Part shown: piece by piece, positions 1 to 64,000 of the stretch
How positions within the stretch are numbered: position 1 is the stretch's first letter
Layout of the letters: each line of letters starts with the position of its first letter
Source: an uncultured Thermomicrobiales bacterium
Lineage (GTDB): Bacteria > Chloroflexota > Chloroflexia > Thermomicrobiales > UBA6265
Assembly: GCA_902806325.1 (NCBI GenBank)
Contig: CADCWE010000201.1
Coordinates: 1,030-65,029 of the forward strand
Length of the DNA: 64,000 bases
Reading direction: 5' to 3'
The notes under the pieces: generated by a model
What the model saw: the letters and a program-made list of their open reading frames with translations, nothing else
Database searches by the model: none
What the model was told of the DNA's origin: nothing
Made by a program: the position numbers and the translations under genes

Positions 1-102
1 ACGCGCCGATCCATGCCCCGGCGCCACGAACGTGCCGCCAAGGGCGACCAGGATCAGCGCCAGGCGAAGCAGCGGACCGGGGCGAAGCGCCAGCGCCGTC
101 AC
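1..102 (-). CDS. 5' end of an unidentified CDS that runs off the window (hydrophobic signal/TM-like N-terminus)
   Basis: GTG at 102 overlaps the trpS stop (GTGA, 99-102). The reverse translation reads VTALALRPGPLLRLALILVALGGTFVAPG... and stays open to position 1. Only 34 codons are visible, so no family can be assigned. Confidence 0.3.
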   Translation of the reverse strand, partial: MTALALRPGPLLRLALILVALGGTFVAPGHGSAR

Positions 103-1148
103 CCGGCCCCGCCGATACCCATCCGCTCCCGGACGACCGCCATCTTCGTCGCCGCTCGTTCCCGCGCCAACTCGGCTCCCCTGGCCAGCACGCCCCGCGC
201 GACCGACGGGTCGGCCGATAGCTCGGCCAGGCGGCGTTGGATCGGCTCGACCGCGCCAACCACCACCTCGGCCAGGTCGGCCTTGAACGCGCCGTAGCCG
301 CGGCCGGCGTAGCGCGCCTCGATTTGCTCGATCGGCTCGCCAGCGCAGAGGGCATAGATGGCGAGCAGGTTCGTCAACGCCGGCTTGTCGGTGCCGGCGC
401 GAACATCGCCGCCGGAGTCGGTGACGGCGCGCTTGATCTTGCGCCGGATCGTGTCGGCGTCGTCGGTCAGGGCGATAAAGCTGCCGGGGTTGGCGGCGCT
501 CTTGCTCATCTTGCGCGCCGGGTCGTCCAGGGCCATGATCCGGGCGCCGGTCGGCTTGATGTCCGGCCGGGGCAGGACGAACGTCTCGCCGTAGCGGGCG
601 TTGAAGCGGGCGGCGATGTCGCGGGTCAACTCGATGTGCTGCTTCTGGTCTTCGCCGACCGGGACCTTGTCCGCGTCGTAGAGGATGATGTCCCCCGCCT
701 GGAGCACCGGGTAGATGAACAGCGCGGCGGCGACCGCTTCGTCCTGCCCGCCGGACTTGTCCTTGAACTGGGTCATCCGCCGCAGCTCGCCGAACTGCGT
801 CACCGACGTCAGCAGCCAGCACAGCTCCGCGTGCTCGCGCACGTCCGACTGGACGAACAGGACGGACCGCTCCGGGTCGATCCCCGACGCCAGCAGCACG
901 TTCGCCAGGTCGAGGATGTTCTCCCGCAGCGCCTGGGGCGTGATCGGCAACGACAAGGCGTGCAGATCGACGACGCAGAAGATGCTGTCGTCGTGCTCCT
1001 GCTGATTGACCCAGTTCCGGATTGCCCCGAGGTAGTTGCCGAGGTGCAGACTCCCCGAGGGCTGGATGCCCGAAAACGTGCGCTGCCGCCGCTCGGTGTC
1101 GGTCGGCAACGCCTGGGGCTCGACCAACTCGCGTTCCTGGACGACCAT
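99..1148 (-). CDS. trpS: Tryptophan--tRNA ligase
   Basis: 349-aa ORF with class I aaRS motifs GIQPSGSLHLGNYLGA (HIGH-type) and KMSKS (..ARKMSKSAANPG..). Length and motif spacing are typical of bacterial TrpRS. Confidence 0.95.
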   Translation of the reverse strand: MVVQERELVEPQALPTDTERRQRTFSGIQPSGSLHLGNYLGAIRNWVNQQEHDDSIFCVVDLHALSLPITPQALRENILDLANVLLASGIDPERSVLFVQSDVREHAELCWLLTSVTQFGELRRMTQFKDKSGGQDEAVAAALFIYPVLQAGDIILYDADKVPVGEDQKQHIELTRDIAARFNARYGETFVLPRPDIKPTGARIMALDDPARKMSKSAANPGSFIALTDDADTIRRKIKRAVTDSGGDVRAGTDKPALTNLLAIYALCAGEPIEQIEARYAGRGYGAFKADLAEVVVGAVEPIQRRLAELSADPSVARGVLARGAELARERAATKMAVVRERMGIGGAG

Positions 1149-1382
1149 CGTGCTCCCGCTTTCTTGGGTTCTGCCCCGGCGAATGGTGCTCGGTGGGGAT
1201 TATAGACGGGTTGGAACGTGGGATTAGACAGGGACGCGAAAGTCACATCGGTCCGATATGCGCTTGTCGCGACGAAACGACCGGACATGAACGATCGCCG
1301 CCGCGCCTGGGAGCGATCCAGTTCGACTCCATCACACAGAATCAACGCGGTGAGGCGGTTCCTTCGACCGAGCGGCGCCACC

Positions 1383-1655
1383 CTAGAAGCGATCCCCAAT
1401 ACGGTCGTACTCGGCGTGGGAGCCGATCCAGAGCCAAAGGACATCGTCGTCGTTCCGGATACCGATGACGCGGTACCGGCGTCCGACGCGAGCCGAATAG
1501 ACGGTCGGATCGCGAGGATTGATGCGCCAGAACTGGAGGGGGGGATGAAACGGATCGTCTTGGAACAGGCGGTAAGCATCGTGAGCCCGCCGCTGGATCG
1601 ATGCCGGCAACGCTGCCAGTAGTTCTTGAAACTGTTCGGTCGTTCTGGACTTCAC
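1383..1655 (-). CDS. RelE/ParE-superfamily type II toxin
   Basis: 90 aa. The C-terminal pattern VYSARVGRRYRVIGIRNDDDVLWLWIGSHAEYDR is typical of RelE/ParE-like toxins. There is a 4-nt overlap with the small upstream ORF. Confidence 0.75.
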   Translation of the reverse strand: MKSRTTEQFQELLAALPASIQRRAHDAYRLFQDDPFHPPLQFWRINPRDPTVYSARVGRRYRVIGIRNDDDVLWLWIGSHAEYDRIGDRF

Positions 1656-1873
1656 CAGCTATCGCCCGATTCCTTCGTTTTGCCCGCCGCGTCCGCTCGT
1701 CTCGCCTCCGCAACCAGATGGTCAAGGAATCGCTGTGAACCGGGCTTGGCGATGATCGCATTCCATTCCCGTGCCTCCAACTCCAGGCGCAGCGTCTCGG
1801 CGAAGACATCCTGCTCGTCCGCCGGTAGCTGTTCGATCTCGGCAACGACCTGCTTGAGCGACTCAGTCATCAT
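1652..1873 (-). CDS. Cognate antitoxin (small acidic protein)
   Basis: Lies directly upstream of the toxin and overlaps it at 1652-1655. Sequence: MMTESLKQVVAEIEQLPADEQDVFAETLRLELEAREW... I prefer the ATG at 1873 (GGGAG 5 nt upstream) over the track start at 1939. Confidence 0.6.
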   Translation of the reverse strand: MMTESLKQVVAEIEQLPADEQDVFAETLRLELEAREWNAIIAKPGSQRFLDHLVAEARRADAAGKTKESGDSW

Positions 1874-1955
1874 TGCTTCTCCCAGGCGGTGTGGCTCAGG
1901 CTTGCGATCCAGCATAGACGATTGAAGAAGATGATCCAACCATCGGCATCGGACC

Positions 1956-3053
1956 TCAAGACCGCGAGTAGTGCTGCGCCCCCGTGTTCCGGACCGCCCC
2001 TTTGAGCTCCAGCATCGAGAGCAGCGCCCCGGCCTGGGCGATCGCCAACCCGGAGGCCGCCGCCACCTCGTCGATGTGCTGGGGGTCGCCGGTCAGCAAG
2101 GCCAGCAGCCGCCGCTCGTCCTCGTCCAGCGGCAGCGCCTGCTGGACCGCGGCCTGCTCCTTCCGGCGGCCGAGGTTGAGGTCCTCCAGGACGTCGTCGC
2201 CGCAGGTCACCGGGCGGGCGCCGTCGCGCAGGAGCCGGTTGGCGCCGGCGCTGGCGGCGGAGAGGACGCCGCCGGGGACGACGAAGACCTCCCGCCCCTG
2301 GTCGGCGGCGAAGTCGCAGGTGATCAGGGCGCCGGACTTCAATGGCGCTTCCACGACCACCACCCCGAGTGACAACCCGGAGATGATGCGATTTCGGGCC
2401 GGAAAGTTGGGCGCGTCCGGCGGCTTGTCCGGCGCGTAGTCGGAGACCAGCGCGCCCTGCTCCGCGATCTGGTCCGAGAGGTTGCGGTGCTCCGGCGGGT
2501 AGACCACGTTCACGCCGCACCCCAAGACGGCGATCGTCCGCCCGCCCGCCCGCAGCGCCGCCTGGTGGGCGACGCCGTCGATCCCGCGGGCCAGCCCCGA
2601 GACCACGGTCACCCCGGCACCGGCGAGGTCGGTCGCGATCCGGCCCGCGACCTCCCGCCCGTAGGCGGTCAAGCGCCGGGTGCCGACGATGCCGACCGCG
2701 AGGTCGTCCTCCGGCAGCAGCGAGCCTTTGACGTAGAGGACCGCCGGCGGCGCCGGGATCTCGGCCAGGAGGCGGGGGTAGGCCGCGTCGGCGCGGGTCA
2801 GCACCGTCACCCCGGCCCGGGCGATGCGCTCCATCTCGTCGTCGAGCGACAGCCCGGCCCGGGTCTTAAGCAGACTCTCGATCGCGCGCTCGTCGAGCAC
2901 CGCCCGGAGGTCGCCGGCCGGGGCCGACCACGCCCGTCCCAAGTCGCCGAAGTGGCGCACCAGCCGGTCGATGCGTGTCGGCCCGATGTAGGGGACCCGG
3001 TGGAAGCCGAGCCAGTATTTCGGGTCGTCGACCCGAGTCGAACCCGTCGCCAC
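1956..3053 (-). CDS. dprA: DNA-processing protein DprA (Smf)
   Basis: 365 aa. DprA core VVSGLARGIDGVAHQAALRAGGRTIAVLGCGVNVVYPPEH, followed by a C-terminal helical tail. Confidence 0.92.
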   Translation of the reverse strand: MATGSTRVDDPKYWLGFHRVPYIGPTRIDRLVRHFGDLGRAWSAPAGDLRAVLDERAIESLLKTRAGLSLDDEMERIARAGVTVLTRADAAYPRLLAEIPAPPAVLYVKGSLLPEDDLAVGIVGTRRLTAYGREVAGRIATDLAGAGVTVVSGLARGIDGVAHQAALRAGGRTIAVLGCGVNVVYPPEHRNLSDQIAEQGALVSDYAPDKPPDAPNFPARNRIISGLSLGVVVVEAPLKSGALITCDFAADQGREVFVVPGGVLSAASAGANRLLRDGARPVTCGDDVLEDLNLGRRKEQAAVQQALPLDEDERRLLALLTGDPQHIDEVAAASGLAIAQAGALLSMLELKGAVRNTGAQHYSRS

Positions 3054-3245
3054 CGCGTCCTCTCCCCGTTCGCTCGATGCCAGCCGCGATGGCCGCGGCC
3101 GAGTCTACCCGAGCCGCCCAGCGCCGCCAAGAGGCGGGCGAGGTGGCGGATGGGGACCCCGGTGAACCGCCCCCGCGATGGAGCAAAGGCTCTATGATGT
3201 CCCGGGCCGCGATCCGGCGGCACCGCACACCCCGAGGAGGGACGG

Positions 3246-3986
3246 ATGGTGATGGTGACGTTGACCGCGATCGCCCGTTCGCTGCGTCGCTGGCTGATCA
3301 TCGGCGGCGCCGTAGTCGCCATTGCCGCCGGGACCACGGACCAGGCGAAGGCGCAGGGGATCGAGTTCACGCCGGCGGATCCCGCGAATTGCGCGCTGGA
3401 GCCGTACACGGTCGACGAACTGCGCGCGATCCTGCTGACCGCGTCGGCGGCGGCAACACCGGGCGCCGCCACGCCGGAGACGGACGCGGCGGACCCCGAG
3501 GCGTCGCCGTTCGCCCTGCCCGCGGGCGAGGCGGCGGACGAGGCGACGGTGGCCGAAATCGAAGCGACGATGCGCCAGATCCTCGACTGCACCGCCACCG
3601 GGGACTTCCTGAGCGTGCTGGCCGGGTTCTCGCCGGAGGCGGTGACCGAGCTGTTCGTCGGGGTCGGAGCGGGACCCGGACCGAGCGAGGACGAAGTCGG
3701 GTTGATCATCACCGCCCTGACCGAAGGCGATCCGACGCCGGAAGCCGCGGCAGACCGCAGCGCCCTCGTCGGCGTGCGGGACGTGCGCACCCTGGGGAAC
3801 GGCCGCGTCGGCGCCTTGGTCGACACCGGCGACGCCAGCGAATTGTCCGGGGCCGCCGATCTGGCCGAGGCCGTCCAGTCGGGGGCGATCGAGACCGCCT
3901 ACGTCGTCTTCGCGAACGACGGGGAGCGCTACGTCATCGTCGAATTGGTCGATGCCCTCGAAGAGCAGTACCCGGCCTCGGGGTAA
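3246..3986 (+). CDS. Hypothetical secreted/membrane-anchored protein
   Basis: GAGGAGGG SD precedes the ATG. N-terminal signal/anchor RRWLIIGGAVVAIAAGTTDQAKAQG, then an Ala/Pro/Glu-rich linker and an acidic domain. I recognise no family. Confidence 0.6.
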   Translation: MVMVTLTAIARSLRRWLIIGGAVVAIAAGTTDQAKAQGIEFTPADPANCALEPYTVDELRAILLTASAAATPGAATPETDAADPEASPFALPAGEAADEATVAEIEATMRQILDCTATGDFLSVLAGFSPEAVTELFVGVGAGPGPSEDEVGLIITALTEGDPTPEAAADRSALVGVRDVRTLGNGRVGALVDTGDASELSGAADLAEAVQSGAIETAYVVFANDGERYVIVELVDALEEQYPASG

Positions 3987-4027
3987 CGTTCGACGACCCA
4001 CGATCAACCGACAGGAGCAGACCCGGC

Positions 4028-4795
4028 ATGCGCTACGAAAACGCGGTCAAGCAGACGCTACGGGAGGGCGGCACGGCCTACGGCTGCTTCGTCACGATGC
4101 CGTCGCCGGAGATCGTCGAGATCTGCGCGGCGGCGGGGTTCTCGTTCGTGCTCCTCGACGCCGAGCACGGCCGGGTCAGCCCGGAAGCGGCCTACCCGAT
4201 GATCCTCGCCGCCGAGGCGAGCGGCATCGAAGCCTTCGCCCGAATCGGCCAAAACGACCGCCAGGTGATCCTCAAGTTTCTGGACCAGGGGATTGCCGGG
4301 GTGCTGATCCCGCAGACCAACACGGCGGAGGAGGCGACCCGCGCCGTCGAGGCGATGCGCTACCACCCGCTCGGGGTGCGTGGCCTCGCCGGCGGCCGCG
4401 GTTTCGGCTACGGCGTCGCCGGGGACGCCAAGGACTTGGTGCCCAAGATCAACGACCGGGTCCTGAGCATGGTCCAGTTCGAGCACATCGCGGCGCTGGA
4501 CCACCTGGACGACCTGCTGGCGATCCCGAATTTGGATCTCTTGTTCGTCGGGCCGAACGATCTGGCGCAGTCCATGGGTTTTCCGGGCCAGCCGGGGCAC
4601 CCCGAGGTGCAGGCGGTGATCGATCGGGTGACGAGCGCCGCGCGTGGCGGAGCGGTCGCCCTGGGCACGGTGGCACCGGACGCCGCGTCGACCCGCAAGG
4701 CCCAGGAACGCGGCTTCCGGCTCATCGTCAGCAACGTGCCGTCACTGCTGACCGCCGCCGGCCGAGACCTGCTGTGGGCCGCGACCGCGTCCTAG
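4028..4795 (+). CDS. HpcH/HpaI-family aldolase (2-keto-3-deoxy-acid aldolase type)
   Basis: This is the last 255 codons of track ORF 2975-4795, starting at the ATG at 4028. Motifs: FVTMPSPEIVEICAAAGFSFVLLDAEHG, IPQTNTAEEA, LLFVGPNDLAQSMG. Confidence 0.85.
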   Translation: MRYENAVKQTLREGGTAYGCFVTMPSPEIVEICAAAGFSFVLLDAEHGRVSPEAAYPMILAAEASGIEAFARIGQNDRQVILKFLDQGIAGVLIPQTNTAEEATRAVEAMRYHPLGVRGLAGGRGFGYGVAGDAKDLVPKINDRVLSMVQFEHIAALDHLDDLLAIPNLDLLFVGPNDLAQSMGFPGQPGHPEVQAVIDRVTSAARGGAVALGTVAPDAASTRKAQERGFRLIVSNVPSLLTAAGRDLLWAATAS

Positions 4796-4824
4796 CGCGA
4801 TCGCGCCGGGAAACCGGAGTGGGC

Positions 4825-4866
4825 AAAAAACGGGCGGGGGCGCTGAAGCGCCGCCGCCCGTTTCGG
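4825..4866. terminator. Bidirectional intrinsic terminator between convergent genes
   Basis: aaaaaaCGGGCGGGGGCGC-tgaa-GCGCCGCCGCCCGttt. A 14-bp stem with one mismatch, an A-tract on one side and a T-tract on the other. Confidence 0.6.
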
Positions 4867-4882
4867 TGTAATGCCCCGGGGT

Positions 4883-5149
4883 CTAGGCCCGGCTGGTGTT
4901 GCGGTTGTCGGCCGCCCGGATCACGTACAGGATGATCACGGCGCCGATCACCGCCACCACGATCGAGCCGATCAGGCTGGTCCCGGTGTTGGCGTCGAAC
5001 AGCGCGTCCATCAAGAAGCCGCCAAGGATGCCACCGAGGACCCCGATCACCAACGCCCCGATGGTGCCGCCGGGGGTTCGCCCCGGCACGATCAAGCTGG
5101 CGATCCCGCCCGCGATCAGCCCCACGATGAGCCAGAGAATGATGCCCAT
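4883..5149 (-). CDS. GlsB/YeaQ/YmgE-family small membrane (transglycosylase-associated) protein
   Basis: Starts at the ATG at 5149. MGIILWLIVGLIAGGIASLIVPGRTPGGTIGALVIGVLGGILGGFL... is the characteristic Gly-rich three-TM pattern. Confidence 0.85.
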   Translation of the reverse strand: MGIILWLIVGLIAGGIASLIVPGRTPGGTIGALVIGVLGGILGGFLMDALFDANTGTSLIGSIVVAVIGAVIILYVIRAADNRNTSRA

Positions 5150-5557
5150 GACTTCGTCCCCCCGGGCGCTTCGGCCCCGCCGCCGCCCACGTGCCGCGTC
5201 CGCCCAATAGCGTCCGCTACGCGCCGCTAAGGCAACCCGCGTGCCACGCCCGGCGTCTCCTCGGGTTGGATGGGTGAGCAACCGGCACAATCAGGGACCT
5301 GTCGAATCGGCGCGGCGGCTATTGCGGTGCTTTTAAGGCCTGTGCTATCTTCCCGAATGCTCGGACCGCAACGCAACCAGACTTCGATTCGACGGGAGAA
5401 CCGGCCCACCGAAGGCGATCGCGCACGGGGACGAGGCCGGTTCGGTCCGCGAACCCGTTGGCGACCGCGCGCGAACGGGCAAAATAGGCGATAACTCACC
5501 CAACACGGGGATCTCGGGCACCACGGGCAGGGAGCGCGGAGAGGAACGGAGTCCGGC

Positions 5558-7854
<2,297 letters not shown>

Positions 7855-7961
7855 ACGCGATCCGGAGCGCCGTCTCGGACCCCTGGGCCGCGAGGTCAGA
7901 CCGGGGCTAACGGCCCGTGCTTTCTCCCGCCGAGTCGCGCGATCCAACTCATCGGAGACCC

Positions 7962-8639
7962 ATGGACCTGTTCCAACGCCGCGAACCGGAAGTCATCGTC
8001 GCGATCCTGCTGTCGTTCATCATCGCGACCACGATCCACGAGTTCATGCACGCCTGGACCGCCTGGCGGCTCGGCGACGACACCGCCGCCCGCTTGGGCC
8101 GGATCACGCTCAACCCGGTGGCCCACTTCGAGATCGTCGGCTTCATCGGCATGGTGCTGATCTCGGTCGGTTTCTTTGGCATCGGCTGGGGTAAACCGGT
8201 GCCGGTCAACCCCGGCAACTTCCGCCGCCGCGGGATCCAAAACATGCGCCTGGGGATGGGGATCGTCGCCATCGCCGGGCCGATCTCGAACGTGGTCCAA
8301 GCCGCGGTGGTCGGCATCCCGTATCGGATCGCGACCGGCAACGGGCGGAGTTTCGGCCAGCTCGACGTCTTCTTCGAGTGGTTCATCATCATCAATCTGC
8401 TGCTGGCGGCCTTCAACATGATTCCGATCCCGCCCTTGGACGGCAGCAAGGTGCTGACGGCGATCCTGCCCAACTTCTGGTACCCGATCCTGGCGCCCCT
8501 GGAGCGTTACGGCTTCATGATCCTCTTCGTGTTCATCTTCATCACCCCGCGCGGCAGCGGCTCCGTGATCGGCGAGATCTACGGCCCGGTCTTCGATTTC
8601 CTCGGCGGGGTGATCCTCGGGCCCCGCTTCGGCTTTTGA
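7962..8639 (+). CDS. Site-2 protease family (peptidase M50) membrane metalloprotease
   Basis: HExxH within a TM helix (TIHEFMHAWTAW), multiple TM segments, and NMIPIPPLDGSK (NxxPxxxLDG motif). I prefer the ATG at 7962; the track ORF starts at 7917. Confidence 0.8.
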   Translation: MDLFQRREPEVIVAILLSFIIATTIHEFMHAWTAWRLGDDTAARLGRITLNPVAHFEIVGFIGMVLISVGFFGIGWGKPVPVNPGNFRRRGIQNMRLGMGIVAIAGPISNVVQAAVVGIPYRIATGNGRSFGQLDVFFEWFIIINLLLAAFNMIPIPPLDGSKVLTAILPNFWYPILAPLERYGFMILFVFIFITPRGSGSVIGEIYGPVFDFLGGVILGPRFGF

Positions 8640-8647
8640 TCGCGCTG

Positions 8648-9199
8648 ATGGCAACGCTCCTCCACCGTCTCCAACAAGGTCTGGTCGCGTTGTCGCCCCG
8701 GTTGCCGGAGCACCTCGACGCCCTGCTGGCGTCCCACCTTACCGCGCCACAGACCGCCGCCTTCCGGGCGTTGCCGATCCATGACCAAGCCCATCTCGGC
8801 CGGGTCTGCCAATCCTTGCTCGACCGCGGCGCCCAGGACCCGGATCTGCTGCGGGCGGCGCTGCTGCACGACCTCGGCAAAGTCGGGCCGGACGGCCGCG
8901 TCGGTTTGCTCGACCGCGCGCTGCGCGTGATCCTGGCCCGCCTCGCGCCGTCGCTCCTCGACCGGTTGGCGGAATACCCGGCGCCGCGGTGGCGGGCCGG
9001 TCTCGCCCGGGCCGTCCACCACCCGTGGCTCGGCGCCGACCAGGCGGCGGCGGTGGGTTGCTCGGCGCGAACGTGCTGGTTGATCGCCCACCACCACGAC
9101 CGGCCGCTGCCCGACGACGCCGGGTTGCGCCTGCTCGTCACCGCCGACGAGGCGGCCGACCACGCGCCGCCGGTTCGGCGGACACTGCCCGCGTGGTAG
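8648..9199 (+). CDS. HD-domain protein
   Basis: ATG at 8648. Contains AALLHDLGK (HD motif) and a later HHH cluster (WLIAHHHD). The assignment is at family level only. Confidence 0.55.
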   Translation: MATLLHRLQQGLVALSPRLPEHLDALLASHLTAPQTAAFRALPIHDQAHLGRVCQSLLDRGAQDPDLLRAALLHDLGKVGPDGRVGLLDRALRVILARLAPSLLDRLAEYPAPRWRAGLARAVHHPWLGADQAAAVGCSARTCWLIAHHHDRPLPDDAGLRLLVTADEAADHAPPVRRTLPAW

Positions 9200-10011
9200 C
9201 CCTGGTCAACCCCGCCACGTACCCCGCCGGGTCCTTGCTGCACGGCTATCAGCTCCGGTTGCCGTCCTTCGAGGGGCCGCTGGATGTCCTGCTGCGCCTC
9301 GTCGAGCGCAGCCAACTCGACATCACCGAGATCTCGCTGGTCGCGGTCACCGACCAGTTCTTGATCCACGTCCGGGGCCTGGCGGCGGTGGCGCCGGACG
9401 CGATCGCCGAGTTTGTGGCGGTCGCCGGGCGGCTGGTGCTGCTCAAGTCCCGCTCCCTGCTGCCCCGTCCCCCGGCGGCGGACGACGATGGCGAGCCGGA
9501 CGACCTGATCACGCAATTGGTGGAATACCGCGCCGTGAAAGAGGCGGCCCGGCTCTTGGGGGCGAAGGACGAACGCGGCGACGGTGCCTTCGCCCGCGCC
9601 TCAGCCGCCGTCGAAGCGCCCGCCGCCGCCGCCCCGCCGCCCCTAGCCCTCCACGCGTCGTCCTCGCTCGCCAGGGCCCTGCGGCGCCGGTTGAGCGCGG
9701 TGCCCTCCCCGGCGGCGGAAATCGCCCACCGGCCGTTGCTCACCTTGCGGGAGATGGTCGAGCGCGTGCTGCGGGTCGTCCGCGGCGGTGAACCGGAGGC
9801 GGTCGCGTTCTCGCGCATCCGACGCGGCTGTCGAGACCGGCATGAGGTCCTGACGGCGTTCCTCGCCGTCCTCGTCCTTGTCCGCCGTCGCGTCCTCGAC
9901 GCCGAGCAGACCGAGCTGTTCGGGGAGATCGCCCTCCGGGCAACCGACACCGCTTCCTCAACGGACCCAGAGGTTGCCGGCGCCGGGATGCCGGCGATCG
10001 CAACCGATTGA
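9193..10011 (+). CDS. scpA: Segregation and condensation protein A
   Basis: Motifs: LPSFEGPLDVLLRLVERSQLDITEISLVAVTDQF and LLKSRSLLP. The start is uncertain; GTG at 9193 is the first in-frame start and overlaps the upstream stop. Confidence 0.85.
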   Translation: MVALVNPATYPAGSLLHGYQLRLPSFEGPLDVLLRLVERSQLDITEISLVAVTDQFLIHVRGLAAVAPDAIAEFVAVAGRLVLLKSRSLLPRPPAADDDGEPDDLITQLVEYRAVKEAARLLGAKDERGDGAFARASAAVEAPAAAAPPPLALHASSSLARALRRRLSAVPSPAAEIAHRPLLTLREMVERVLRVVRGGEPEAVAFSRIRRGCRDRHEVLTAFLAVLVLVRRRVLDAEQTELFGEIALRATDTASSTDPEVAGAGMPAIATD

Positions 10012-10664
10012 CGAGACCGGTCATGACCGACCCTACGGCCAACACCAGCCTTCCCGTGGACCAACCGGCGCTCGACGGCACCGCCGGGGTCGCGTCCGCC
10101 GACCTCCCGGCACTCCTGGAAGCCCTGCTGCTGGTGGCGCCGCAACCGCCGACGATCGACGAGTTGGCGCGCGGCGCCGGGGTCGACCCGGCGGAGATCG
10201 AAGACGCCCTGAGCCGCCTCCAGGAGCGGCACGGCCGTGGCTGGGTGCTCCAGCGCCACGGCGACACCGTCCAGTTCGCCACCGCGCCGCGCTTCGCCGC
10301 CCAGGTCCGGCGGTTCTTGAACCTCGACCGCGAAGCCCGCCTTTCCGGCGCGGCGCTGGAAACCCTGGCCATCGTCGCCTACCAGCAACCCGTCACCAGG
10401 GCCGAGATCGAAGCCGTCCGCGGCGTCGACTGCGCCGGGGTGCTGGCCACGCTCCACGCGCGCGGCCTCATCGAACAAATCGGACGCCTCCCCACCGTCG
10501 GCAACCCGATCCAGTACGGCACGACGCCGGATTTTCTCCGCCACTTCGGACTCGGCTCCCTGGCCGAACTGCCGTCGCTGGGCGAGGTCGGCGGGCGGGA
10601 CGCGCGCGGCGCGTTGGAAGCGGCCGTCGCCGCCGCCGCCTTGGAGCAACCCGCGTCGTCGTAG
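10008..10664 (+). CDS. scpB: Segregation and condensation protein B
   Basis: Motifs: LEALLLVAPQPPTIDEL, LSGAALETLAIVAYQQPVTRAEIEAVRGV, GRLPTVGNPIQYGTT. TTG at 10008 overlaps the scpA stop; an alternative ATG lies at 10023. Confidence 0.9.
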   Translation: MTRPVMTDPTANTSLPVDQPALDGTAGVASADLPALLEALLLVAPQPPTIDELARGAGVDPAEIEDALSRLQERHGRGWVLQRHGDTVQFATAPRFAAQVRRFLNLDREARLSGAALETLAIVAYQQPVTRAEIEAVRGVDCAGVLATLHARGLIEQIGRLPTVGNPIQYGTTPDFLRHFGLGSLAELPSLGEVGGRDARGALEAAVAAAALEQPASS

Positions 10665-10821
10665 GGTCGCGACGATTCGCGCCCGCCATGCACCAAGCGT
10701 TGGCTCCAGCGCCGTTCGTTCTCGGCCCGGAACGCCGTCGGCGGCGAAGGTCCGCGCGTCGTGACGCCGATGAGAAGCCCTCGATGGCCGCCAGTCGCCT
10801 CGCCCCTCGGTTGCGCCCCGG

Positions 10822-11727
10822 CTACCCCGCCCGGAATACGCCCACCGCCTCCGCCAGCAGCGCCAATGCCTCCCCGTTGTTCGGCGATGCCGAGCAGATC
10901 AGGTGCCCGACGCCTTGCGCCTCGTAGGCCCGGAACGCGGCGGCGAGCTCCTCCGCCGATCCCGTCAGCACCTTGTCCGGGTCCGACGGCTCGGCGTCCT
11001 CGCCCGACAACGCCGGGAACCGGACGACGACGCCGACCGTGACCTCCAGCGTCGCCGGGTCGCGGCCGACCTCGGAGCAGGCCGCCTCAAGGCCGGCGCG
11101 GCGCTCCGCCAGCAGGGTTGGTTGGCCGAGCCAAGCCGTGTTCCAGGAGTCGGCGTACTCGGCCGTCAGTCGCAGCATCCGGGGCTTGGTCGAGGCCACC
11201 AGGATGGGGGGGCCACCCGGCCGGGGACCGCGCGGGCGCAGCTCGCAGTTCGGCGCCGAGTAATGCTCGCCGCGGAAATCCACCCGGCCTTCGCGCAGCA
11301 AGGGCACGATGATCTTGAGCGCTTCCTCGAACCGGTCCACCTTGCGCCCGAACGGGATCCCGAAGGCGTCGAACTCCGGCTGGTGCCACCCCGCGCCGAG
11401 ACCGAGAATCAACCGGCCGTTGCTGACCTCGTCCAGGGTGTCGGCCATCTTCGCCAGCACGGCCGGGTTCCGGAACGGCACGCAGAGCACGATCGTGCCG
11501 AGCTCCACCCGCTGGGTCGCTTCGGCCAGCGCCGCCAGCAGCGTCCAGCACTCCCAGATCCCCGCCGTCGGGTGCTCCCCCATCCGGAACAGCAGGTGGT
11601 CGTAGACCCAGACCGAGTCGAACCCGGCCGCTTCCGCCGCCTGCGCCAGATCCCGGATCTCGGCGTAGCGTGGCGTTTGCCCCGCCTCGCCGCTCTCGGC
11701 GATCGGCAGCACCATCCCGATCTTCAC
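10822..11727 (-). CDS. Luciferase-like monooxygenase (LLM) class, probably F420-dependent oxidoreductase
   Basis: GTG at 11727 (VKIGMVLP...). Motifs: FDSVWVYDHL, LGTIVLCVPFRNPAVLAKMADTLDEVSNGRLILGLGAGW. The track ORF of 511 aa is an upstream run-on. Confidence 0.85.
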   Translation of the reverse strand: MKIGMVLPIAESGEAGQTPRYAEIRDLAQAAEAAGFDSVWVYDHLLFRMGEHPTAGIWECWTLLAALAEATQRVELGTIVLCVPFRNPAVLAKMADTLDEVSNGRLILGLGAGWHQPEFDAFGIPFGRKVDRFEEALKIIVPLLREGRVDFRGEHYSAPNCELRPRGPRPGGPPILVASTKPRMLRLTAEYADSWNTAWLGQPTLLAERRAGLEAACSEVGRDPATLEVTVGVVVRFPALSGEDAEPSDPDKVLTGSAEELAAAFRAYEAQGVGHLICSASPNNGEALALLAEAVGVFRAG

Positions 11728-12203
11728 GCGCGCTCCTGTTCCGCTTCGTTCGCTGCCAGCATCAAATCGGCGTACGATCCGGCCACCGGCGCGAACCGGC
11801 CCCGATCCAGTCCGAGTTCGGCGACGACCGCCGTGTGTTCGGTTTCGGCCGCGGCGCGGTCCCCGCCGGCGACCACCGTTTCCAGCTCCACGAATGCCCC
11901 CAGCCCGGCCACGTCGTCGAGGTGGACCCGCGTCCGCCCGACGACGCCAACCGCGCGCGTCTTCGCGACCACCGCCAGCGCGCCGACCGTCTCCGACAGC
12001 GCCGCTTCCAACGCCCTCGCGTCCTCCGCCGCAACCGGGACCCGGTGATAGGCGCTCCAGCGGGAGCCGGTCTCGTCCGCCCGGTGGTAGGCGATCAACT
12101 CCGCCGCCGGGTCGCGACCCGCTTCGTCGCTTCGTCGCAGCTTCAAGCGGCCCCGCGCCGCCGCGAAGTAGGCGTCGCGCTGGGTCAGCGTGCGCACGGC
12201 CAC
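11724..12203 (-). CDS. CYTH-domain protein / class IV (CyaB-like) adenylate cyclase family
   Basis: Motifs: QRDAYF..GRLKLR, GRTRVHLDDVAGLGAFVELE, SYADL. Family similarity continues in frame upstream of the GTG at 12203 (ENLERKVRC at 12252-12278), so the true 5' end is unresolved. Confidence 0.7.
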   Translation of the reverse strand: MAVRTLTQRDAYFAAARGRLKLRRSDEAGRDPAAELIAYHRADETGSRWSAYHRVPVAAEDARALEAALSETVGALAVVAKTRAVGVVGRTRVHLDDVAGLGAFVELETVVAGGDRAAAETEHTAVVAELGLDRGRFAPVAGSYADLMLAANEAEQERA

Positions 12204-12448
12204 GCCGAGCGCATCGAGCCGCGCTCGGATCGCGGCGAGGTCGGCATCGCCGCAGCGGACCTTCCGCTCCAGATTTTCCGCCCCACCGCCCGCGTCCGTC
12301 TTGTCCCCCTCGCCGCGTTCCGGACCGGCGGGACTGTACCGGGGCGCCCGCAGCCACGCAAGCCCGACCCGTCGTCCGAGGGCGACTCGCCCGGGGCGCT
12401 ATGCTTCCGATCCCTGTCGTCCCGTCGCGCCGCCACCGGAGCCGCCCG

Positions 12449-13921
12449 ATGCCCGATCCGTTCCCGGGTCCCGACCACCGCCGCGCCCCGTTGCTGGACG
12501 CCCTGCGGTGCTACCGGGAGGCGGACTTCGCCCCGTTCTCGACCCCCGGCCACAAACGCGGCGCCGGGGCCGATCCCGAACTCCGGGAGTTATTGGGATC
12601 CGACGCCCTAGCGAGCGACATCCCGCTCGGCGGCGGAATCGACGACAGCCACTTCACCGGCGACACGCTGGGCGCGGCCGAGCGGCTGGCGGCGGCGGCC
12701 TGGGGCGCGGACCGCGCGTTCTTTCTCCTCAACGGCTCGTCGGCCGGCAACCACGCCTACCTGTTGGCCGCGCTCAACCCCGGCGACGAGGTTGTCGTCG
12801 CGCGCGACATCCACAAATCGTTGCTGGTCGCCTTGATCCTGACCGGGGCGCGGCCGGTCTACGTCGCGCCGCGGCTCCACCCGACGCTCGACGTCGGGCT
12901 GGGGGTGGCGGCGGCGGATATCGCCGCGGCGCTCGACGCCCACCCGGCCGCGAGACTGGTTGCCGTGGTCAGCCCGTCCTACTGCGGGGTGCCGTCCGAC
13001 CTGGCCGCGATCGCCCGGGTCGCCCACGAGCGCGGCGTGCCGCTCTACGTCGACGAGGCGTGGGGACCGCACTTCGCCTTCCACCCCGGGTTGCCGCCGT
13101 CGGCGATGGCGAGCGGCGCGGACGGCGCGGTGGTCAGCACCCACAAGGTCCTCGCCAGCCTGACCCAGGCCGCGATCCTGCAGGTCCGGGGGGATCGGAT
13201 CGACCCGGAGCGGGTGGCGACCACCGTCGGGATGGCCAACACCACCAGCCCGTCCGTGACGATCCTGGCCTCGATCGACGCCTGCCGGCGCCAGATGGCG
13301 CTGTTCGGGCACGCCTTGCTCGACCGCGCGATCGTGCTCGCAGAGGACGCCCGGACGCGGCTGCGGGCGTTGCCGGGCGTGGACGTGCTGGGGGCGGACC
13401 GGCTGGGGACAGACGCCTACGACCGCACCAAATTGGTGGTCGACGTCCACGGGTTGGGAATGACCGGGTTCCAGGTCGAACGCGCCCTGCGGGAGCGGTT
13501 CCGGGTCCAACCGGAGATGAGCGACCTGGCCGGCGTCATCTGCCTGGTTTCCGTCGCCGACACGACCGAAAGTATCGGGCGCCTGGTCGCGGCGTTCGCC
13601 GCGTTGGCGGACGAGCGCCGCCCACCGGCCGAGCAGGGAGCCACGCCGCGCTCCTCCGGCGCGGTGCTGACGGCGGGGATCCCGGCCCTCTCGCCGCGCG
13701 ACGCCTTCTTCGCCCCCAGCCGGGCGGTGCCGCTGCGGGATGCGGCGGGAGAGGTCTCGGCCGAGCTGGTGATCCCGTATCCGCCCGGGATCCCGATTCT
13801 GGCGCCGGGGGACGTCGTCTCCGCCGAAGCCGTCGCCTACCTGGAACGGGGCGCCGCGCACGGGATGTACGTGTCCGGCGCCGCGGACCCGACCCTTGGC
13901 ACGCTTCGAATCTTGGCCTAG
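12449..13921 (+). CDS. Orn/Lys/Arg decarboxylase-family PLP enzyme (fold type I)
   Basis: ATG at 12449 (alternative at 12401). Motifs: FSTPGHKRG, LLNGSSAGNHA, VVSTHKVLASL (PLP lysine), and the C-terminal IPYPPGIP motif. Confidence 0.85.
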   Translation: MPDPFPGPDHRRAPLLDALRCYREADFAPFSTPGHKRGAGADPELRELLGSDALASDIPLGGGIDDSHFTGDTLGAAERLAAAAWGADRAFFLLNGSSAGNHAYLLAALNPGDEVVVARDIHKSLLVALILTGARPVYVAPRLHPTLDVGLGVAAADIAAALDAHPAARLVAVVSPSYCGVPSDLAAIARVAHERGVPLYVDEAWGPHFAFHPGLPPSAMASGADGAVVSTHKVLASLTQAAILQVRGDRIDPERVATTVGMANTTSPSVTILASIDACRRQMALFGHALLDRAIVLAEDARTRLRALPGVDVLGADRLGTDAYDRTKLVVDVHGLGMTGFQVERALRERFRVQPEMSDLAGVICLVSVADTTESIGRLVAAFAALADERRPPAEQGATPRSSGAVLTAGIPALSPRDAFFAPSRAVPLRDAAGEVSAELVIPYPPGIPILAPGDVVSAEAVAYLERGAAHGMYVSGAADPTLGTLRILA

Positions 13922-14070
13922 CCCGAAAAACCATCCCGGAGGGGCAAGTCGACGTTAACAAGCACTTCTTGCCCGTGTGGCACCAACCATGCGACCATCG
14001 TCCAAGCGGTTGCCGGTTCTGGGGTGTCAGGGAGGCGCCCCACCGGAGACCAAGGAGGGAGTACGGGGCC

Positions 14071-15075
14071 ATGTCGAGAATCTTGTCGTTCGTGGCTGCG
14101 CTGATGCTGTTCGCATCGGTCGGAATGTCCGGCGTCGCGGCGCAGGACGCAACGCCGGCCGCCGGGTCCAACGAGTACGGGTTGCCGCAGTTGGACCTGA
14201 CCATCACCGACACCGAGATCCAGGGCATCCCGGCCGAACTAACCGCCGGTCGCTACTTCGTGTCCTTGACCGTCGACGTTGCCCCAGGTCCCGGCGAGGA
14301 TACCGGGTTCGGCGCCGTCGGCTTCGTGCAACTGCCGGAAGGCCGCACCGCGGCCGACCTGACGATTCCGGCCGGCGGCGAGGCGACTCCCGTCGGCGCC
14401 GAGGGCACGCCGCCGGCCGAAGGCGCGGCCGAGGCGATCGGATCCCCACCGGCGGACGCCGATCCGTTCGCCTGGCTCTACGAGACCTACGTCTCCGGCG
14501 GTCCCGGTGGCGCATCCGGTGGGACCTACGCGGGGATCATCGAGCTGCCGCCGGGCAACTACGCCGTCTGGGGCGACGACCCGGAGGCCACTCAGGCGCC
14601 CGTCGAGGTCACCGTCACCGGCACCCTCGATACCGCGGCGATGACCGAGCCGACCGCCGCCGTCACGATCCGCGAGGTCAACATCCCGGACGGCTTCGCC
14701 TTCGAGATCGAAGGCACCCTGTCCACCGGGACGCAACTGATCAAGATCGTCAACGAGTCGGACCAGCCGCACTTCGTGGTTTCCGAGCTCTCGTCGGAGC
14801 CGATCACGGTCGAGCAGCTGTTCGCGTTCTTCGGGTCGTTCGAGACCGGCACCCCGGTTCCCGGCGTGTCCGAGGAGCAGTTCTCCGCCGGCATCTACGC
14901 CGCCACCCAGTCGGCCGGATCCACCCAGTGGATCGTCGCCGACGTCCAGGCCGGGTACCACGTCGTGCTCTGCTTCATTCCCGACCCGACCAAGGGCGGC
15001 ATCCCGCACGCCTTCGAGGGCATGGCCGAAATCGTCCCGGTTGGCGTGGACGCGGCGGCGACGCCCGCGGCCTAA
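14071..15075 (+). CDS. Secreted two-module beta-rich protein, possibly cupredoxin-like
   Basis: AAGGAGGG SD precedes the ATG. Signal peptide MSRILSFVAALMLFASVGMSGVAAQD. The C-terminal module carries His/Cys/His/Met in type-1-copper order (QPHFVV ... LCFIPDPTKGGIPHAFEGM). A strong terminator follows. Confidence 0.7.
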   Translation: MSRILSFVAALMLFASVGMSGVAAQDATPAAGSNEYGLPQLDLTITDTEIQGIPAELTAGRYFVSLTVDVAPGPGEDTGFGAVGFVQLPEGRTAADLTIPAGGEATPVGAEGTPPAEGAAEAIGSPPADADPFAWLYETYVSGGPGGASGGTYAGIIELPPGNYAVWGDDPEATQAPVEVTVTGTLDTAAMTEPTAAVTIREVNIPDGFAFEIEGTLSTGTQLIKIVNESDQPHFVVSELSSEPITVEQLFAFFGSFETGTPVPGVSEEQFSAGIYAATQSAGSTQWIVADVQAGYHVVLCFIPDPTKGGIPHAFEGMAEIVPVGVDAAATPAA

Positions 15076-15090
15076 TTTCCTGACTCCCCG

Positions 15091-15125
15091 GCCCCCTCTC
15101 CCGAACGCGGGAGAGGGGGCTTTTT
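15091..15125 (+). terminator. Intrinsic terminator
   Basis: gCCCCCTCTCCCG-aacg-CGGGAGAGGGGGc followed by TTTTT, 16 nt after the stop at 15075. Confidence 0.8.
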
Positions 15126-15159
15126 GGTGCGCGCGATCAACCGGGAGCGTGAGGGTCCT

Positions 15160-15210
15160 ATCGGCTCCCCCTCTCCTATGCTACGGGTGAGGGGGTGAGG
15201 GGGTGAGGGA
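15160..15210. repeat. G/C-tract repeat cluster, including a tandem 8-mer (GGGGGTGA) in three copies
   Basis: ctccccctctcc at 15165-15176. gggtga gggggtga gggggtga ggga at 15185-15210. The last roughly 12 codons of the aminotransferase ORF (..FPHPLTPSPVA) are read from this repeat. Confidence 0.6.
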
Positions 15211-16396
15211 ATTCCCGCCCCGCCGCCAGCTTTTCCGGCAACCGCGCCAGCCGCGCCGCCGCTTCCCGCAGCGTCTCCTCGCGCTTGGCGAAGCAGAACC
15301 GGGCGAGCAGCGGGGCACGCGCGGGGTCCAGGTAAAAGGCGGACGGCGGCACCGCGGCGACCCCGACCTCGGCGGTCAGCCAGCGGCAAAAGGCGACGTC
15401 GTCGGGAAATCCGAGACCGGCGACGTCGGCCATCAGGAAATAGCTCCCGGCGGTCGGCAGGGTCGGCAAGCCCGCCCCTTCGAGCGCCGCCCGCATCAGG
15501 TCGCGGCGGGCGGCGTACTCAGTCCTCAGCCGGTGGTAGTAGCCGAGGCCCGGCGCCGCCTCCATCGCCGCCGCCATCGCGTCCTGGAACGGGGTCGCGC
15601 TGGCGAAGGTGACGAACTGGTGGACCGCGCGCAGGGCCGCGTTCAACCCCGCCGGGCCGACCGCGTAGCCGATCTTCCAGCCGGTCATGGAAAACGTCTT
15701 GCCGGTCGAGTTGATCGACAGCGTCCGCTCCCACATCCCCGGCATCTCCGCCAGGGGGACGTGGATCGCCCCGTCGAAGACGATCCGGTCGTAGACCTCG
15801 TCGGCCAGCGCGACCACGTCGTGCTCCCGGCAGAGTCCGGCAACGATGTCCAGCTCCGCCCGCGAAAAGACCTTTCCGGTCGGGTTGTGCGGGGTGTTCA
15901 GCAGCAGCAGCCGGGTGCGCGGGGAGAAGGCCGCCGCCAACTCGTCCGGGTCGAACCGCCAGTCCGGCGGGCGCAGCGTCACCGGCACCAGGCGCCCCCC
16001 GGCCAGGGTTGCGCTGGCCGGGTACGAGTCGTAGAACGGCTCGAACGCAACGATCTCGTCATCGGGACCCAGAAATGCCTGGATCGCGTCGAAGATCGTT
16101 TCCGTCGCGCCGCTGGTGACGGTGATCTCCGACTCTGGGTCCAGCGTTCGCCCGCGCTCCCGCGCCCAGTCGGCGGCGATCGCCGTCCGCAACCGCGGCG
16201 CGCCATAGGCGACCGCGTACTGGTTCAAATCGGCGTCGATCGCCGCCTTGGCCGCCTCCTTGACGAACCCCGGCCCCGGAAAGTCCGGAAACCCCTGGCC
16301 GAGGTTGACCGCGCCGTGCTGCGTGGCGAGGCGGCTCATCTCGGTGAAGACGGACGTGCCGAAACCGCGGACGCGGGCGGCGGCGTGGTGGTGCAT
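15176..16396 (-). CDS. Class I/II PLP aminotransferase (MalY/kynurenine-methionine aminotransferase type)
   Basis: ATG at 16396 (MHHHAAARVRGFGTSVFTEMS...). Motifs: NLGQGFPDF, LLLNTPHNPTGKVF, SINSTGKTFSMTGWKIGY (PLP lysine). The upstream 149 codons of track ORF 15176-16843 are a separate gene remnant. Confidence 0.9.
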   Translation of the reverse strand: MHHHAAARVRGFGTSVFTEMSRLATQHGAVNLGQGFPDFPGPGFVKEAAKAAIDADLNQYAVAYGAPRLRTAIAADWARERGRTLDPESEITVTSGATETIFDAIQAFLGPDDEIVAFEPFYDSYPASATLAGGRLVPVTLRPPDWRFDPDELAAAFSPRTRLLLLNTPHNPTGKVFSRAELDIVAGLCREHDVVALADEVYDRIVFDGAIHVPLAEMPGMWERTLSINSTGKTFSMTGWKIGYAVGPAGLNAALRAVHQFVTFASATPFQDAMAAAMEAAPGLGYYHRLRTEYAARRDLMRAALEGAGLPTLPTAGSYFLMADVAGLGFPDDVAFCRWLTAEVGVAAVPPSAFYLDPARAPLLARFCFAKREETLREAAARLARLPEKLAAGREFPHPLTPSPVA

Positions 16397-16843
16397 ACGA
16401 TCAACCAATCCTGGATAGCGCGGCGCGCTTCGACCGGTCCACTTGGCTGTTTCGGGCGCGGGCTCGGCAACGCGCTTCGCGGCCAGAAAGCGAACCGCCG
16501 CGTTGCGGCCCGCCGACGCGGCGTCGCGTCGGAACAAGCGAGCGGTCATCGCCAGCGCCGCGTGCCGCGCGTCGGCGAGGTCGCGCGGCGGCGACAGCGG
16601 CATCGTGGGGCCGTCGGCGGTCGGGGTGAAGCCGTCGTTCGGGAGGCGCGGCATCGCCGGGTCCGGCGTCACCGCCACCGCGAAGAAGCCGCCGCCAAAG
16701 CCGCCCTCGTGCGCCCGCGGAAGGTCAAGCTGTCCGCCGATCCCGCGCTCGGAGATCGGTCCCCGGCGTCGATCCGGCACCGTGTAGCCGGGCCAGCCCG
16801 TCGTTGTGGTCGTCAAAATCGGCGGCTCGGCGGCGACCGTCAC
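16397..16843 (-). pseudogene. Remnant of an M19 (renal-type) membrane dipeptidase N-terminus, frameshifted and truncated
   Basis: GAGGAGGG plus GTG at 16843. In frame: GQLDLPRAHEGGFGGGFFAVAV (16682-16726 region). The family DxHND motif (DFDDHNDGLARL, 16800-16820) is present only in a different frame. Only about 145 of the expected 350+ codons remain before the aminotransferase start. Confidence 0.5.
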
Positions 16844-16853
16844 GGCGCCCTCC

Positions 16854-17276
16854 TCAATGGTCGCCGCTGGACCGTTCGCCGCCGGACGGACGACCGGCGG
16901 CGCGATCCACCACCTGAACCTCCCGCACCCCGTTCGCTCGGGTCATGGGACGCACGATCGGCGGCAGGAGGCCAATCGCCGTCGCCACGCCGACCAACCG
17001 CGCGTCCGCCGTCTCGGACCACCGCCCGCCGCGGATCAGGCCGCACCCTCCGGCGACGAGAACGTTTTGCACCCAATCCGCGTCTGGGCCGTAGGTGAGG
17101 GCGATCGCGTAGCCGTCCGTCGTGGCGAACGCCATCACGGGTGTCGCGTACTCCACACCAGTCCGCCGGCCGCGATGGACGACGATGGCGAGCGGTGGCA
17201 GACGACCCGCGAACCGGCGGGCGACCAACCCGATCGCCCGCCGGTTGAACCGCGCCAGCCAGCCGGGGAATGCCAT
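16854..17276 (-). CDS. Deazaflavin(F420)-dependent nitroreductase-family (DDN/DUF385-like) protein
   Basis: 140 aa. VVHRGRRTGVEYATPVMAF..DGYAIALTYGPDADWVQNV is the typical split-barrel DDN pattern. Confidence 0.8.
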   Translation of the reverse strand: MAFPGWLARFNRRAIGLVARRFAGRLPPLAIVVHRGRRTGVEYATPVMAFATTDGYAIALTYGPDADWVQNVLVAGGCGLIRGGRWSETADARLVGVATAIGLLPPIVRPMTRANGVREVQVVDRAAGRPSGGERSSGDH

Positions 17277-17296
17277 TCGGCCTTAAACCGTTCCAC

Positions 17297-17833
17297 TCAC
17301 GAGGCTCCCATCACCGTCGCCGCGCCGGCATCTCGGTTGCCCATCACCAGCAGGTACCAGCCGAACAGGACCAGCAGCGGCAGATCCGGCAACCGCGTCG
17401 CGTCCACCAAAGGCTCGACGGTGGCGCTCGATTTGAGCATCCCCTTGGTCGGGTCGAAGCGGACCACTTCCTGCTCGTGTGCGTTCAGCCAGGCGTAGGT
17501 CCGGTTCCAGACGTGGCTGCCGTGCCACAGGTAGGTCGCGCCGCCGTCGAGCGCGAGCACCCCGTCTCCGTTCCAGCGCGGGTCGAACGTCGCCTGATCG
17601 GTCTCCGTCCCGGCGGCGCGGATCGTGCCGGTCGTGCGCCAGAACCCGACCCGCTTGAAGGTCCAGGCGCTGTCGCCGGCCGAGGCTTCGGCCAGGGATC
17701 CCATCGCCTTCGGCCAGCGTAGCGTGGCGACCGGCGCCGGATCGTCGCCGGCCAGGAGCGCGTACTCCTCCTTGGTCGTCGAGGGCTGCCGCCAGATCAG
17801 CGGTCGCCCGGCGAGGTCTCGGGAGCCGAGCAT
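17297..17833 (-). CDS. Hypothetical protein (beta-rich domain plus C-terminal TM helix)
   Basis: 178-aa ORF with normal amino-acid composition (W/Y/K/N rich, unlike shadow ORFs). C-terminal segment LPLLVLFGWYLLVMG. It is tightly packed between neighbouring genes. Confidence 0.6.
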   Translation of the reverse strand: MLGSRDLAGRPLIWRQPSTTKEEYALLAGDDPAPVATLRWPKAMGSLAEASAGDSAWTFKRVGFWRTTGTIRAAGTETDQATFDPRWNGDGVLALDGGATYLWHGSHVWNRTYAWLNAHEQEVVRFDPTKGMLKSSATVEPLVDATRLPDLPLLVLFGWYLLVMGNRDAGAATVMGAS

Positions 17834-17846
17834 CGTGGTGGCCTCC

Positions 17847-19727
17847 TTACGCCGCGGCGTCGAGCACCCCCCGGTCCGCCAGGGCCTCCATCTCGGTCAC
17901 CACGCGGTCGAACTCGGCCAGGGCGGCCTCGATCGGGGCCGGGGTGGTCAGGTCAACGCCGGCGCCCTGGAGGATGGAGAGCGAGTAGTCGGAGCCGCCG
18001 GCGGCGAGCATCGCCAGGTAGCGCTCGGCGGCGCGGGCGCCCTCGTCGCGCAGGGCGCGGGCGATCGCGACCGCGGCCGACATCCCGGTCGCGTACTGGA
18101 AGACGTAGAACCCGCGGTAGAAGTGGGGGATCCGCGCCCAGCGGATGCGGACCGTGTCGTCGACGACCACGCCGGGGGTGTAGTCGGCCTGCAAGCCGCC
18201 GTAGAGGTCGTTCAGCCCGGTCAAGGTCAGCGGCTCGCCGGCTTCCACTCCGGCGTGGGTCTCGCGCTCGAACTCGGCGAACATCGTCTGCGTGATCACG
18301 GTACCGTTGAACCCGTCGGCGAAGCGGTCCAAGAGGGCGAACCGCCCGACCAGGTCGTCGGCCGGGGTCTGGTCGAGCAGGTGCCAGGTCAGCAGGACCT
18401 CGTTGACCGTCGAGGCGATCTCGGCCAAGAAGATCGTGTAGTAGGCGTCGTGGTAGGGGTTGTTGGCCATCGCGTAGTGGCTGTGCATCGCGTGGCCGGC
18501 CTCGTGGGCGAGGGTGAAGACGTCGTTGAGGGTGCCGTTCCAATTCATCAGGATCACCGGCGGCGCGCCGTAGGTGCCGGAGGAGTAGGCGCCGGAGCGT
18601 TTGCCCTTGGTCTCGTGGACATCCACCCAGCGGTTGGCGAACCCGGCCCGGAGGTCGGAGACGTAGCGTGCTCCCAGCGGACCCAGCCCGGAGAGGACGA
18701 TCTCGACCGCTTCCCGGTATCCAAACCGCTTGGCGGGGGTGGGGGCGAGTGGCACCCGCAGGTCGTAGACCGCCAACTCGTCCAGCTTCAGCGCCCGCTT
18801 CCGGAGCGCCAGGAACCGTTCCAAACTCGGCCGAGCGGTGCGCACGGCCGCGATCAGGCCGTCGTAGACCGAGACCGGGATGTTGTTCTCGAACAACGCC
18901 GCCGCCCGCGCCGACTCGTGGTTGCGAACCCGGGCCTGGAACACGTCCTTGCGGACCGAACCGGCGTGGAGCGCGGCCAGGGTGTGGCCGTGGTTCTGGT
19001 AGGCCCGGATCAGGGTCTCGTGGGCGCCGCGGCGGACCTCCCGGTTCTTGCTTTCCAGGAGCAGGGCGTGGCGACCCTTGGTTAGGGTTACCTGGGCGCC
19101 GGTGTCGTCGACGACGGTGCCGAACTCCAGGTCGGCGTTGTCCAACTGGCCGAAGGCGTCGCGCGGGATGCGGGCAATCTCCGCCGCCTGGGCCAGCAAT
19201 TCTTCGATCTCGACCGAGCGGACGTGCGGCCGCTGCCGGATCAGGTCGTCGAGCAGGTGACCGTAGGTCGCCAACGCCGGGTCGGCGCGGTACGTCTCCA
19301 GGGTCTGGGGCGGGATGGCGAGGATCTCCGGTTCCATGAACGCCAGCGCCTGCCCGGCCTCGATCGCCAGCGCGGTCGCCCGCTCCCGGCGGGCGTTGTT
19401 CGCTTGGTCCGACGTGTCCTCGTCGGCCCTGAGGGACGCGTAGGTGCCGAGGCGGTCGGCCAGGCGGCGGACGGCCATCGCGTCGTCGAGCGCCACCCGC
19501 AAGGCATCCGCCGAGGCGCCGAGCAGGCCCCGGTGGGCGGCGGCCTTGGCGACCGCGGCGGGCAACGCCGCGGCGTCCGTTTCCCACGCCGCATCGGCGG
19601 CGTAGATGGTGGAGAGATCCCAGATGTCTTCCGGGGCCAACTGATCCCGGGTCAAAACGTCGGACTGGGCGGCGTGCAATTCGGCAACCACGCGCGGGCC
19701 TCCTCGGGTGGTGTGATCGCGTCCCAT
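17847..19727 (-). CDS. pepF: Oligoendopeptidase F (M3B), copy 1
   Basis: 626 aa. Zinc motif TLAHEAGHAMHS, with the downstream FLAEIAST..E ligand region. Full-length M3B architecture. Confidence 0.92.
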   Translation of the reverse strand: MGRDHTTRGGPRVVAELHAAQSDVLTRDQLAPEDIWDLSTIYAADAAWETDAAALPAAVAKAAAHRGLLGASADALRVALDDAMAVRRLADRLGTYASLRADEDTSDQANNARRERATALAIEAGQALAFMEPEILAIPPQTLETYRADPALATYGHLLDDLIRQRPHVRSVEIEELLAQAAEIARIPRDAFGQLDNADLEFGTVVDDTGAQVTLTKGRHALLLESKNREVRRGAHETLIRAYQNHGHTLAALHAGSVRKDVFQARVRNHESARAAALFENNIPVSVYDGLIAAVRTARPSLERFLALRKRALKLDELAVYDLRVPLAPTPAKRFGYREAVEIVLSGLGPLGARYVSDLRAGFANRWVDVHETKGKRSGAYSSGTYGAPPVILMNWNGTLNDVFTLAHEAGHAMHSHYAMANNPYHDAYYTIFLAEIASTVNEVLLTWHLLDQTPADDLVGRFALLDRFADGFNGTVITQTMFAEFERETHAGVEAGEPLTLTGLNDLYGGLQADYTPGVVVDDTVRIRWARIPHFYRGFYVFQYATGMSAAVAIARALRDEGARAAERYLAMLAAGGSDYSLSILQGAGVDLTTPAPIEAALAEFDRVVTEMEALADRGVLDAAA

Positions 19728-19744
19728 CGGTTTGCGAGGCTATG

Positions 19745-21643
19745 CTACCCCGCCTCGGCGAGCTGCGCCCGGTCCTCGGGGACGGGGATCGCGCCGGAGG
19801 CGACCAACCGCTCCATCTCGGCGACGGTGCGCTCGATCTCGGCCAGGGCGGCCTCGACCGGGTCCGGGGTGGTCAGATCGACGCCGGCCCGCTTCAGCAG
19901 GGCCAAGGGGTCATCGGAGCCGCCGGCGGCGAGGAGATCGAGGAACCGCGCGACGGCCGGTTCCCCGTCGTCGCGGATCGATCGCGCCAGCGCGATCGCC
20001 GCCGACAGCCCGGTCGCGTACTGGTAGACGTAGAACGCGTCGTAGAAGTGGGGGATCCAGGCCCATCGGATCCGCGACAGGTTGTCCTCGGTCAGGCCGG
20101 GCAGGAACGCCGCCTGGATCTGGCCGAAGAGTTCGTCCAGGCGGTCGGCGGTCAGCGGTCGGCCCGCCTCGACGTCGGCGTGGGTTTGGCGTTCGAAATC
20201 GGCCAGCGCCGCTTGGAGGACGAGCGTCGAAACCGCGCCATCGACAAAGCGGGTCAACAGGGAGAAGCGCTGGCTGGGGTCGTCGCGGCCGATGGTGTCG
20301 AGCAAGTGCCAGGTCAAGAACACCTCGTTCAACGTCGAGGCGATCTCGGCCAGCACGGTCGGGTAGTACCAATCGTGGAAGGGTTGGGCGGTCATCGCGA
20401 AATGGCTGTGCATTGCGTGGCCCGCCTCGTGGGCGAGGGTGAAGACATCGGTCAGGGTCCCGTTCCAGTTCATCAGGATCACCGGGGACGCGCCGTACGC
20501 CCCCCAGGAGTACGCGCCGGAGGCCTTGCCCTTGGTCTCGTGGACGTCGACCCAGCGGCTGGCAAACCCGGTCCGGAGATCGGCCACGTAGCGCTCGCCC
20601 AAGGGCGACAACCCCGCCAGCACCAGCTCGACCGCTTCCCGATACCCGTAGTGGCGGATCGGTTCCGGCAGCAGCGGCGCCCGCCGATCGTAGACCGCCA
20701 GTTCGTCGACGCCGAGCAAGCGGCGCCGCAGGTCGTGGTAACGCCCGACGACGGGTCCCGCGGCGCGGACGGCGTCGAGCAGCGTGTCGTAGACCGATTC
20801 CGGGATGTTGGCCGGGAACAGGGCGGCGGCGCGGGCGCCGCCGAAGCCGCGCGCCCGGGCCAGGACCACGTCCTTGCGCACCGAGCCGCCGTGGAGCGCG
20901 GCCAGGCTGTGGCGATGCTTCCGGTAGGCGCCCATCGCCGCCGCGTGGGCGCGGCGACGCAAGTCCCGGTTCCGCGACTCCATCATCCGGTCGAGGCGGC
21001 CGTGGGTCAGCACGACCTCGGTCCCGTCCTCGTCGGCAATCCGGCCAAAATCCACGTCGGCGTTGTCGAAGGCGCCGAAGGCGTCGCCGGGGATGCGGGC
21101 GACCTCGGCGATCTGGGCCAAGATCGCTTCGATCTCGGCCGAGCGGACGTGCGGCCGATGGCGGGCGATATCGGACACGACGTAGCGGTAACGGGTCAGC
21201 GCCGGATCGTCCAGGAACGCGGTCAGCCGGTCTTCCGGAACGGCGAGGATGCCGGGGCGGAGAAACGCCAGCGCCTCCTCGGCGTCGGTCTCGATCTTGG
21301 CGGCGCGCTCGTAGCGGGCGTTGCCGTCGTCGGCGGTGGTGTCCTCGTCGCGGCGGAGCGCGGCGTAGGTCAGGAGCCGGGCGGCGGTCTCGCGCAGCGC
21401 CATCGCCTCGTCGAGCGCCGCCGCCAGCGCCGCCGCCGACGCGCCGAGCGTCTCCCGGTGCCCGGTGGCGGCGGCGACCAGGGCCGGGATCCGCGCCGCG
21501 TCCGCGTCCCAGGCCGCCGCGTCGGCGTACATCGGCGTCAAGTCCCAGGTGTCCTCGACCGCCACCCGGTCGCGGGTCAGTTCCTCGCCCGCGCCGGGTT
21601 CCGGCGCCGTGTCCGGTTCGGGTTGCACCGCCATGGTTCGCAC
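19745..21643 (-). CDS. pepF: Oligoendopeptidase F (M3B), copy 2 (tandem paralogue)
   Basis: 632 aa. Same HEAGHAMHS motif and colinear with copy 1. Only 17 bp separate it from copy 1. Confidence 0.92.
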   Translation of the reverse strand: MRTMAVQPEPDTAPEPGAGEELTRDRVAVEDTWDLTPMYADAAAWDADAARIPALVAAATGHRETLGASAAALAAALDEAMALRETAARLLTYAALRRDEDTTADDGNARYERAAKIETDAEEALAFLRPGILAVPEDRLTAFLDDPALTRYRYVVSDIARHRPHVRSAEIEAILAQIAEVARIPGDAFGAFDNADVDFGRIADEDGTEVVLTHGRLDRMMESRNRDLRRRAHAAAMGAYRKHRHSLAALHGGSVRKDVVLARARGFGGARAAALFPANIPESVYDTLLDAVRAAGPVVGRYHDLRRRLLGVDELAVYDRRAPLLPEPIRHYGYREAVELVLAGLSPLGERYVADLRTGFASRWVDVHETKGKASGAYSWGAYGASPVILMNWNGTLTDVFTLAHEAGHAMHSHFAMTAQPFHDWYYPTVLAEIASTLNEVFLTWHLLDTIGRDDPSQRFSLLTRFVDGAVSTLVLQAALADFERQTHADVEAGRPLTADRLDELFGQIQAAFLPGLTEDNLSRIRWAWIPHFYDAFYVYQYATGLSAAIALARSIRDDGEPAVARFLDLLAAGGSDDPLALLKRAGVDLTTPDPVEAALAEIERTVAEMERLVASGAIPVPEDRAQLAEAG

Positions 21644-21715
21644 TCCTCGCTCGCGTCGACCGCCCCGGCGGATGATACGGCCAACGGGCGGAGCGGGTAT
21701 GATCCGCGGTTTGCT

Positions 21716-21870
21716 GGGGGGAAATCCCCCTGTCCCCCAGCCCCCCGTTCCCCCCGGCCGGCGGGAACGGGGGGAGCCGAGCGTGAACAGGAGCGCTCGC
21801 GATGGCGCCCACGGAAAGCCCCCCCTTGCCCCCGATCGCGGGGGAAGAGGGGTTGGGGGGGGTAGGGGGA
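21716..21870. repeat. Cluster of G/C-run hairpins/palindromes in a divergent intergenic region
   Basis: GGGGGgAAATCCCCC at 21716-21730. CCCCGTTCCC...GGGAACGGGG at about 21743-21774. cccccttgcccccgatcgcggggg and gggttggggggggtaggggga at 21820-21870. This repeat encodes the implausible N-terminus of track ORF 21802. Confidence 0.55.
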
Positions 21871-21882
21871 CTCACGACGCCC

Positions 21883-22683
21883 GTGCGCCTCTACCTCGCC
21901 GTCGCCCAGCGCTCGTTCCGGCGCCACCTGGCGTACCGGGCGGCGACGCTGGCCGGCTTGTTCACCAACGCCGTCTTCGGCGTCCTGATCGCCTCCGTCT
22001 TCACCGCCCTCTACCGCTCGCGGGCGACTGAAGGTGGTGGCGAGCGCATCGCGGGATTCGATGTGGCGGAGATGCTGGTCTTCGTTTGGGTCGGCCAATC
22101 GCTGATCATGGTCCTCCACCTCTGGGGTTGGTGGGACGTGGCGCAGGCGGTGCGTTCCGGCGACATCGTGTCGGACCTGATGAAGCCGTTCGACTTCTAC
22201 GCCTACTGGTTGAGCCGCGACCTCGGACGCGCCGCCTGTCACGTCCTGGTCCGGTTCGTGCCGACCATGGCGCTGGGGATGCTGCTCACCGATCTCGCGC
22301 TGCCGCGGTCCCCGCTGCGCTGGGTCGCCTTCGCGGTCAGTGTGCTGCTCGGCCTGCTGGTCGCGTTCGCGTTCCGGTTCATGGTCAACGTGTCGGCGTT
22401 CTGGCTGCTCGACGTGCGCGGCGTCGGCTACCTGGCGTACTCGGCGGTCAACTTTCTGTCCGGCTTCTTGATCCCGCTGACGTTTTTCCCGCCCTGGTTG
22501 CGGGGCATCGCCGAAGCGCTGCCGTTTCGGGCGATGGTGATGCTGCCCGCCGAGATCCTGCTCGCCAAGCGGCCGGTGGCCGCCGCGCTCGGCGTGCAGT
22601 TGCTCTGGGCGGTGGCCCTGACGCTGCTGGCGCGAGCGGTTCTGAACCGCGCGATTCGGAAGTTGACGGTGCAGGGTGGGTAG
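21883..22683 (+). CDS. ABC-2-type transporter permease (DUF990-like), subunit 1
   Basis: VRLYLAVAQRSFRRHLAYRAATLAGLFTNAVFGVLI..., with six predicted TM segments. I prefer the GTG at 21883; the track start at 21802 lies inside the repeat cluster. Confidence 0.75.
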   Translation: MRLYLAVAQRSFRRHLAYRAATLAGLFTNAVFGVLIASVFTALYRSRATEGGGERIAGFDVAEMLVFVWVGQSLIMVLHLWGWWDVAQAVRSGDIVSDLMKPFDFYAYWLSRDLGRAACHVLVRFVPTMALGMLLTDLALPRSPLRWVAFAVSVLLGLLVAFAFRFMVNVSAFWLLDVRGVGYLAYSAVNFLSGFLIPLTFFPPWLRGIAEALPFRAMVMLPAEILLAKRPVAAALGVQLLWAVALTLLARAVLNRAIRKLTVQGG

Positions 22684-23518
22684 GGGCGGCGGAGTGCGGC
22701 GGGCGGCACGGGAGGTGACGCGGGAGACGGCGCTCTGGCGCCGGTTGATCGGGGCTCGGGCGCGCGGCCAAGTCGCCTATCCCGTCTCGTTCCTGCTGCA
22801 ATTGTTCAGCACGTCGCTGCTCTTCTTCGTCGAGTTGGCCGTGGTCGCCCTCATGTTCCGTCAGGTGGACAGGCTGGGTGGGTGGCGACTGGCCGAAGTC
22901 GCCTTTCTTTACGGGTTGAGCGCGGTCGCGATTGGCGTCGCCCTCTGCCTCGGCAGCGGTCTGGTCGCGTTTCCGGACCAGATCCGGCAGGGCGGTTTCG
23001 ACCAGGTATTGACCCGCCCGGCCAGCGCCTTCGTCCAGGTCTTGGCGGCCGATCTGCGGCTGGACCGGCTGGGCCGGGTGCTAAACGGGCTGATCGTCTT
23101 CGGGTACGCGCTGGTCGTCCTCGACGTGGAGTGGACCGCCGGTCGGTTGCTGTACCTGCCGGTCGTCGTCGTCAGCGCCGCCGTCGTTTTCGGCGCCTTG
23201 TTCGTCCTCGAAGCGACGCTCTGCTTCTGGACGACCCAGGGGCTGGAGGTGGTCAACGCCTTCACCTTCGGCGGCGCGACGCTGTCCCAGTATCCGCTCC
23301 ACCTGTTCGACGGCTGGCTCCGCCGCTTGTTCCTGTTCGCGATCCCGGTCGGATTGGTGATCTACGCGCCGTCGCTCTACCTTCTGGACAAACACGACCC
23401 GCTCGGCCTGCCCGGTTGGCTCCGCTTCACCGCCCCATTGGTCTCCGCGTTGTTCGCCGCCGTGGCGGGGTCGCTGTGGCGGGTCGGGGTGCGGCACTAC
23501 CGGAGCACGGGGTCGTGA
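22676..23518 (+). CDS. ABC-2-type transporter permease (DUF990-like), subunit 2
   Basis: Paralogous architecture (..QVAYPVSFLLQLFSTSLLFFVELAVVALMF..). The stop overlaps the ATPase start (TGATG). The exact start is uncertain: 22676, 22694 or 22718. Confidence 0.75.
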   Translation: MGRGGGVRRAAREVTRETALWRRLIGARARGQVAYPVSFLLQLFSTSLLFFVELAVVALMFRQVDRLGGWRLAEVAFLYGLSAVAIGVALCLGSGLVAFPDQIRQGGFDQVLTRPASAFVQVLAADLRLDRLGRVLNGLIVFGYALVVLDVEWTAGRLLYLPVVVVSAAVVFGALFVLEATLCFWTTQGLEVVNAFTFGGATLSQYPLHLFDGWLRRLFLFAIPVGLVIYAPSLYLLDKHDPLGLPGWLRFTAPLVSALFAAVAGSLWRVGVRHYRSTGS

Positions 23519-24540
23519 TGGGGAGCGGGGATGGCGGGGAGCCGATGGTGGTGGCGCGGGGCCTCGGCAAAACGTACCGGGTGGCGACCCACCGGGGCGG
23601 GGCACTCGGGGCGTTGCGGGGCTTGGTCGACCGGTCGGGGCGGGACGTGCGGGCGGTCGACGGGGTCTCGTTCACCGTCGACCGGGGCGAGATGGTCGGC
23701 TACGTCGGGCCGAACGGGGCGGGCAAATCGACCACGATCAAGATGCTGACCGGGATTCTGGTGCCGTCGGACGGCGAGGCCACGGTCGACGGCCTGGTCC
23801 CCTGGCGACAACGGAAGGCGCTGGCGGCCCGGATCGGGGTGGTCTTCGGGCAACGCAGCCAGCTCTGGTGGGACCTGGCCCTGGTCGAGTCGCTGGACCT
23901 CCTGCGCCACGTCTACCGGGTGCCGAAGGACCGATTCGCGATCAACCTGGCCGGGCTGCGCGACCTGCTCGACCTCGATCCGTTCCTGGCAACGCCGGTC
24001 CGCCAGCTCTCGCTCGGGCAGCGGATGCGCGGCGACCTGGCGGCGGCGCTGCTCCACGACCCGGCGATCCTCTACCTCGACGAGCCGACGATCGGCCTCG
24101 ACGTCGTCGCCAAGGCGCGGGTGCGGGAGATGCTGGCCCGGCTCAATCGCGAGCGCGGCGTGACCGTCCTCCTGACCACCCACGATCTGGCCGACGTCGA
24201 ACACCTCTGCCGCCGGATGATCGTGATCGACCGCGGTCGCTTGCTCTTCGACGGCGCGATCGACGAACTCCGCCGCCGCTTTGGCCCCCACCGGACCCTG
24301 GTGATCGACCTGGAGGACGGCGATCCGGCTCCCGCCGCCGGGCCGTTCTGTCCCGGTGTCGATTGGGTCCGCGCCGACGGCCCCCGCCGTTGGCTCCGCT
24401 TCGACCGCGACGCCGTCCCCGCCGCCGACCTGATCGCCGCCGTCGCCGCCCGCCACCGCGTCCGCGACCTGACGATCGAGGAACCGGCGATCGAGGACAT
24501 CGTGCGCCGGATCTACACCGAGGGGATGGGTACTCCCTGA
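23518..24540 (+). CDS. ABC transporter ATP-binding protein (partner of the two ABC-2 permeases)
   Basis: ATG at 23518. Walker A GPNGAGKST, signature LSLGQRMR, Walker B ILYLDEPTIGLD, H-loop TTHDL, plus a C-terminal accessory domain. Confidence 0.9.
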   Translation: MGSGDGGEPMVVARGLGKTYRVATHRGGALGALRGLVDRSGRDVRAVDGVSFTVDRGEMVGYVGPNGAGKSTTIKMLTGILVPSDGEATVDGLVPWRQRKALAARIGVVFGQRSQLWWDLALVESLDLLRHVYRVPKDRFAINLAGLRDLLDLDPFLATPVRQLSLGQRMRGDLAAALLHDPAILYLDEPTIGLDVVAKARVREMLARLNRERGVTVLLTTHDLADVEHLCRRMIVIDRGRLLFDGAIDELRRRFGPHRTLVIDLEDGDPAPAAGPFCPGVDWVRADGPRRWLRFDRDAVPAADLIAAVAARHRVRDLTIEEPAIEDIVRRIYTEGMGTP

Positions 24541-24616
24541 TCCGGTCCTAGTCGGGCAGAATGGATGCCCGTTAGGGAGTTCAAAACGCGCGCGCTTCCT
24601 TTGGAACCCGATGCCG

Positions 24617-25228
24617 CTACGCCGTTCTTGTTCCGGGATCGCCGGATGCGTCGCCGGCGCCGGTCGAGACGCGGTAGCAGGAGAACCGATGCAGCATCTG
24701 GAGCACAAAGATCCACGACACGAGTTCCACGATCGCGGGAGCGGAGAGGCCACCATCGCGACAGGCCGCGACGACGCCGGCGTCGATCTCGGCGGGGCTG
24801 GGAGGGGCGGCCCGGGCCAGCAGCAGCGCCGCGCGCATTGTCTGGTCACGCCCGGGCGGCTCGGCGTCGCGAGTCACGGCAAACCGCGCCGCATCTTCAG
24901 GCCGCGTCCCCGCAACACCGTGCCGCGCCGCCAACGCCCGCACGTCGGCACCGAGCGTCCGATCCGCCACGACCTCCGCGACGTCGATGCCAGCCAGGAC
25001 CTTGGCGTCCAGTCCGACGACGGTGGTCGCCGGATTGGGGTTCTCGCGCAGGGGGGAGGCCACGCTCTTGATGACCCGCGCGTGTCGGATCCGTGAAAGC
25101 ACCGGGAAGTCATGCGCCGTGCGCTCGCGCAGGAACTCGCCGACCGCTGGCCACGCATCGGGCACGCCTTGCTGCCACCGCTTGTCCAATTGCGGCGCCG
25201 CGGGGAGGAGGGGCACGATCCGCAACAT
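24617..25228 (-). CDS. AhpD-like / carboxymuconolactone decarboxylase-family protein (tentative)
   Basis: ATG at 25228 (MLRIVPLL...). The helical C-terminal segment GLSAPAIVELVSWIFVLQMLHRF resembles CMD-family ends. The assignment rests on weak motifs. Confidence 0.45.
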   Translation of the reverse strand: MLRIVPLLPAAPQLDKRWQQGVPDAWPAVGEFLRERTAHDFPVLSRIRHARVIKSVASPLRENPNPATTVVGLDAKVLAGIDVAEVVADRTLGADVRALAARHGVAGTRPEDAARFAVTRDAEPPGRDQTMRAALLLARAAPPSPAEIDAGVVAACRDGGLSAPAIVELVSWIFVLQMLHRFSCYRVSTGAGDASGDPGTRTA

Positions 25229-25395
25229 CGTTTGTCGCCGCCAAGCTCTTGGCGCGCCAGGTTCGTGGCCAGGTTCCACCAAAGCGGCTGGTATGGAATA
25301 GCCCCGGTTGGTTGGATCCCGCGTCCCAGCCGAACGCAACGAGGCCCGACCGCTCCGGTCGGGCCTCGTCGTCGCTAGGTACGGTTCGACTCGGG

Positions 25396-26058
25396 TCAGG
25401 AAGAGGCGCCGGCGGACCCGGCGGCTTCGCCATCGGCGTCGGTCTCCCCGCTCCCGGCGGCCTCGCCCTCGGCGGCCTCTCCGGTCTCCTCGACCTCCGG
25501 CTCCGGCTCGACCGTCTCCGCCACGAGGTGGGCGATGAGCTCGTCCTCGGCGGTGATCGCGACGATGCCTTCGGGCATCGTCAGGTCGGAAACGCGGACC
25601 GAATCACCGACCTCGACCAGACCGGCGACGTCGACGTCGATCTGGTGCGGGATCGCGGCCGGCAGGCCGCGGACCTCGATCTCGGTCCGGTCGTGGGTCA
25701 AGATGCCGGCCGCGTCCGGGTCGGCGTTGTGCAGGATCACCGGCACCGACGCGGTCAGGTCGACCCGCAGATTGGGGGCAAAGAAGTCGACGTGGACCGG
25801 GGTCTGTTTGACCGGGTCCAACTGGACGTCGCGGATAAACACCGTCTGCTGGCCGCTGCCCCACTGCAAGGTGAACAGGGCCGAATGGCCATTGACGTGG
25901 TAGAAGCGGGTGAACTCCTTGGCGTTGACCGTCACCGCCACGGTCTCGGCGACCACCGGGCCGTAGACGACCCCGGGAACGCCCCCCTGGCGGCGCAACT
26001 GCTTCACCTTTTTACCGAGGATCGTGCGCGGCTCGGCCGCGAGCGTCAATGGTTCCAT
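25396..26058 (-). CDS. rplY: 50S ribosomal protein L25 / general stress protein Ctc
   Basis: ATG at 26058. Motifs: RTILGKKVKQLRRQGGVPGVVYG and VQLDPVKQTPVHVDF. Acidic C-terminal tail. Confidence 0.9.
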   Translation of the reverse strand: MEPLTLAAEPRTILGKKVKQLRRQGGVPGVVYGPVVAETVAVTVNAKEFTRFYHVNGHSALFTLQWGSGQQTVFIRDVQLDPVKQTPVHVDFFAPNLRVDLTASVPVILHNADPDAAGILTHDRTEIEVRGLPAAIPHQIDVDVAGLVEVGDSVRVSDLTMPEGIVAITAEDELIAHLVAETVEPEPEVEETGEAAEGEAAGSGETDADGEAAGSAGASS

Positions 26059-26226
26059 GGGGTGCGGATGCTCCTGGCGCGTGGCGCCGGCGGTTCGGCG
26101 GCAGGGTGGCAAGGACCGTTCGGGGGCCACCCACCGGCTTCGGCGCGCGTAGTCGTCCCGCGGCACCCGCCGCGCGACCGGGGATTCTAGCACAGCCGGC
26201 GGGTGGCAGCGGGACCGATGGGCCGC

Positions 26227-26256
26227 TTGACACCGTTCGGACACGGCCGATAGAAT
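26227..26256 (+). promoter_or_regulatory. Sigma-70-type promoter candidate
   Basis: TTGACA (26227-26232), an 18-nt spacer, then TAGAAT (26251-26256). About 260 nt upstream of the ATG at 26516. Confidence 0.5.
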
Positions 26257-26515
26257 GCCCCCGTTGGCGTGGTCCCAGCTTCTGGGGCCGCGTCGTGCTG
26301 CCGCGACGGTTTCCTTGGCGACGGTCCCCCTGGGATCGGCCGCGACGGCGAGCGGTGGGGTTCGCCGGCGCGAGTACGCGCGAGCGCTCGTGCGCCGGAT
26401 CGCGATACGGAGCGGGGGCGTCGGTTCCCCGGGGGCGGCGCTCCCGGGTCCGACGGTGGCACAGCTTGGTGGCCTGGGTGCCAGGTCGCCGGCCGCAGGG
26501 GCAGAGGAGCGATCG

Positions 26516-27016
26516 ATGACGCAGTCGGACCAGGTTCTGGAGCAGGGGCACGGGGCCGGAGACGACGCCGAGGGGATCCCGGCGTTGGGCGCGCTGTCGC
26601 GCCGCCGCTTCCTGCGCCGGGCGCTCGGCGCCGGCGCGGCGATGCCGGCCTTGCTCGTCGTGCTGCAGGCCTGCGGTGACGACGAGGAAGAGGACGGCGC
26701 GGAAGAGGACGGCGCGGCGACCCAGGCACCCGCCCGGCCGACTGTTCTTCCGACGCGGCGCGCGGGAGCCAGCCCGGTGGCCGCATCGCCGATGGCGGGT
26801 AGCCCGGTCGCCTCGCCGGGCACCGGCAGCCCGGTCGCCAGAGCGGGGGCCTCCGGCTCGCCGGTGGCACCGCCCGCCGCCAGCCCGCGCTCCGTCGTGA
26901 CGATCCAGACCGGTCTCGGCGGCGCGGCGACCGCAACCAGCCCCTCTGGTGGCGCATCCCTCGCCCAGCCGACTCAGGGCGCGCTGCCCGCCCCGCCGAC
27001 CGCGACCACGTCGTAG
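26516..27016 (+). CDS. Tat-signal lipoprotein consisting only of a signal peptide plus a low-complexity linker
   Basis: GAGGAG SD. Twin-arginine motif SRRRFLRRALG and lipobox LQAC. The remainder is acidic, then (A/G)SPVA-type repeats. No globular domain. Confidence 0.6.
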   Translation: MTQSDQVLEQGHGAGDDAEGIPALGALSRRRFLRRALGAGAAMPALLVVLQACGDDEEEDGAEEDGAATQAPARPTVLPTRRAGASPVAASPMAGSPVASPGTGSPVARAGASGSPVAPPAASPRSVVTIQTGLGGAATATSPSGGASLAQPTQGALPAPPTATTS

Positions 27017-27040
27017 GCTTGTTCGCGGTCCGCACGCCAC

Positions 27041-27083
27041 GAAGCAACGAGGCCCGGGGCATTCGCTCTGGGCCTCGTTGCTT
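27041..27083 (+). terminator. Stem-loop after the lipoprotein stub (terminator-like, no T-tract)
   Basis: GAAGCAACGAGGCCC-ggggcattcgctct-GGGCCTCGTTGCTT. A 14-bp stem. Confidence 0.35.
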
Positions 27084-27117
27084 GGTCCGGCGGCCGAAAC
27101 CCGGGCGATCCGGGCGC

Positions 27118-27147
27118 TTGACAGTCCGCGCGCGGCGCACGTAGCAT
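27118..27147 (+). promoter_or_regulatory. Sigma-70-type promoter candidate for the dppBC-like permease genes
   Basis: TTGACA (27118-27123), an 18-nt spacer, then TAGCAT (27142-27147). Same architecture as the promoter at 26227. Confidence 0.5.
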
Positions 27148-27333
27148 ACGCCCGCTCGGTTCGGATCGGCGGTCCTTTGCGGACTCGGTTTCGCCATCGG
27201 TGGATCAGGCGTCCGGTGGCTTCTTGTTCCGACGCCCGGCCCCGCGTTCGCCGGGCCATCCCCACCCCCGCGTCGCGCACCGTCCCGCCGTCGCGCCCGT
27301 CGCGCAACCCGTTCGTGGCGAAGGGGGACCCCC

Positions 27334-28278
27334 ATGGCCCAATACCTGATCCGGCGCTTCTTGATCTCGATCGTGACCTTGCTCGCGATCAGCGTCATCG
27401 TCTTCACCATCGTCGCCAAGGCCCCCGGCGACCCCCTGGCCGGCCTCGCCACCAACCCCAACGTCTCGGCCGAGCGGCGGGCCGAACTGCGCGACAAACT
27501 CGGCCTCAACGACCCGACCTACATCCGCTACTACAAATGGGGCATCGCCTACATCCAGGGCGACTGGGGCGACTCCCTGGTCTCCAAGGCCAACGTCCGC
27601 GACTACGTCTTCGGCCGCATCCCCGTCACCCTGGCCATCGTCGGTTCGGCGTTTCTGCTCGGCGTCCTGATCGCGATCCCGGTCGGCGTGATCTCGGCCT
27701 TGAAGCAGTATTCGCTGTTCGACCAATTCGCGACCACCCTCAGCTTTATCGGCTTCAGCGTGCCGACCTTTTTCTCCGGGCTCCTCCTGATCATCATTTT
27801 CAGCGTCAAGCTGGACTGGCTCCCCTTCGTCTTCGACAACCAGACCGAAGGTTTTTGGCCCAACGTCAAGCAGTCCATCATGCCGATCGTCGTGCTCGGG
27901 CTGGCCGGTTCGGCGCAGTTGACGCGCTTCGTCCGCGCCTCGATGCTGGAAACGATCAACCAGGACTACGTCCGCACCGCCCGCGCCAAAGGGTTGCGGG
28001 AGCAGATCGTGGTCGTCGCCCATGTGATGCGCAACGCCCTGATCCCGGTGGTCACGATCACGATGCTCCAGATCCCGGAGATTTTGGGCGGGGCGATTAT
28101 CACCGAGCAGATCTTCCGCATCCCCGGCATCGGCCGCGCTCTGGTCGATGGGGTCCTCGGCGGGGACGTTCCGGTGGTGATGGCAATCGCCTTCGGGGTC
28201 TCGATCCTGGTCGTGCTGTTCAACGTCCTGGCCGATATCCTCTACGGGATCCTCGACCCGCGGATCAAGTTCACCTAG
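27334..28278 (+). CDS. Peptide/nickel ABC transporter permease (DppB/OppB type)
   Basis: 314 aa. MAQYLIRRFLISIVTLLAISVIVF.., and the binding-protein-dependent transport motif region DYVRTARAKGL. Confidence 0.92.
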   Translation: MAQYLIRRFLISIVTLLAISVIVFTIVAKAPGDPLAGLATNPNVSAERRAELRDKLGLNDPTYIRYYKWGIAYIQGDWGDSLVSKANVRDYVFGRIPVTLAIVGSAFLLGVLIAIPVGVISALKQYSLFDQFATTLSFIGFSVPTFFSGLLLIIIFSVKLDWLPFVFDNQTEGFWPNVKQSIMPIVVLGLAGSAQLTRFVRASMLETINQDYVRTARAKGLREQIVVVAHVMRNALIPVVTITMLQIPEILGGAIITEQIFRIPGIGRALVDGVLGGDVPVVMAIAFGVSILVVLFNVLADILYGILDPRIKFT

Positions 28279-28345
28279 CCTCGCCGACCACCGCGCCCGC
28301 GTCCCCGGCGGGCACGGCCGCCCCTCCCCAAGGAGGCCGAGCACC

Positions 28346-29386
28346 ATGTCCCAAGAAGCCCAGCTCGACCCGGCCCCGAACCCGATCGGCGGCATCCGCG
28401 CCACCGGCACCCCCGGCGCGGTCGCCCCGGCGGCGCCGCGCGTCGGCGACCGGGCGCCGGAATCGGGCAAGGACACGATCCGCGTCACCCGCAAGCAGCG
28501 CTCGCTGTGGAGCAACGCCTGGCGCCAGTTCCGCCGCCACAAGCTGGCGATGGCGGGAATGGTCGTCTTCCTCGGCCTGATCCTGATCACGGCGATCGGC
28601 CCGCTGGTCTACTCGCGGGCCGTCAACGACCCGTTCGCCTACGACACCGGCCAGAGCTTGAGTTGGACCCACCCGTTTGGCACCGACTCGGTCGGGCAGG
28701 ACATCCTGGCCCGGATCCTGTGGGGCGGGCGGGTCTCGCTCGCGGTCGGGATCTCCGCCGCCGCCTTCGCGATCGTCCTCGGAACCCTGATCGGCGCGGT
28801 GGCGGGGTTCTTCGGCGGCGCCGCCGACAGCATCCTGATGCGGCTGACCGATATGTTTCTCAGCCTGCCCAGCTTGCCGGTGCTGCTGCTGGTCAGCTTC
28901 TTGTTCAAACCGAGTTTCGAGAACTTCTTCGAGGACCGCTTCGACTCGCGCAACTTCGGCACCTTCACGTTGATCGTGCTGGTGATCTCCGTCCTCGCCT
29001 GGATGCCGACCGCCCGCCTGGTTCGGGCCAGCTTCTTGGCGACCAAGGAGAAGGAGTTCATCGAAGCGGCGCGCTCGATTGGCGCCACCCGTTCCTCGCT
29101 GATCTTCAAGCACATCCTGCCCAACGTGATGAGCCCGATCATCGTCGCCGCCACCCTCGGCGTCGGCGCCGCGATCATCTCCGAGTCGACCCTCTCCTTC
29201 CTCGGCCTCGGCTTCCCCTCGGATGTCCCGACCTGGGGCACGATGCTCTTCAACGCCAAGGACTACATCACCTTCACCCCGCACGAGGCGCTGGTGCCCG
29301 GCACGATGATTTTCCTCACCGTCCTCGGCATCAACTACGTCGGCGACGGCCTGCGGGACGCGCTCGACCCGCGCAAGACGCACTGA
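28346..29386 (+). CDS. Peptide/nickel ABC transporter permease (DppC/OppC type)
   Basis: 346 aa with an N-terminal extension. Motifs: HPFGTDSVGQDILARILWG and FIEAARSIGA. Confidence 0.92.
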   Translation: MSQEAQLDPAPNPIGGIRATGTPGAVAPAAPRVGDRAPESGKDTIRVTRKQRSLWSNAWRQFRRHKLAMAGMVVFLGLILITAIGPLVYSRAVNDPFAYDTGQSLSWTHPFGTDSVGQDILARILWGGRVSLAVGISAAAFAIVLGTLIGAVAGFFGGAADSILMRLTDMFLSLPSLPVLLLVSFLFKPSFENFFEDRFDSRNFGTFTLIVLVISVLAWMPTARLVRASFLATKEKEFIEAARSIGATRSSLIFKHILPNVMSPIIVAATLGVGAAIISESTLSFLGLGFPSDVPTWGTMLFNAKDYITFTPHEALVPGTMIFLTVLGINYVGDGLRDALDPRKTH

Positions 29387-29409
29387 CGAGGCGGCAGGCG
29401 GTAGGACGA

Positions 29410-29709
29410 GTGGAAAACTCTGGCGAGGTGGCCGGCGGGTTCGTCTGGAAGGACCACTCGCGGTACGCGGCGGTGCGGCCGGTGGCGACCGGCTGGCTGG
29501 TGCTTTGGGGCCGGTACGAGGACCAGGGGCGCACCAACCGGCTGGCCGGAAACCGGGTCTACGCCGATCTGGGGGGGGCGCGGCGGCGCTTGGCCGATTC
29601 CGTGCTGGAGCTGACGCGGCGCACGGAGGCGGTTGAGGAAGCGTTGGTCCTGTTCGACCGCTTCCCGTTCCCCAGTCACGCACCGGCGGTGTTCCCAGAC
29701 CCGCTGTAA
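29410..29709 (+). CDS. Possible small hypothetical protein
   Basis: GTG at 29410, 24 nt after the dppC-like stop. 99 codons with protein-like composition (VWKDHSRYAAV..WLVLWGRYEDQG..). No family recognised, and the ORF could be spurious. Confidence 0.3.
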   Translation: MENSGEVAGGFVWKDHSRYAAVRPVATGWLVLWGRYEDQGRTNRLAGNRVYADLGGARRRLADSVLELTRRTEAVEEALVLFDRFPFPSHAPAVFPDPL

Positions 29710-29730
29710 TCGGCATCAAGTTCCCCCCGG

Positions 29731-29818
29731 TCATGCGGAGTGAAGCATCGTCCGCCGCAGCAGCGTCGTTCGTTCGGGATCGCCGACGAACCAGATTCTT
29801 CGCCACCCCCAGAATGAC
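29731..29818. repeat. Palindromic repeat element, family 1, copy A (degenerate)
   Basis: Left arm tcatgcggagtgaagcatcgtc and right arm agattcttcgccacccccagaatgac are imperfect inverted copies of the family core GTCAT(G/T)CTGAGCGAAGCGAAGAATCTCC. Confidence 0.65.
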
Positions 29819-30133
29819 CGTGAGGAGAGCGGACCCGGCCTCATTTGATGCCGACCGGTGGCGATCCATCGCGCCCAGTTCACGACCATCTCCGTCGCCG
29901 ACTTTCGACGGTCGCCGCAAGAAGCCGCGCGCCGGTATCCGCCACGCCGGTGCGGGCGAGTGAATCCGTCGGCGCGCCAGCAGGCGGCGGTTGACGCACG
30001 ATCGCGTGGCCTCCATGATCGCGGTGGGCGGGCCGTCACCGTGGCGGCAACCGCACTCGGCTGACCCGCCGGCCGTCGCCTGGACCCTTTCGAGGCCCAA
30101 GGCGCGTCCGAGCGGTGGTCTGGAGGGTTTGCC

Positions 30134-31687
30134 ATGATCCCGACCGTTGCCGCCGCGGGGAGCACGATCCGGCGCTACCAGCGCGCCACGGACCACGCGG
30201 CGGACGGCCTCGACGCGCAATACGTCGGGAGCATGGACCCCGACATCCGGCCCCGGCCCGACAAGCGCTACCCGACCCTGCTCCCGATCCCGCTCCCGGG
30301 CGAGTTCGCGCCGTCGTCGGTTCGGGCGCTCGACGCCCTGGCGAACGACTCGGGCGACGGCGCGTCCGGGCAGGTCGTGCCGGACCTGGCGGCGGTCGCC
30401 CGGCTCTGCTTTTACACGGACGGGATCACCAGGCGGCTGCGGCGGGGCGGCCGGGAGTTCGCGTTCCGGGCGGCGCCCTGCACCGGCGCGCTCTACCACA
30501 CCGAGCTGTACCTCGTCTGCGGCGACCTCCCTGGTCTGGCAGCCGGCGTCTACCACTACGGCGTCCACGACCACGCGTTGCGTCAACTGCGCAGCGGAGA
30601 CTTCCGGGCGGCGCTCACCGAAGCGACCGGCGGCGAGGCGGCGGTGGCTCAGGCGCCGCTCGTCTTGGTGACCACCAGCGTCTTTTGGCGCAATGCCTGG
30701 AAGTACGCCAACCGGGCCTACCGCCACACCTACTGGGACACCGGGACGATGCTGCCCAACACCCTCGCCGTCGCCGCCGCGCACGGCATTCCGGCCCGCC
30801 TCGTCCTCGCCTTCGCCGATCGGGCGGTGGCGGACCTGATCGGGGTGGATTTGGACGGCGAGGGCGTGATCTCCCTCGTCGCGCTCGGCCGGGTCGGCGC
30901 CACGCCGCCCCCGGCACCGCCGATCGCCCCGCTCGATCCGCCGACGGACCCGTACTCGGTGCGGGAGAACGACTACCCGCTGATCCGCGAGACCCACCGG
31001 GCAACGCTCCTTTCGACCGGAGCCGAGGCCGCCGCCTGGCGATCGGTTGCGCCCGCCGTCGCCCGGCCAATACCGATCGGGTCGCCAATCGCGCTGCCCC
31101 CGAGCGACCCGGCCGCGCTTCCGCCCGACCCGATCGAGACCGTCATCCTGCGGCGCGGCTCCAGTCGCCGCTTCGCACGCGACCCGATCGACCTCGGCCA
31201 GCTCTCCATCCTGCTCGACCGGACGACGAGCGGCTTCCCGTCAGACGCCCTCGGCTCGGACGGTGTTCCGTTCAACAACCTCTATCTGCTGGCCAACGCC
31301 GTCGACGGCCTGCCGCCCGGCGCCTACGTCTACCGCCGCGAGCATCACGCCCTGGAACCGATCCGGCAGATGCCGGAGGCCGCGGCCCGCCAGCGGGCGC
31401 ACCACCTGGCCTGGGATCAGGACCTCGGCGGCGACGCCGCGGTCAACGTCTACTTCTTGGCAGACCTCGACCCGATCCTGGCGGCGCACGGGGAGCGGGG
31501 GTACCGGCTGGCCCAGCTCGGGGCCGCGCTCGTCGCCGGCCGGATGTACCTGGCCGCCTATGCCCTCGGCCTCGGCGCCACCGGCCTGACGTTCTTGGAC
31601 GACGAGACGGTCGGCTTCTTTTCGCCGCGCGCCGCGGCATCCATCGTGACGTTCCTGATCGCCGCCGGACACCCGGCCACGTCGTGA
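30134..31687 (+). CDS. SagB/ThcOx-family (nitroreductase-fold) dehydrogenase, two-domain form
   Basis: 517 aa. FRAAPCTGALYHTELYLVCGDLPGLAAGVYHYGVHDHAL (SagB-type signature). The second half has nitroreductase-like RRGSSRRF and LGATGLTFLDDE. Confidence 0.8.
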   Translation: MIPTVAAAGSTIRRYQRATDHAADGLDAQYVGSMDPDIRPRPDKRYPTLLPIPLPGEFAPSSVRALDALANDSGDGASGQVVPDLAAVARLCFYTDGITRRLRRGGREFAFRAAPCTGALYHTELYLVCGDLPGLAAGVYHYGVHDHALRQLRSGDFRAALTEATGGEAAVAQAPLVLVTTSVFWRNAWKYANRAYRHTYWDTGTMLPNTLAVAAAHGIPARLVLAFADRAVADLIGVDLDGEGVISLVALGRVGATPPPAPPIAPLDPPTDPYSVRENDYPLIRETHRATLLSTGAEAAAWRSVAPAVARPIPIGSPIALPPSDPAALPPDPIETVILRRGSSRRFARDPIDLGQLSILLDRTTSGFPSDALGSDGVPFNNLYLLANAVDGLPPGAYVYRREHHALEPIRQMPEAAARQRAHHLAWDQDLGGDAAVNVYFLADLDPILAAHGERGYRLAQLGAALVAGRMYLAAYALGLGATGLTFLDDETVGFFSPRAAASIVTFLIAAGHPATS

Positions 31688-31715
31688 GCGGCCGTGCCGA
31701 CCGGGGAACGTGCTC

Positions 31716-33695
<1,980 letters not shown>

Positions 33696-33914
33696 GCGGC
33701 GGCTCCTCCACGACGGGCGACGGCGGGCGGGGTCGCCGAGACTGGCGCAGGATAGCCGAGGACGCAACGCCGCGTACCGAATCGAGTTCCGGACGGCTCC
33801 CCGATCCGATCGACGGCGCAGAACCGCCGGTCGGCGGGGCAGCGCCGCTTTCCCGCCCCCCCGTCTCGTGGTCTCAACGGCGGCGACGACCGAGGACCGA
33901 TGGAATGGGGGAAC

Positions 33915-34244
33915 ATGGCAGGCACGAAACCGGTGCCGAAAACACACCGGGTTCTCCGAGCGCTGGAGCGAGCAGGGTTTCGGCGCGAGCCCCAAGCGGG
34001 GAGCCACTTCAAGCTCCGCCGCGCCGGCCGCATTGCCATCGTGCCCGATCACGGCGGCAAGGACATGCCAACCGGCACGCTTCGCAGTATCCTCAATCAA
34101 GCGGGACCGACCGCCGCCGATTCCCGAAACCCGTTGGGAGCTGGAAGTGGAGCACGCGTCGAAGCGAGCCAGCGAGGCAATCGGGCCGTACTCGTCCGGC
34201 GCGGACGAGGCGAGGCCAGCGTCGACGCCGCGAAGATCGCCTGA
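33915..34244 (+). CDS. hicA: HicA-family toxin (orphan)
   Basis: [51 protein letters not shown] is the HicA (YcfA) pattern. The recognisable domain ends near 34140 and the ORF then runs on to 34244. An alternative ATG lies at 33900. Confidence 0.65.
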
Positions 34245-34269
34245 GCATTCGTTGAGGAGCGGTGATTCA

Positions 34270-36507
34270 TTGGCTATCGCCCCGCCACCCGCCGCCGCAG
34301 CCGCCGCCGATGCCCTCGTGGACCATCCCCACGCCGGCCACGGCCAGGTGCCGCGCCCGTTCGGGGAGCGCTACGACCGCGCGTTGGCGAACCCCCGGCT
34401 GGCCCGGAATCTGACCACCTTCCAACGGGCCTGGCGCGGGGCGCGGGATGGGGTGGTCGCGGAGGTCGATTTCCCGGCACTTCGCGCCGCCCTAAAGGAA
34501 GCCAAAACCGCCGTCACCGACGACCTGGACGGATACTTGGACCGGTTCCAGGCCGAGGCCGAGCGGGCCGGGGCGACGGTCCACCACGCCGCCGACGCGG
34601 AGGCGGCGAACCGGATCGTGCGGGAGCTGGCGGAGCGCCACGGCGTCCGGGTGGTGGCGAAGTCGAAGTCCATGGTCACCGAGGAGATCGATCTCAACCA
34701 CGTCTTCGCCGACGCGGGGATCGAGGTGGTCGAGACCGACCTCGGGGAGTGGATCGTCCAGCTCCGGGCGGAACGGCCGAGCCACATGGTGATGCCCGCC
34801 GTCCACCTGGCGCGCCAAGACGTGGGCGAGATCTTTTCCCAGGCGTTGGGGCGGGAGGTCAGTCGGGACGACATCGGGGAGCAGGTGCGGGTCGCGCGGG
34901 ACGAGCTGCGGAAGGTGTTTTTCGCCGCCGGGATGGGAATCACCGGCGCCAACGCCCTGATCGCCGAGGGCGGCACGGTGATGATGTGCACCAACGAGGG
35001 CAACGGACGCCTCTGCTCCTCGTTGCCGCGGGTCCACGTCGTGATGGCCGGGATCGAAAAACTCGTTCCCACCTTCGCCGACGCGATGGTCCAGCTCCGC
35101 CTCCTCGCCCGCTCCGGCACCGCCCAGCGGATCACGTCCTACACCACCTTCATCACCGGCCCGACGCCGGGGCACGATCTGCACGTCGTCCTGGTCGACA
35201 ACGGGCGCCGGGCGATGCACGCGACGCCGGAGTTTCGCGAGGCGCTGCACTGCATCCGCTGCGCCGCCTGTGCCAACGTCTGCCCGCCCTACCGCGAGGT
35301 CGGCGGCCACGTCTTCGGCCACATCTACACCGGCGCCATCGGCCTGGTGGTGACGCCGTTCCACCACGGCTTGGAGGCCGGGGCAAAACCCCAGAGCCTT
35401 TGCCTCTCCTGCAACGCCTGCGAGACGGTCTGCCCGGTCGGCATCCCGCTGCCCCGCCAGATCCTCGACGTGCGGCGGATGGTCGTCGAGGCCAAGGGGC
35501 TGCCGCGGGTCAAACGCGCCGTCCTCGGCGCCTACGCCCGGCCGCGCGTCGCCGGAGGGCTGTTCCGGATCGGCCGTCGCGCCCAACTGCCCTTGACGCG
35601 CGGCACGCGGTTCGTCCGCACCCGGGCCGTGCCGCCGTTGCGGGCGCAAACCCGCTGGCGTTCCCTGCCCGCCATCGCCCGCCGCCCACTGCGGGACCGG
35701 TTGGAAGCGGGGACCGTGCTCGCCGCGTTCCCGCCGGTGGTCCCGAACGGCGCCGCCGGTACGACGGTCGCCCTTTTTCCCGGCTGCATGACGGACCGGC
35801 TCTATCCGGAGCAAGGCGAGGCGGTGGTCGCGGTGCTGCGCGGCCTGGGGGCGCGGGTCGTCCTGCCGGCCGGGCTGCACTGCTGCGGTCTCCCGGCCAA
35901 CAACTCCGGCGATGCCCCGCACGCCCGCCGGATGGCCCGCCAGACCATCTGCGCTCTGGAAGCCGTCCGCTCCGATTATGTCGTGTCCGGCAGCGCCAGT
36001 TGCGTCGCCACCCTGACCCAGGATTACGCCCACCTGTTTCGGGACGATCCGGCCTGGCTCGCCCGCGCCGAACGCCTCGCGGCGCGTGTTCTCGACTTCA
36101 CCTCGTTCCTCGACCGCGTCGCCCACCTTCCGGCCGGCAGCCTGGCCGGTCCCGGTTCGCCGGTCCTGACCTACCACGACTCCTGCCAGGGTCTGAACGC
36201 CCTCGGCCTGAAGGACGAACCGCGCCGCCTCCTGCGCGATGTCCTCGGCTGCGACCTCCGCGAACTCCCCGAAAACACCCTCTGCTGCGGTTTCGGCGGC
36301 TCGTTCTCCTTCGAGTACCCGGCGGTCGCCGAGCGCCTGATGAACCGCAAACTCGACCACGCCGAATCCACCGGCGCCCCCCTCCTCGTCTCCGACAACC
36401 AAGGCTGCCTGATGCACCTCCGAGGCGGCTGCGACGCCGCCGGTCGGCCGCTGCGGGTGGCGCACCTGGCGGAGGTGGTGGCGGAGCGGATGCGCGCGCT
36501 GGGGTGA
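34270..36507 (+). CDS. Fused LutB-like (LUD domain + 2x4Fe-4S) / LutA-like (CCG-domain Fe-S oxidoreductase) protein
   Basis: N-terminal half: [50 protein letters not shown]-terminal half: two cysteine-rich CCG repeats ([13 protein letters not shown]; [14 protein letters not shown]). The start is uncertain: TTG at 34270 or GTG at 34318. Confidence 0.85.
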
Positions 36508-36509
36508 GG

Positions 36510-36540
36510 CCGTGCCGAGACGATCGGCACGGTCGTCTTA
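36510..36540 (+). terminator. Stem-loop directly after the lutBA-like stop
   Basis: CCGTGCCGA-gacga-TCGGCACGG followed by tcgtctt. The T-tract is weak. Confidence 0.4.
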
Positions 36541-36560
36541 CGATCATGGCTCGCGGGGGT

Positions 36561-36919
36561 CCGGGGTTGACGGCCCGGTCTGAACTCACGAAGTCCCTCC
36601 GGGACTGAACCCGGCCACCATTGGCGGTCGAACGCACCGGGCGACTGCACGACAATTGACGGTCGAGGACGTTATCGACTGTTTGGGACGGAACCGGTCC
36701 AGCCGGTCTTGAGCCAGCATTCTCCGACTGGCGCGCGGGTGCCCTCTGGGCGATTGAGCCCCGCATCGGAACGGCGTGCGGAATCTCCCACGATTCCTCA
36801 ACCTCCAACGGGCGCGGGCCTCCTTGGCTCCTACGGCGCTCTCCGGAGACCCCGCGAGCCTCCGTCCGTGCGTAGTCCCGGAGGGACTTTGCAGGTTCAG
36901 ACCGGGCCTTCGGCCCCGG
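36561..36919. repeat. About 360-bp element closed by a 35-46 bp imperfect inverted repeat (MITE-like or structured RNA)
   Basis: 36572-36606 ggcccggtctgaacTCACGaagtccctccgggact pairs with 36874-36908 agtcccggagggacttTGCAGgttcagaccgggcc (30 of 35 positions). The pairing extends through ccgggg/ccccgg in the flanks. Each arm also contains the mini-palindrome AGTCCC...GGGACT. Confidence 0.6.
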
Positions 36920-37019
36920 TCGTTCGGCGCGACGGCCGGACGGAGAACGGCGTTCCTGAGGGCGTCTAAGACCCGCAACACGGATATGGAACTCGCTCGG
37001 CGGGCGGACACGGGTGCCC

Positions 37020-37047
37020 TTGACAAGCCCAAATTGATACGTATCAT
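37020..37047 (+). promoter_or_regulatory. Sigma-70-type promoter candidate for the LacI-family gene/operon
   Basis: TTGACA (37020-37025), a 16-nt spacer, then TATCAT (37042-37047). GGAGGT SD at 37068 and ATG at 37078. Confidence 0.5.
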
Positions 37048-37077
37048 GCGGCCGTCGACCGGTCTGCGGAGGTATGG

Positions 37078-38106
37078 ATGGACGACGCGCCCGCTCGCCC
37101 CAAGAAGCGACCGACGCAGCTCGACGTGGCGCGGCTGGCCGCGGTCTCGCAGCCGGTCGTCTCCTACGTCCTCAATCGCGACGCGATCGCTCCGGTGGCG
37201 CCGGAGACCCGGCGGCGGGTGATCGCCGCGATCGAGCAGCTCGGCTACGTGCCGGACCAGGCGGCTCGCACGCTCCGCACCCGAAAAACCTTCACCATCG
37301 CCGGCATCATCCCCGACATCACCAACCCCTTCTACCCCGCCTTCGAGCGCGGCGTCCAGGACGTGGCGTCGAGCCACGGCTACGACCTGATCGTCTACAA
37401 CACCGACGGCGACGCGGAAAAGGAAGCCCGCTTCCAGCGCGCGGTCCAGGGTCGGGTCGATGGGGTAATCGGGGTCTTTTTCCACCTGACCGCGACCGAA
37501 CTGCGCCCGCTCTTGGAGCGACGCGTCGCGGTCGTCCGGCTCGAGGCGGCCCCCCAAGAGATCGGCCCCCTGCCGCTCGACAACCTCTACGTCGACAACG
37601 TCGCCGCGGCCCGCGAGGCCGTCGCCTTCCTGATCGGGCGCGGCCACCGGCGGATCGCGATGATCGCCGGGCGTGGTGGACCTCGCCAGCCGAGGGTCCG
37701 CGGCTATCGCGACGCGTTGGCGGCGCACGGCATCGGGTTCGACCCGCGGCTGCTGCGCGAGACGGAGTTCGTCGAGGGCGGCGGCTACGAAGCGATGCGC
37801 GAACTCCTCAGCGATCATTCCCGCCCCTCGGCGGTCTTCGCGGCCAACGATCTGCTGGCGATGGGGGCGCTCGTCGCGCTGCGCGAAGCGGGGCTGCGGG
37901 TCCCGGCCGACGTCGCCGTCGTCGGGTTCGACGACATCCCGGCCGCCCGCCTGGTCAGCCCGTCGCTGACGACGGTCGCCCAATTCCCTCAACAACTCGG
38001 TCGGCGCGCCGCCGAACTGCTCTTCTCCCGTCTCGATGGCACGGCCCCCGAGGGCGGGCGTTGCGAGGAGCGCCCCTACGAACTCGTCGTCCGCGAGTCG
38101 GCCTGA
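37078..38106 (+). CDS. LacI-family transcriptional regulator
   Basis: N-terminal [25 protein letters not shown], followed by a periplasmic-binding-fold effector domain ([20 protein letters not shown]). Confidence 0.92.
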
Positions 38107-38284
38107 GCGCGACGCGCGGAGACGATGCTCCTGCCGGCGCCACCCGGAAAGCGAGGTGCAACGGACCAGATCGCTCCGCTCGATCGCGCGTGACGACGAA
38201 CGTCATCGCGCTGCGTCACCCGGCGTCGCGCGCCGGGTCGCCCCGCGACGGCGTGGGTGGAACACCAAGGAGGCGAACGAGGTG

Positions 38285-39637
38285 ATGGCGAACCGCTCGA
38301 GGTCCCAACGGCTGACGATCGTTCTCGCGCTGGCGCTGCTGGTGCCGATGGTCGCGGTCGGGCGCGGCTCGGCGCCGACCGAGGCCCAGGACAAGGCGAC
38401 GATCAGCCTCTGGCTCGATTCCACCAGCGGCTCGGAGACCGCCGAATGCCGGATCGCGGCGGCGGTCGATCCGTTCAACGAACAAAGCGACACGGTCGTC
38501 GTCGAGCCGCGCCTGCAGCCGAACCGCTGGCAGGCGACCCAGACCGCGCTCGCCGGCGGCGAAGGGCCGGACGTGGTCTACACCCCCGGACCGGCGTTCG
38601 CGGTCCAGGTGACCGAGGCCGGCCAATTGCTGCCGCTCGACGACTACGCCGCCCAGTACGGCTGGAACGAGCGATTCGCCCCCTGGGCGATGGACCTGGG
38701 CAAGGTCGACGGCACTCTCTACAGCATCCCGAACCAGGTCGAGACGCTGGCCCTCTTCTACAACAAGACGCTGTTCGAGGAGAACGGCTGGGAGCCGCCG
38801 ACGACCATCGACGAGCTGACGGCCCTGGCCGAGGAGATCGCCGCGGCCGACATCATCCCGTTCGCCCATTCCAATCAGGAGTTCCGCGACGCCAACGAGT
38901 GGTTCGTCGGCGAGTATCTCAACCACGTCGCCGGACCGGACAAGGTCTACGAGGCCCTGACCGGCGCGGCGAAATGGACCGACCCCGAGTTCGTCGACGC
39001 GATCACCAAGCTCAACGAGGCCCAACAGAACGACTGGTTCATGGGCGGGGTCGATCGCTACTACACGACGACCTTCGCCGACGCCAACGCCGCCCTGGCC
39101 GCCGGCGAGGCGGCGATGAAGATCGAGGGCTCGTGGACCGTCGCCGACCTCAACACCTTCTTCGGCGAGGAAGGCAGCGAGTGGGGCTGGGTGCCGATGC
39201 CGTCGACCACCGGCGATGCGATCTACGACCTGGGCATCGGGTCGACGGTCTCGATCAACAAGAACGCCGAGAACCCCGACGCCGCGGCCGAGTTCATCGA
39301 TTACCTGTTCACCTCGGAGACCCAAGCCCGGCTCGTCGTCGAATGCGGCGACTCGCCGGCCTCGGTGCCCCTGGAAGAAAACGCCCTGGAAGGCGTCGAT
39401 CCGCAGTACGCCGAGATCCTGGTCGCCCAGAACGAAGCCTCGGCGGCCGGCAACTACGGCTACACGACCTGGACCTTTTTCCCGGCGGCGACCCGCACCT
39501 ACTTCTTCGAGGAGATCGAGAAGGTTTGGAGCGGCGACCTAACGGTCGAGGAGTATCTCCAGGGGGTGCAGGAAACCTTCGACCAGGAGGTGGCGGAAGG
39601 CGTCGTGCCCCCGATCCCGGATCGGTCGGTGACCTAA
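38285..39637 (+). CDS. Carbohydrate-type ABC transporter substrate-binding protein (family 1)
   Basis: AAGGAGG SD. Signal peptide RLTIVLALALLVPMVAVG. Family-1 SBP pattern (ISLWLDS.., DVVYTP, LYSIPNQVETLALFYNK, IEGSW). Confidence 0.9.
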   Translation: MANRSRSQRLTIVLALALLVPMVAVGRGSAPTEAQDKATISLWLDSTSGSETAECRIAAAVDPFNEQSDTVVVEPRLQPNRWQATQTALAGGEGPDVVYTPGPAFAVQVTEAGQLLPLDDYAAQYGWNERFAPWAMDLGKVDGTLYSIPNQVETLALFYNKTLFEENGWEPPTTIDELTALAEEIAAADIIPFAHSNQEFRDANEWFVGEYLNHVAGPDKVYEALTGAAKWTDPEFVDAITKLNEAQQNDWFMGGVDRYYTTTFADANAALAAGEAAMKIEGSWTVADLNTFFGEEGSEWGWVPMPSTTGDAIYDLGIGSTVSINKNAENPDAAAEFIDYLFTSETQARLVVECGDSPASVPLEENALEGVDPQYAEILVAQNEASAAGNYGYTTWTFFPAATRTYFFEEIEKVWSGDLTVEEYLQGVQETFDQEVAEGVVPPIPDRSVT

Positions 39638-39774
39638 CCGAACGCGGCCGGTTGGTTCGTGGGTCGAGGGCTCACGGGTCGTCCGCTCGCCGGGGCACGG
39701 GATGCGCGCCGGTGCTCCGCGAGGCACCGCATGAACGGGCGTTCGGCGATCCGTCGGCCACCATCCCAGCCCGC

Positions 39775-39880
39775 GTCATGCTGAGCGAAGCGAAGAATCT
39801 CCTGCCAGAGCAGCGTTTTCCCTTGGGAGATGACGATGATACCGCCGCGGCGGGAGATTCTTCGCTTCGCTCAGCATGAC
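39775..39880. repeat. Palindromic repeat element, family 1, copy B (best copy)
   Basis: Perfect 28-bp inverted repeat: gtcatgctgagcgaagcgaagaatctcc (39775-39802) and ggagattcttcgcttcgctcagcatgac (39853-39880), with a 50-nt centre. Confidence 0.85.
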
Positions 39881-39972
39881 CCCTCCGCAAGGGGGCGTCT
39901 CCGGACGCCCCCACTCCATCGCCGTTCTCGGCCGACGTGGCGTCGTCCAACCGTTCGCGGGAGGGGAACGAG

Positions 39973-40908
39973 GTGAGCGAAACCGCGATCCAGGTCCGCC
40001 CGGGTCTAGAGGTCCGCCGGCGGCGGTGGAACCGGGCCTCGTATCGCCGGAAGGTCATCCCCTGGTTGTTCGTGCTGCCGGTGTTGCTGATCAACCTGCT
40101 GGTCGTGCTCGGCCCGACCCTGGCGGCGGTCTACTACTCGATGACCGATTGGAGCGGCATCGGCGCGGCCGACTTCGTCGGCTTGGCCAACTACCGCCAG
40201 CTCTTCTTCGAGGACGATTCGTTCAAGACCGCGTTCGTCCACAACCTGATGTGGATGGCGATGTTCCTGACGGTGCCGATCGCGATGGGGTTGCTCGGGG
40301 CCAGCCTGCTGGCGCCGATCAAGCGCGGCGCGCTCTTTTTCCGGATGGCGCTCTTCATCCCCTACGTCTTGCCGAGCGTGGTCGTGGCCCACCTCTGGAG
40401 CTCGTTGATCCACCCGGATCGCGGCGTCGTCGGCTGGCTCAACGAGCGCGGCGTGTCGGGGATGGACGTCGCGTTCCTGGGGCGCGAATCGACGGTGCTG
40501 CCGACCATCGCCTTCATCGACAACTGGCGCTGGTGGGGGTTCCTGATGGTGTTGTTCCTGGCGGGGATGCAAAACATCCCGCCGGACCTCTACGAGGCGG
40601 CCCGCCTCGACGGCGCCAACCGCTGGCAGGAGTTCCGCGACGTGACCCTGCCGGGGATCCGGCCGATCCTCGTCTTCATGATCCTGATGACCGGGATCTG
40701 GTCGTTCCTGACCTTCGACCTGATCTGGATCATCACCCAGGGCGGCCCGGCCGGCGCCTCGGAGGTCCTCTCCGTGCTCGTCTTCAAGAACGCCTTCCAG
40801 AACTTCGAGGCCGGGTACGCCGCCGCGCTCGGGATCACGATGAGCTTGTTTGTCGGGTTCATCCTCTCGATCTTCGTCGTGCTGCGCCGGAGGGGGTGGG
40901 AGATATGA
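39973..40908 (+). CDS. Carbohydrate ABC transporter permease (MalF/UgpA type)
   Basis: Motifs: RRKVIPWLFVLPVLLINLLVVLGP and the EAA-type loop YEAARLDGANRWQEFRDVTLPG. I prefer the GTG at 39973 (GGGAGG upstream); the track start is GTG at 39937. Confidence 0.9.
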   Translation: MSETAIQVRPGLEVRRRRWNRASYRRKVIPWLFVLPVLLINLLVVLGPTLAAVYYSMTDWSGIGAADFVGLANYRQLFFEDDSFKTAFVHNLMWMAMFLTVPIAMGLLGASLLAPIKRGALFFRMALFIPYVLPSVVVAHLWSSLIHPDRGVVGWLNERGVSGMDVAFLGRESTVLPTIAFIDNWRWWGFLMVLFLAGMQNIPPDLYEAARLDGANRWQEFRDVTLPGIRPILVFMILMTGIWSFLTFDLIWIITQGGPAGASEVLSVLVFKNAFQNFEAGYAAALGITMSLFVGFILSIFVVLRRRGWEI

Positions 40909-41759
40909 ACCGGTCGCTCGGCACCACGACCGCCAAGGGGCGCCAGATCAGCCACGTTCCAAACTACGTCATCCTCACGGTGCTGCTCGTCTTCTCGCTC
41001 GGCCCGTTGCTGGTGATGGCCTTCAACTCCCTGAAGAGCCGGACCGACGTCGCCGACAACCCGCTCGGCCTGCCCCGGAACTTCGTCTGGTCCAACTACC
41101 GCGAGGCGTGGGACGTCGGCAACTTCTCGACCACGATGGTCAACAGCGGCATCCTCGTCGCCGCGACGGTGATCGGGGTCCTCCTGCTGGGGGGGATGGC
41201 GGCCTACAGCCTGGCCAAGCTCGATCTCCCCGGCGCGGGGGCGCTGATGCTGTTCCTGCTGGTGGTCTCCAGCCTGCCGATCCACCTGTTCCTGGTGCCG
41301 CTGTTCGTCCTCTGGCGGGAGCTGGGGCTGCTCAACACGGTCTTCGGTCTGGTCCTGATCTACATCGCCCTGAACGCCCCGCTCGCCATCTTCCTGCTCC
41401 GGTCCTACATGATCCAACTCCCGCGCGACTTCGAGGACGCGGCGCGGGTCGACGGGGCCGGCGAGTGGCAGATCTTCTCCCGGATCGTGGTCCCGCTCTC
41501 CTGGCCAGGCTTTCTCACGGTCGGCCTCGTCGTGGCGCTGGCGGTCTGGAACGAGTTCTTGCTCGCGACGGTGTTCTTGCAGGACGAAAGCAAGTTCACG
41601 GTGGTCACCAGCTACCAGAACTTCGCCACCCGGTTCAGCCGCGATTGGAGCCTGACCAGCGCGGCGGCGGTGATCATGATCGTGCCGATCGTGGCCATCT
41701 TCCTCACCTTCCAGCGCCGCTTCATCGAGGGCATGACCCAAGGGGGGACGAAGGGGTAG
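40905..41759 (+). CDS. Carbohydrate ABC transporter permease (MalG/UgpE type)
   Basis: ATG at 40905 overlaps the upstream stop (ATGA). Motif: FEDAARVDGAGEWQIFSRIVVPLS. Confidence 0.92.
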   Translation: MNRSLGTTTAKGRQISHVPNYVILTVLLVFSLGPLLVMAFNSLKSRTDVADNPLGLPRNFVWSNYREAWDVGNFSTTMVNSGILVAATVIGVLLLGGMAAYSLAKLDLPGAGALMLFLLVVSSLPIHLFLVPLFVLWRELGLLNTVFGLVLIYIALNAPLAIFLLRSYMIQLPRDFEDAARVDGAGEWQIFSRIVVPLSWPGFLTVGLVVALAVWNEFLLATVFLQDESKFTVVTSYQNFATRFSRDWSLTSAAAVIMIVPIVAIFLTFQRRFIEGMTQGGTKG

Positions 41760-41818
41760 GGGGCGCCCGTGGCCCTCCGTAGGGGCGCTGCTTGCTGCGC
41801 CCGTGGCCCGAAGGCCAC
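41757..41818. repeat. GGGGCGC-hairpin repeat, family 2 (tandem copy plus GTGGCC hairpin)
   Basis: gtagggggcgcccgtggcc, then gtaGGGGCGCtgcttgctGCGCCCgtggcc, then GTGGCC-cgaa-GGCCAC. The cluster begins at the stop codon of the permease gene. Confidence 0.6.
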
Positions 41819-41966
41819 AACGGGGGAACCAACGAACGACGACGGTCGGTCTCCGGCCGACGGGGGCGCGGCAAGCGGCGCCCCGACGGCGTGGAGATCC
41901 GGCACATGCTCCGTGGCTGCCCACGAGCCGCGACCAATGGCCGGAACGACGAGAAGTGGAGCGTTG

Positions 41967-43109
41967 ATGGATCGGAACCCGTTGGAACGCAAGGTCCGCG
42001 GCGTCCTCTACGGGGCCGCGGTCGGGGACGCGCTGGGGTCGCCGGCGGAGGGCAAGGAGCCGCCGGACATCCGCGCCCGGTACGGCGAGATCACCGATTT
42101 CGTCGAACCGTGGAACGGGCCGTCGGCGATCGGAAAGGGGGACGGCCGGTACTCCGACGATACCCACATGACGACCATCCTGAGCCGGATCTACCTCGAC
42201 GCGGACGACCACCTGGACGTGTTCCGCTTCGCCGCCGCCGTCGTCCCCCGGATCGCCGACCAGCCGATTTGGGTTCCCGAACACGGGCGGGAGATGCCGC
42301 TGATCGAGCGGCTCTTCTACCCCGAAAAATGGCTGCTGATGCGGCTGCGGTTGGCGAACGCCGACCCGCGCTTGGGCGGGATCGGCAACATGGTCAACTG
42401 CGGCGCCGCGATGTACGCCGCCCCGGTCGGGATCGTCAACGCCGGCGATCCCGGCGCGGCCTACCGCGAGGCGATCGAGATCTTCGCCGCCCACCAGTGG
42501 AGCTACGGGCTCGAAGCGGCCGGCGTCGTGGCGGCCTGCGTGGCCGGCGCGTTCACGCCGGGCACCACGGTCGACGCGATCGTCGCCACCGCGCTCGGAC
42601 TGTCCCAGGAGGGCACCCGGTCGGCAATCGCGGCGGTGGTCGAGCGCGCGCGGCGGTTCGACGACTGGCGCGCCGCGCTCGGGCCGCTGCGCGACGCGGT
42701 TCGCCCGTTCGACGGCGCCGCCTAGCAGATCCGCAACCGGGGCAACGGCACCGACGACTGGACGCCCAGCCGGGTCCGCGCGATCGAAGAGTTGCCGATC
42801 GCCCTCGGGTTGCTGATCGTCACCGGCGGCGACTACGAGGCCAGCGTCCTGGCCGCCGCCAACTACGGCCGCGACAACGACTCCATCGCCGGCATGGCGG
42901 GCGCGATCGCCGGCGCCCTCCACGGCGACGGGGCGATCCGTCCCGCCTGGATCGAGCGGATCAACGCCGCCAACCGGGTCGACTTCGACCCGCTGGCGCG
43001 CGACCTCGCGGCGCTGGCGGACCGGCTGCACCGGCGCCGGTTGACCGCGGACGAAGCACGCCACCGCCTGTTCACCGAACTTGGTTCTCAATCAACACGG
43101 CCGAGCTAG
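41967..43109 (+). pseudogene. ADP-ribosylglycohydrolase-family protein interrupted by a single in-frame TAG (42723-42725)
   Basis: N-terminal part: GAAVGDALGSPAEG and YSDDTHMT. After the TAG, in the same frame: ELPIALGLLIVTGGDYEASVLAAANYGRDNDSIAGMAGAIAGALHG (the C-terminal metal-site motif). Track ORFs 41769-42725 and 42792-43109 are in one frame (66 nt apart). Confidence 0.7.
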
Positions 43110-43145
43110 CGCCCATCGCCGGGATTCGCCAACGAGGAGGAGTTC

Positions 43146-45245
43146 TTGGCCCTGCCCAACGACTACGCGGAGCGCGTCTACGCCGGGGTGCTCGGCAAGC
43201 TGATCGGCGTCTACCTCGGCCGCCCGGTCGAAAGCTGGAAATACGAGCGGATCACGACCGAGATCGGCGAGATCGACCGCTACATGCCCGAGATCAAGGG
43301 CGGCATCCTGGTGGTCACCGACGACGACATCTCGGGCACCTTCACCTTTCTCCGCGCCTTGCCGGACAACGGCAACCGGCGCGACATCTCGGCCCAGGAC
43401 ATCGGTCACACCTGGCTCAACTACATCGTCGAAGGGCGGACGATCCTCTGGTGGGGCGGGCTGGGCAATTCGACGGAGCACACGGCCTACCTCCGTCTCA
43501 AGGACGGGATCCCCGCCCCCCGCAGCGGCTCGATTGCGCTCAACAGCAAAACCGTCGCCGAGCAGATCGGAGCCCAGATCTTCGTCGACGGATGGGCGAT
43601 GGTCGCGCCGGGCGATCCGGAGCTGGCCGCCGACCTGGCCCGCCGGGCGGGGTCGGTCAGCCACGACGGGGAGGCCATCTACGGCGCCCAGGTCGTCGCC
43701 GCGATGGAGGCCCAGGCCTTCGTCGAATCCGACACCAATCGGCTGATCGACACCGGGGTCTCGTTCATCCCGCCGGACTCGACGATCGCCCGCCTGATCC
43801 ACGACGTCCGGGAGTGGCACGCGGCGGAGCGGGACTGGCGGGCGACGCGGGACCTGATCGCCGCCAACTACGGCTACGACAAGTACCGCGGCAACTGCCA
43901 CATGGTCCCGAACCACGCCCTGATCATCCACGCCCTGCTCCACGGCGAGGACGACTTTCGGCGGTCGCTGACGATCGTCAACACCTGCGGCTGGGACACC
44001 GACTGCAACTCCGGCAACCTCGGTTGCCTGCTCGGGATCAAGAACGGACTGGCGGCGATCGACGCCTCGCCCTACGACTGGCGGGGTCCCGTCGCCGACC
44101 GGCTCTACCTCGCCACGGCCGACGGCGGGCGGGCGATCACCGACGCCGCGACCGAATCCTTCCACGTCGTCAACATCGGCCGCGCGCTGGCCGGGGAGGC
44201 GCCGCTCCACCCCAAGCAGGGCGCCCGGTTCCACTTCGAACTCCCCGGCTCCGTTCAGGGGTTCGGAGCCGAGGGCGACGGCGTCTCGGTCGAGAACGTG
44301 GTCGGGCACAGCGCGCGTGGCCAGCGTAGCCTGGCCGTCCGCGCCCGCGCCGGCGGCACGGCGCGGATTGCCACCCCGACGTTCATCCCACCCGAGGCGA
44401 TCGCGATGCGGGGCTACGTTCTCCTCGCCTCGCCGACGCTCTACGCCGGGCAAACGGTGCGGGCCGGCGTCGCCGCCGACGAATCCAACCGGCAAACCAC
44501 CACCTGCCGCCTCTTCCTCCGCGCCTACACGGGCGACGATACGTTGACCCTCGTCCAGGGGTCCGAGGCCGTTCTGGAGCCGGGCACGACCCAGGAGCTG
44601 GTCTGGCGGATCCCCGAGACGGACGGCCAACCGATCGCCCAGGTCGGCATCGAGGCGCGCCACGGCGACGGCGGATCCGGCGACGGCACCGTCTACCTCG
44701 ACTACCTCGACTGGGACGGCGCCCCGGAGGCGACGCTCGGGCGACCGGCGGCCCGCGGCACGATGTGGCGCCGCGCCTGGATGGACGGCGTCGACGATTT
44801 TCGCGACCGGTGGCCGGAACCGTACCGGATCGTCCAGAACCACGGCACCGGCCTGATCAGCCAGGGCACCGCGGACTGGACCGACTACCGGGCGGAGGCC
44901 GATGTCAAGGTCTACCTCGCCCGCTCGGGCGGCCTCGCGGTGCGCACCGGCGGGATGCGCCGCTACTACGCCCTGACGCTCGATGACGACGGGCAGGCGC
45001 GGCTGATCAAGATGCGCGACGGCCAGACGATCCTGGCCGAAGCGGCGTTCCCCTGGGACTTCGACCGCTCCTACGCCCTCGCCTTGGAGGCCGACGGCGC
45101 CCGGCTTCGCGGCTGGATCGACGGCGCGCTGCTGTTCGACGTCGTCGACGAAACCGACCCGTTGACCGGCGGCGGCGTCGGGTTGGTCTGCACCGAGGGG
45201 TGCCTGGGCAGCGAGGCGGTCCGGGTGCGGCCGGCGGAGGCGTGA
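43146..45245 (+). CDS. ADP-ribosylglycohydrolase-fold domain fused to C-terminal beta-sandwich (LamG/concanavalin-like) domains
   Basis: GAGGAGGAG SD plus TTG at 43146. ARH motifs: VVTDDDISGT and NTCGWDTDCNSGNLGCLLG. The first motif is atypical (GKLIGVYLGRPVE). The C-terminal roughly 350 aa are beta-rich, ending WTDYRAEADV..YYALTLDDDGQARL..GGVGLV. Confidence 0.85.
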   Translation: MALPNDYAERVYAGVLGKLIGVYLGRPVESWKYERITTEIGEIDRYMPEIKGGILVVTDDDISGTFTFLRALPDNGNRRDISAQDIGHTWLNYIVEGRTILWWGGLGNSTEHTAYLRLKDGIPAPRSGSIALNSKTVAEQIGAQIFVDGWAMVAPGDPELAADLARRAGSVSHDGEAIYGAQVVAAMEAQAFVESDTNRLIDTGVSFIPPDSTIARLIHDVREWHAAERDWRATRDLIAANYGYDKYRGNCHMVPNHALIIHALLHGEDDFRRSLTIVNTCGWDTDCNSGNLGCLLGIKNGLAAIDASPYDWRGPVADRLYLATADGGRAITDAATESFHVVNIGRALAGEAPLHPKQGARFHFELPGSVQGFGAEGDGVSVENVVGHSARGQRSLAVRARAGGTARIATPTFIPPEAIAMRGYVLLASPTLYAGQTVRAGVAADESNRQTTTCRLFLRAYTGDDTLTLVQGSEAVLEPGTTQELVWRIPETDGQPIAQVGIEARHGDGGSGDGTVYLDYLDWDGAPEATLGRPAARGTMWRRAWMDGVDDFRDRWPEPYRIVQNHGTGLISQGTADWTDYRAEADVKVYLARSGGLAVRTGGMRRYYALTLDDDGQARLIKMRDGQTILAEAAFPWDFDRSYALALEADGARLRGWIDGALLFDVVDETDPLTGGGVGLVCTEGCLGSEAVRVRPAEA

Positions 45246-45276
45246 CGGGAGGACGCGCATCGGCACCACGGCCCCC

Positions 45277-45375
45277 CGTCGTTCTGAGCCGGCGAAGAAC
45301 CTCTCGCCCACGGGCGACGGCGTCCCAGGAACCGACGCTGCGGCGGCAGGAGATGCTTCGCTGCGCTCCGAACGA
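45277..45375. repeat. Palindromic repeat element, family 1, copy C
   Basis: gtcgttctgagccggcgaagaacctctc (45277-45304) and ggagatgcttcgctgcgctccgaacgat (45348-45375) form an imperfect inverted repeat. The centre shares tcctgccgccgcag with copies A and D. Confidence 0.75.
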
Positions 45376-45468
45376 TCGCCTGGCGGGCAGATCCGACCCA
45401 ACCGAATGCGCCAGGGCGTGACGCCGGCAGCGGGTCGGGGGCCGTCCGGGCCAACGACAAGGAGCCTC

Positions 45469-46653
45469 ATGGCCGGACCACTGGATGGGATTCGGGTGCT
45501 CGATCTGTCGCGGCTCGTCGCTGGCGGCGCGCTCGGGATGTGCCTGGCGGACTTCGGCGCCGATGTCGTCAAGGTCGAGCAGCCGGGCCGGGGGGATCCG
45601 CTGCGGACGTGGAGCACCGACGGGCAGTCGTTCTGGTGGCGGGTCTACGGCCGCAACAAACGGTCGGTGACGCTCAACCTGGACTCGATCGAGGGGCGGG
45701 AGCTGCTGCAACAACTGGTGCCCCGCTTCGACATCGTCGTCGAGTCGTTCGTGCCGGGCAAGCTCGAACGCTGGGGCATCGGCCCGGACACGCTCCACGC
45801 CTGGCACCCCGGTCTGGTCCTGGTGCGGATCTCCGCCTGGGGGCAGGACGGGCCGGACCGCGCCCGGCCCGGTTTCGGCACGCTCGTCGAGGCGGCGAGC
45901 GGGTTGGCGGCGATGACCGGGGACCCGGACGGCCCGCCCGTCCTGCCCCCGTTCCCCCTCGCCGACATGTACGCCGCCCTCTACGCCGCGAACGCGGCCG
46001 TGATGGCGCTCTACCATCGCGACGTCCACGGCGCGCCCGGCCAGACCATCGACGTCGCGCTCTTCGAGGCGGTCTTCTCCGCCCTCGGGCCGCTCGCCGC
46101 CGAGCACGCGGCGTTGGGTCAAGTACGATCCCGCAGCAACGGCCGGTCGCGCAACACCGCCCCGCGCGGCGCGTACCGCACGGCCGACGGCGGCTACCTC
46201 GCCGTCAGCGCCTCGACTCCGGACACCGCCGAGCGGTTCCTGGCCGCCTACGGCTTGGGCGACCTGCTGCGCGACCCCCGTTTCGCCACCAACGAAGCCC
46301 GAGTCAAAAACGTCGAGGCGCTCGACGCCCTGGTGACCGGGGCGATCGCGCAGCACACACTGGCCGAGAACCGGCGGATCGTCGAGCGGCACGGCCTGAC
46401 CGCCGCGCCGATCCAAACGATCGCCGACATCGTCGCGGACCCGCATTGGCAGGCCCGCGGGTTGACGGTCGACGTCGCCGACGACCAGGGCGCGGTGCGG
46501 ATGCACACCGTCGTGCCGCGGCTCTCCGCCACCCCTGGCGAGATCCGATGGCCGGGACCGCGCCTCGGCGCGCATAATCGGGAGGTCTACGGGGAGGAAC
46601 TTGGGATCACGGCCGAGGAGTTGGACCGTCTCGAGCGGGACGGTGTCATCTAG
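45469..46653 (+). CDS. Family III CoA-transferase (CaiB/BaiF type)
   Basis: AAGGAG SD. Motifs: LDGIRVLDLSRLVAGGALGMCLADFGADVVKVE and RNKRSVTLNL. Full length, about 394 aa. Confidence 0.92.
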   Translation: MAGPLDGIRVLDLSRLVAGGALGMCLADFGADVVKVEQPGRGDPLRTWSTDGQSFWWRVYGRNKRSVTLNLDSIEGRELLQQLVPRFDIVVESFVPGKLERWGIGPDTLHAWHPGLVLVRISAWGQDGPDRARPGFGTLVEAASGLAAMTGDPDGPPVLPPFPLADMYAALYAANAAVMALYHRDVHGAPGQTIDVALFEAVFSALGPLAAEHAALGQVRSRSNGRSRNTAPRGAYRTADGGYLAVSASTPDTAERFLAAYGLGDLLRDPRFATNEARVKNVEALDALVTGAIAQHTLAENRRIVERHGLTAAPIQTIADIVADPHWQARGLTVDVADDQGAVRMHTVVPRLSATPGEIRWPGPRLGAHNREVYGEELGITAEELDRLERDGVI

Positions 46654-46696
46654 CGGTATGCCGAGAATTTTATGCGGGCGCGGCGTCCACCCGCCC

Positions 46697-46745
46697 GTCG
46701 TTCTGGGCGTGCGAAGCATCTCCTGCCGCCGCAGCCGTCTCCCGC
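46697..46745. repeat. Palindromic repeat element, family 1, copy D (half element)
   Basis: gtcgttctgggcgtgcgaagcatctcctgccgccgcagc matches the left arm plus centre of copies A and C. No convincing right arm. Confidence 0.6.
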
Positions 46746-46795
46746 CAGAGGCATCCGACCTTGACGAGCGGCCCAGGTGGCCACGCCGGTGGAGG

Positions 46796-47590
46796 ATGGG
46801 ACAACCGATGGAACCATGGCGGACCGGGGTGACCGACAGCGGGCCGGATTCGATCCGGATCCGCGGTTACGATGTCACCGACCTGATGGGGCGGTGCGGC
46901 TTCGCCGATCTGCTCTTCCTGCTCCACCGGTCGCGGCTGCCGTCGGCCGGGGAACGGCGGCTGGTGGATGCGATGCTGATTGCGAGTGCGGACCACGGAC
47001 CTGGCGCGCCATCGGCCCTCGCGGCGCGGGTGGTCGCCTCGGGCAACCGTCGCGCGCCGGAGGCCGCGGTCGCCGCCGGCATCCTCGCCATCGGGGACTA
47101 CCACGGCGGGGCCGGCGAGCAGTGCTTCGCGTTGCTGGCGGAGGGGATCGCCTGGGCACGGCGGGAAGAGCGGTCCCTGGCCGAGGCCGCGGGGTGGCTG
47201 GTCGAGCGCGCCGTGTCGCGGGCGACGCGGCTGCCCGGCTTCGGCCACCGCACCCACGCCGAAGACCCCCGCACCGGCGTGCTCTTCGCCCTCGCCCGCG
47301 AGCATGGCGTGGCGGGCGATGGGATGACCCTGATCGAAGCGATCCGCACGGAAGCGAGCCGCCGGATCCGTCCGCTCCCGATCAACGTCGATGGCGCGCT
47401 GGGCGCGGTGCTGCTCGATCTCGGTTTTGCCCCGGTCGCGGCGCGCTTCTTCTTCCTCGTCGGGCGCGTCGCCGGGCTGACCGCCCACGTCGCCGAGGAG
47501 ATGGACCGGGAGCGACCGATGCGCATCTCGATCCCCGTGGACTACGATGGTCCGGCCGCGCGATCGCTCCCGCCCGACGACAAGGACTGA
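46796..47590 (+). CDS. Short citrate-synthase-fold protein (citryl-CoA lyase-like)
   Basis: About 264 aa. IRIRGYDVTDLMG.., HGPGAPS, RLPGFGHRTHAEDPR (citrate synthase catalytic His region), INVDGALG. The large N-terminal citrate synthase domain is absent. An alternative ATG lies at 46808. Confidence 0.8.
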   Translation: MGQPMEPWRTGVTDSGPDSIRIRGYDVTDLMGRCGFADLLFLLHRSRLPSAGERRLVDAMLIASADHGPGAPSALAARVVASGNRRAPEAAVAAGILAIGDYHGGAGEQCFALLAEGIAWARREERSLAEAAGWLVERAVSRATRLPGFGHRTHAEDPRTGVLFALAREHGVAGDGMTLIEAIRTEASRRIRPLPINVDGALGAVLLDLGFAPVAARFFFLVGRVAGLTAHVAEEMDRERPMRISIPVDYDGPAARSLPPDDKD

Positions 47591-47830
47591 CCGTATCGTT
47601 CGGCTGCCAACCAAGACCCACCGGAACGCGGTCGTCACCGCGAGCGGTCGGATCCACGCCCCGGTCCACCGCCAACCGCCCGCCTTAAATGTCCCGCCCG
47701 TTGGAACCGTCCGATCGCATTGGCCGTCTCCGTCCGCTTGGCAGGCCACCGGCGCTGCCGTACCATGCCGATCGTTGCCCCGGGTCGACGAACCGACCCG
47801 GCGCTCGGCCCGGCCGCGAAAGGACCCGAC

Positions 47831-48730
47831 GTGTCCCTCTGCCTGTATCGCGACCGCGACCGCGACCGCGACCCCGCGGACGCCGCCCCGGACGCCGCCC
47901 CGCGCCTCGGCCTGATCGCGGATAGCCGCGTCCACGACGTGGCCGCGGTCGGTGGACCGGCCACGATGGCCGAGGCGCTGGCGATGCCGCTAGGCGACCT
48001 GCGCTCCCGCCTGGGCGCCGTCCTGGACGCGGCCGGGGACACGGTGGCCCTGGCCGACGTCCGGTTGCTGGCGCCGGTGGATCGTCAAGAGGTCTGGGCG
48101 GCGGGCGTCACCTATCTCCGCTCCCGCGACGCCCGGATGGAAGAATCGACCGAGAAGAGCGTCTACGACCGGGTCTACGACGCCAAGCGGCCGGAGCTGT
48201 TCCTGAAAGCCACCCCGCACCGCGTGTCCGGACCCGGCGAGCCGGTCGCGATCCGCGCCGATTCGACCTGGGACGTGCCGGAACCGGAGCTGGCGCTGGT
48301 CCTCAACGCCGACGGGGAGACTATCGGCTACACCGTCGGCAACGACGTGTCGTCGCGCTCGATCGAGGGCGAGAACCCGCTCTACCTGCCCCAGGCCAAG
48401 GTTTACGACGCCTGCGCCGCGCTCGGCCCGACCGTCGCCCTGGCTTGGGATCTGTCCGACGTTTCCGACCTCGCGATCCGTCTTTCCATCCGCCGCGCCG
48501 GCGCGATCCACTTCGAAGGCGAGTCCTCAACGTCCCAGATCCACCGCCCGTTCGCGGACCTGGTCGGCTACCTGCGCCGCCACAACCGGTTCCCGCACGG
48601 CGTCGTCCTGATGACCGGCACCGGCATCATCCCGCCGCCGGAGTTCACCCTCGAAGACGGCGACGAGGTCCGGATCGCGATCGACGGCATCGGGGAGCTG
48701 GTCAACCCGGTGGTGCGGCCGACCGGATAG
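47831..48730 (+). CDS. Fumarylacetoacetate hydrolase (FAH)-family enzyme, KdaD-like (2-keto-3-deoxy-pentonate dehydratase type)
   Basis: GTG at 47831. EVWAAGVTYLRSRD..VYDRVYDAKRPELFLKATPHRVSGPGEPVAIRADSTWDVPEPELALVLN..GNDVSSRSIEGENPLYLPQAKVY resembles archaeal KdaD as I recall it. The last 33 codons are duplicated at 49698-49805. Confidence 0.85.
   Translation: MSLCLYRDRDRDRDPADAAPDAAPRLGLIADSRVHDVAAVGGPATMAEALAMPLGDLRSRLGAVLDAAGDTVALADVRLLAPVDRQEVWAAGVTYLRSRDARMEESTEKSVYDRVYDAKRPELFLKATPHRVSGPGEPVAIRADSTWDVPEPELALVLNADGETIGYTVGNDVSSRSIEGENPLYLPQAKVYDACAALGPTVALAWDLSDVSDLAIRLSIRRAGAIHFEGESSTSQIHRPFADLVGYLRRHNRFPHGVVLMTGTGIIPPPEFTLEDGDEVRIAIDGIGELVNPVVRPTG
48623..48721 (+). repeat. Direct repeat, left copy (functional 3' end of the FAH-family CDS)
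   Basis: 99 nt, 97/99 identical to 49698-49796. Confidence 0.95.
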
Positions 48731-48742
48731 GGATCGACGGCT

Positions 48743-49195
48743 CTAGCTCGCGTTGGTGGTGGGAAGCGTGATTTCTTCCCGGACCACAAGACCGAGCGCC
48801 CGAATCACCTCGCCGACGCGTTGGAGACTCGCCGCGGCGTAGTCCGTCGCCTCGTAGCGCTGGATCTGTTGTTCCTGGATCCCGAGCCGCTCGGCAAGCT
48901 CGCGTTGGGTCAACCCGACCGCGATTCGCGCCGCGATCAGGGCGTGGGGCAATCCCTCGAACGATTCGACCGCGAGCGTCGCCGGCCCCCCACGTTTCAG
49001 CGCCTCGTACTCCATGATCTCCCGCCGCAGATCGTGGATTTGGCTTTCGAGGGCATCGCGGTCGATCTGCTGGAACAGCTGGTCGTCCGAGTCGTCGGGA
49101 AACGTGCGCTGGCGGACTTCCGCCAAAGCATCCACGAAGCCGCCAAGTTGGCGCTTCGTGATCTGGTACTGTCGCTCATTCTTGATCATGGCCAC
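48743..49195 (-). CDS. XRE-family HTH protein with an N-terminal helical extension (antitoxin-like)
   Basis: 150 aa. C-terminal HTH IAARIAVGLTQRELAERLGIQEQQIQRYEATDY. N-terminus IKNERQYQITKRQL... is helical. The start overlaps the upstream gene by 10 nt. Confidence 0.8.
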   Translation of the reverse strand: MAMIKNERQYQITKRQLGGFVDALAEVRQRTFPDDSDDQLFQQIDRDALESQIHDLRREIMEYEALKRGGPATLAVESFEGLPHALIAARIAVGLTQRELAERLGIQEQQIQRYEATDYAAASLQRVGEVIRALGLVVREEITLPTTNAS

Positions 49196-49626
49196 GTCCT
49201 CAGGTCAAGGGCAACGATGCCTTTAGGTTCGCCCGTCTGCTTGTCGCTCTGGAAAAAACTGAGGAACGGTGATCCTGCGCTGTCGGCCACCGATTGCGCG
49301 CGAAACAGTTCGCCATGGTACTTTGCCTTCTGGGTCGCCCGTCCCGGATCGAACGTGCGTAGCGCGGGGTCGAGTCGTCTCGGATCGACGCCGGTGCTGT
49401 CCCAGCAGGCGTCAAAATCTCCCGGAATCGGCTTGGTAGTGACGAAGCTACCATCGACGTAGACGGTTCGGCACCCGGCCGCCTTGAGATCGGACAACGC
49501 CAGCCGGAGTCCGGCGAGCAACCGCCGCCGATGCTCGTTCGCCCCAAACCGGGTCACGAACTCGTCCCACGTTGCCCAATGGATTCCGGGTTGGAGGTTG
49601 CCGCCGGGATCGGCGTTCGGAATCAT
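49186..49626 (-). CDS. Small nucleotidyltransferase-like protein (uncharacterised family; putative toxin/effector)
   Basis: 146 aa. TVYVDGSFVTTKPIPGDFDACW fits the pol-beta NTase pattern G-S-x9-D-x-D. The promoter lies immediately upstream. Confidence 0.65.
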   Translation of the reverse strand: MIPNADPGGNLQPGIHWATWDEFVTRFGANEHRRRLLAGLRLALSDLKAAGCRTVYVDGSFVTTKPIPGDFDACWDSTGVDPRRLDPALRTFDPGRATQKAKYHGELFRAQSVADSAGSPFLSFFQSDKQTGEPKGIVALDLRTWP

Positions 49627-49632
49627 GACCCA

Positions 49633-49661
49633 ACTGTATCGTTGTGTATAGCGAGTGTCAA
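49633..49661 (-). promoter_or_regulatory. Sigma-70-type promoter of the cassette, probably giving a leaderless mRNA
   Basis: On the minus strand: TTGACA (49661-49656), a 17-nt spacer, then TACAGT (49638-49633). Only 6 nt separate the -10 element from the ATG at 49626, and there is no SD. Confidence 0.55.
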
Positions 49662-49697
49662 CGCCGGCAACCGGCAGTCGCCACCGCTCTCCCGCAC

Positions 49698-49805
49698 GGC
49701 ATCATCCCGCCGCCGGAGTTCACCCTCGAAGACGGCGACGAGGTCCGGATCGCGATCGACGGCATCGGGGAACTGGTCAATCCGGTGGTGCGGCCGGCGG
49801 CGTGA
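49698..49805 (+). repeat. Direct repeat, right copy: orphaned 3' fragment of the FAH-family CDS (..GIIPPPEFTLEDGDEVRIAIDGIGELVNPVVRPAA-stop)
   Basis: The 99-nt repeat spans 49698-49796, followed by gcg gcg tga. The stop at 49803-49805 abuts the stop (49806-49808) of the convergent gene. Confidence 0.9.
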
Positions 49806-50021
49806 TCAGGCCATCTTGAGGGACAACGCCGGGAGCGACGCGGTTTCGAGCGTCGTCAGATCCAGCTTCGCCGATGCCCGGTCGATGTCGATCCCGACCG
49901 CGTTGCCGTCCGCGTCGAAATCGACAACCAGCCCGTCGACGATCTCGCGCGCTTCTACCCCAGGGCGATCGACCAGGTCGATGTAGAGCGAATCGGTCTC
50001 GGGATAGTAGTGGAGTTTCAT
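49806..50021 (-). CDS. DUF2283-family small protein (antitoxin-like)
   Basis: ATG at 50021. MKLHYYPETDSLYIDLVDRPGVEAREIVDGLVVDFDADGNAVGIDIDRAS is the DUF2283 pattern. The rest of track ORF 49806-50399 is run-on. Confidence 0.75.
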   Translation of the reverse strand: MKLHYYPETDSLYIDLVDRPGVEAREIVDGLVVDFDADGNAVGIDIDRASAKLDLTTLETASLPALSLKMA

Positions 50022-50427
50022 CGAAATTGGTTCCTCACCGTTGCGGCGGAAGGACGAAGTCGCGATCGGGGAACGCATGGTGAACCGTTTCGCCATCTTC
50101 CAAGGTCCCGACCCGGAGGAGATGGCCGGGAAACTCCAGAACGGTTCCCCAAAACCCAGGCGCACCACCCCCTGCGGAGGGACGGGCGCTGCCGAAACAC
50201 CTGGTCCTCGAAGGACCGCGCCGTGTTGGTTTCGCCACCTCCATGGCTCATCTCCGATGTGAGCAAAGCGCGCGATTCCCTCGGCGGCCGTTCGAATATA
50301 GCGGTCCACGGGGTGTCGCCCGAAGCAACGTCCTTCGCCCTGGCCGCAACCTTGCGGAATCCGCGTGGGCGCGGTTGCCCGCGCGGGCGCCGTGGCCACC
50401 GGATCGGCAATGCGAAGGGGGAGACCA

Positions 50428-50907
50428 ATGTCCGACGACCACAGCCCGGGCGACCGCCGCCAACCCTACTCGGATCGGGGTGGTCCTGCCGCCAGGCACG
50501 CCGAGACCCACGATGTCCGGCGCGAAGCGGCGACCAATCCGACCGGGCCGGAACCGGTGGACGAGAGTTTCGCCGCCCAACTGGCCCCGGACACCTCTGC
50601 CGCCGAACCCGGCGGCCACGCCGACGAGAGCACCTCGGCCGCCGACGACAAGGACATCGCCAGAACGCTCCAAGGGTGGGACGACGGAGAACTCGCCCAG
50701 CTTTCGGTGTTGGAACCCGGCACCGCGCTCGACCAGGGCGGTACCTACGTCGACCTCAACGACCTCGGCCGCGGCCCGTTCAAGGCCATGGGTGGCCACG
50801 AGGCCGGATCGGGCAACCGCTACGTCGCCAAGCGCGACACCGACTACGAACTCTGGAACAAACTCGTCGGCCAGGAGACCGAGGCCCGGGTAGAGCGCCC
50901 GGTCTAA
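50428..50907 (+). CDS. Hypothetical protein (disordered acidic N-terminus, conserved-looking C-terminal domain)
   Basis: AAGGGGGAG SD plus ATG at 50428. C-terminus LSVLEPGTALDQGGTYVDLNDLGRGPFKAMGGHEAGSGNRYVAKRDTDYELWNKL. A clean terminator follows. Confidence 0.6.
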   Translation: MSDDHSPGDRRQPYSDRGGPAARHAETHDVRREAATNPTGPEPVDESFAAQLAPDTSAAEPGGHADESTSAADDKDIARTLQGWDDGELAQLSVLEPGTALDQGGTYVDLNDLGRGPFKAMGGHEAGSGNRYVAKRDTDYELWNKLVGQETEARVERPV

Positions 50908-50946
50908 TCCCCGCCCGGGCGGGCACCCGTTCGCCACCGCCGGATC

Positions 50947-50987
50947 GACGGCCCCCCTCGGAGTCGCGAGGGGGGCCGTCGTTTGTT
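50947..50987 (+). terminator. Intrinsic terminator
   Basis: GACGGCCCCCCTCG-gagtcg-CGAGGGGGGCCGTC followed by gTTTgTT. Confidence 0.7.
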
Positions 50988-51125
50988 CCGGTTCGGCGGG
51001 CGTCGGTCGCGTCCCACCCTGGCCCGGCCCGCCACGTCAGAACGGGGGGCGCTCGTTCGTCTATCGGACGGAGGCGAGCGCCTCATCCGACGGCGGGGCA
51101 CGCGGCCCGCGAAACGGGGGGTACG

Positions 51126-51599
51126 ATGGTTCAGACGATAGCGCGCACGGAGCAGATCGAGCGGAACAAGGTGACGGCGGTGCGGCACACCGAGGCGATG
51201 GTCAGCGGCGACGTCGATCTCCTCGACGAGGTGCTCGACCCGGGGTGGATCAACCACCCGATCGACTTCCATGAGGGCCCCGGGGTGGAAGGGTTCAAGG
51301 CCAAGTCTCGGTGGCTGCACGACCACTTCGCGTTCCACTTCGACCACCAAGACGTCTCGGCCGACGGCGACAAGGTGTGGATCCGATCCCTCGTCACCGG
51401 CACCGCGCGGGGCGAGTTCTTGGGCCACGACCTGGCGGGGACGCCGGTCGCCTTCACGACGCTGGAGTGCCACCGCTTCGCCGGCGGCAAGATCGTCGAG
51501 AGTTGGCACCTCCAAGACTACTACGCGATGCTGGTCCAACTCGGCGCGATCCCGAACGTGATGAACCGGGACCTCGCACCCTACCAAGGCTGGCGCTAG
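51126..51599 (+). CDS. SnoaL-like ester cyclase / NTF2-fold protein
   Basis: ATG at 51126. Motifs: NKVTAVRHTEAM..., GTARGEFLGHDLAGTPVAFTTLECHRFAGGKIVESWHLQDYYAMLVQLG. Confidence 0.8.
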   Translation: MVQTIARTEQIERNKVTAVRHTEAMVSGDVDLLDEVLDPGWINHPIDFHEGPGVEGFKAKSRWLHDHFAFHFDHQDVSADGDKVWIRSLVTGTARGEFLGHDLAGTPVAFTTLECHRFAGGKIVESWHLQDYYAMLVQLGAIPNVMNRDLAPYQGWR

Positions 51600-51651
51600 C
51601 TCCCGGTTCCCCGATCGCTCCACCGCTGTTGTCGCGAGAGGAAGACATCCG

Positions 51652-52014
51652 ATGGCCGAATACATGCTGCTGCTGCGGGGCGGCGAGCGACCGGGCGGCG
51701 ACGACGGGGAGGTCTCCCCGGCCGAGATGCAGGCCCACGTCGCGCCGTACCGGACCTGGCTCGACGACCTGATGCGCCGCGGCCAACTCCGCCACGCAAA
51801 CCGGCTCGGCGACGCGGGGGCGAAGCTCCTGCACCGGAACGGGAGCGGCGCTGGCGTCGTCGTCCTCGACGGCCCCTACACCGAAAGCAAGGACATCGTC
51901 GGCGGCTACTATCTGGTCGCCGCCGCCGACGACGCCGAGGCCGTCGCCATCGCGTCCGGCTGCCCCCACCTGGCCAACGGCGGCTCGGTCGAGATCCGCC
52001 GCGTCGCGGGGTGA
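51652..52014 (+). CDS. YciI-family (DGPF-domain) protein
   Basis: MAEYMLLLRGGE...LDGPYTESKDIVGGYYLVAAADDAEAVAIASGCP. The stop overlaps the start of the downstream sigma-factor gene. Confidence 0.85.
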   Translation: MAEYMLLLRGGERPGGDDGEVSPAEMQAHVAPYRTWLDDLMRRGQLRHANRLGDAGAKLLHRNGSGAGVVVLDGPYTESKDIVGGYYLVAAADDAEAVAIASGCPHLANGGSVEIRRVAG

Positions 52015-53312
52015 CGGCGGCGATGGTATCCGGAGCCGCCCCGCCCGCTCTGCTGCACGCGGCGCTCGACGGCTGGATGCGCCACGAGGCTGCCTCGGCC
52101 CACGCCCGCCTGATCCGCCGCTTCGGCTGGGATCGGGCGGGCCTGGCCGAGGACGCCTTGCAGGAAGCGCTCGTCCGCGCCCTGGAAACGTGGCCGTTCA
52201 AGGGGGTGCCGGACCAGCCGGGTGCCTGGCTCTACGTCGTCGCCGGGAACCGGATGCTGGACGCAATCCGCAGCGCCGCCGAGCGCCGGAGCGTGCCACT
52301 CGACGACGCGCCACAGGTTGGGTTCGTGGCCGAGGGACCGGCGGTCGTCGACCGCGACGCGCTCTCCGACCCCGAGTTGGCGGTGCTGTTCGCGCTCTGC
52401 CACCCTGCGCTCGACACTCCGTCGGCGATCGCCGTCGCGCTCCAGATCCTGTGCGGGTTCACGCTCAGGGAGATCGCGAGCGCCCTCTTGATTAAACCGG
52501 ACGCCGTCGCCCAGCGGGTGTCGCGGGCGAAAGCGACCCTGCGCGGCGTCCCCGGCATCGCTGACACGCCGACCGGTGAGCCGCTGCGGCAACGCCTTGC
52601 GGTCGCCCTCGACGTGGTCGCGCTGATCTTCAACGAGGGCTTCGAGCCGTCCTCGGGAGACCGGCCGGCGCGCGCCGACCTCTGCGCCGAGGCCTTGCGC
52701 TTGGCCGACGCGCTCGCCCACCACCCGGTCACCCGCGGACCCGAGACCCATGCCCTGGCGGCGCTGCTCAACCTGCTCTTCGCTCGCCTGCCGGCGCGCC
52801 TTGCCAATCCCGGCGCGGTGACCCTGCTGCCGGAGCAGGACCGCTCGGTTTGGAGCCGGGAGCACCTGCGCCGTGGCCTCCGCCACCTGGCGGCCAGCGC
52901 CGGCGGCGACCGTATCTCGCGCTACCACCTGCTGGCCGGGATCGCCGCGAGCCACGCCGCCGCGCCCTCGATCGAGGCCACCGACTGGGACGCCATCGTC
53001 GCCGACTACCGGCGACTGGTCAACCTGGAGGACTCCCCCGTGCACCGGCTCAACCTCGCCGTCGCGTTGCAGCGGGCCGGCGAAGGGGTCCTGGCAGCGG
53101 CGGAGATCAAGCGCCTGCTGCCCCTGCCCCAGATGCGCGGCTACTTCTGGTTCCACGTTGCGCGGTCCGAGATCGCGGGCCAGCTTGAGGACCACCACCA
53201 GTCCCGCGCGGCCCTCGCCGACGCCCTTGCGCTGGCCAAGACGGCGGCCCAAGATCGATTCGTGCGGGAGAAGCTCGACGGCGCGGCACGCTGCCCACGC
53301 AGTCCAGGCTAG
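52011..53312 (+). CDS. Long ECF-like sigma-70 family factor (sigma domain plus large C-terminal helical domain)
   Basis: Region 2 is GAWLYVVAGNRMLDAIR. Region 4 HTH is FTLREIASALLIKPDAVAQRVSRAKATL. A C-terminal extension of about 250 aa follows. This is the typical partner of YciI genes. Confidence 0.85.
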   Translation: MTAAMVSGAAPPALLHAALDGWMRHEAASAHARLIRRFGWDRAGLAEDALQEALVRALETWPFKGVPDQPGAWLYVVAGNRMLDAIRSAAERRSVPLDDAPQVGFVAEGPAVVDRDALSDPELAVLFALCHPALDTPSAIAVALQILCGFTLREIASALLIKPDAVAQRVSRAKATLRGVPGIADTPTGEPLRQRLAVALDVVALIFNEGFEPSSGDRPARADLCAEALRLADALAHHPVTRGPETHALAALLNLLFARLPARLANPGAVTLLPEQDRSVWSREHLRRGLRHLAASAGGDRISRYHLLAGIAASHAAAPSIEATDWDAIVADYRRLVNLEDSPVHRLNLAVALQRAGEGVLAAAEIKRLLPLPQMRGYFWFHVARSEIAGQLEDHHQSRAALADALALAKTAAQDRFVREKLDGAARCPRSPG

Positions 53313-53375
53313 CGGCACCATCGGCCCCCGGCCGGGGTCGTCTTCCGCCGCGCCACCGCCGGCGACCGCCCTCGA

Positions 53376-54791
53376 TCAGACGATCCGCTCCCGTAGCCAG
53401 CCCGCGACCTCGGCCAGCGGCACCCGCTCCTGGTTCGTCGTGTCGCGATCACGGATCGTGACCGCCCGATCCTGGAGGGTGTCGAAGTCGACCGTGACGC
53501 AGAACGGCGTACCGATCTCGTCCTGGCGGCGGTAGCGCTTGCCGATGTTGGCCGTCTCGTCGTAGTCGATCAGGGCGCCGGTCTCGGCCTCAAGGGTGTC
53601 GAACAGGGTCTTGGCCACCTCGGTCAACTCCGGCTTCTTCGCCAGCGGCAGCACCGCCGCCTTGTACGGGGCGAGCCGGGGGTGGAGGCGCAAGACGACC
53701 CTGGTGTCCGGTTTGCCGTTGACATCGACCGTCTCTTCTTCGTCGTAGGCGTCGAGCAGGACCACCAGGAAGGTGCGGTCCACCCCAAAGGTCGGCTCGA
53801 TAACGTGGGGCAGGAAGCGGGCGCCGGTCGGTTGGTCGAAGTAGGTCAAATCCTCGCCGGAGTGCTCCTGGTGCTGCTTGAGGTCGAAGTCCGTCCGGTT
53901 GGCCAGGCCGTAGAGTTCCTTCCAGCCCATCGGGCCGGGGAACAGGTACTCGAAGTCCACCGTTCGGCTGGAATAGTGGGACAGCTCTTCCTTGGCGTGC
54001 TCGCGGACGCGGACGTGTTCCTCCCGCACCCCGATCCGGCCGAACCAGGCCCGCATGTCGGCCAGCCAGCGCTCGAAGGCGTCGGCGCCGTCGTCCGGGT
54101 GGACGAAGTATTCGATCTCCATCTGCTCGAACTCGATGTCGCGGAAGATGAAGTTGCCGGGGGTGATCTCGTTGCGGAACGCCTTGCCGATCTGGGCGAT
54201 GCCGAAGGGCAGCTTGACCCGCGACGTGGCGAGGACGTTCTTAAACTGGACGAACATCGCCTGCGCCGTCTCCGGCCGCAGGTAGACCTGGACCCCGGTC
54301 TCCTCGACCGGGCCGATCGTGGTCCGGAACATCATGTTGAACTGGCGGGCATCGGTCAGGGTCCGGTTGCCGCACTTGGGGCAGGGCAGGTTGGCCTGGC
54401 TCAGGATCGCCGACATCTCGTCGGGCGTTTTGCCGGCGGCGTCCTGGCCCAATCGCTCCTCGATCAGGTGATCGGCCCGGAAGCGGCTCTTGCAGGTCTT
54501 GCAATCCACGAGCGGGTCGTTGAAGTTGACGACGTGGCCGGAGGCTTCCCAGACCCGGGGGTGCATCAGGATCCCGCCATCCAAGCCGACCATGTCCCGC
54601 CGTCGCTGGACGAAGGTGCGCCACCAGAGCTGCTTGAGGTTGTTTTTGAGCTCGGCCCCCAGCGGCCCGTAGTCCCAGGTGTTGGCGAGGCCGCCGTAGA
54701 TGTCGGATCCGGGGTAGACGAAGCCGCGCCGCTTGCAGAGGGCGACGATTTTTTCCATCGTCGCGGCGCGGGTCGTCGTGGCGTCTGCCAT
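53376..54791 (-). CDS. glyQS: Glycine--tRNA ligase (dimeric alpha2 type)
   Basis: 471 aa. Motifs: [23 protein letters not shown], class II motifs ([18 protein letters not shown]), and a C-terminal anticodon-binding domain. Confidence 0.95.
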
Positions 54792-54921
54792 CGGGTGCTG
54801 CTCCAGTTCTCGGCGCGCGAGGTCGGTATCTCGGTCAAGTGTAGCGGACCGGAGACTGCCCGCCGATCCGTCCCAAACCGGTAGACTGGTTGCCGAGCAC
54901 GGCCGCGAGGAGGAGGATGCG

Positions 54922-55470
54922 ATGGCGGTGTCGGAGCGGACCTACGAGGCGGTGGCGCTAGAAGACCCGCACGGGTTGTGGGAACTCTGGGACGGGCGGT
55001 TGCGGGAGAAACCGGGGATGAGCTTCGAACACGGCGACGCGATGGGGGAGTTGGGATACTTCCTCCGGCGCCAACTCGACGGCGGTCGCTACCGCGTTCA
55101 TTACAACCACGCTCGGGCGCGCCGCTCAGACACGACCGTTTTCATCCCGGATGTGGCGGTGATCCCCATCGAGTACGTGGATCCGTTGCGGGGTCGCCCG
55201 GGCACGCTGGAGATCTACGACGGGCCGCTCCCGTTTGTCGCAGAGATCTGGTCCCCGTCCACCGGCGACTACGACGTGGACGCCAAACTCCCCGAGTACC
55301 AGCGCAGGGGCGACCTCGAGATCTGGCGGCTGCACGCCTACGACCGCACGGTCACGGCCTGGCGACGCCAACCGGACGGTCGTTACGAGGAGGCGTTCTA
55401 CCGCGGCGGGGTCGTGCCGGTCCTCTCATTGCCCGGCGTGACGATCGACCTCGACGAATTGTTCGTCTGA
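54922..55470 (+). CDS. Uma2-family (DUF820) restriction-endonuclease-fold protein
   Basis: GAGGAGGAGGA SD plus ATG at 54922. Motifs: [41 protein letters not shown]. Confidence 0.85.
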
Positions 55471-55503
55471 GCCAGCCCATTGGCGCGTTGCCGCGCGCTC
55501 AAG

Positions 55504-56451
55504 TCACGCCTCCGCCGCCTCCCCGAACCCCGCGTCCAGATCCGGGGCGAACCGTGGTCCGTCGTCGCCCGCCAGTTGGCGGTAGACCTGGGTGGTGGAG
55601 ATGCTGACGTGGCCGAGCATCTGCTGAACGTCGCGCAACTCGGTGCCGTCGCGGAGGGCGTGGGTGGCGAAGGAATGGCGCAGGGTGTGGGGGGTGATGT
55701 CGCCGATCCCGGCCTGGTGGGCGTAGGATTTGAGGATCAGCCAAAAGCCCTGACGGGTCAGGCGGTTGCCGCGGTGGTTGAGGAACAGGGCCGCGTCGTC
55801 GCCCAGGGTCAGCATCGGCCGGGCCTCGTCCAAGTAGCGACGCAGGGCGCGGACCGCGCTCTCGCGCAGCGGCACCGTCCGCTCGCGGCCCGCCTTCCCG
55901 GCGCAGCGAACTCCCCCGGCCTCCAGGTTCAGGTCTTCGATGTCGAGGGCGACCAGCTCGCTGACGCGCATCCCGCTGGCGTAGAGGGTCTCCAGCATCG
56001 CCCGGTCGCGCAGGGCCTCTGGCCGCGCGGCGGCGCCGTTGGCGACGGCGGCCGTGTCGGGTTGCTCCAGGAGGCGGGCGACCTCGACCGGGGTGATCGC
56101 CCGGGGGACGTACTTGTCGACCTTGGGCGAACTCATCCCGGCGGCCGGGTCGCTGCCCATCACGCCCTCGACGGAGAGGAAATGGCAGAACGACTTGATC
56201 GCCGCCGTCTTCCGGGCCACAGTCGACGAGGCGTAGTCGCGCTCGCGGAGGTGGAGCAGATAGCCGGTCAAGTGGCCGTCGGTCAGGTCGCACCAACCGG
56301 CGACCGTGGCCCCGCCGTCCGGATCGAACGGATGATCTTCCAGGTACCCCACGAATTGGTGGAGGTCGTTGCGGTAGGCGGCAATGGTGTTGAGCGAGAA
56401 CCCCCGCTCAGCCTCCAGCACCCGGAGGAATTGCTGAACGCTGTCGCGCAT
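55504..56451 (-). CDS. xerD: Tyrosine recombinase, XerD-like
   Basis: Motifs: FLRVLEAERGFSLNTIAAYRNDL, RDRAMLETLYASGMRVSELV, LTRQGFWLILKSYA, HTLRHSFATHAL, LGHVSISTTQVY (R-H-R-Y set). I prefer the ATG at 56451 to the one at 56472. Confidence 0.88.
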   Translation of the reverse strand: MRDSVQQFLRVLEAERGFSLNTIAAYRNDLHQFVGYLEDHPFDPDGGATVAGWCDLTDGHLTGYLLHLRERDYASSTVARKTAAIKSFCHFLSVEGVMGSDPAAGMSSPKVDKYVPRAITPVEVARLLEQPDTAAVANGAAARPEALRDRAMLETLYASGMRVSELVALDIEDLNLEAGGVRCAGKAGRERTVPLRESAVRALRRYLDEARPMLTLGDDAALFLNHRGNRLTRQGFWLILKSYAHQAGIGDITPHTLRHSFATHALRDGTELRDVQQMLGHVSISTTQVYRQLAGDDGPRFAPDLDAGFGEAAEA

Positions 56452-56461
56452 GGTGTTCCCT

Positions 56462-57646
56462 TCACGAGCCATCGGCCGTCGGCGATCGGCGATCAGCGAT
56501 CGGCTGCCCCGTGCTTGCCGCTGACGGCCGGTCGCCGAGAGCCTCGGCGACCGGCACGAACGGCAAGCCGAACGCGTCCGCCACCGCCTGGTACGTCACG
56601 GCGCCGTCGAAGACGTTGACGCCCTTGGCCAGCGCGGGGTCACGGGCAATGGCGCCGGCCAGGCCGTGGTTGGCCAGTTCCAAGCCGTACGGCAGGGTGA
56701 CGTTGGAGAGGGCCAGGGTGCTGGTGCGGGGCACCGCGCCGGGCATGTTGGTGACGCAGTAGTGGATCACGCCGTCGACCAGGAAGGTCGGGTCGCTGTG
56801 GGAGGTTGGGCGGGCGGTCTCGATGCAGCCGCCCTGGTCGATCGCGACGTCGACGACGACCGAGCCGGGGCGCATCGCGCGGACCATCTCGGCCGTGACC
56901 AGTTTCGGCGCCTTGGCGCCGGCGATCAGGACGGCGCCGACGACCAGATCGGCCTCGGCGACGGCGGCGGCGATGTTTTGCGAGTTGGAGGCCAGGGTGT
57001 TGATCCGGCCGTGCAGCACCTGGTCCAGATAGCGCAGGCGCTCGACGGACAGGTCGAGGATCGTCACGTTGGCGCCCATCCCGAGCGCCATCTGGGCCGC
57101 GTTGGTGCCGACCACGCCGCCACCGACGACCGCGACGTTGGCGCCGGGCACCCCCGCCACGCCGCCAAGCAGCAGTCCGCGCCCGCCATGGGTCCGCTCC
57201 AGGTAGTGGGCGCCGATCTGGACCGCCATCCGGCCCGCGACCTCGCTCATCGGGGTCAGGAGCGGCAGAATCCGGTTGTCGAGTTGGACCGTTTCGTAGG
57301 CGACCGCCTGGACCCGGTTGCGCATCAGGGCGCGGGTCAGCGGTTCGTCGGCGGCCAGGTGGAGGTAGGTGAACAGCAACTGATCCGGCCGCAGGAGGTC
57401 GTACTCGGCGGCGACGGGTTCCTTGACCTTGACGATCATCTCGGCCTGGTCAAAGACCGACCGCGGGCCGTCCGCGATCGCGGCGCCCGCCGCCACGTAC
57501 TCGGCGTCGGAGAAGCCGCTGCCGCTCCCGGCGCCGCGCTCGACCAGGACCCGGTGTCCCCGCGCCACGTACTCGGCCACGCCGCCCGGGGTCGTCGAGA
57601 CGCGGTTCTCCCGGTCCTTGACCTCCCTCGGCACGCCCACGATCAT
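56462..57646 (-). CDS. ald: Alanine dehydrogenase
   Basis: Motifs: MIVGVPREVKDRENRVSTTPGG and the NAD fold VAVVGGGVVGTNAA. Colinear with Ald, plus a short C-terminal tail. Confidence 0.95.
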   Translation of the reverse strand: MIVGVPREVKDRENRVSTTPGGVAEYVARGHRVLVERGAGSGSGFSDAEYVAAGAAIADGPRSVFDQAEMIVKVKEPVAAEYDLLRPDQLLFTYLHLAADEPLTRALMRNRVQAVAYETVQLDNRILPLLTPMSEVAGRMAVQIGAHYLERTHGGRGLLLGGVAGVPGANVAVVGGGVVGTNAAQMALGMGANVTILDLSVERLRYLDQVLHGRINTLASNSQNIAAAVAEADLVVGAVLIAGAKAPKLVTAEMVRAMRPGSVVVDVAIDQGGCIETARPTSHSDPTFLVDGVIHYCVTNMPGAVPRTSTLALSNVTLPYGLELANHGLAGAIARDPALAKGVNVFDGAVTYQAVADAFGLPFVPVAEALGDRPSAASTGQPIADRRSPTADGS

Positions 57647-58001
57647 CCGTCATCGTCCCCTTTGCCTCGCCCGTTGTTGGGCCGGTCGCTTGCTCCACGC
57701 CGCAACCGGGCGGCGGGTGCGGCCCGCTCGCCGGCGTGGGTTACCCGCGGGGCTGGGCGGAGTCTAACATACATAATGCGCGGGACTGGGGTGGCGGGCG
57801 GTTGGATCGACCGAGGCGAGCGGGATCGGATGGGGTCGAGTCGAGGCGGTCTGGGAACGGGCGACCACATGGGAGTGCCCGTTCCCCATGCACCGACGCC
57901 GCGACCAGAACCAACCCGCCCCGGTGCGCTACCATCCCCCGACCGGCGCTCGGTGACCGGGCCACCGCCAACCGCTTCGACCACCCCAGGAGAACACCCC
58001 G

Positions 58002-59711
58002 ATGCCCCGACGATGGATCCAACCCGGAGCGCTGCTCCTGCTCGCCCTCACCATCGGGTTGGGCGCCCCGGCCGCGACCATCGCCCAAGAGGCAACGCCC
58101 GCCGCCAGCGGCGCCTCGATCGGCCGTGAGGAGTTCCGGCGCCAACTGCTGGACCGCTTCCCGATGGAGCCGGTCGGGCGGACCGGCGGCGCCGTCGTGG
58201 TCGGCGAGACCGGCGACATCTCCACCGTCAACGGCATCTTGACCGCGGACTACCCGACCTTCTACGTCACCGGCGCGATCTACGAAACCCTGGTCGGCGG
58301 CAGCCCGATCGACGGCACGATCGTGCCCGGCTTGGCCGATTCCTGGACCGTGGCGCCGGACGGGATCACCTACACCTTCCGCCTCAACCCGGCCGCGACC
58401 TGGCACGACGGCACCGACTTCACCGCCGAGGACGTCCGGTTCAGCTTCGACGCCGTGCTCGACCCCAACACCGGGAGTTCGTACACCACGACGGTCAACG
58501 AGGCCGTCGCGTCGTACCGCGTGGTCGACGCCGACACGTTCGAGATCGTCGCCCGCGACCGGTTCGTGGACTTTCTCTACAACGCCCCCGGCACGGTGCT
58601 GATCATGCCGCGGCACGTCTGGGAGCCGGTCGGGTTCGAGGCCTGGACCTTCGACGGCGGCAGCACCGGCGCCGACCCGGCGCGGGTCGTCGGCACCGGG
58701 CCGTTTAAGTTCCGCGAGTGGGTCCAGGGCGACCACGTCACCATCGTCCGCAACGACGCCTATTGGGACGTGGTGCCGAGCATCGACGAGTTCACGATCC
58801 GGATCCTGCCCGACGACACCTCGGCGGTCCAGGCCCTCAAGACCGGCGAGATCGACGTGATTGGGATCGTCCCGGCGGCTGAAACCCAGGGCGTGAGCGA
58901 TACCCCCGGTCTCAAGGTGGACGTCTACGACCTGCTCGATTCGACCTTCTACGCGATGAACCTGGACCCGGAGGTGACGCCGCTGTTCCAGGACCTGGCG
59001 GTGCGCCAGGCGCTGTTCCACGCCATCGACCGCCAAGCGATCACGGACACGATCTTCCTCGGCTACGGCGAGGTCGGCGCCGGCACCCAACCCAAGCTGT
59101 CCCCCGCCTACGCCCCCGAGCGGATGACCACCCAATACCCGTTCAGCCAGGACCGGGCGCGCGAACTGTTGGCCCAAGCCGGCTGGACCGACTCCGACGA
59201 CGACGGCACCGTCGACAAGGACGGCGCCGACCTGTCCTTCGACCTGATCTACGCCGGCGGCAGCGGCACCGTCGACCAGATGGTTGCCTACCTTCAGGAT
59301 GCCTGGCGGGCGGTCGGGGTCGAGATGAACCCCGAAAGCACCGACGGCTCGGTCCTGCTCGAGCGCCTCGACGACCACGACTTCGAGATGGCCCTGCTGG
59401 CGTTCTCCTGGGGGCCGGACGGCGGTCAGGGACCGGTCTTCGCCTGCGCCTCGGCGGAACGAGCGTTTAACTTTATGTCGTACTGCAACGCCCAATGGGA
59501 CGCCCTCGAAGAGCAGCAGAAGCGCGAATTCGACCCCGCGAAACGGCGGGAGCTGCTGATCCAGCAATCCGACATCGTCTGGACCGAGCAGCCGATCGGA
59601 CTGATCCGTTTCGGCGTCGGCCGCACCGGCTACGCCACCACGCTGCACAATTTCTACCCGAACGGGTACGGGCTGCTCTGGAGCTTGGCGTACGTCTGGG
59701 TGGACGAGTAG
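58002..59711 (+). CDS. Peptide/nickel ABC transporter substrate-binding protein (family 5)
   Basis: 569 aa. Signal peptide ALLLLALTIGLGAPAATIAQ. Family-5 pattern (WHDGTDFTAEDVRFSF, GTGPFKFREW). Confidence 0.9.
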   Translation: MPRRWIQPGALLLLALTIGLGAPAATIAQEATPAASGASIGREEFRRQLLDRFPMEPVGRTGGAVVVGETGDISTVNGILTADYPTFYVTGAIYETLVGGSPIDGTIVPGLADSWTVAPDGITYTFRLNPAATWHDGTDFTAEDVRFSFDAVLDPNTGSSYTTTVNEAVASYRVVDADTFEIVARDRFVDFLYNAPGTVLIMPRHVWEPVGFEAWTFDGGSTGADPARVVGTGPFKFREWVQGDHVTIVRNDAYWDVVPSIDEFTIRILPDDTSAVQALKTGEIDVIGIVPAAETQGVSDTPGLKVDVYDLLDSTFYAMNLDPEVTPLFQDLAVRQALFHAIDRQAITDTIFLGYGEVGAGTQPKLSPAYAPERMTTQYPFSQDRARELLAQAGWTDSDDDGTVDKDGADLSFDLIYAGGSGTVDQMVAYLQDAWRAVGVEMNPESTDGSVLLERLDDHDFEMALLAFSWGPDGGQGPVFACASAERAFNFMSYCNAQWDALEEQQKREFDPAKRRELLIQQSDIVWTEQPIGLIRFGVGRTGYATTLHNFYPNGYGLLWSLAYVWVDE

Positions 59712-59820
59712 GGGCGCATGGCATGCGCCCGATAAGCCACCGGCCCGTTCGATATCCCAAACGGCCGTCCCCGGCACCGTCATCGCGTCCGACAACGAGG
59801 GCGCACGCCCTGCGCCCCTA
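59709..59820. repeat. Two inverted GGGGCGC-hairpin repeats (family 2) filling a convergent intergenic gap
   Basis: taGGGGCGCATggcATGCGCCCgat at 59709-59733 and gaGGGCGCAcgcccTGCGCCCCta at 59797-59820. They are reverse-complement-related, and each abuts a stop codon (59709-11 and 59818-20). Confidence 0.65.
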
Positions 59821-60573
59821 TGACGTCCCGTCCGGTTGCCCGCCGCGAAACGCCTGCCAATGCCGCGCGATCGCCGCCGGATACAACGCGCACTCGGCCG
59901 CAAACACGCGGGCGGCGAGGGTCGCAGGGGTGTCGTCCGGCAAGACCGGGACGACGGCGCGCCCCACCACCGGGCCGGTGTCGTAGCCGTCGTCGACGAC
60001 GTGGACGGTGGCGCCGGATTCGGTCGCGCCGGAGGCGAGGACGGCGGCGTGGACCCGCTCGCCGTAGAAGCCGGGGCCGGCGGCGGGCGACTCCGGCAGC
60101 AGGGCGGGGTGGATGTTTAAGATGCGGCCCGCCCATTCCGAGGGCACGACGAGGCGGCGGAGGAACCCGGCGAGCGCGATCAGGTCCGGCGCGTGCGGCG
60201 CCAGCGCGGCGTAGATCGCGGCGCTATAGGCCGCGTCGCCGGGGTAGTCGCGGCGGCGGAGGGTGAGCGCGGGAACGCCGGCGGCGTCGGCGATCGCCAG
60301 GCCGCGCACGCCGGGCACGGAACTGACGACCGCGACGACGCGGGCGTCCAACTCCCCCGCCGCGATGGCGCGGAGCAGGTTTTCCAGGGTCCGCCCGGTG
60401 CCGGACAGGAGAACGGCGAGGGCGGGCGGCGAACGATCGGGTGGTCGCGCGTCGGTGGGTGTCGGCGTGGCGGGTTCCTTTCGGGAGGGAAGATCAAGGC
60501 ACGGACCGCGGCATTGTACGGATCGGGGCCGCCGCGGACCTGGAAGGTCGTTCCGTGATCGGGACCCGATCAA
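59818..60573 (-). CDS. purN: Phosphoribosylglycinamide formyltransferase
   Basis: Motifs: LAVLLSGTGRTLENLL, ILNIHPALLP, GATVHVVDDGYDTGPVV. The only in-frame start upstream of the domain is TTG at 60573, which gives a 50-aa Pro/Arg-rich leader, so the start is uncertain. Confidence 0.85.
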   Translation of the reverse strand: MIGSRSRNDLPGPRRPRSVQCRGPCLDLPSRKEPATPTPTDARPPDRSPPALAVLLSGTGRTLENLLRAIAAGELDARVVAVVSSVPGVRGLAIADAAGVPALTLRRRDYPGDAAYSAAIYAALAPHAPDLIALAGFLRRLVVPSEWAGRILNIHPALLPESPAAGPGFYGERVHAAVLASGATESGATVHVVDDGYDTGPVVGRAVVPVLPDDTPATLAARVFAAECALYPAAIARHWQAFRGGQPDGTS

Positions 60574-60896
60574 AACCGACCCGCTCCGGCGCGTACTCCG
60601 TCGCGCTTGTCTCTCCGATGGGCGATCGATCGCCTCCGCCGGCGTCTACGCTCGTCGCTGGTTCTATCCCCTTGACGCCCCAATGCGGCGTGCGTAGGAT
60701 GACGACAACGTTGTCGTTCAACGCCGGCCCACGGCGGCTCAGGGACGGTCACGGGCGGCATCGCGGCACGATGTGGTGGCGCGAAGGGGGGCGAACCGGA
60801 ACGACGGGCCGAGCAGCGAACGAGGATCCCGAGGCAGAGCGGCACGGCAACATGGCAGGCGACGAGGCGCGTCCGCCCGACGGAGGGGATCAGACC

Positions 60897-62198
60897 ATGC
60901 GTAGTCGTTGGCTCGATGGACCATCGTTGACCCGGCGGCGGTTGCTCCAACACTCCGGCGCCGGGGCCGCCGCGCTGGCCCTGGCCGGTGGTGCCGCGGC
61001 CACCGCGCCGCAGCGAACGGCGGCCCAGGACAAGGTCACCCTCACCTGGTTGGTCGACCTGCCAAACTCTCAGGAGGTCGCCGACCGCTTCACGGAGGCG
61101 AACCCCGACATCGAAATCGAGGTCGAGTTGCTGACCTTCCGCGAGGTCTTCCAGCAGAACCAGATCCGCCTCGGCTCCAAGGCCGATAACCCCGACATCG
61201 TGAGCGTCGACGCCCCCGTCGTCGCCTCCTACGGCCTCCGCGGCTGGTTGCTCCCGCTCGACGAACACATCCCGCAGGAGCAGGTCGACGCCTGGGTCGA
61301 TGCCCAGGCGCTCTCCAGCGTCTACGACGGCAAGCGCCTCTCGGCGCCGATCTGGAATTCTTCGCAGCTCTTCTACTACAACCTCGACCTCTTCGAGGCG
61401 GCCGGGGTGACGCCACCGGGACCGGAGGAGCGGTGGACCTGGGATCAGGTCGCCGATGCCGCCCAGCGGCTGACTCAAGGCGATGTTTTCGGCTTCCAGT
61501 TCGAGCAGTACAACCGGATCTACCAGCTCCAGCCCCTACCGCAGGGCAAGGGCGCGCCGGTGATCGGGGAGGACGGCCTGACCGTCAAGGGGATCATCGA
61601 CTCGCCGGAGTGGATCGAGGCCTTCACGTGGTTCGGCGACCTCCACACCAAGAGCAAGGTCGCTCCTCAAGGCACCGTCGATGTCCACGAACTGTTCATC
61701 AACCAGAAACTCGCGATGTGCGTCCGGGGGCCGTGGGCGATCAAGTCCCTGACCGAGGCCAATCTACCGTTCCGGTGGCGGGCCGCCCCGCACCCCTACT
61801 GGGGCGGCGAGATCTACGTCCCGACCGATTCCTGGCACCTCGGCGTCAACCCCAACGGCAAGCACCAGGCGGAGGCGATCCGGTTCGTTCAGTGGTCGTC
61901 GTCGCTCGAAGGCAGTCGGGTCTGGCGGGAGCTCGAGGACATCTGGCCGCCGCAGGAGTCGCTCCTGGAGGAGATCATTCAGGACCCGGCCAACGAGGAC
62001 TGGCCCGGCCGGGCCTACGCGGTGGCGGCCGCCGAGGCCCAGCATTCCGAGCCGCGCCCGTTGACCCCGGGCTACCTCGAGTACGAGGAGATCCTCTCCG
62101 ACGCCTTTGAGGACATCCGCAACGGCGCCGACGTGGAGCAGGCCCTCTCCGGGGCCGCCGACCGGATCGACCGGGAGATGGACAAGTACCGCACGTAG
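60897..62198 (+). CDS. Carbohydrate-type ABC transporter substrate-binding protein (family 1) with a Tat signal
   Basis: GGAGGGG SD plus ATG at 60897. Motifs: SLTRRRLLQHSGAGAAALALAG, VTLTWLVD, SAPIWNSSQLFYYN. Confidence 0.88.
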   Translation: MRSRWLDGPSLTRRRLLQHSGAGAAALALAGGAAATAPQRTAAQDKVTLTWLVDLPNSQEVADRFTEANPDIEIEVELLTFREVFQQNQIRLGSKADNPDIVSVDAPVVASYGLRGWLLPLDEHIPQEQVDAWVDAQALSSVYDGKRLSAPIWNSSQLFYYNLDLFEAAGVTPPGPEERWTWDQVADAAQRLTQGDVFGFQFEQYNRIYQLQPLPQGKGAPVIGEDGLTVKGIIDSPEWIEAFTWFGDLHTKSKVAPQGTVDVHELFINQKLAMCVRGPWAIKSLTEANLPFRWRAAPHPYWGGEIYVPTDSWHLGVNPNGKHQAEAIRFVQWSSSLEGSRVWRELEDIWPPQESLLEEIIQDPANEDWPGRAYAVAAAEAQHSEPRPLTPGYLEYEEILSDAFEDIRNGADVEQALSGAADRIDREMDKYRT

Positions 62199-62312
62199 TG
62201 GGCGGTGGGCGGTGGGCAGCCGATAGTATGGCGTGACGAGCCGTCAGCCGTCAGCACGAACGCCGTCGTCCTGCCCACCGCCCTCCGCCCACCGCCCACT
62301 CGGAGGCGGCCG

Positions 62313-63179
62313 ATGACCCGCGACGAGCGCTGGACGCCGTACCTGTTCCTGCTCCCGGCCATGGTGCTGCTGCTGATGTGGCGGTACATCCCGATCGTGT
62401 CTGGGCTGCGGGAAAGCTTCTACAGCAACGCGCTGAGCTTGACCGGGGGACGCGAGTTCGTTGGCTGGGACAACTTCACCCGGCTGTTCGACGATCCGGT
62501 GTTCTGGCAGTCGCTGCGGGTGACGACCTGGTTCAACGTGATCGTGTCTCCGCTGCAGGTGGTGTTGGCGCTGGCGCTGGCGGTGGTGGCGAACCAGGCG
62601 CTGCGTGGCATCGGTGTCTTCCGGACGATCCTCTTGCTGCCGGTGGCGATCTCGATCAACATCACCTCCCTCGCCTGGGGGCAGGCCCTGGACACCAACT
62701 ACGGGTTGGTCAACGGGTTGCTCGACGCGGTCGGGATCGCCCGCCAGCCGTTCCTGCGCTCGGTCGACCAGGCGTTGCCAACGCTGGTCGGGATCGTCAG
62801 TTGGATCGGCGTGCCGTTCTGGATGTTGTTCTTGTTGGCCGGGCTCCAGGGCATCCCGCGTGAGGTCCTGGAAGCGGCGAGGATCGACGGCGCCTCGCGC
62901 TGGCAGGCGTTCTGGCACGTCACGGTCCCGCTCCTGCGGCGGACGATCCTGTTCGTCCTGGTCTCGGACACGGTGATCAACTTCACCTTGTTCGCGCCGC
63001 CGTACCTCCTGACCCGGGGCGGACCGCAGGAGTCGACCAACCTCATGATGTACGAGGCATGGCAACGGGGGTTCGTCTACGGCGATCTTGGCGCCTCCGC
63101 CGCGATGGTCTTCGTGCTGCTGCTGATCACCGTCGTGGTCGTGGCGGTGGAGTTCGCGCTGCTGCGACCCCGGCATTAG
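62313..63179 (+). CDS. Carbohydrate ABC transporter permease (MalF type)
   Basis: GGAGG SD plus ATG at 62313. Motifs: RWTPYLFLLPAMVLLLMWRYIPI and LEAARIDGASRWQAFWHVTVPLL. Confidence 0.9.
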   Translation: MTRDERWTPYLFLLPAMVLLLMWRYIPIVSGLRESFYSNALSLTGGREFVGWDNFTRLFDDPVFWQSLRVTTWFNVIVSPLQVVLALALAVVANQALRGIGVFRTILLLPVAISINITSLAWGQALDTNYGLVNGLLDAVGIARQPFLRSVDQALPTLVGIVSWIGVPFWMLFLLAGLQGIPREVLEAARIDGASRWQAFWHVTVPLLRRTILFVLVSDTVINFTLFAPPYLLTRGGPQESTNLMMYEAWQRGFVYGDLGASAAMVFVLLLITVVVVAVEFALLRPRH

Positions 63180-63230
63180 TTAGGTTATTGGCCGGAGGCG
63201 ATCTGGCGGGTCCAAGACCAAGGAGTGACG

Positions 63231-64000
63231 ATGCGGGCCAGATGGGGGGACGAACCGGTTCCGGCGCCGGCGGCGGTCGGCGCCGGATCAACGATCGGCG
63301 AGCGGCGCATACGAGCCGTGGCGGCGTGGCGCTCGGGCGTCGGGCTGACGTTGCAATACGGGCTGCTGGTGGTCCTCGCGGCGGTGATCCTGGCGCCGCT
63401 GTGGTGGATCGGCGCCTCGTCGTTCACCACCCGCGAAACGGCGTGGAAGAACGTGCTGCCGTTCACCTGGCGGGCCTTGTTGCCGGACGAGTTCACCCTC
63501 GCCGGCTACCGCGCGATCTTCGCCAACGATTTCGGCCAGGCGCTGCTGAACACGCTGTTCGTCGGGTTGACGACGGTGGTGGGCACGATCGCGGTCTCCG
63601 CCACCGCCGGGTTCGCCTTCGCCCGGTTCGCGTTCCGGGGCAAGGGTCCCCTCTGGGCCTTGATCGTGGTCAGCCTGATGGTGCCGTGGGAAGCGACCGT
63701 GATCCCGGCCTACACCCTGGTCAACTCGCTCGGCTGGCTCAACACCTGGTACGCCCTGATCGTGCCGGCGTTGGCGAACGGGACGGTGGTCTTCCTCTTC
63801 CGCCAGTTCTTCGCCGACATCCCCCAGGACTTCCTCGACGCGGCGAGGGTGGACGGGGCCTCGTGGGGTCGGGTGCTGGCCGGGGTGGTGCTGCCGCTCT
63901 CCAAACCGGTCCTGATCACCTCGGCGATCCTGATCTTCCTCGCCCAGTGGAACGCCTTTTTCTGGCCGATGCTGGTCGCCCCGGATGCCGACCACCGCCT
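63231..64000 (+). CDS. Carbohydrate ABC transporter permease (MalG type), 3'-truncated by the window end
   Basis: AAGGAG SD plus ATG at 63231. My own translation gives ..LQYGLLVVLAAVILAPLWW.., LDAARVDGASWGRVLAGVVLPLSKP, open to position 64000. Confidence 0.88.
   Translation, partial: MRARWGDEPVPAPAAVGAGSTIGERRIRAVAAWRSGVGLTLQYGLLVVLAAVILAPLWWIGASSFTTRETAWKNVLPFTWRALLPDEFTLAGYRAIFANDFGQALLNTLFVGLTTVVGTIAVSATAGFAFARFAFRGKGPLWALIVVSLMVPWEATVIPAYTLVNSLGWLNTWYALIVPALANGTVVFLFRQFFADIPQDFLDAARVDGASWGRVLAGVVLPLSKPVLITSAILIFLAQWNAFFWPMLVAPDADHR

Follow-up and report, generated by a model that had tools for sequence, protein, structure and literature searches.

The window analysed here, a stretch of 64,000 nucleotides from an uncultured Thermomicrobiales bacterium, harbors what is probably an operon, controlled by a repressor, for the breakdown of an imported ribofuranosyl conjugate. 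Six open reading frames were assigned in one direction (+ strand) by GC3 frame analysis and Pfam, which include a LacI-family repressor, a solute-binding protein (SBP), two permeases and two proteins of the ADP-ribosylglycohydrolase (ARH) fold, ARH1 and ARH2, so the gene order of the earlier note (promoter, LacI, SBP, permease, permease, ARH, ARH fusion, on one strand) was borne out. Its reading of the locus, as a CUT1-type uptake system with ARH-fold catabolic hydrolases acting on a ribosyl or other glycosyl conjugate, is supported by the conservation of this neighbourhood across phyla.

Promoter, operator and transport genes

The sole strong sigma70-like promoter within 36500–49500 was located at 37020–37047 (+ strand; TTGACA-N16-TATCAT, 11/12 matches), with the -35 hexamer at 37020–37025 and the -10 hexamer at 37042–37047, and no terminator-like site was observed from this promoter through 48730, including between ARH2 and the genes downstream of it. 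The search for a LacI operator, proposed in the earlier note, yielded the candidate palindrome TTGATACGTATCAT at 37034–37047, which overlaps the -10 hexamer and contains a perfect 12-bp core, TGATACGTATCA, at 37035–37046. It occurs in one copy only in the window and may be a chance match, as at least one operator match (up to 2 mismatches) was found in 30 of 100 shuffled sequences. The LacI operator motif is conserved across phyla: at least 15 related loci, among them loci of Trueperaceae and Enterobacter, have 14-bp palindromes with a ATACGTAT core 5' of LacI.

The repressor (37078–38106, +; 342 aa) comprises the Pfam LacI HTH and Peripla_BP_3 domains, and its nearest profiles are RbsR and CcpA, with scores under the equivalog cut-offs. 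The family-1 extracellular SBP (38285–39637, +; 450 aa; SBP_bac_1 and SBP_bac_8) displays a signal peptide and lacks a lipobox Cys, as read directly from the sequence. It is followed by two BPD_transp_1 permeases, one MalF/UgpA-like (39937–40908, +; start possibly at 39973; the gene is also called in L001, a contig nearly identical to this one) and one MalG/UgpE-like (40905–41759, +), the start of the latter overlapping the stop of the former (ATGA). The overlapping or short junctions described in the earlier note were seen between the permeases, but the SBP-permease (~300–335 bp) and permease-ARH1 (~208 bp) junctions are long. The former gap contains an inverted repeat forming a long hairpin of ~110 bp (39775–39880, +; stem ~32 bp; dG -72.9 kcal/mol, z -8.7), for which Rfam gave one spurious sub-threshold match and nothing else; it might act in mRNA stability or differential expression.

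Conservation of the operon and its linked enzymes

The ARH2 family encompasses at least 7,985 clusters, of which the best 120 span the full length with no less than 64% identity, and the fusion family exhibits 58–75% identity across phyla. At least 562 relatives were detected in the genome collection, in Chloroflexota, Armatimonadota, Deinococcota, Rubrobacter and Bacillota. The order [LacI]-SBP-permease-permease-[ARH of ~380 aa]-ARH of ~700 aa was observed in ~30 of 83 loci, and same-strand permeases lie within 8 kb of the ARH2 orthologue in 31 of 80 loci (18 of 38 with long flanks). About 40–47% of the ARH2 orthologues are located inside a LacI/ABC operon and about half have no adjoining transporter. 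This synteny spans at least six phyla with short or overlapping junctions, so the neighbourhood conservation that the earlier note proposed to check is present.

No conventional glycoside hydrolase family recurs among 102 other same-strand neighbours of the ARH2 orthologues, contrary to the possibility, raised in the earlier note, that homologous loci always include such enzymes. The commonest family among these neighbours is PfkB, with five members, and the neighbouring kinases of L035 and L039 exceed the TIGR02152 ribokinase cut-off. Ribokinase is the most frequent additional enzyme near ARH2 orthologues, adjoining them in 4 of 80 genome-scan loci, and its linkage to the ARH operon under the same operators is supported, as in L096, where a ribokinase-like gene, transcribed divergently and 52% identical to the ribokinase of L092, shares with the operon an intergenic region that has two operator copies. 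In Agrobacterium tumefaciens HAMBI 105 the order is LacI-permease-permease-SBP-ARH-ARH-UgpC-ribokinase, and Rhizobiaceae megaplasmids carry the same operon, ATPase included, followed by either a ribokinase or a CoA-transferase and a CitE-like lyase. The Ensifer and Sinorhizobium operons are 80–93% identical to that of Agrobacterium and run through overlapping start and stop codons into the CoA-transferase and CitE-like lyase genes.

In the stretch itself, no classical glycoside hydrolase, kinase or ABC ATPase was found, as the earlier note had stated, but its description of the ARH pair as the only enzymes was too strong, since three enzyme genes (45406–48730) come after ARH2 with no terminator-like site between, and in other loci such genes share an operon with ARH genes. 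These are a family III CoA-transferase (45406–46653, +; start possibly 45469), a citrate-synthase-family, citryl-CoA-lyase-like protein (46601–47590, +; start possibly 46808; NF004869, 250 bits, cut-off 212) and an FAH-family hydrolase/decarboxylase-like protein (47720–48730, +; start possibly 47831). The lyase-like gene pairs tightly with the CoA-transferase, which is 50% identical to the Ensifer enzyme whose gene overlaps the ARH operon, and both are probably accessory to the ARH pathway. In L102 and L108 the CoA-transferase/lyase module forms part of an ARH/ABC operon, and in L083 its place is taken by a citrate-synthase-family gene and a SucC-like ligase, the latter overlapping the stop codon of the ~700-aa ARH gene. 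The pair was also found without ARH genes, and a CoA-transferase adjoins the ARH2 orthologue in 1 of 80 genome-scan loci. Membership of the FAH-family gene is uncertain; in L086, a related contig, its counterpart has a different location. The tie between this module and the operon, drawn by comparative genomics, is absent from the earlier note.

Like the citryl-CoA route (CoA-transferase or ligase with CCL or CitE), the window has a family III CoA-transferase and a citryl-CoA lyase above its NCBIfam cut-off, with CitE-like or SucC-like analogues at the same position in other ARH lineages; unlike in citryl-CoA citrate cleavage, these genes adjoin an operon for glycoside uptake.

The ARH proteins and alternative readings

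ARH2 (43146–45245, +) is a 699-aa fusion with a TTG start and GAGGAGGAG just upstream. Its Pfam ADP_ribosyl_GH match (187.8 bits) spans aa 14–307 and precedes a C-terminal extension of ~390 aa, the ARH domain covering aa 1 to ~345, a first beta-sandwich ~370–525 and a second, CBM66-like one ~545–699; this C-terminal module is nearly confined to the ARH-beta-sandwich architecture. ARH2 adopts the ARH fold, with low model confidence over the active-site region, and E29, D59–61, D284, D286 and C287 are invariant among its homologues. The domain is highly divergent, and therefore neither phmmer nor the family profile matched it to solved ARH structures. Metal sites, whose loss had been named earlier as a possible refutation, are intact as motifs in the alignments of both ARH proteins.

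The lectin-like domain noted earlier in ARH2 exists, and its last beta-sandwich resembles the fructan-binding CBM66 of Bacillus subtilis levanase in sequence (E 0.002–0.006) and fold (TM 0.79). This similarity points, if anywhere, to fructosides, and the locus could accordingly import a furanoside or oligosaccharide other than a riboside, such as fructo-oligosaccharides or levan fragments, with ARH2 as a novel furanosidase guided by the CBM66-like domain. Among solved structures the SBP is closest to 3VXB, NagB1 and 4G68 (E between about 1e-24 and 1e-20), which include the NagB1 binders of chitin oligosaccharides and proteins with generic sugar-binding names, the L024 neighbour is a fructokinase-like PfkB, and GH13-like genes lie inside the operon at L036 and L039, all of which agree with such a substrate. 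We nevertheless consider it unlikely, as the CBM66 similarity is marginal, neither GH32 nor a consistent fructokinase was found among the 102 neighbours, the recurring kinases are true ribokinases, and characterised ARH enzymes act on ribosyl bonds.

By analogy with two similar systems, the operon could instead scavenge N-ribosides that derive from nucleosides or NAD, such as nucleosides, nicotinamide riboside or fragments of ADP-ribose. The Bacteroidetes rus loci encode a transporter together with one or more ribokinases and, in many cases, a LacI regulator; some variants add ADP-ribosylglycohydrolases, proposed to release ribose from ribose-containing nutrients (Glowacki et al., bioRxiv 10.1101/574913). 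They share this nutrient-scavenging layout with the present operon type, but import through SusC/D and the RusT permease rather than a CUT1 ABC system, and their ARHs are uncharacterised, one among many variable accessory enzymes. The GgaR/YegW-repressed yegTUV of Escherichia coli, whose function is still unknown (PMC10819704), likewise unites a transporter, an ARH-family protein and a PfkB sugar kinase under its own repressor, but the transporter is of the MFS nucleoside type, the repressor belongs to the GntR family and YegU lacks the beta-sandwich extension; the ARH-fusion gene of Enterobacter had no homologue in E. coli genomes in a DNA search. Although the ribokinase linkage also fits N-ribosides, this substrate class is rather improbable here: CUT1 family-1 SBPs typically serve oligosaccharides and glycosides rather than nucleosides, genes for nucleobase salvage, Nudix enzymes or phosphorylases do not recur in the set of 102 neighbours, and the CoA-transferase/lyase linkage is left unexplained.

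ARH1 (41967–43109, +) is a 380-codon ADP_ribosyl_GH gene with an in-frame TAG at 42723–42725 (codon 253), overlooked in the earlier note. The TAG splits the Pfam profile (positions 1–214 before, 226–285 after). ARH1 aligns with ARH3, Tri1 and DraG, metal ligands included, and in the ARH3 alignment its DxDS motif falls 3' of the TAG. If this were a true loss-of-function allele, the locus would no longer function as a unit and the pathway would be decaying or inactive in the present genome. The position of the TAG ahead of the DxDS motif, its use as the normal stop of ARH1 too, and the 252-aa truncated product annotated in the public record agree with decay, but we regard it as doubtful: contig L001 (99.76% identical) carries GAG (Glu) at this site and a complete 380-aa gene, the three SNPs 3' of the TAG relative to L001 are all synonymous, the remaining genes are all intact, ARH2 alone suffices in many related operons, and the TAG may be a sequencing or assembly error. 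A purely regulatory role of the pair as de-ADP-ribosylases of the DraG, ARH3 or Tri1 type, with the adjacent transporter metabolically meaningless, is very improbable even though both proteins belong to PF03747 and ARH1 is alignable down to the metal ligands, given the LacI/ABC synteny kept with tight junctions over at least six phyla, the co-operonic ribokinase and CoA-transferase, and no ADP-ribosyltransferase partner among the 102 neighbours.

Proposed pathway

The ribofuranosyl-conjugate reading is preferred here. The window proteins share with the ARH/DraG/Tri1 family (PF03747; human ARH1, ARH3, DraG, Serratia Tri1, MJ1187) the Pfam family, the all-alpha fold and the Glu, (S/T)DD and DxD(T/S) metal-ligand motifs, and presumably the same binuclear-metal hydrolysis at the ribose anomeric carbon. 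They differ in being encoded in a LacI/ABC uptake operon, with a probable catabolic role in place of modification reversal and no ADP-ribosyltransferase partner, and ARH2 further differs in its two C-terminal beta-sandwiches, its invariant Cys at the metal-ligand Thr position of ARH3 and a sequence too diverged to match any solved ARH. The repressor-SBP-two-permease architecture with a cytoplasmic hydrolase gene at the 3' end is that of LacI-regulated CUT1 oligosaccharide operons (such as mal, msm or FOS loci, which carry a GH13, GH32 or GH36 enzyme), in which a CAZy glycoside hydrolase occupies the place of the one to three ARH-fold proteins of the ARH operons; in CUT1 operons the ATPase is often shared (MsiK-type).

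The LacI-family repressor would bind the palindrome on the -10 hexamer and be released by the substrate or its product. The SBP and two permeases would bring the compound in with a MalK/MsiK-type ATPase encoded elsewhere in the genome, and the cytoplasmic metal-dependent hydrolases ARH1 (broken in the present allele) and ARH2 would cut its ribosyl bonds. Freed ribose would enter metabolism through ribokinase, and the aglycone, here and in several other lineages, may be a citrate-like hydroxy-carboxylic acid that the CoA-transferase would activate and the citryl-CoA-lyase-type enzyme split; possible acids are citrate, homocitrate, malate, citramalate and those of the HMG type. A candidate for the imported compound is ribocitrin, the tri-riboside of homocitrate from Streptomyces. 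Points against the proposed pathway are the lack of a ribokinase and an ATPase in the window, the end of ARH1 ahead of its DxDS motif, the ARH2 orthologues without an adjoining transporter, the small share of genome-scan loci with an adjacent ribokinase or CoA-transferase, the CoA-transferase/lyase pairs without ARH genes, the divergence of the ARH2 domain with the low model confidence at its active site, and the CBM66 similarity.

The earlier note did not recognise the pathway as a described one, and the literature likewise gave no published characterisation of an ARH/ABC operon or a 'ribofuranosidase', which is why the operon matters: ARH-fold enzymes probably stand in for ordinary glycosidases in a conserved bacterial nutrient-uptake operon.

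Operon organisation, importer and regulation

Because the window is about 70% G+C, reading frames were chosen by third-position GC, and the genes were assigned with Pfam and NCBIfam. A sigma70-like promoter (TTGACA-N16-TATCAT, 37020-47), the sole strong site on the forward strand of the region scanned, is followed on that strand by a LacI-family gene (37078-38106), a family-1 extracellular solute-binding protein (SBP, 38285-39637), two BPD_transp_1 permeases (39937/39973-40908 and 40905-41759, joined by an ATGA overlap), the ADP_ribosyl_GH gene ARH1 (41967-43109) and ARH2, an ADP_ribosyl_GH protein of 699 aa that is extended at its C-terminus by ~390 aa (43146-45245, assigned by Pfam). Frame analysis and Pfam thus uphold the single-strand gene order of the earlier note, which had also described the junctions as overlapping or short; this holds for the permease pair, but the gaps between the SBP and the first permease (~335 bp) and between the second permease and ARH1 (~208 bp) are long. 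Its view that the ARH-fold proteins are the only enzymes did not stand, since a family III CoA-transferase (45406-46653), a predicted citrate-synthase-family citryl-CoA lyase (CCL) and an FAH-family protein, all recognised by Pfam and NCBIfam, come in this order after ARH2 on the same strand, and a sequence scan found neither a terminator-like site nor a second strong promoter before 47738. The absence of glycoside hydrolase, kinase and ATPase genes that it had remarked on was borne out by Pfam, NCBIfam and homology searches, which found no glycoside hydrolase, kinase or MalK-type ATPase either in the operon stretch or in the rest of the window.

The family-1 SBP and the two BPD_transp_1 permeases, found by Pfam and NCBIfam, are the set by which a sugar-type (CUT1) ABC importer is recognised. 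A cognate ATPase of the MalK/MsiK/UgpC type was not found in the window, where only 28-31% matches to unrelated ABC ATPases were obtained; alphaproteobacterial versions of the operon carry an ATPase gene of their own, and sharing of one ATPase between systems is common in the CUT1 importer family. A second MalF/MalG-like CUT1 permease pair, with 29% identity to the operon permeases, lies at 62445-63995 and reaches the window end.

The gap between the SBP and the first permease is unusually long compared with the ~80 bp at this position in related contigs, and it contains a 110-bp near-perfect hairpin (39775-39880; dG -72.9 kcal/mol, z -8.7). The ARH2/CoA-transferase gap holds a 34-nt partial copy of this hairpin (45335-45368), and an Anaerolineales contig (L014) matches it over 33 nt. 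The hairpin may be a MITE/REP-like element, or an mRNA stabiliser like the malE-malF REP of E. coli. An Rfam search returned no riboswitch, and the hairpin drew just one spurious miRNA-precursor match.

The LacI protein comprises an N-terminal HTH and a periplasmic-binding-protein-like effector domain (Pfam). A perfect palindrome with a central CG, TGATACGTATCA at 37035-46, overlaps the -10 hexamer and is a candidate LacI operator. It is single in the window when up to 2 mismatches are tolerated; at least one match was also obtained in 30 of 100 shuffles, so the single-copy count by itself leaves chance possible. In at least 15 related loci, including those of Trueperaceae and Enterobacter hormaechei, 14-bp palindromes with a ATACGTAT core precede the LacI gene by 20-130 bp, and Rhizobiaceae operons carry two sites of the candidate operator TGG(G/T)AACGTTCCCA; the candidate forms are TTGATACGTATCA for the Chloroflexota type and TGGGAACGTTCCCA for the Rhizobiaceae type. 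In R. leguminosarum the region that separates the LacI gene from a divergently oriented ribokinase-like gene holds two copies of the candidate operator; this ribokinase-like gene has 52% identity to the ribokinase of the related locus L092.

Two other features adjoin the operon. On its 5' side, at 31716-36507, a divergent alpha-amylase-family gene (reverse strand) and a LUD_dom/Fer4/CCG iron-sulfur protein (forward strand) are placed by the annotation of L001, a near-identical metagenome contig. On its 3' side, the end of the FAH-family gene (3') occurs twice, as a 107-bp direct repeat (48615-48721 and 49691-49796, 96% identical) that flanks a two-gene reverse-strand cassette (HTH_3 and DUF6932, 48743-49626), which looks like an inserted small toxin-antitoxin-like module.

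The two ADP-ribosylglycohydrolase-fold proteins

ARH1 is split in the window by an in-frame TAG at 42723-42725 (Glu253 to stop), with Pfam positions 1-214 matched before it and 226-285 after it; the two pieces score 106.4 and 56.5 bits against a PF03747 gathering cut-off of 26.2 bits. ARH1 aligns with mouse and human ARH3, Tri1, DraG and MJ1187, including the Glu, DD and DxD(S/T) metal ligands, its E28, D64/D65 and D303/D305/S306 corresponding to the ARH3 binuclear-metal ligands E41, D77/D78 and D314/D316/T317. D303, D305 and S306 fall 3' of the premature stop, through which the C-terminal DxDS metal motif is lost. The public record, 'uncultured Thermomicrobiales bacterium', gives a truncated product of 252 aa. 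The ENA metagenome contig L001, which matches over 21.8 kb at 99.76% identity, carries GAG at this codon and an intact gene of 380 aa; 3 further SNPs separate the two sequences 3' of the stop, all synonymous. With the DxDS motif removed, the allele in the window would be due to recent loss of function or to an assembly error. Recoding or readthrough of TAG was rejected, as the normal stop of ARH1 is also TAG and the near-identical contig simply carries GAG.

ARH2 matches PF03747 with 187.8 bits over profile positions 2-286 of 287 (cut-off 26.2 bits), and an identical protein (P0001) turned up in the homologue search. Phmmer and family-profile searches of ARH2 against the PDB matched no solved ARH structure, CBM66 being the sole match, and the active-site comparison was therefore built on motifs; by sequence, ARH2 is assigned to a distinct ARH subfamily. 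In the AlphaFold (AF2) model of ARH2 (mean pLDDT 73, with low confidence at residues 49-143), the all-alpha N-terminal domain resembles ARH3, MJ1187 and DraG (target-normalised TM 0.60-0.75), the tandem beta-sandwiches match the GALC lectin domain, and the last beta-sandwich resembles the CBM66 of B. subtilis levanase SacC (TM 0.79, 21% identity). Both this fold match and the CBM66 sequence match (E 0.002-0.006) are to be read as resemblance only. The C-terminal module is found almost solely in the ~700-aa architecture.

Residues E29, D59-D61, D284, D286 and C287 of ARH2 are invariant among 34 homologues, and E29 and the DxDC motif align to their ARH1 equivalents by hhalign at low probability. 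Missing metal sites, which the earlier note had named as counting against its reading, were not encountered, the sites appearing intact by motif. At codon 287 (~44004-44006, in GWDTDCNSG) an invariant Cys stands where ARH3 has the metal-coordinating Thr317 and ARH1 has Ser306, which may point to another metal preference or another chemistry. Neither ARH1 nor ARH2 has a signal peptide as read from the sequence, and both should be cytoplasmic for this reason.

Conservation of the neighbourhood and linked metabolic genes

At least 7,985 relatives of ARH2 were obtained at 90% clustering, the 120 best being full-length with identities of 64% or more, and a genome scan with one genome per species gave at least 562, in Chloroflexota, Armatimonadota, Abditibacteriota, Deinococcota, Actinomycetota (Rubrobacter) and Bacillota. 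Conservation of the neighbourhood, proposed earlier as a check, was observed after gene calling and clustering in 83 loci: the order [LacI]-SBP-permease-permease-[ARH ~380 aa]-ARH ~700 aa recurs in ~30 of them. By tblastn, same-strand permeases lie within 8 kb of ARH2 in 31/80 loci, and are present in 18 of the 38 loci having at least 6 kb of flank on each side. An ARH1-type gene stands immediately 5' of ARH2 in ~12 loci, and some operons, such as those of L083 (Anaerolineaceae) and L108, contain three ARH paralogues. Among 102 other same-strand neighbours PfkB was the commonest Pfam family (n = 5), and no glycoside hydrolase family recurred beyond 3 alpha-amylase-type matches, so the outcome that the earlier note had named as refuting its reading, conventional glycosidases in all homologous loci, was not observed.

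Culturable hosts of the operon were located by tblastn against plasmids. The operon of Agrobacterium tumefaciens HAMBI 105, on plasmid NZ_CP139999, reads LacI-perm-perm-SBP-ARH(401 aa)-ARH(699 aa)-UgpC-ribokinase, its two ARH genes spanning 102865-104070 and 104086-106185. In Ensifer sp. PDNC004 and Sinorhizobium sp. B11 this core is continued by genes for a CoA-transferase and a CitE-like CoA-ester lyase, and stop and start codons overlap at the junctions of this module; Phyllobacterium and Nitratireductor carry just the core. Between Agrobacterium and Ensifer the core proteins share 80-93% identity and should for that reason serve one substrate, yet the cores differ in their partner, a ribokinase in Agrobacterium and the CoA module in Ensifer. 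Ribokinases scoring beyond the TIGR02152 cut-off also adjoin ARH2 in loci of Limnochordia and Chloroflexia.

The Ensifer CoA-transferase has 50% identity to that of the window, a conservation equal to that of the ARH proteins, and the predicted lyase of the window scores 250.4 bits against NF004869, the subfamily model of citrate-synthase-family citryl-CoA lyases (cut-off 212). A metagenome scan with the CoA-transferase found the CoA-transferase/CCL pair to be tight, often standalone, and embedded within the ARH/ABC operons of the loci L102 and L108. The pair is not specific to ARH operons, a possibility rejected because most metagenomic relatives at 60-66% identity have no adjacent ARH genes. 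In the Anaerolineaceae locus L083, a SucC-like ligase overlapping the stop of the ~700-aa ARH gene and a citrate-synthase-family gene replace the CoA-transferase and lyase. That three non-orthologous solutions for forming and cleaving a CoA ester adjoin the same operon argues for a functional link between it and such processing of a citrate-like acid.

Two of the loci showed further peculiarities. L108 (metagenome contig JAABUS010002459.1, 902-14072) has its three short ARH paralogues, LacI and ABC genes on a single strand, together with genes for a Kelch/NanM-like beta-propeller (possibly a sugar mutarotase), an enolase-superfamily protein, DUF2071 and CoA-transferase/CCL. In L090 (CP103578.1, Enterobacter hormaechei pMB8072_1, 7966-12425) chiP and glnS flank a cluster of LacI, ARH fusion and SBP genes; the plasmid label of this record may be wrong, as it bears the chromosomal housekeeping genes seqA, pgm, fur, glnS and nagE. 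When E. coli genomes were searched at the DNA level with the ARH-fusion gene of Enterobacter, no homologue was returned.

A proposed route for ribosyl conjugates

The earlier note had suggested import and deglycosylation of a ribosyl- or other glycosyl-conjugated small molecule, which is supported in part and extended by the ribokinase and CoA-module links. In the route that we propose, with all catalytic steps inferred, the ABC system would import a ribofuranosyl conjugate, the ARH paralogues would split its ribosyl bonds in the cytoplasm, the released ribose would pass to ribokinase and, where present, the CoA-transferase and lyase would convert a hydroxy-tricarboxylate or -dicarboxylate aglycone to acetyl-CoA and a 2-oxo acid. 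More specifically, and with a likelihood that we place well below even, the operon might be a catabolic route for ribocitrin-type oligo-ribofuranosides of (homo)citrate from Streptomyces, with the ARH proteins as ribofuranosidases. To our knowledge, ribocitrin is the sole natural product combining ribose with a citrate-like acid, and ribofuranosidases are a glycosidase class without a CAZy family. Ribocitrin is a Streptomyces compound of unknown biosynthesis in which (S)-homocitric acid bears three ribosyl groups (a tririboside), and it was tentatively detected in several recent isolates (PMC12381216, PMC13136089). One to three ARH paralogues, each acting on one ribosyl bond, would fit ribocitrin because it has three such bonds; ribokinase would phosphorylate the ribose, the family III CoA-transferase would activate homocitrate, and the citrate-synthase-family or CitE-type lyase would yield acetyl-CoA and 2-oxoglutarate.

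The ARH proteins of the window belong to the same family (PF03747) as the regulatory erasers of the DraG/ARH3 type, but the system is of another kind; its logic is that of a classical LacI/CUT1 oligosaccharide operon in which ARH enzymes occupy the hydrolase slot. The locus also works like the Rus system of Bacteroidetes, which is recognised by a SusC/D pair, RusK ribokinases and a RusT permease, without being a member of it, as neither a SusC/D homologue nor a ribokinase was found in the window, the latter being restricted to loci related to its operon. Among precedents, the rus loci of Bacteroidetes and yegTUV of E. coli come nearest, both uncharacterised at the enzyme level, and a literature search found no characterised system matching the operon and no publication describing it.

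ARH-fold enzymes are known almost solely for erasing ADP-ribosylation; in the present case they are the conserved, often sole, putative hydrolases of a sugar-type uptake operon spread over hundreds of species in at least six phyla, among them culturable strains of Agrobacterium, Ensifer, Rhizobium and Enterobacter. Through the links to ribokinase and to a CoA-transferase/lyase module the substrate becomes open to direct testing, and cultured Rhizobiaceae make the operon itself testable. If the ARH proteins are ribofuranosidases, they would define a new glycosidase class and a route by which soil bacteria harvest ribose-containing metabolites, and many annotations that now say little would be accounted for; should the ribocitrin reading prove true, thousands of 'ADP-ribosylglycohydrolase family protein' annotations would gain a function, and the ARH fold would move from ADP-ribose signalling to bulk carbon catabolism.

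What the first reader, a model, noticed from the sequence alone, without database searches (positions are those of the whole stretch)
48623..49805. Two-gene cassette inserted in the 3' end of the FAH-family gene, bracketed by 99-bp direct repeats
Positions 48623-48721 and 49698-49796 are the same 99 nt (97/99 identical). Both copies are the in-frame 3' end of the FAH-family CDS (..GIIPPPEFTLEDGDEVRIAIDGIGELVNPVVRP). The only two differences (48697 g vs 49772 a; 48706 c vs 49781 t) are synonymous third-position changes. The copies then diverge into different last codons: T-G-stop ending at 48730, versus A-A-stop at 49803-49805.

The distal copy ends exactly tail-to-tail against the stop of the convergent DUF2283-like gene (49806-49808). 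That looks like the ancestral gene end. The proximal copy now completes the intact ORF.

The 976 bp in between carry their own promoter and two overlapping minus-strand genes. They also contain one of the most AT-rich patches I noticed (49627-49661).

This is the footprint expected when DNA integrates site-specifically into a gene 3' end and supplies a replacement end (an attL/attR-like duplication). However, no integrase, transposase or terminal inverted repeat lies inside. The element would therefore be a minimal island, either mobilised in trans or decayed.
Basis: partly seen in the sequence, partly recalled or inferred. Interest (0 to 1): 0.8.

Follow-up and report, generated by a model that had tools for sequence, protein, structure and literature searches.

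The report
Toxin-antitoxin-like cassette flanked by duplicated gene end
A small two-gene toxin-antitoxin-like cassette sits between two near-identical copies of the last 100 bases of a metabolic gene; this is most likely the scar of ordinary homologous recombination between two versions of the locus, not a new kind of mobile element.

Summary
Positions 48622-48721 and 49697-49796 are a 100-nt direct repeat, 98/100 identical. The proximal copy completes an intact FAH-family gene. The distal copy is an in-frame FAH 3' remnant whose stop abuts the DUF2283 stop.

The 975 bp in between carry a promoter-like site and an overlapping operon: DUF6932 (nucleotidyltransferase-like signature, PADLOC PDC-M63A-like) plus an XRE-type HTH protein. 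A second contig and a k=31 unitig that breaks exactly as a true repeat predicts rule out an assembly artefact.

The site-specific attL/attR reading is not supported.
- The insert holds no recombinase. The only one in the window is a XerD-like gene 5.7 kb away.
- Related DUF6932-HTH modules sit in fixed chromosomal positions without flanking repeats.
- The nearest relative (FAH 88% identical) already has the HTH gene 12 nt after the FAH stop.
- The two repeat copies differ at 2 sites, where about 24 are expected if the duplication were as old as that split.

Most likely a fragment carrying the cassette plus the FAH end recombined with a cassette-free allele through host homologous recombination. 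That duplicates the homologous segment and leaves one illegitimate joint at 49696|49697. No empty site was found, so which DNA was incoming and the mechanism are inferred. Interest is modest.

The parts
47831..48730 (+). Intact FAH-family CDS (299 aa as called in public assemblies). Relatives are named 2-dehydro-3-deoxy-D-arabinonate dehydratase by JGI. It ends ...VVRPTG*.
   Evidence: PF01557, E=2.9e-21. Identical protein P0121 and 8000 homologues, the closest from Thermomicrobiales/Chloroflexota.
48622..48721 (+). Proximal copy of the 100-nt direct repeat. It forms the last 33 full codons of the functional FAH gene.
48722..48742 (+). FAH last two codons plus stop (ACC GGA TAG, 48722-48730), then a 12-nt spacer to the convergent HTH stop. 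Homology with the distal copy stops here.
   Evidence: L003 has the same layout, a 12-nt spacer between the two stops.
48743..49189 (-). XRE-family HTH protein (148 aa). The N-terminal ~80 aa have no domain assignment and the HTH is C-terminal. Presumed antitoxin/repressor.
   Evidence: PF01381 HTH_3, E=6e-9. Weak matches to HipB/MqsA-type antitoxin models. Called as 148 aa in L001/L002. 1668 homologues.
49186..49626 (-). DUF6932 protein (146 aa), first gene of the operon, overlapping the HTH start by 4 nt. Presumed nucleotidyltransferase-like toxin/effector.
   Evidence: PF22014, E=1e-37. PADLOC PDC-M63A, E=9e-14. Invariant G59-S60...D70-x-D72. AF2 model pLDDT 93. The leading Foldseek PDB hits are nucleotidyltransferases, but none is significant (E >= 0.5).
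49633..49661 (-). Sigma-70-like promoter site (TTGACA-17-TACAGT, 10 of 12) in the AT-rich patch. The -10 element ends 7 nt before the DUF6932 ATG, which suggests a leaderless transcript.
   Evidence: 1 site found, 0.2 expected. GC 45.7%.
49690..49700 (.). The single non-homologous joint, 49696|49697, between the cassette's promoter-side end and the FAH remnant. Only a short imperfect microhomology is present (CCCGCA-CGG vs CCGGCACCGG).
   Evidence: Apparent longer homology to the left is at background level.
49697..49805 (+). Distal copy of the repeat (49697-49796) plus its own tail GCG GCG TGA. It is a displaced FAH 3' fragment (...VVRPAA*) without the rest of the gene.
   Evidence: (the fragment hits the end of the PF01557 profile, positions 187-214).
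49806..50021 (-). DUF2283 gene (71 aa), convergent with the FAH remnant and abutting it stop to stop (TGA|TCA).
   Evidence: PF10049, E=2.6e-15. Gene table of L001. A 66%-identical DUF2283 lies ~1 kb downstream of the FAH orthologue in L009.

Best explanation
**What it is.** The locus is a recombination joint between two versions of the same chromosomal site.
- In one version the FAH gene is followed, 12 nt after its stop, by a convergent two-gene operon. The operon encodes DUF6932 (a small nucleotidyltransferase-like protein) and an XRE-type HTH protein. It is toxin-antitoxin-like and resembles the PADLOC candidate PDC-M63.
- In the other version the FAH gene ends ...RPAA* and abuts DUF2283 stop to stop.

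**How it most likely arose.** A short piece of DNA from a cassette-bearing close relative carried the cassette plus the last ~100 nt of that relative's FAH gene. It was most simply a circularised fragment of ~1075 bp. It recombined with the resident FAH 3' end through the host's homologous recombination machinery, as a Campbell-type single crossover; a homology-facilitated illegitimate event gives the same product.

Such an event duplicates the homologous segment as direct repeats around the insert. It keeps FAH intact, because the incoming copy supplies the end. It pushes the resident end downstream as a remnant and leaves one illegitimate joint, at 49696|49697. No dedicated integrase is needed.

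**Inferred consequences.** The repeats make the insertion reversible by RecA-type deletion, which would restore FAH><DUF2283. If the cassette is an addiction or defence module, it would select against that loss.

**Shown:** the repeat, the gene content, the intact and remnant ends, the older FAH-cassette junction in a relative, and the young age of the duplication.

**Inferred:** the existence of the cassette-free allele, which DNA was incoming, the recombination pathway, and the toxin-antitoxin function.
For: 1. The structure A-insert-A, with 100 nt at 98% identity and one sharp non-homologous joint, is the product described experimentally for circularised fragments entering by RecA-dependent single crossover. 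Those events duplicate 109-950 bp of the homologous segment. HFIR joints typically show 3-10 bp microhomology (PMC3240628).
2. A cassette-bearing haplotype exists independently. L003, from a different JGI sample, has FAH at 88% aa / 89% nt identity and the homologous HTH gene (80% aa) convergent 12 nt after the FAH stop.
3. The duplication is much younger than that adjacency. All 8 window-vs-L003 differences in the 99 nt are synonymous (dS ~0.39). A neutral distal copy as old as the split would differ at ~24 sites; 2 are observed (Poisson P ~8e-9). With L003 as outgroup there is one derived change per copy.
4. Both FAH ends are bona fide C-termini of normal length: RP + 2 residues, as in orthologues ending SA, TS or AG. 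The remnant's stop abuts the DUF2283 stop. FAH and DUF2283 are also neighbours in a ~70% relative.
5. No recombinase lies in the insert. The window is core chromosome (TrpRS/TyrRS-type synthetase, DprA, ScpA/B, L25, GlyRS), and its one recombinase is XerD-like.
6. Homologous modules elsewhere are stably placed with no flanking repeats, including one context conserved across diverged lineages. Only 2 IMG/VR contigs carry a relative.
7. Displacement of an old 3' end downstream of an incoming module by homology-anchored recombination is an established model for T6SS effector-immunity, Rhs and CDI arrays (PMC5361080).
Against: - No cassette-free (empty-site) allele was found. The protein database holds no FAH closer than 88%. 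GTDB Thermomicrobiales orthologues are at most 75% identical and not syntenic. A degenerate-pattern scan of JGI metagenomes returned only L003 and an unrelated FAH paralogue.
- L003 ends inside the HTH gene, so it is unknown whether that lineage also carries a distal remnant.
- Gene conversion between the copies could mimic a young duplication.
- The microhomology at the joint is short and imperfect.
- The same topology is produced by a site-specific recombinase acting in trans.
- Toxicity and neutralisation by the cassette proteins are untested. The one published test of a PDC-M63AB system found no defence phenotype (PMC12409345).
Confidence: 0.5

Rival explanations
1. Site-specific integration. 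The 975-bp cassette plus a ~100-nt FAH-like attP is a minimal integrative element. It targets the FAH 3' end and supplies a replacement end. It is either mobilised in trans by a recombinase encoded elsewhere or is the decayed stump of a larger island. The repeats are attL and attR.
For: - Direct repeats bracket compositionally atypical DNA, and the target gene is kept intact by a replacement end. This is exactly the anatomy of e14 / phage 21 in icd with the icdC remnant (PMC13626634).
- The same site is occupied by a related cassette in the nearest relative, L003, as expected for a site-specific element.
- A XerD-like tyrosine recombinase lies 5.7 kb away.
Against: - No recombinase or terminal inverted repeats lie in the insert.
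- The nearby recombinase scores as XerD/XerC-type, passing NCBIfam's generic tyrosine-recombinase model but not the XerD or XerC equivalog cut-offs, and sits among core genes.
- The insert has no second copy anywhere: the nearest DUF6932 is 71% identical and the nearest full-length HTH protein 62%.
- Related modules are fixed in place without repeats and are almost absent from viral contigs.
- No empty site was observed.
Confidence: 0.2
2. Reverse polarity. The cassette next to FAH is the resident state, as in L003. The incoming DNA was the right-hand segment, consisting of the FAH 3' fragment plus DUF2283 and beyond. It came from a relative in which FAH abuts DUF2283. It was anchored by homology further downstream and joined illegitimately at 49696|49697, replacing whatever lay upstream of the cassette promoter.
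For: - The FAH-HTH junction is shared with the nearest relative.
- DUF2283 and the ~350 nt upstream of it are also low in GC (0.59-0.65), so the right side looks as foreign as the cassette.
- HFIR normally gives an insertion coupled to a deletion (PMC3240628).
Against: - FAH and DUF2283 are also near each other in L009, a ~70% relative. This suggests that linkage is old on the chromosome rather than imported.
- No data exist on what lies upstream of the cassette in L003-type genomes.
Confidence: 0.15
3. Old duplication kept alike by gene conversion. The A-insert-A structure dates from the original arrival of the cassette, before the window/L003 split. The two copies stay 98% identical through concerted evolution.
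For: - Repeats of 100 nt lying 1 kb apart are a substrate for conversion.
- Both copy-specific changes lie in the last quarter of the repeat (positions 76 and 85 of 100), compatible with a conversion tract covering the left part.
Against: - It requires long-term retention of a non-coding 100-nt remnant with zero indels, and of deletion-prone direct repeats.
- About 24 differences are expected without conversion and 2 are seen.
- There is no independent evidence for conversion.
Confidence: 0.1
4. Assembly artefact or chimera of two co-occurring strains.
For: The source is a metagenome, and two haplotypes of the locus are postulated anyway.
Against: - Two contigs differing by 22 SNPs share the structure.
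- If the contig name k137_541701 reflects a final k of 137, the contig's k-mers exceed the repeat length.
- The Logan unitig contains the cassette-to-distal-copy joint and the proximal-copy SNPs linked to the cassette. It breaks exactly where a real repeat forces a k=31 branch.
Confidence: 0.02

Closest known systems
Campbell-type single-crossover integration of circularised fragments, and homology-facilitated illegitimate recombination (Amarir-Bouhram et al. 2011, PMC3240628; de Vries & Wackernagel 2002 and Prudhomme et al. 2002, as cited there)
   Same: - The insert is flanked by a direct duplication of the homologous segment. Experimentally 109-950 bp were duplicated; here it is 100 nt.
- There is one illegitimate joint with short microhomology.
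- No element-encoded recombinase is involved.
- The insert is ~1 kb.
   Different: - This is a natural event in an uncultured Thermomicrobiales genome, inferred from sequence only.
- The donor fragment, the recipient allele and RecA dependence have not been observed.
e14 / phage 21 integration into the 3' end of icd, leaving the icdC remnant (Hill et al. 1989, via PMC13626634)
   Same: - The incoming DNA supplies a near-identical replacement 3' end that keeps the target gene functional.
- The native 3' end persists as a pseudogene fragment at the far side.
- The differences between the copies are mostly synonymous.
   Different: - e14 is a 15-kb prophage with its own integrase and SOS-induced excision.
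- Here the insert is 975 bp with no recombinase, and related cassettes show no sign of site-specific mobility.
Displacement arrays of polymorphic toxin loci: T6SS effector-immunity modules, Rhs and CDI orphan 3' ends (Kirchberger et al. 2017, PMC5361080)
   Same: A module arrives anchored by homology in the conserved upstream gene. The previous 3' end is pushed downstream and retained as an orphan fragment.
   Different: - There the new 3' end encodes a different toxin domain. Here the old and new ends encode the same 33 residues and differ only in the last two.
- FAH is a metabolic enzyme, not a toxin.
Type II toxin-antitoxin operons with the toxin gene first and an XRE-HTH antitoxin second (HigBA, MqsRA style), and nucleotidyltransferase-fold TA partners (MntA-HepT, MenT/AbiEii)
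   Same: - Two small genes overlap by 4 nt, and the second encodes an HTH_3 DNA-binding protein.
- The operon has its own promoter-like site and atypical GC.
- The first protein carries the G-S...D-x-D nucleotidyltransferase signature.
- The leading fold hits include MntA and HI0073, though none is significant.
   Different: - There is no significant sequence or structure match to any characterised toxin.
- DUF6932 has no literature.
- Which partner, if either, is toxic is unknown.
PADLOC phage-defence candidate PDC-M63 (two genes, A and B)
   Same: DUF6932 matches the PDC-M63A model at E=9e-14. The system is a two-gene module.
   Different: - The HTH partner did not match a PDC-M63B model.
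- The candidate is unvalidated. The one native-host deletion test gave no defence phenotype (PMC12409345).

Membership tests
Site-specific integrative element (attL/attR, e14-in-icd type) | Direct repeats (att core) bracketing the inserted DNA | tested here: met
   100 nt, 98% identical, at 48622-48721 and 49697-49796.
Site-specific integrative element (attL/attR, e14-in-icd type) | Element-encoded (or demonstrably cognate) integrase or recombinase next to an att site | tested here: not met
   The insert encodes only DUF6932 and an HTH protein. The sole recombinase in 64 kb is a XerD-like gene 5.7 kb outside.
Site-specific integrative element (attL/attR, e14-in-icd type) | Occupied versus empty target sites among close relatives | tested here: inconclusive
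   No empty site was found. The only close relative (L003) is occupied at the proximal junction and its contig ends inside the HTH gene.
Site-specific integrative element (attL/attR, e14-in-icd type) | The same element recurring in other genomes or sites with the same ends | tested here: not met
   The nearest DUF6932 is 71% identical and the nearest full-length HTH protein 62%. Five other module contexts lack bracketing repeats.
Homologous (Campbell-type single-crossover / HFIR) insertion product | The duplicated segment is the region of homology between incoming and resident DNA, in direct orientation around the insert | tested here: met
   The repeat is the FAH 3' end. Both copies read as the same 33 codons.
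Homologous (Campbell-type single-crossover / HFIR) insertion product | A source haplotype in which the insert already adjoins the homologous segment | tested here: met
   L003 has the FAH stop, a 12-nt spacer, then the convergent homologous HTH gene.
Homologous (Campbell-type single-crossover / HFIR) insertion product | One illegitimate joint with short microhomology | tested here: inconclusive
   The boundary at 49696|49697 is sharp, with imperfect CCCGCA-CGG / CCGGCACCGG similarity. Longer similarity is at background level.
Homologous (Campbell-type single-crossover / HFIR) insertion product | RecA dependence, and a recipient allele lacking the insert | not testable with these tools
   This needs genetics, or read-level or population data. 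No cassette-free allele exists in the searched collections.
Type II toxin-antitoxin system | Two small co-oriented, overlapping genes, one encoding a DNA-binding antitoxin | tested here: met
   4-nt overlap; HTH_3 at E=6e-9. The architecture is conserved in all sampled homologous loci.
Type II toxin-antitoxin system | A partner belonging to a recognised toxin family or fold | tested here: inconclusive
   Only the nucleotidyltransferase signature G59-S60...D70-x-D72 and non-significant fold hits led by nucleotidyltransferases. There is no NCBIfam or PDB sequence match.
Type II toxin-antitoxin system | Toxicity neutralised by the cognate partner | not testable with these tools
   Requires an expression experiment.
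PADLOC candidate defence system PDC-M63 | Matches to both component models (A and B) | tested here: not met
   The A component matches at E=9e-14. The HTH protein hits only generic HTH models (RmrA, capH) and not PDC-M63B.
Integron cassette or Xer-mobilised (pdif/IMEX) module | attC-type imperfect inverted repeats, or 28-bp XerC/D sites, at the module borders | tested here: not met
   The borders are a 100-nt direct repeat of coding sequence. The inverted-repeat scan shows no paired sites at the two borders. A taxon-specific dif consensus was not available, so a cryptic Xer site inside the repeat is not strictly excluded.

The most novel reading that the evidence does not exclude
The cassette is a recombinase-free homing module. 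It carries ~100 nt of a conserved host gene end as a built-in homology arm. It cycles in and out of that gene end as a ~1.1-kb circle using only host RecA. Its toxin-antitoxin-like genes punish loss. That would be a class of minimal mobile element defined by target-gene mimicry rather than by an integrase.
Probability: 0.1. Interest if true: 0.6.

Novelty: new member of a known kind. Interest (0 to 1): 0.3.

Why it matters
- It is a clean natural example of how a small accessory module can be placed in a core chromosome region without any integrase. The module is toxin-antitoxin-like or defence-candidate in type. Homology with a neighbouring gene end does the work, and the event leaves a duplicated gene end that looks like attL/attR.
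- Island and att-site predictors, and human readers, would call this a site-specific element. The comparison with the nearest relative shows why that inference needs an empty site or a recombinase.
- It flags a displaced FAH 3' pseudogene fragment that annotation should not call as a gene.
- It gives a defined context for the uncharacterised DUF6932-XRE pair, which is widespread (more than 1000 homologues), has no literature, and shows a nucleotidyltransferase signature.

Tried and rejected
1. **Longer homology left of the distal copy.** CAACCGG...TCCCGCACGG resembles FAH 48583-48600 and would imply a longer, indel-ridden remnant. Local alignment scores 10.5. That score is reached by 65 of 562 background chunks of the window and by 19 of 500 shuffles, so it is chance.
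2. **Empty site.** FAH orthologues in GTDB genomes are at most 75% identical and not syntenic. A degenerate codon pattern for IAIDGIGELVNPVV in JGI metagenomes returned only L003 and an unrelated FAH-family gene, L085. No closer FAH, DUF6932 or HTH exists in the 5.8-billion-protein set.
3. **General bracketing repeats around DUF6932-HTH modules.** None were found in 26 loci checked by self-BLAST, representing four of the five other contexts sampled. The later loci of the Fer4 / 5'-3' exonuclease context show the same conserved neighbourhood.
4. **Phage carriage.** Only 2 IMG/VR contigs have a relative.
5. **A DUF4258 toxin partner upstream of DUF2283.** No Pfam or PADLOC hit appeared in any of the three frames tried.
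6. **Structured RNA or tRNA target nearby.** There are no Rfam hits in 44-54 kb and no tRNA in the window.
8. **The window's own 66.7-kb contig** could not be retrieved from the contig index, so its sample of origin is unknown.
9. **An in-cis tandem duplication model** was rejected. The sequence after the distal copy (GCGGCGTGATCAGG) does not match the sequence after the proximal copy (ACCGGATAGGGATC).


Full report
**1. The observation**

The repeat is real. The repeat finder reports 48622-48721 and 49697-49796 as a 100-nt direct repeat at 98% identity with 1075-nt spacing. A 51-nt probe from it occurs exactly twice in the window, against zero expected. It is the only near-perfect short-range repeat in the 64 kb.

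Both copies translate to GIIPPPEFTLEDGDEVRIAIDGIGELVNPVVRP. The two differences (48697 G / 49772 A and 48706 C / 49781 T) are synonymous third positions.

The proximal copy is the end of an intact FAH-family CDS, 47831-48730 (PF01557), and runs on as ACC GGA TAG. The distal copy runs on as GCG GCG TGA (to 49805), followed immediately by TCA, the stop of the minus-strand DUF2283 gene at 49806-50021.

**2. Not an artefact**

- A second ENA contig (L001, ERZ1300029 k137_541701, 30.6 kb) is collinear with the window over 11,739 nt. It has 22 SNPs, none between 48159 and 51772, and the same structure.
- Its name is read here as a final assembly k of 137; if so, its k-mers exceed the repeat length.
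- A Logan unitig from ERR3885239 (L002) equals window 48667-49726. It runs exactly 30 nt into the distal copy. It also starts exactly 30 nt before the first proximal-specific SNP. That is where a k=31 de Bruijn graph must branch if the repeat and its two copy-specific SNPs are real.

**3. What lies between the copies**

The 975 nt from 48722 to 49696 carry a two-gene minus-strand operon.
- DUF6932: 49186-49626, 146 aa, PF22014 at E=1e-37.
- An XRE-family HTH protein: 48743-49189, 148 aa, PF01381 at E=6e-9. Its start overlaps the DUF6932 stop by 4 nt.

A sigma-70-like site, TTGACA-17-TACAGT (10 of 12; 1 found against 0.2 expected), lies at 49661-49633. It ends 7 nt before the DUF6932 ATG, which suggests a leaderless transcript. 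It sits in a 35-nt patch of 45.7% GC, in the lowest 0.2% of the window.

The cassette is compositionally atypical. Its GC is 0.63 and its GC3 0.72-0.81, against 0.72 and 0.90-0.93 for neighbouring genes. DUF2283 is atypical too.

*DUF6932.*
- It has more than 1000 homologues and no literature.
- It has no NCBIfam model hit and no solved homologue by sequence.
- It matches the PADLOC candidate PDC-M63A at E=9e-14.
- An alignment of 60 homologues shows invariant G59-S60 and D70-x-D72. From my own knowledge of the family, this is the Pol-beta-type nucleotidyltransferase signature.
- A confident AF2 model (pLDDT 93) gives Foldseek PDB hits led by nucleotidyltransferases (AadA, HI0073, MntA, ANT(4'), CdnE). 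All are non-significant, with E >= 0.5.

*The HTH protein* weakly resembles HipB/MqsA-type antitoxin models.

The pair therefore looks like a toxin-first type II TA or defence-candidate module. No activity has been shown, and the single published test of a PDC-M63AB system found no defence phenotype (PMC12409345).

**4. Organism and neighbourhood**

FAH homologues place the contig in Thermomicrobiales (Chloroflexota).

The window is core chromosome. It holds a class I W/Y-type aminoacyl-tRNA synthetase, DprA, ScpA/ScpB, ribosomal L25, GlyRS and ABC transporters.

There is no tRNA gene and no Rfam family near the locus.

The only recombinase is a 322-aa XerD-like tyrosine recombinase at 55504-56472. 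It scores 297.6 bits against TIGR02225 and passes the NF001399 cut-off. It lies 5.7 kb beyond the distal copy.

**5. Relatives**

*The nearest relative.* The only close relative in any collection is L003 (JGI 3300012679, 1458 bp).
- Its FAH is 88% identical in protein and 89% in DNA.
- Its last 33 residues are identical to the window's, and it ends SA*.
- 12 nt after its stop lies the convergent stop of an HTH gene 80% identical to the window's. The contig ends inside that gene.

The FAH-cassette junction is therefore shared by lineages about 11% apart in DNA.

*Age of the duplication.* Over the 100 nt the two window copies differ from each other at 2 sites, and each differs from L003 at 8 sites, all synonymous. 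With L003 as outgroup, one change is derived in each copy. With dS ~0.39, a neutral distal copy as old as the split should differ from the proximal copy at ~24 sites. Two are observed (Poisson P ~8e-9). Unless gene conversion intervenes, the duplication is roughly ten times younger than the FAH-cassette adjacency.

*More distant orthologues.* Thermomicrobiales FAH orthologues at 62-75% identity have neither the cassette nor conserved flanks. One (L009) has a 66%-identical DUF2283 about 1 kb downstream of FAH, with an MBL-fold gene between them.

*Empty site.* None could be found.

**6. Is the cassette itself mobile?**

The five other contexts sampled say no. Identical or related DUF6932-HTH pairs sit at fixed positions.
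- Between an MFS transporter and a short-chain dehydrogenase.
- Between a Fer4 protein and a 5'-3' exonuclease, a context conserved across several diverged lineages.
- Downstream of an SBP_bac_5 cluster.

None has bracketing direct repeats. Only two IMG/VR contigs carry a relative. The insert has no second copy: the nearest DUF6932 is 71% identical and the nearest full-length HTH protein is 62%.

**7. Mechanism**

The anatomy has three parts: a homologous segment duplicated in direct orientation around ~1 kb of DNA, one sharp non-homologous joint (49696|49697, with only imperfect CCCGCA-CGG / CCGGCACCGG similarity), and an intact target gene. That is the product obtained experimentally when a circularised fragment carrying a piece of chromosomal homology integrates by a RecA-dependent single crossover. 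In that study 109-950 bp were duplicated, and the authors note that HFIR joints carry 3-10 bp microhomology (PMC3240628).

Displacement of an old 3' end behind an incoming module by homology-anchored recombination is also the accepted model for T6SS, Rhs and CDI arrays (PMC5361080).

The two required haplotypes are each supported.
- FAH followed by the cassette is observed in L003.
- FAH abutting DUF2283 is implied by the remnant's normal-length C-terminus (RP + 2 residues, as in orthologues), by its stop-to-stop contact with DUF2283, and by the FAH-DUF2283 linkage in L009.

I therefore favour a recombinase-free joint between these two haplotypes, with the cassette as the incoming DNA (confidence 0.5).

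The rivals are as follows.
- **Reverse polarity (0.15).** The DUF2283 side came in, anchored downstream.
- **Site-specific element (0.2).** It has the e14/icd/icdC anatomy (PMC13626634), but it fails the recombinase and recurrence criteria.
- **Old duplication (0.1).** It would be homogenised by gene conversion.
- **Artefact (0.02).**

*Inferred consequences.* The repeats allow RecA-type deletion back to FAH><DUF2283. An addiction-type cassette would counter-select that loss.

**8. Things that led nowhere**

- Apparent extra homology left of the distal copy is at background level.
- No DUF4258 partner for DUF2283 was found.
- The window's own contig is not in the contig index.

**9. Verdict**

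The site-specific mobility claim is not supported.

The locus is a new instance of a known kind of event and of modest interest. The more interesting residual questions are what the widespread, unstudied DUF6932-XRE pair does, and whether such modules use a borrowed gene end as a homing arm.

Noticed in passing
window 55504-56472 (-), with 54733-55470 (+): A XerD-like tyrosine recombinase (322 aa; TIGR02225 297.6 bits; passes the NF001399 cut-off) lies next to a Uma2-family putative endonuclease and alanine dehydrogenase. It is the only recombinase in the window. It is probably the housekeeping dimer-resolution enzyme.
   Followed up: partly
window 47849-47904: The 5' end of the FAH gene carries a perfect hexanucleotide array (CGCGAC x 4.2, encoding RDRDRDRD) and a 12-nt repeat (x 2.5, PADAAPDAAP). 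Both are absent from the 88% orthologue P0122. This looks like a recent microsatellite expansion in the N-terminus.
   Followed up: partly
window 48670-48688 vs 48723-48741: The 19 nt right after the proximal repeat (CCGGATAGGGATCGACGGC: the FAH tail, stop and spacer) match an internal stretch of the repeat (CCGGATCGCGATCGACGGC) at 17 of 19 (family D8). L003 shows no such similarity. This is probably chance, but it sits exactly at the homology boundary.
   Followed up: no
window 49644-49805 (+): A 53-aa ORF with a GTG start reads through the FAH remnant in frame and scores weakly against the end of PF01557 (E=0.0014). It would probably be annotated as a small gene but is best treated as a pseudogene fragment.
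   Followed up: partly
window 50022-50364: About 340 nt upstream of DUF2283 have low GC (0.59-0.65) and no convincing gene. No Pfam or PADLOC hit appeared in the three frames tried, so the usual DUF4258-type partner of DUF2283 is missing or decayed.
   Followed up: partly
window 17886-19134 vs 19811-21059: Two tandem paralogous copies, 70-83% identical in DNA at 1925-nt spacing, of a peptidase M3 (oligoendopeptidase F-like) gene.
   Followed up: no
window 41769-43109: An ADP-ribosylglycohydrolase is split into two ORFs, 41769-42725 (profile positions 1-214) and 42792-43109 (positions 236-285). It lies just upstream of a 699-aa gene (43146-45245) whose counterpart in L001 is an ADP_ribosyl_GH protein. 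This is a possible frameshift or pseudogene.
   Followed up: no
window 49698-49716 vs 49794-49812: The start of the distal remnant and its end (spanning both convergent stops) form a 19-nt inverted repeat, 84% complementary and 77 nt apart (I24). It is GC-rich and may be chance. The two abutting stops form the palindrome TGATCA.
   Followed up: no
L092-L101 and L114-L118 (ENA metagenome contigs): A DUF6932-HTH module sits in one conserved position, between a Fer4 protein and a 5'-3' exonuclease, followed by MaoC and SGL genes. This holds across several lineages whose DUF6932 proteins differ in sequence, which suggests long-term vertical inheritance of this module type.
   Followed up: partly

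Follow-up and report, generated by a model that had tools for sequence, protein, structure and literature searches.

A DUF6932 protein, predicted to be a minimal nucleotidyltransferase, and its helix-turn-helix partner form a mobile two-gene module resembling toxin-antitoxin systems

Introduction

In HEPN-MNT (type VII) toxin-antitoxin (TA) modules, the role of antitoxin falls to the MNT, which AMPylates a tyrosine on the toxin. Nucleotidyltransferases (NTases) are also found as toxins, namely MenT (PMC10435456) and AbiEii, and the chemistry of the MenAT and AbiE systems is nucleotide transfer (PMC10435456, PMC11375011). In S. suis, a TA pair has been described in which an MNT has an Xre partner (PMC8406773). 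PD-lambda-2, a validated defence system, consists of a HigB-like A protein, a B protein that combines Xre and M78-peptidase domains, and a Beta-protein C; on its own, the Xre-peptidase B is toxic, and the A protein encoded upstream rescues it (Vassallo et al. 2022, PMC9519451). PDC-M63 is a computational candidate only, and in the single test reported for it, deletion of PDC-M63AB in the native E. coli host gave no phage-defence phenotype.

Here, we analyse a two-gene module located in a 64-kb window (the whole stretch of DNA that was analysed, to which all coordinates refer). This module is widespread and resembles a TA or phage-defence system. A first-pass annotation of the window had claimed two open reading frames at this place, and both are present on the minus strand.

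Gene A belongs to DUF6932 and carries an NTase-like signature

Gene A (49186-49626, minus strand) encodes a 146-aa protein, which is a full-length member of DUF6932 (PF22014), an uncharacterised Pfam family. It matches positions 1-141 of the 142 positions of the model with an E-value of 1.2e-37 and 129.9 bits, above the Pfam gathering cut-off of 27 bits. The first-pass annotation was right in stating that the protein could not be placed in a characterised family, DUF6932 being named but uncharacterised. An NCBIfam search with the 146-aa protein gave no match, and we found no literature on DUF6932 or PF22014. The family comprises 1889 representative clusters, defined at 50% identity, at E <= 1e-3, and at least 570 matches across species-representative genomes.

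The sequence of gene A contains TVYVDGSFVTTKPIPGDFDACW, in which G59 and S60 are separated by nine residues from D70-x-D72, more specifically D70-F-D72. Conservation was assessed in 92 DUF6932 representatives, one per 50%-identity cluster: D70 is found in 92/92, G59, S60, and D72 in 91/92 each, and an acidic residue (E/D) occupies the position of E106 in 89/92. The signature reported in the first-pass annotation is present and correctly spaced and, because it is near-invariant across these representatives, it is not a chance motif. It conforms to the Pol-beta motif hG[GS] x9-13 [DE]h[DE]h, including the third carboxylate on the next strand, since E/D106 sits on strand 105-109. The classical D-h-D-h form is seen in distant members of the family (e.g. 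SDIDIVIW and NDVDIIIF).

The AF2 model of gene A is confident (pLDDT 92.9) and displays, in this order, a helix, a strand, the GS motif, a strand with DxD, a helix, and a strand with the Glu residue. Pol-beta-superfamily NTases make up the top 15 and 38 of the top 50 matches of this model in a Foldseek search against the PDB, among them AadA, ANT(9), HI0073, MntA, Pol lambda, and the CCA enzyme. All the scores are weak, the best E-value being 0.37 and the TM-scores ranging from 0.2 to 0.33. In a comparison of DUF6932 with the MNT profile, hhalign aligned the GS...DxD of the two families in register, with a P of ~0.02-0.03 and over the motif segment only. This barely improved when the DUF6932 profile was widened with distant viral and plasmid members (P from 0.031 to 0.019). 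None of the Pfam NTase families matched any of the 92 DUF6932 members, even at E <= 10, the DUF6932 profile matched none of the sequences of solved structures, and the BFVD viral search for gene A was uninformative. The fold searches suggested in the first-pass annotation agree with its NTase assignment in so far as the top matches are NTases and no competing fold appeared among the structural matches, all of which score weakly. No fold signal other than that of an NTase was obtained for gene A and, with strong motif evidence and weak scores, we consider gene A a predicted minimal Pol-beta-type NTase.

Gene B encodes a helical hairpin followed by an XRE HTH

Gene B (48743-49189, minus strand) has two possible starts: GTG 49195, which gives a 10-nt overlap with gene A and a 150-aa product, and ATG 49189, which gives a 4-nt overlap with the gene A stop (ATGA) and a 148-aa product. 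The former had been chosen in the first-pass annotation. The start is most likely ATG 49189, because this codon is used by the gene calls on the identical public contig, because a 4-nt overlap is found in 72/80 homologous loci, and because the N-terminus MIKNERQY is conserved among homologues from residue 1. The translational coupling of A and B, which had already been noticed, is retained with the shorter overlap.

In the AF2 model of the partner (pLDDT 91.9), for which database homologues were used, helices 5-27 and 35-65 form an N-terminal helical hairpin (residues ~1-65) that is followed by a C-terminal XRE HTH (residues ~77-131), in agreement with the HTH_3 match in Pfam (residues 87-135, E 6e-9) and with the architecture initially described. 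The proposed likeness to HigA was not confirmed, as the HTH is a generic XRE domain whose best structural matches are HipB, HicB, and C-proteins; HigA2 was also matched by the HTH part with Foldseek, and HipB was the closest. The N-terminal hairpin matched none of the solved antitoxins with Foldseek. Among homologues, the recognition helix KEQQIQRYE is invariant, as are the tyrosines Y8, Y112, and Y117. We predict that gene B encodes an autorepressor that also neutralises the product of gene A.

A and B form an obligate module

The survey of homologous neighbourhoods proposed in the first-pass annotation revealed a partner homologue immediately downstream of A in 80/80 related loci, which span at least seven phyla. 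The identity matrices of A and B are correlated (r = 0.80), a value reached in 0/999 Mantel permutations. A and B are an obligate, co-inherited two-gene module, and their translation is coupled. The short two-gene form is found in 73/81 close loci, and a long XRE-M78 partner in the other 8. The partner in the window, as in these 73 relatives, comprises the hairpin and the HTH, without peptidase or other effector domain. The layout is that of a generic type II TA system, with two small, co-oriented, coupled genes in a conserved, mobile unit of patchy distribution.

A conserved promoter overlaps a predicted operator

The private promoter attributed to the module was recovered by the promoter scan on the minus strand, with a -35 hexamer TTGACA (49656-49661), a 17-nt spacer, and a -10 hexamer TACAGT (49633-49638) that ends 6 nt before the ATG. 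Between positions 48400 and 50300, the scan detected no other sigma-70-like site. A palindrome, ACACAA-N8-TTGGGT (49628-49647), extends across the -10 box and stops 1 nt short of the start codon; this predicted 20-bp operator has the sequence ACACAACGATACAGTTGGGT. In the family, the operator consensus is ACACAA-N8-TTGTGT, ending 1-2 nt before the start codon. The palindrome occurs only once in the 64-kb window, against an expectation of 0.01 matches, and 77 of its 85 matches in 752 kb of related loci are at the promoter position. The common control region, i.e. the TTGACA -35 box and the palindrome across the -10 box, is found in 79/81 loci, window included; in 71/81, the operator is preceded by a hexamer that resembles the -35 box with at most one mismatch.

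The geometry of the palindrome and the -10 box, so close to the start codon, implies that the mRNA would be leaderless, with the predicted transcription start on the start codon itself, at 49626. The position of the palindrome also suggests that the module is autoregulated, the partner being predicted to bind at the -10 box.

The module sits in a mobile cassette

The module is horizontally mobile and sits in an inserted cassette of ~1 kb, more exactly 975 bp. The target is a FAH-family gene (47831-48730, plus strand), whose functional 3' end is the first copy of a direct repeat (48622-48721) that forms one edge of the cassette. The second copy (49697-49796), a duplicated 3' end of the FAH-family gene, forms the promoter-side edge. 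The repeats are 100 nt long, 98% identical, and spaced by 1075 nt, and both mismatches are at synonymous third-codon positions. Within the cassette, the GC content drops from ~0.72 to ~0.60-0.63, and the module is absent from 77/77 loci with orthologues of the flanking FAH gene, which agrees with the insertion initially suspected. The exact pre-insertion site was not recovered among these loci, because the closest orthologues are only ~70% identical. No conserved cassette-end sequences or inverted repeats were found at the repeat junctions. Scanning the locus for Rfam families and tRNAs gave no match, which rules out both a tRNA integration site and an RNA antitoxin of a known family.

Proteins that are 58-68% identical are found in Actinomycetota, Chloroflexota, Latescibacterota, Cyanobacteriota, Planctomycetota, Bacillota, and Pseudomonadota. 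Homologues are present on 28 plasmids and in Tn7-like cargo, and the two-gene form, without cargo, is itself mobile as a unit of ~1 kb. A phage origin was rejected, with no match among 50,697 phage records and just 8 loci among 2.9 million viral contigs.

Discussion

We hypothesize that the module is an autonomous, mobile, self-repressed two-gene unit of the toxin-antitoxin or abortive-infection kind, with the DUF6932 NTase as effector, a reading to which we give a probability of about 0.5. The module is real, mobile, and TA-like, and appears to be autoregulated; toxicity, substrate, and the identity of the toxin are what we infer from these features. In the proposed mechanism, the sigma-70-type promoter would produce a leaderless bicistronic mRNA, from which the gene B product would be made through translational coupling at the ATGA overlap. 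DUF6932 would be a minimal Pol-beta-fold NTase, with G-S...D-x-D...E as its metal and NTP site, and would most likely transfer nucleotides to an RNA or protein target, leading to growth arrest. A dimer of the gene B product would bind the consensus palindrome, over the -10 box and the transcription start, and thereby switch the operon off, and its family-specific N-terminal hairpin would keep DUF6932 inactive. Loss or titration of the partner, for instance during phage infection, would then free the enzyme. DNA binding at the palindrome, neutralisation by the hairpin, toxicity, substrate, and trigger all belong to this proposal.

Some points speak against this reading. When the toxin is translated first, in a 1:1 coupling with its antitoxin, some extra means is required to maintain an excess of antitoxin, and none is visible at the module. 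The toxic component of PD-lambda-2 is the Xre-peptidase protein, and the PDC-M63AB deletion lacked a phage phenotype. In one homologous locus, the partner is frameshifted and the A gene apparently intact; the same genome has a second copy, and the frameshift may be an assembly error.

The polarity could be reversed, DUF6932 being a neutralising or regulating enzyme in the manner of type VII systems, which would nucleotidylate its partner (e.g. on Y8, Y112, or Y117) or otherwise counteract it, and the HTH protein being the harmful or decision-making component, especially in the long peptidase forms. We regard this as unlikely, though not negligible. It is consistent with the rescue of the toxic PD-lambda-2 B by A, whose position DUF6932 holds in Agrobacterium, with the tyrosine-AMPylating MNT antitoxins, of which MntA and other MNT structures are among the Foldseek matches, with the invariant tyrosines of the partner, and with the long XRE-M78 partners in a minority of the close loci. 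Nevertheless, a toxic activity is hard to assign to a partner that, in the window as in most relatives, has only a hairpin and an HTH.

In a rather improbable alternative, DUF6932 and the HTH protein would act as a sensor-repressor of downstream cargo, with a logic similar to that of CapH/CapP or ImmR/ImmA, and the short form of the window would be a cargo-less, self-regulating remnant. Indeed, long-form loci are followed by conserved genes, either DUF4186 with a radical SAM enzyme, as seen in a Dehalococcoidia genome and on plasmids of Tolypothrix and Roseovarius, or a Beta protein like that of PD-lambda-2 C; conservation of the operator and promoter is extreme, and the HTH of the partner weakly matches the capH and RmrA models of PADLOC. 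However, the cargo-less form is by far the commonest and is mobile by itself, and such strong conservation of catalytic residues is unexpected for a remnant.

It is very improbable that DUF6932 is not an NTase at all, its G-S/D-x-D serving, for example, to bind a metal or ligand within an unrelated fold, and the module having a different chemistry. The fold and profile scores are all below significance, TM-scores included, which fits this possibility, but the leading structural matches are uniformly NTases with no competitor, GS and the three acidic positions lie on the secondary-structure elements expected of an NTase palm, and distant members have the classical form of the motif. Finally, a mobile resistance-type cassette, made of a small-molecule- or antibiotic-modifying NTase and its own repressor, is hardly probable: the best structural matches are aminoglycoside NTases (AadA, ANT(9), ANT(4'')) and a similar alternative was raised for MNT-HEPN modules by Makarova et al. 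(PMC2701414), but the aligned segments cover the NTase core only (45-120 columns, TM <= 0.29), the substrate-binding C-terminal domain of ANT enzymes is missing from the 146-aa protein, resistance genes do not typically have an obligate overlapping partner with a domain dedicated to interaction, and DUF6932 occurs mostly in uncultured environmental Chloroflexota.

If the DUF6932 NTase is a toxin, as in our preferred reading, MenT/AbiEii and the MNTs would be joined by a third lineage of NTase toxins, and a much smaller one. DUF6932 is a large multi-phylum family without assigned function (~1,900 clusters at 50% identity, with matches in the genomes of hundreds of species), and it is now directly testable, with an obligate partner, a precise 20-bp predicted operator, a predicted leaderless promoter, and candidate catalytic residues. 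The variable target duplications of the cassette hint at the way in which TA modules without recombinase move between genomes. A more far-reaching possibility, which we find doubtful, is that DUF6932 founds an unrecognised clade of minimal NTase effectors with their own MIKNERQY-hairpin adaptor, which could be fused to an HTH, an HTH-peptidase, or a PDC-M63B domain. Such enzymes would have a new substrate, which might be their own repressor, with DNA binding switched by nucleotidylation of a tyrosine, or something other than the acceptor ends of tRNAs, and their recombinase-less, leaderless cassette of ~1 kb would spread leaving variable target duplications of 24-248 nt.

Comparison with known systems

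The Rosmer system (RmrT/RmrA) was rejected, since the RmrA models cover only ~50 residues of the HTH (E 5e-6), there is no peptidase domain, and RmrT has no match. PDC-M63 is a distant relative: gene A matches the PDC-M63A model of PADLOC (E 9e-14), hhalign gives a probability of 99% for DUF6932 against a bona fide PDC-M63A, and both are two-gene units with overlapping genes. The module is not PDC-M63 proper, however, as gene B does not match the PADLOC model of PDC-M63B at E <= 1, PDC-M63B being a 311-aa protein without HTH.

The HEPN-MNT (type VII) and Xre-MNT systems have a minimal NTase, as predicted for gene A, with a similar size and GS...DxD; the best structural matches of gene A include MNT structures. 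Membership in HEPN-MNT was rejected, with 0/92 DUF6932 representatives matching the MNT models (PF01909/PF18765) at E <= 10 and an XRE HTH partner instead of HEPN. In the Xre-MNT pair of S. suis, the MNT resembles kanamycin NTase, and the Xre gene reportedly comes first, as the name indicates.

By analogy, the module would share with MenAT and AbiE (DUF1814) an NTase-fold effector with a DNA-binding partner, a two-gene TA/Abi layout, and nucleotide-transfer chemistry. In contrast, gene A is about half the size (146 aa compared to ~300 aa), the gene order is reversed, and in place of AbiEi or MenA the partner combines a helical hairpin with an XRE HTH. Gene A has no DUF1814/AbiEii match in Pfam or PADLOC, nor do the 92 members in Pfam, and membership in MenT/AbiEii was rejected on this basis and on size.

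As in HigBA, the gene in the toxin position comes first, followed by the XRE-HTH protein, and a palindrome at the promoter would serve autoregulation. Unlike HigB, gene A does not have the RelE/HigB fold, and the HTH is closest to HipB. In PD-lambda-2, a small upstream protein also precedes an XRE-HTH protein, its A component being HigB-like rather than NTase-like and its B toxic. The module of the window is not a member of PD-lambda-2, as its partner has no peptidase domain and the cassette no C gene. On the Agrobacterium plasmid pAt2788b, a DUF6932 gene occupies the HigB-like slot upstream of homologues of PD-lambda-2 B (E 9e-74) and C (E 8e-37), and this relative corresponds to PD-lambda-2 in B and C only. 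The operon adjoins a reverse transcriptase and a helicase. The first-pass annotation had proposed that an NTase replaces the RelE-fold toxin in the module; the replacement itself finds a counterpart in pAt2788b, the NTase-like protein being a putative toxin. If our reading is correct, a nucleotidyltransferase would be able to take the HigB slot in XRE-type modules, among them the validated PD-lambda-2.

Gene A and its family

The region 48743-49626 is occupied by two minus-strand ORFs. Gene A (49186-49626, minus strand) encodes a 146-aa protein containing TVYVDGSFVTTKPIPGDFDACW, that is, G59-S60, nine residues, and D70-x-D72, the motif and spacing described in the first-pass annotation. The protein, which that annotation could not place in a characterised family, is a full-length member of DUF6932 in Pfam (E 1.2e-37), a catalogued, uncharacterised family. 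It also matches the PADLOC candidate PDC-M63A (E 9e-14) and no NCBIfam model; its database relatives are all annotated as hypothetical, and a literature search returned no mention of DUF6932 or PF22014. The family comprises 1889 clusters (50% identity, E <= 1e-3), with at least 570 matches in a species-representative genome collection. Among 92 representatives, one per 50%-identity cluster, G59, S60, and D72 are each kept in 91 and D70 in all 92, while position 106 is Glu or Asp in 89, which on sequence is the classical Pol-beta triad pattern. Distant members show the D-h-D-h in canonical form (SDIDIVIW, NDVDIIIF).

In the confident AF2 model of the gene A product (pLDDT 92.9, pTM 0.88), helix 31-50 and strand 54-57 precede the GS, followed by strand 71-75 with the DxD, helix 96-103, and strand 105-109 with E106. 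This puts the motif residues on the secondary-structure elements expected for a Pol-beta nucleotidyltransferase (NTase). Profile and structure searches bore out the NTase proposal in part: the top 15 Foldseek matches in the PDB are all NTases, as are 38 of the top 50 (AadA, ANT(9), ANT(4''), HI0073, MntA, Sulfolobus and other MNTs, Pol lambda and beta, and CCA-adding enzyme), but the scores are weak (best E-value 0.37, TM 0.2-0.33). An hhalign comparison of DUF6932 with real MNT sequences, which aligned VYVDGSFVTTKP-IPGDFDACW with VRVFGSVARGEAREDSDLDLLV, also scored weakly (P 0.02-0.03). No Pfam NTase model matched any of the 92 DUF6932 representatives, even at E <= 10, and a sequence search for solved structures returned no relative of the gene A product. 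We consider an NTase fold likely; as modelled, it would be a minimal and divergent form that adds a strand-helix at the N-terminus and an extension at the C-terminus.

Gene B and its pairing with gene A

Gene B can start at GTG 49195 (150 aa, 10-nt overlap with gene A) or at ATG 49189 (148 aa, ATGA overlap). The overlap with the gene A stop holds, but we favour ATG 49189 over the GTG start proposed initially, because gene calling on an identical public contig chose it, a 4-nt overlap is found in 72 of 80 homologous loci, and conservation of the N-terminus (MIKNERQY) begins at residue 1. Pfam recognises only HTH_3 (residues 87-135), and the AF2 model (pLDDT 91.9) has a long hairpin of two helices (5-27 and 35-65), after which comes an XRE domain of five helices, in agreement with the helical N-terminus and C-terminal XRE HTH already noted. 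The XRE domain resembles HipB, HicB, HigA2, and restriction-modification controller proteins in Foldseek (probability 1.0, target TM <=0.8); the hairpin has no Foldseek match. Two segments hardly vary between phyla: MIKNERQY-ITK-Q at the N-terminus and the recognition helix KEQQIQRYEATDYASAS.

The proposed partnership was sustained by the neighbourhood survey. In each of the 80 related genomic loci, a full-length gene B homologue starts where the DUF6932 gene ends or within a few bases of that point; the loci come from Chloroflexota/Dehalococcoidia, Latescibacterota, Actinomycetota, Thermoanaerobaculia, Gemmataceae, Bacillota, Pseudomonadota, and cyanobacterial plasmids. The pairwise identity values for gene A track those for gene B (r = 0.80, with none of 999 Mantel permutations as high), so the two genes travel and diverge together. 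The pairing is obligate, and in metagenomic neighbourhoods the pair sits amid unrelated housekeeping genes.

At one locus (L095, 5438-5900), the HTH region of gene B is disrupted by an internal deletion or frameshift next to an apparently intact DUF6932 gene. Gene A may genuinely be orphaned here, or the locus misassembled; the same MAG holds a second, complete copy (L039). One close homologue on a viral contig (L181, 4438-4866, IMGVR_UViG_3300037420_002493; A 55% identical) has a partner that keeps the N-terminal hairpin motif, with a hydrophobic segment in place of the HTH region.

Control region

The most informative new result is a shared layout upstream of gene A: a TTGACA -35 box, a 17-nt spacer, and a TAnnnT -10 box, which is straddled by a palindrome, ACACAA-N8-TTGTGT, whose end lies 1-2 nt short of the start codon. 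Of the 81 close loci (the window and the 80 genomic loci), 79 have the palindrome when one mismatch per half-site is allowed, and 77 of the 85 copies counted across their 752 kb sit at the promoter position. In the window, the -35 box (49661-49656, minus strand), the -10 box (49638-49633, minus strand), and the predicted operator (49647-49628) precede the gene A start codon at 49626 (minus strand). The palindrome is unique in the 64-kb window (0.01 matches expected), and this promoter is the sole sigma-70-like site in 48400-50300, confirming the private promoter suggested earlier. The gap of 6 nt between the end of the -10 box and the ATG leaves no space for a leader or Shine-Dalgarno sequence, and the mRNA is therefore predicted to be leaderless. 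The palindrome over the -10 box and the recognition helix are both invariant, a combination that would be the signature of tight autorepression. Two cyanobacterial loci (L081 and L098) carry the operator in two tandem copies, AACACAAC-AAAAAA-GTTGTG, ~27 nt apart and ~60 nt ahead of the A start (5001), in place of a single copy.

Insertion of the cassette

The pair and its promoter make up 975 unique bases, flanked by a direct repeat (48622-48721 and 49697-49796; copies 98% identical) that duplicates the final 100 nt of the neighbouring FAH-family gene. This gene therefore remains intact, and both mismatches are synonymous, at third-codon positions. GC falls from ~0.72 to ~0.60-0.63 across the cassette, and none of 77 loci with FAH orthologues contains the module, as expected of the inserted cassette that had been postulated.

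Bracketing repeats occur in 7 of 76 loci versus 2 of 225 control pseudo-modules. They measure 222-248 nt (96-98%) in L022, L025, and L026 (about 4708-4932 and 5965-6189), 62 nt (89%) in L034 (4883-4944 and 5848-5909), 29 nt (100%) in L085 (4879-4907 and 5877-5905), 28 nt (89%) in L069, and 24 nt (92%) in L064. In every case 56-93 nt separate the end of the upstream copy from the gene A start codon. Because repeat length varies (24-248 nt), a transposase-type duplication is disfavoured. Neither conserved end sequences nor a recombinase was found in the bracketed cassettes. Insertion by a single crossover of a circle with homology to the target would fit, as would capture at a staggered break.

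Directly beside the cassette lies an orphan DUF2283 gene (49806-50021, minus strand; 71 aa, Pfam E 2e-14), adjoined by ~400 nt of lower GC without a recognisable gene (50022-50400). DUF2283 proteins are often the small partner in DUF4258 toxin-antitoxin-like pairs, so the gene and the low-GC stretch may be the remnant of a second module. One FAH-orthologue locus (L102) has a convergent DUF2283 gene ~670 nt downstream.

Other architectures and hosts

In 8 of the 81 close loci the partner is longer (~485 aa), with an M78 (ImmA/IrrE) peptidase region added after the shared hairpin and HTH. Long-form relatives make up a conserved operon (L061 5438-9799, L100 3441-5550, L179 3911-6995) that runs DUF6932, XRE plus M78 peptidase (~487 aa), DUF4186, radical SAM, with a methyltransferase-like gene at the end in some loci. 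It is carried by a Dehalococcoidia chromosome and by cyanobacterial (Tolypothrix) and Roseobacter (Roseovarius) plasmids.

On the Agrobacterium fabrum plasmid pAt2788b (L099, 987-6355), DUF6932 lies upstream of clear PD-lambda-2 B (E 9e-74) and C (E 8e-37) homologues; the flanking genes, a reverse transcriptase and helicase at one end and an sce7726-family gene at the opposite end, suggest a defence island. On Acinetobacter NDM-1 plasmids the pair is cargo beside Tn7-like tnsD/tnsE: in the clinical plasmid pAC1633-1 of A. baumannii (L178, 811-7846), DUF6932 and an ImmA/IrrE-family protein directly follow tnsD and tnsE, upstream of IS30 and blaNDM-1. The module occurs on 28 plasmids and is rare in viruses (8 of 2.9 million viral contigs, 0 of 50,697 phage records searched).

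Interpretation and known systems

These data establish A+B as a self-contained, horizontally mobile two-gene module, predicted to be autoregulated, with the anatomy of a type II toxin-antitoxin or abortive-infection system. In our best reading, to which we give a probability of about 0.5, DUF6932 would be a minimal NTase effector, restrained by the HTH protein through its hairpin, and the HTH protein would repress the operon at the palindrome.

Among the less probable alternatives, an enzymatic-antitoxin or self-modification scheme has the best claim: in PD-lambda-2, an experimentally validated abortive-infection system, A is HigB-like and B is toxic unless A is present (PMC9519451), and by this analogy the toxin/antitoxin polarity can be reversed. 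A regulatory switch for downstream cargo and a small-molecule NTase are further alternatives. A non-NTase fold for DUF6932 is unlikely, the weak scores speaking for it and the uniformly NTase top matches against it.

Compared with PD-lambda-2, the A. fabrum operon has DUF6932 in the slot of the HigB-like first gene. PDC-M63AB proper, found on one viral contig (L183), has an A homologous to gene A (hhalign probability 99%), whereas its B is a 311-aa non-HTH protein, unlike the hairpin-HTH partner; in the only functional test of a related candidate, deletion of PDC-M63AB in E. coli NILS69 revealed no defence against ten phages. MenT and AbiEii are known NTase toxins. With an Xre-MNT pair also known from S. 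suis (PMC8406773), this kind of module is already known and DUF6932 is no surprise in principle, yet it represents a large, testable, unstudied family. Its new features are variants on this theme: the DUF6932 lineage itself, its dedicated hairpin-HTH partner, the operator arrangement with its predicted leaderless start, and the exchange of HigB for DUF6932 in operons of the PD-lambda-2 type.
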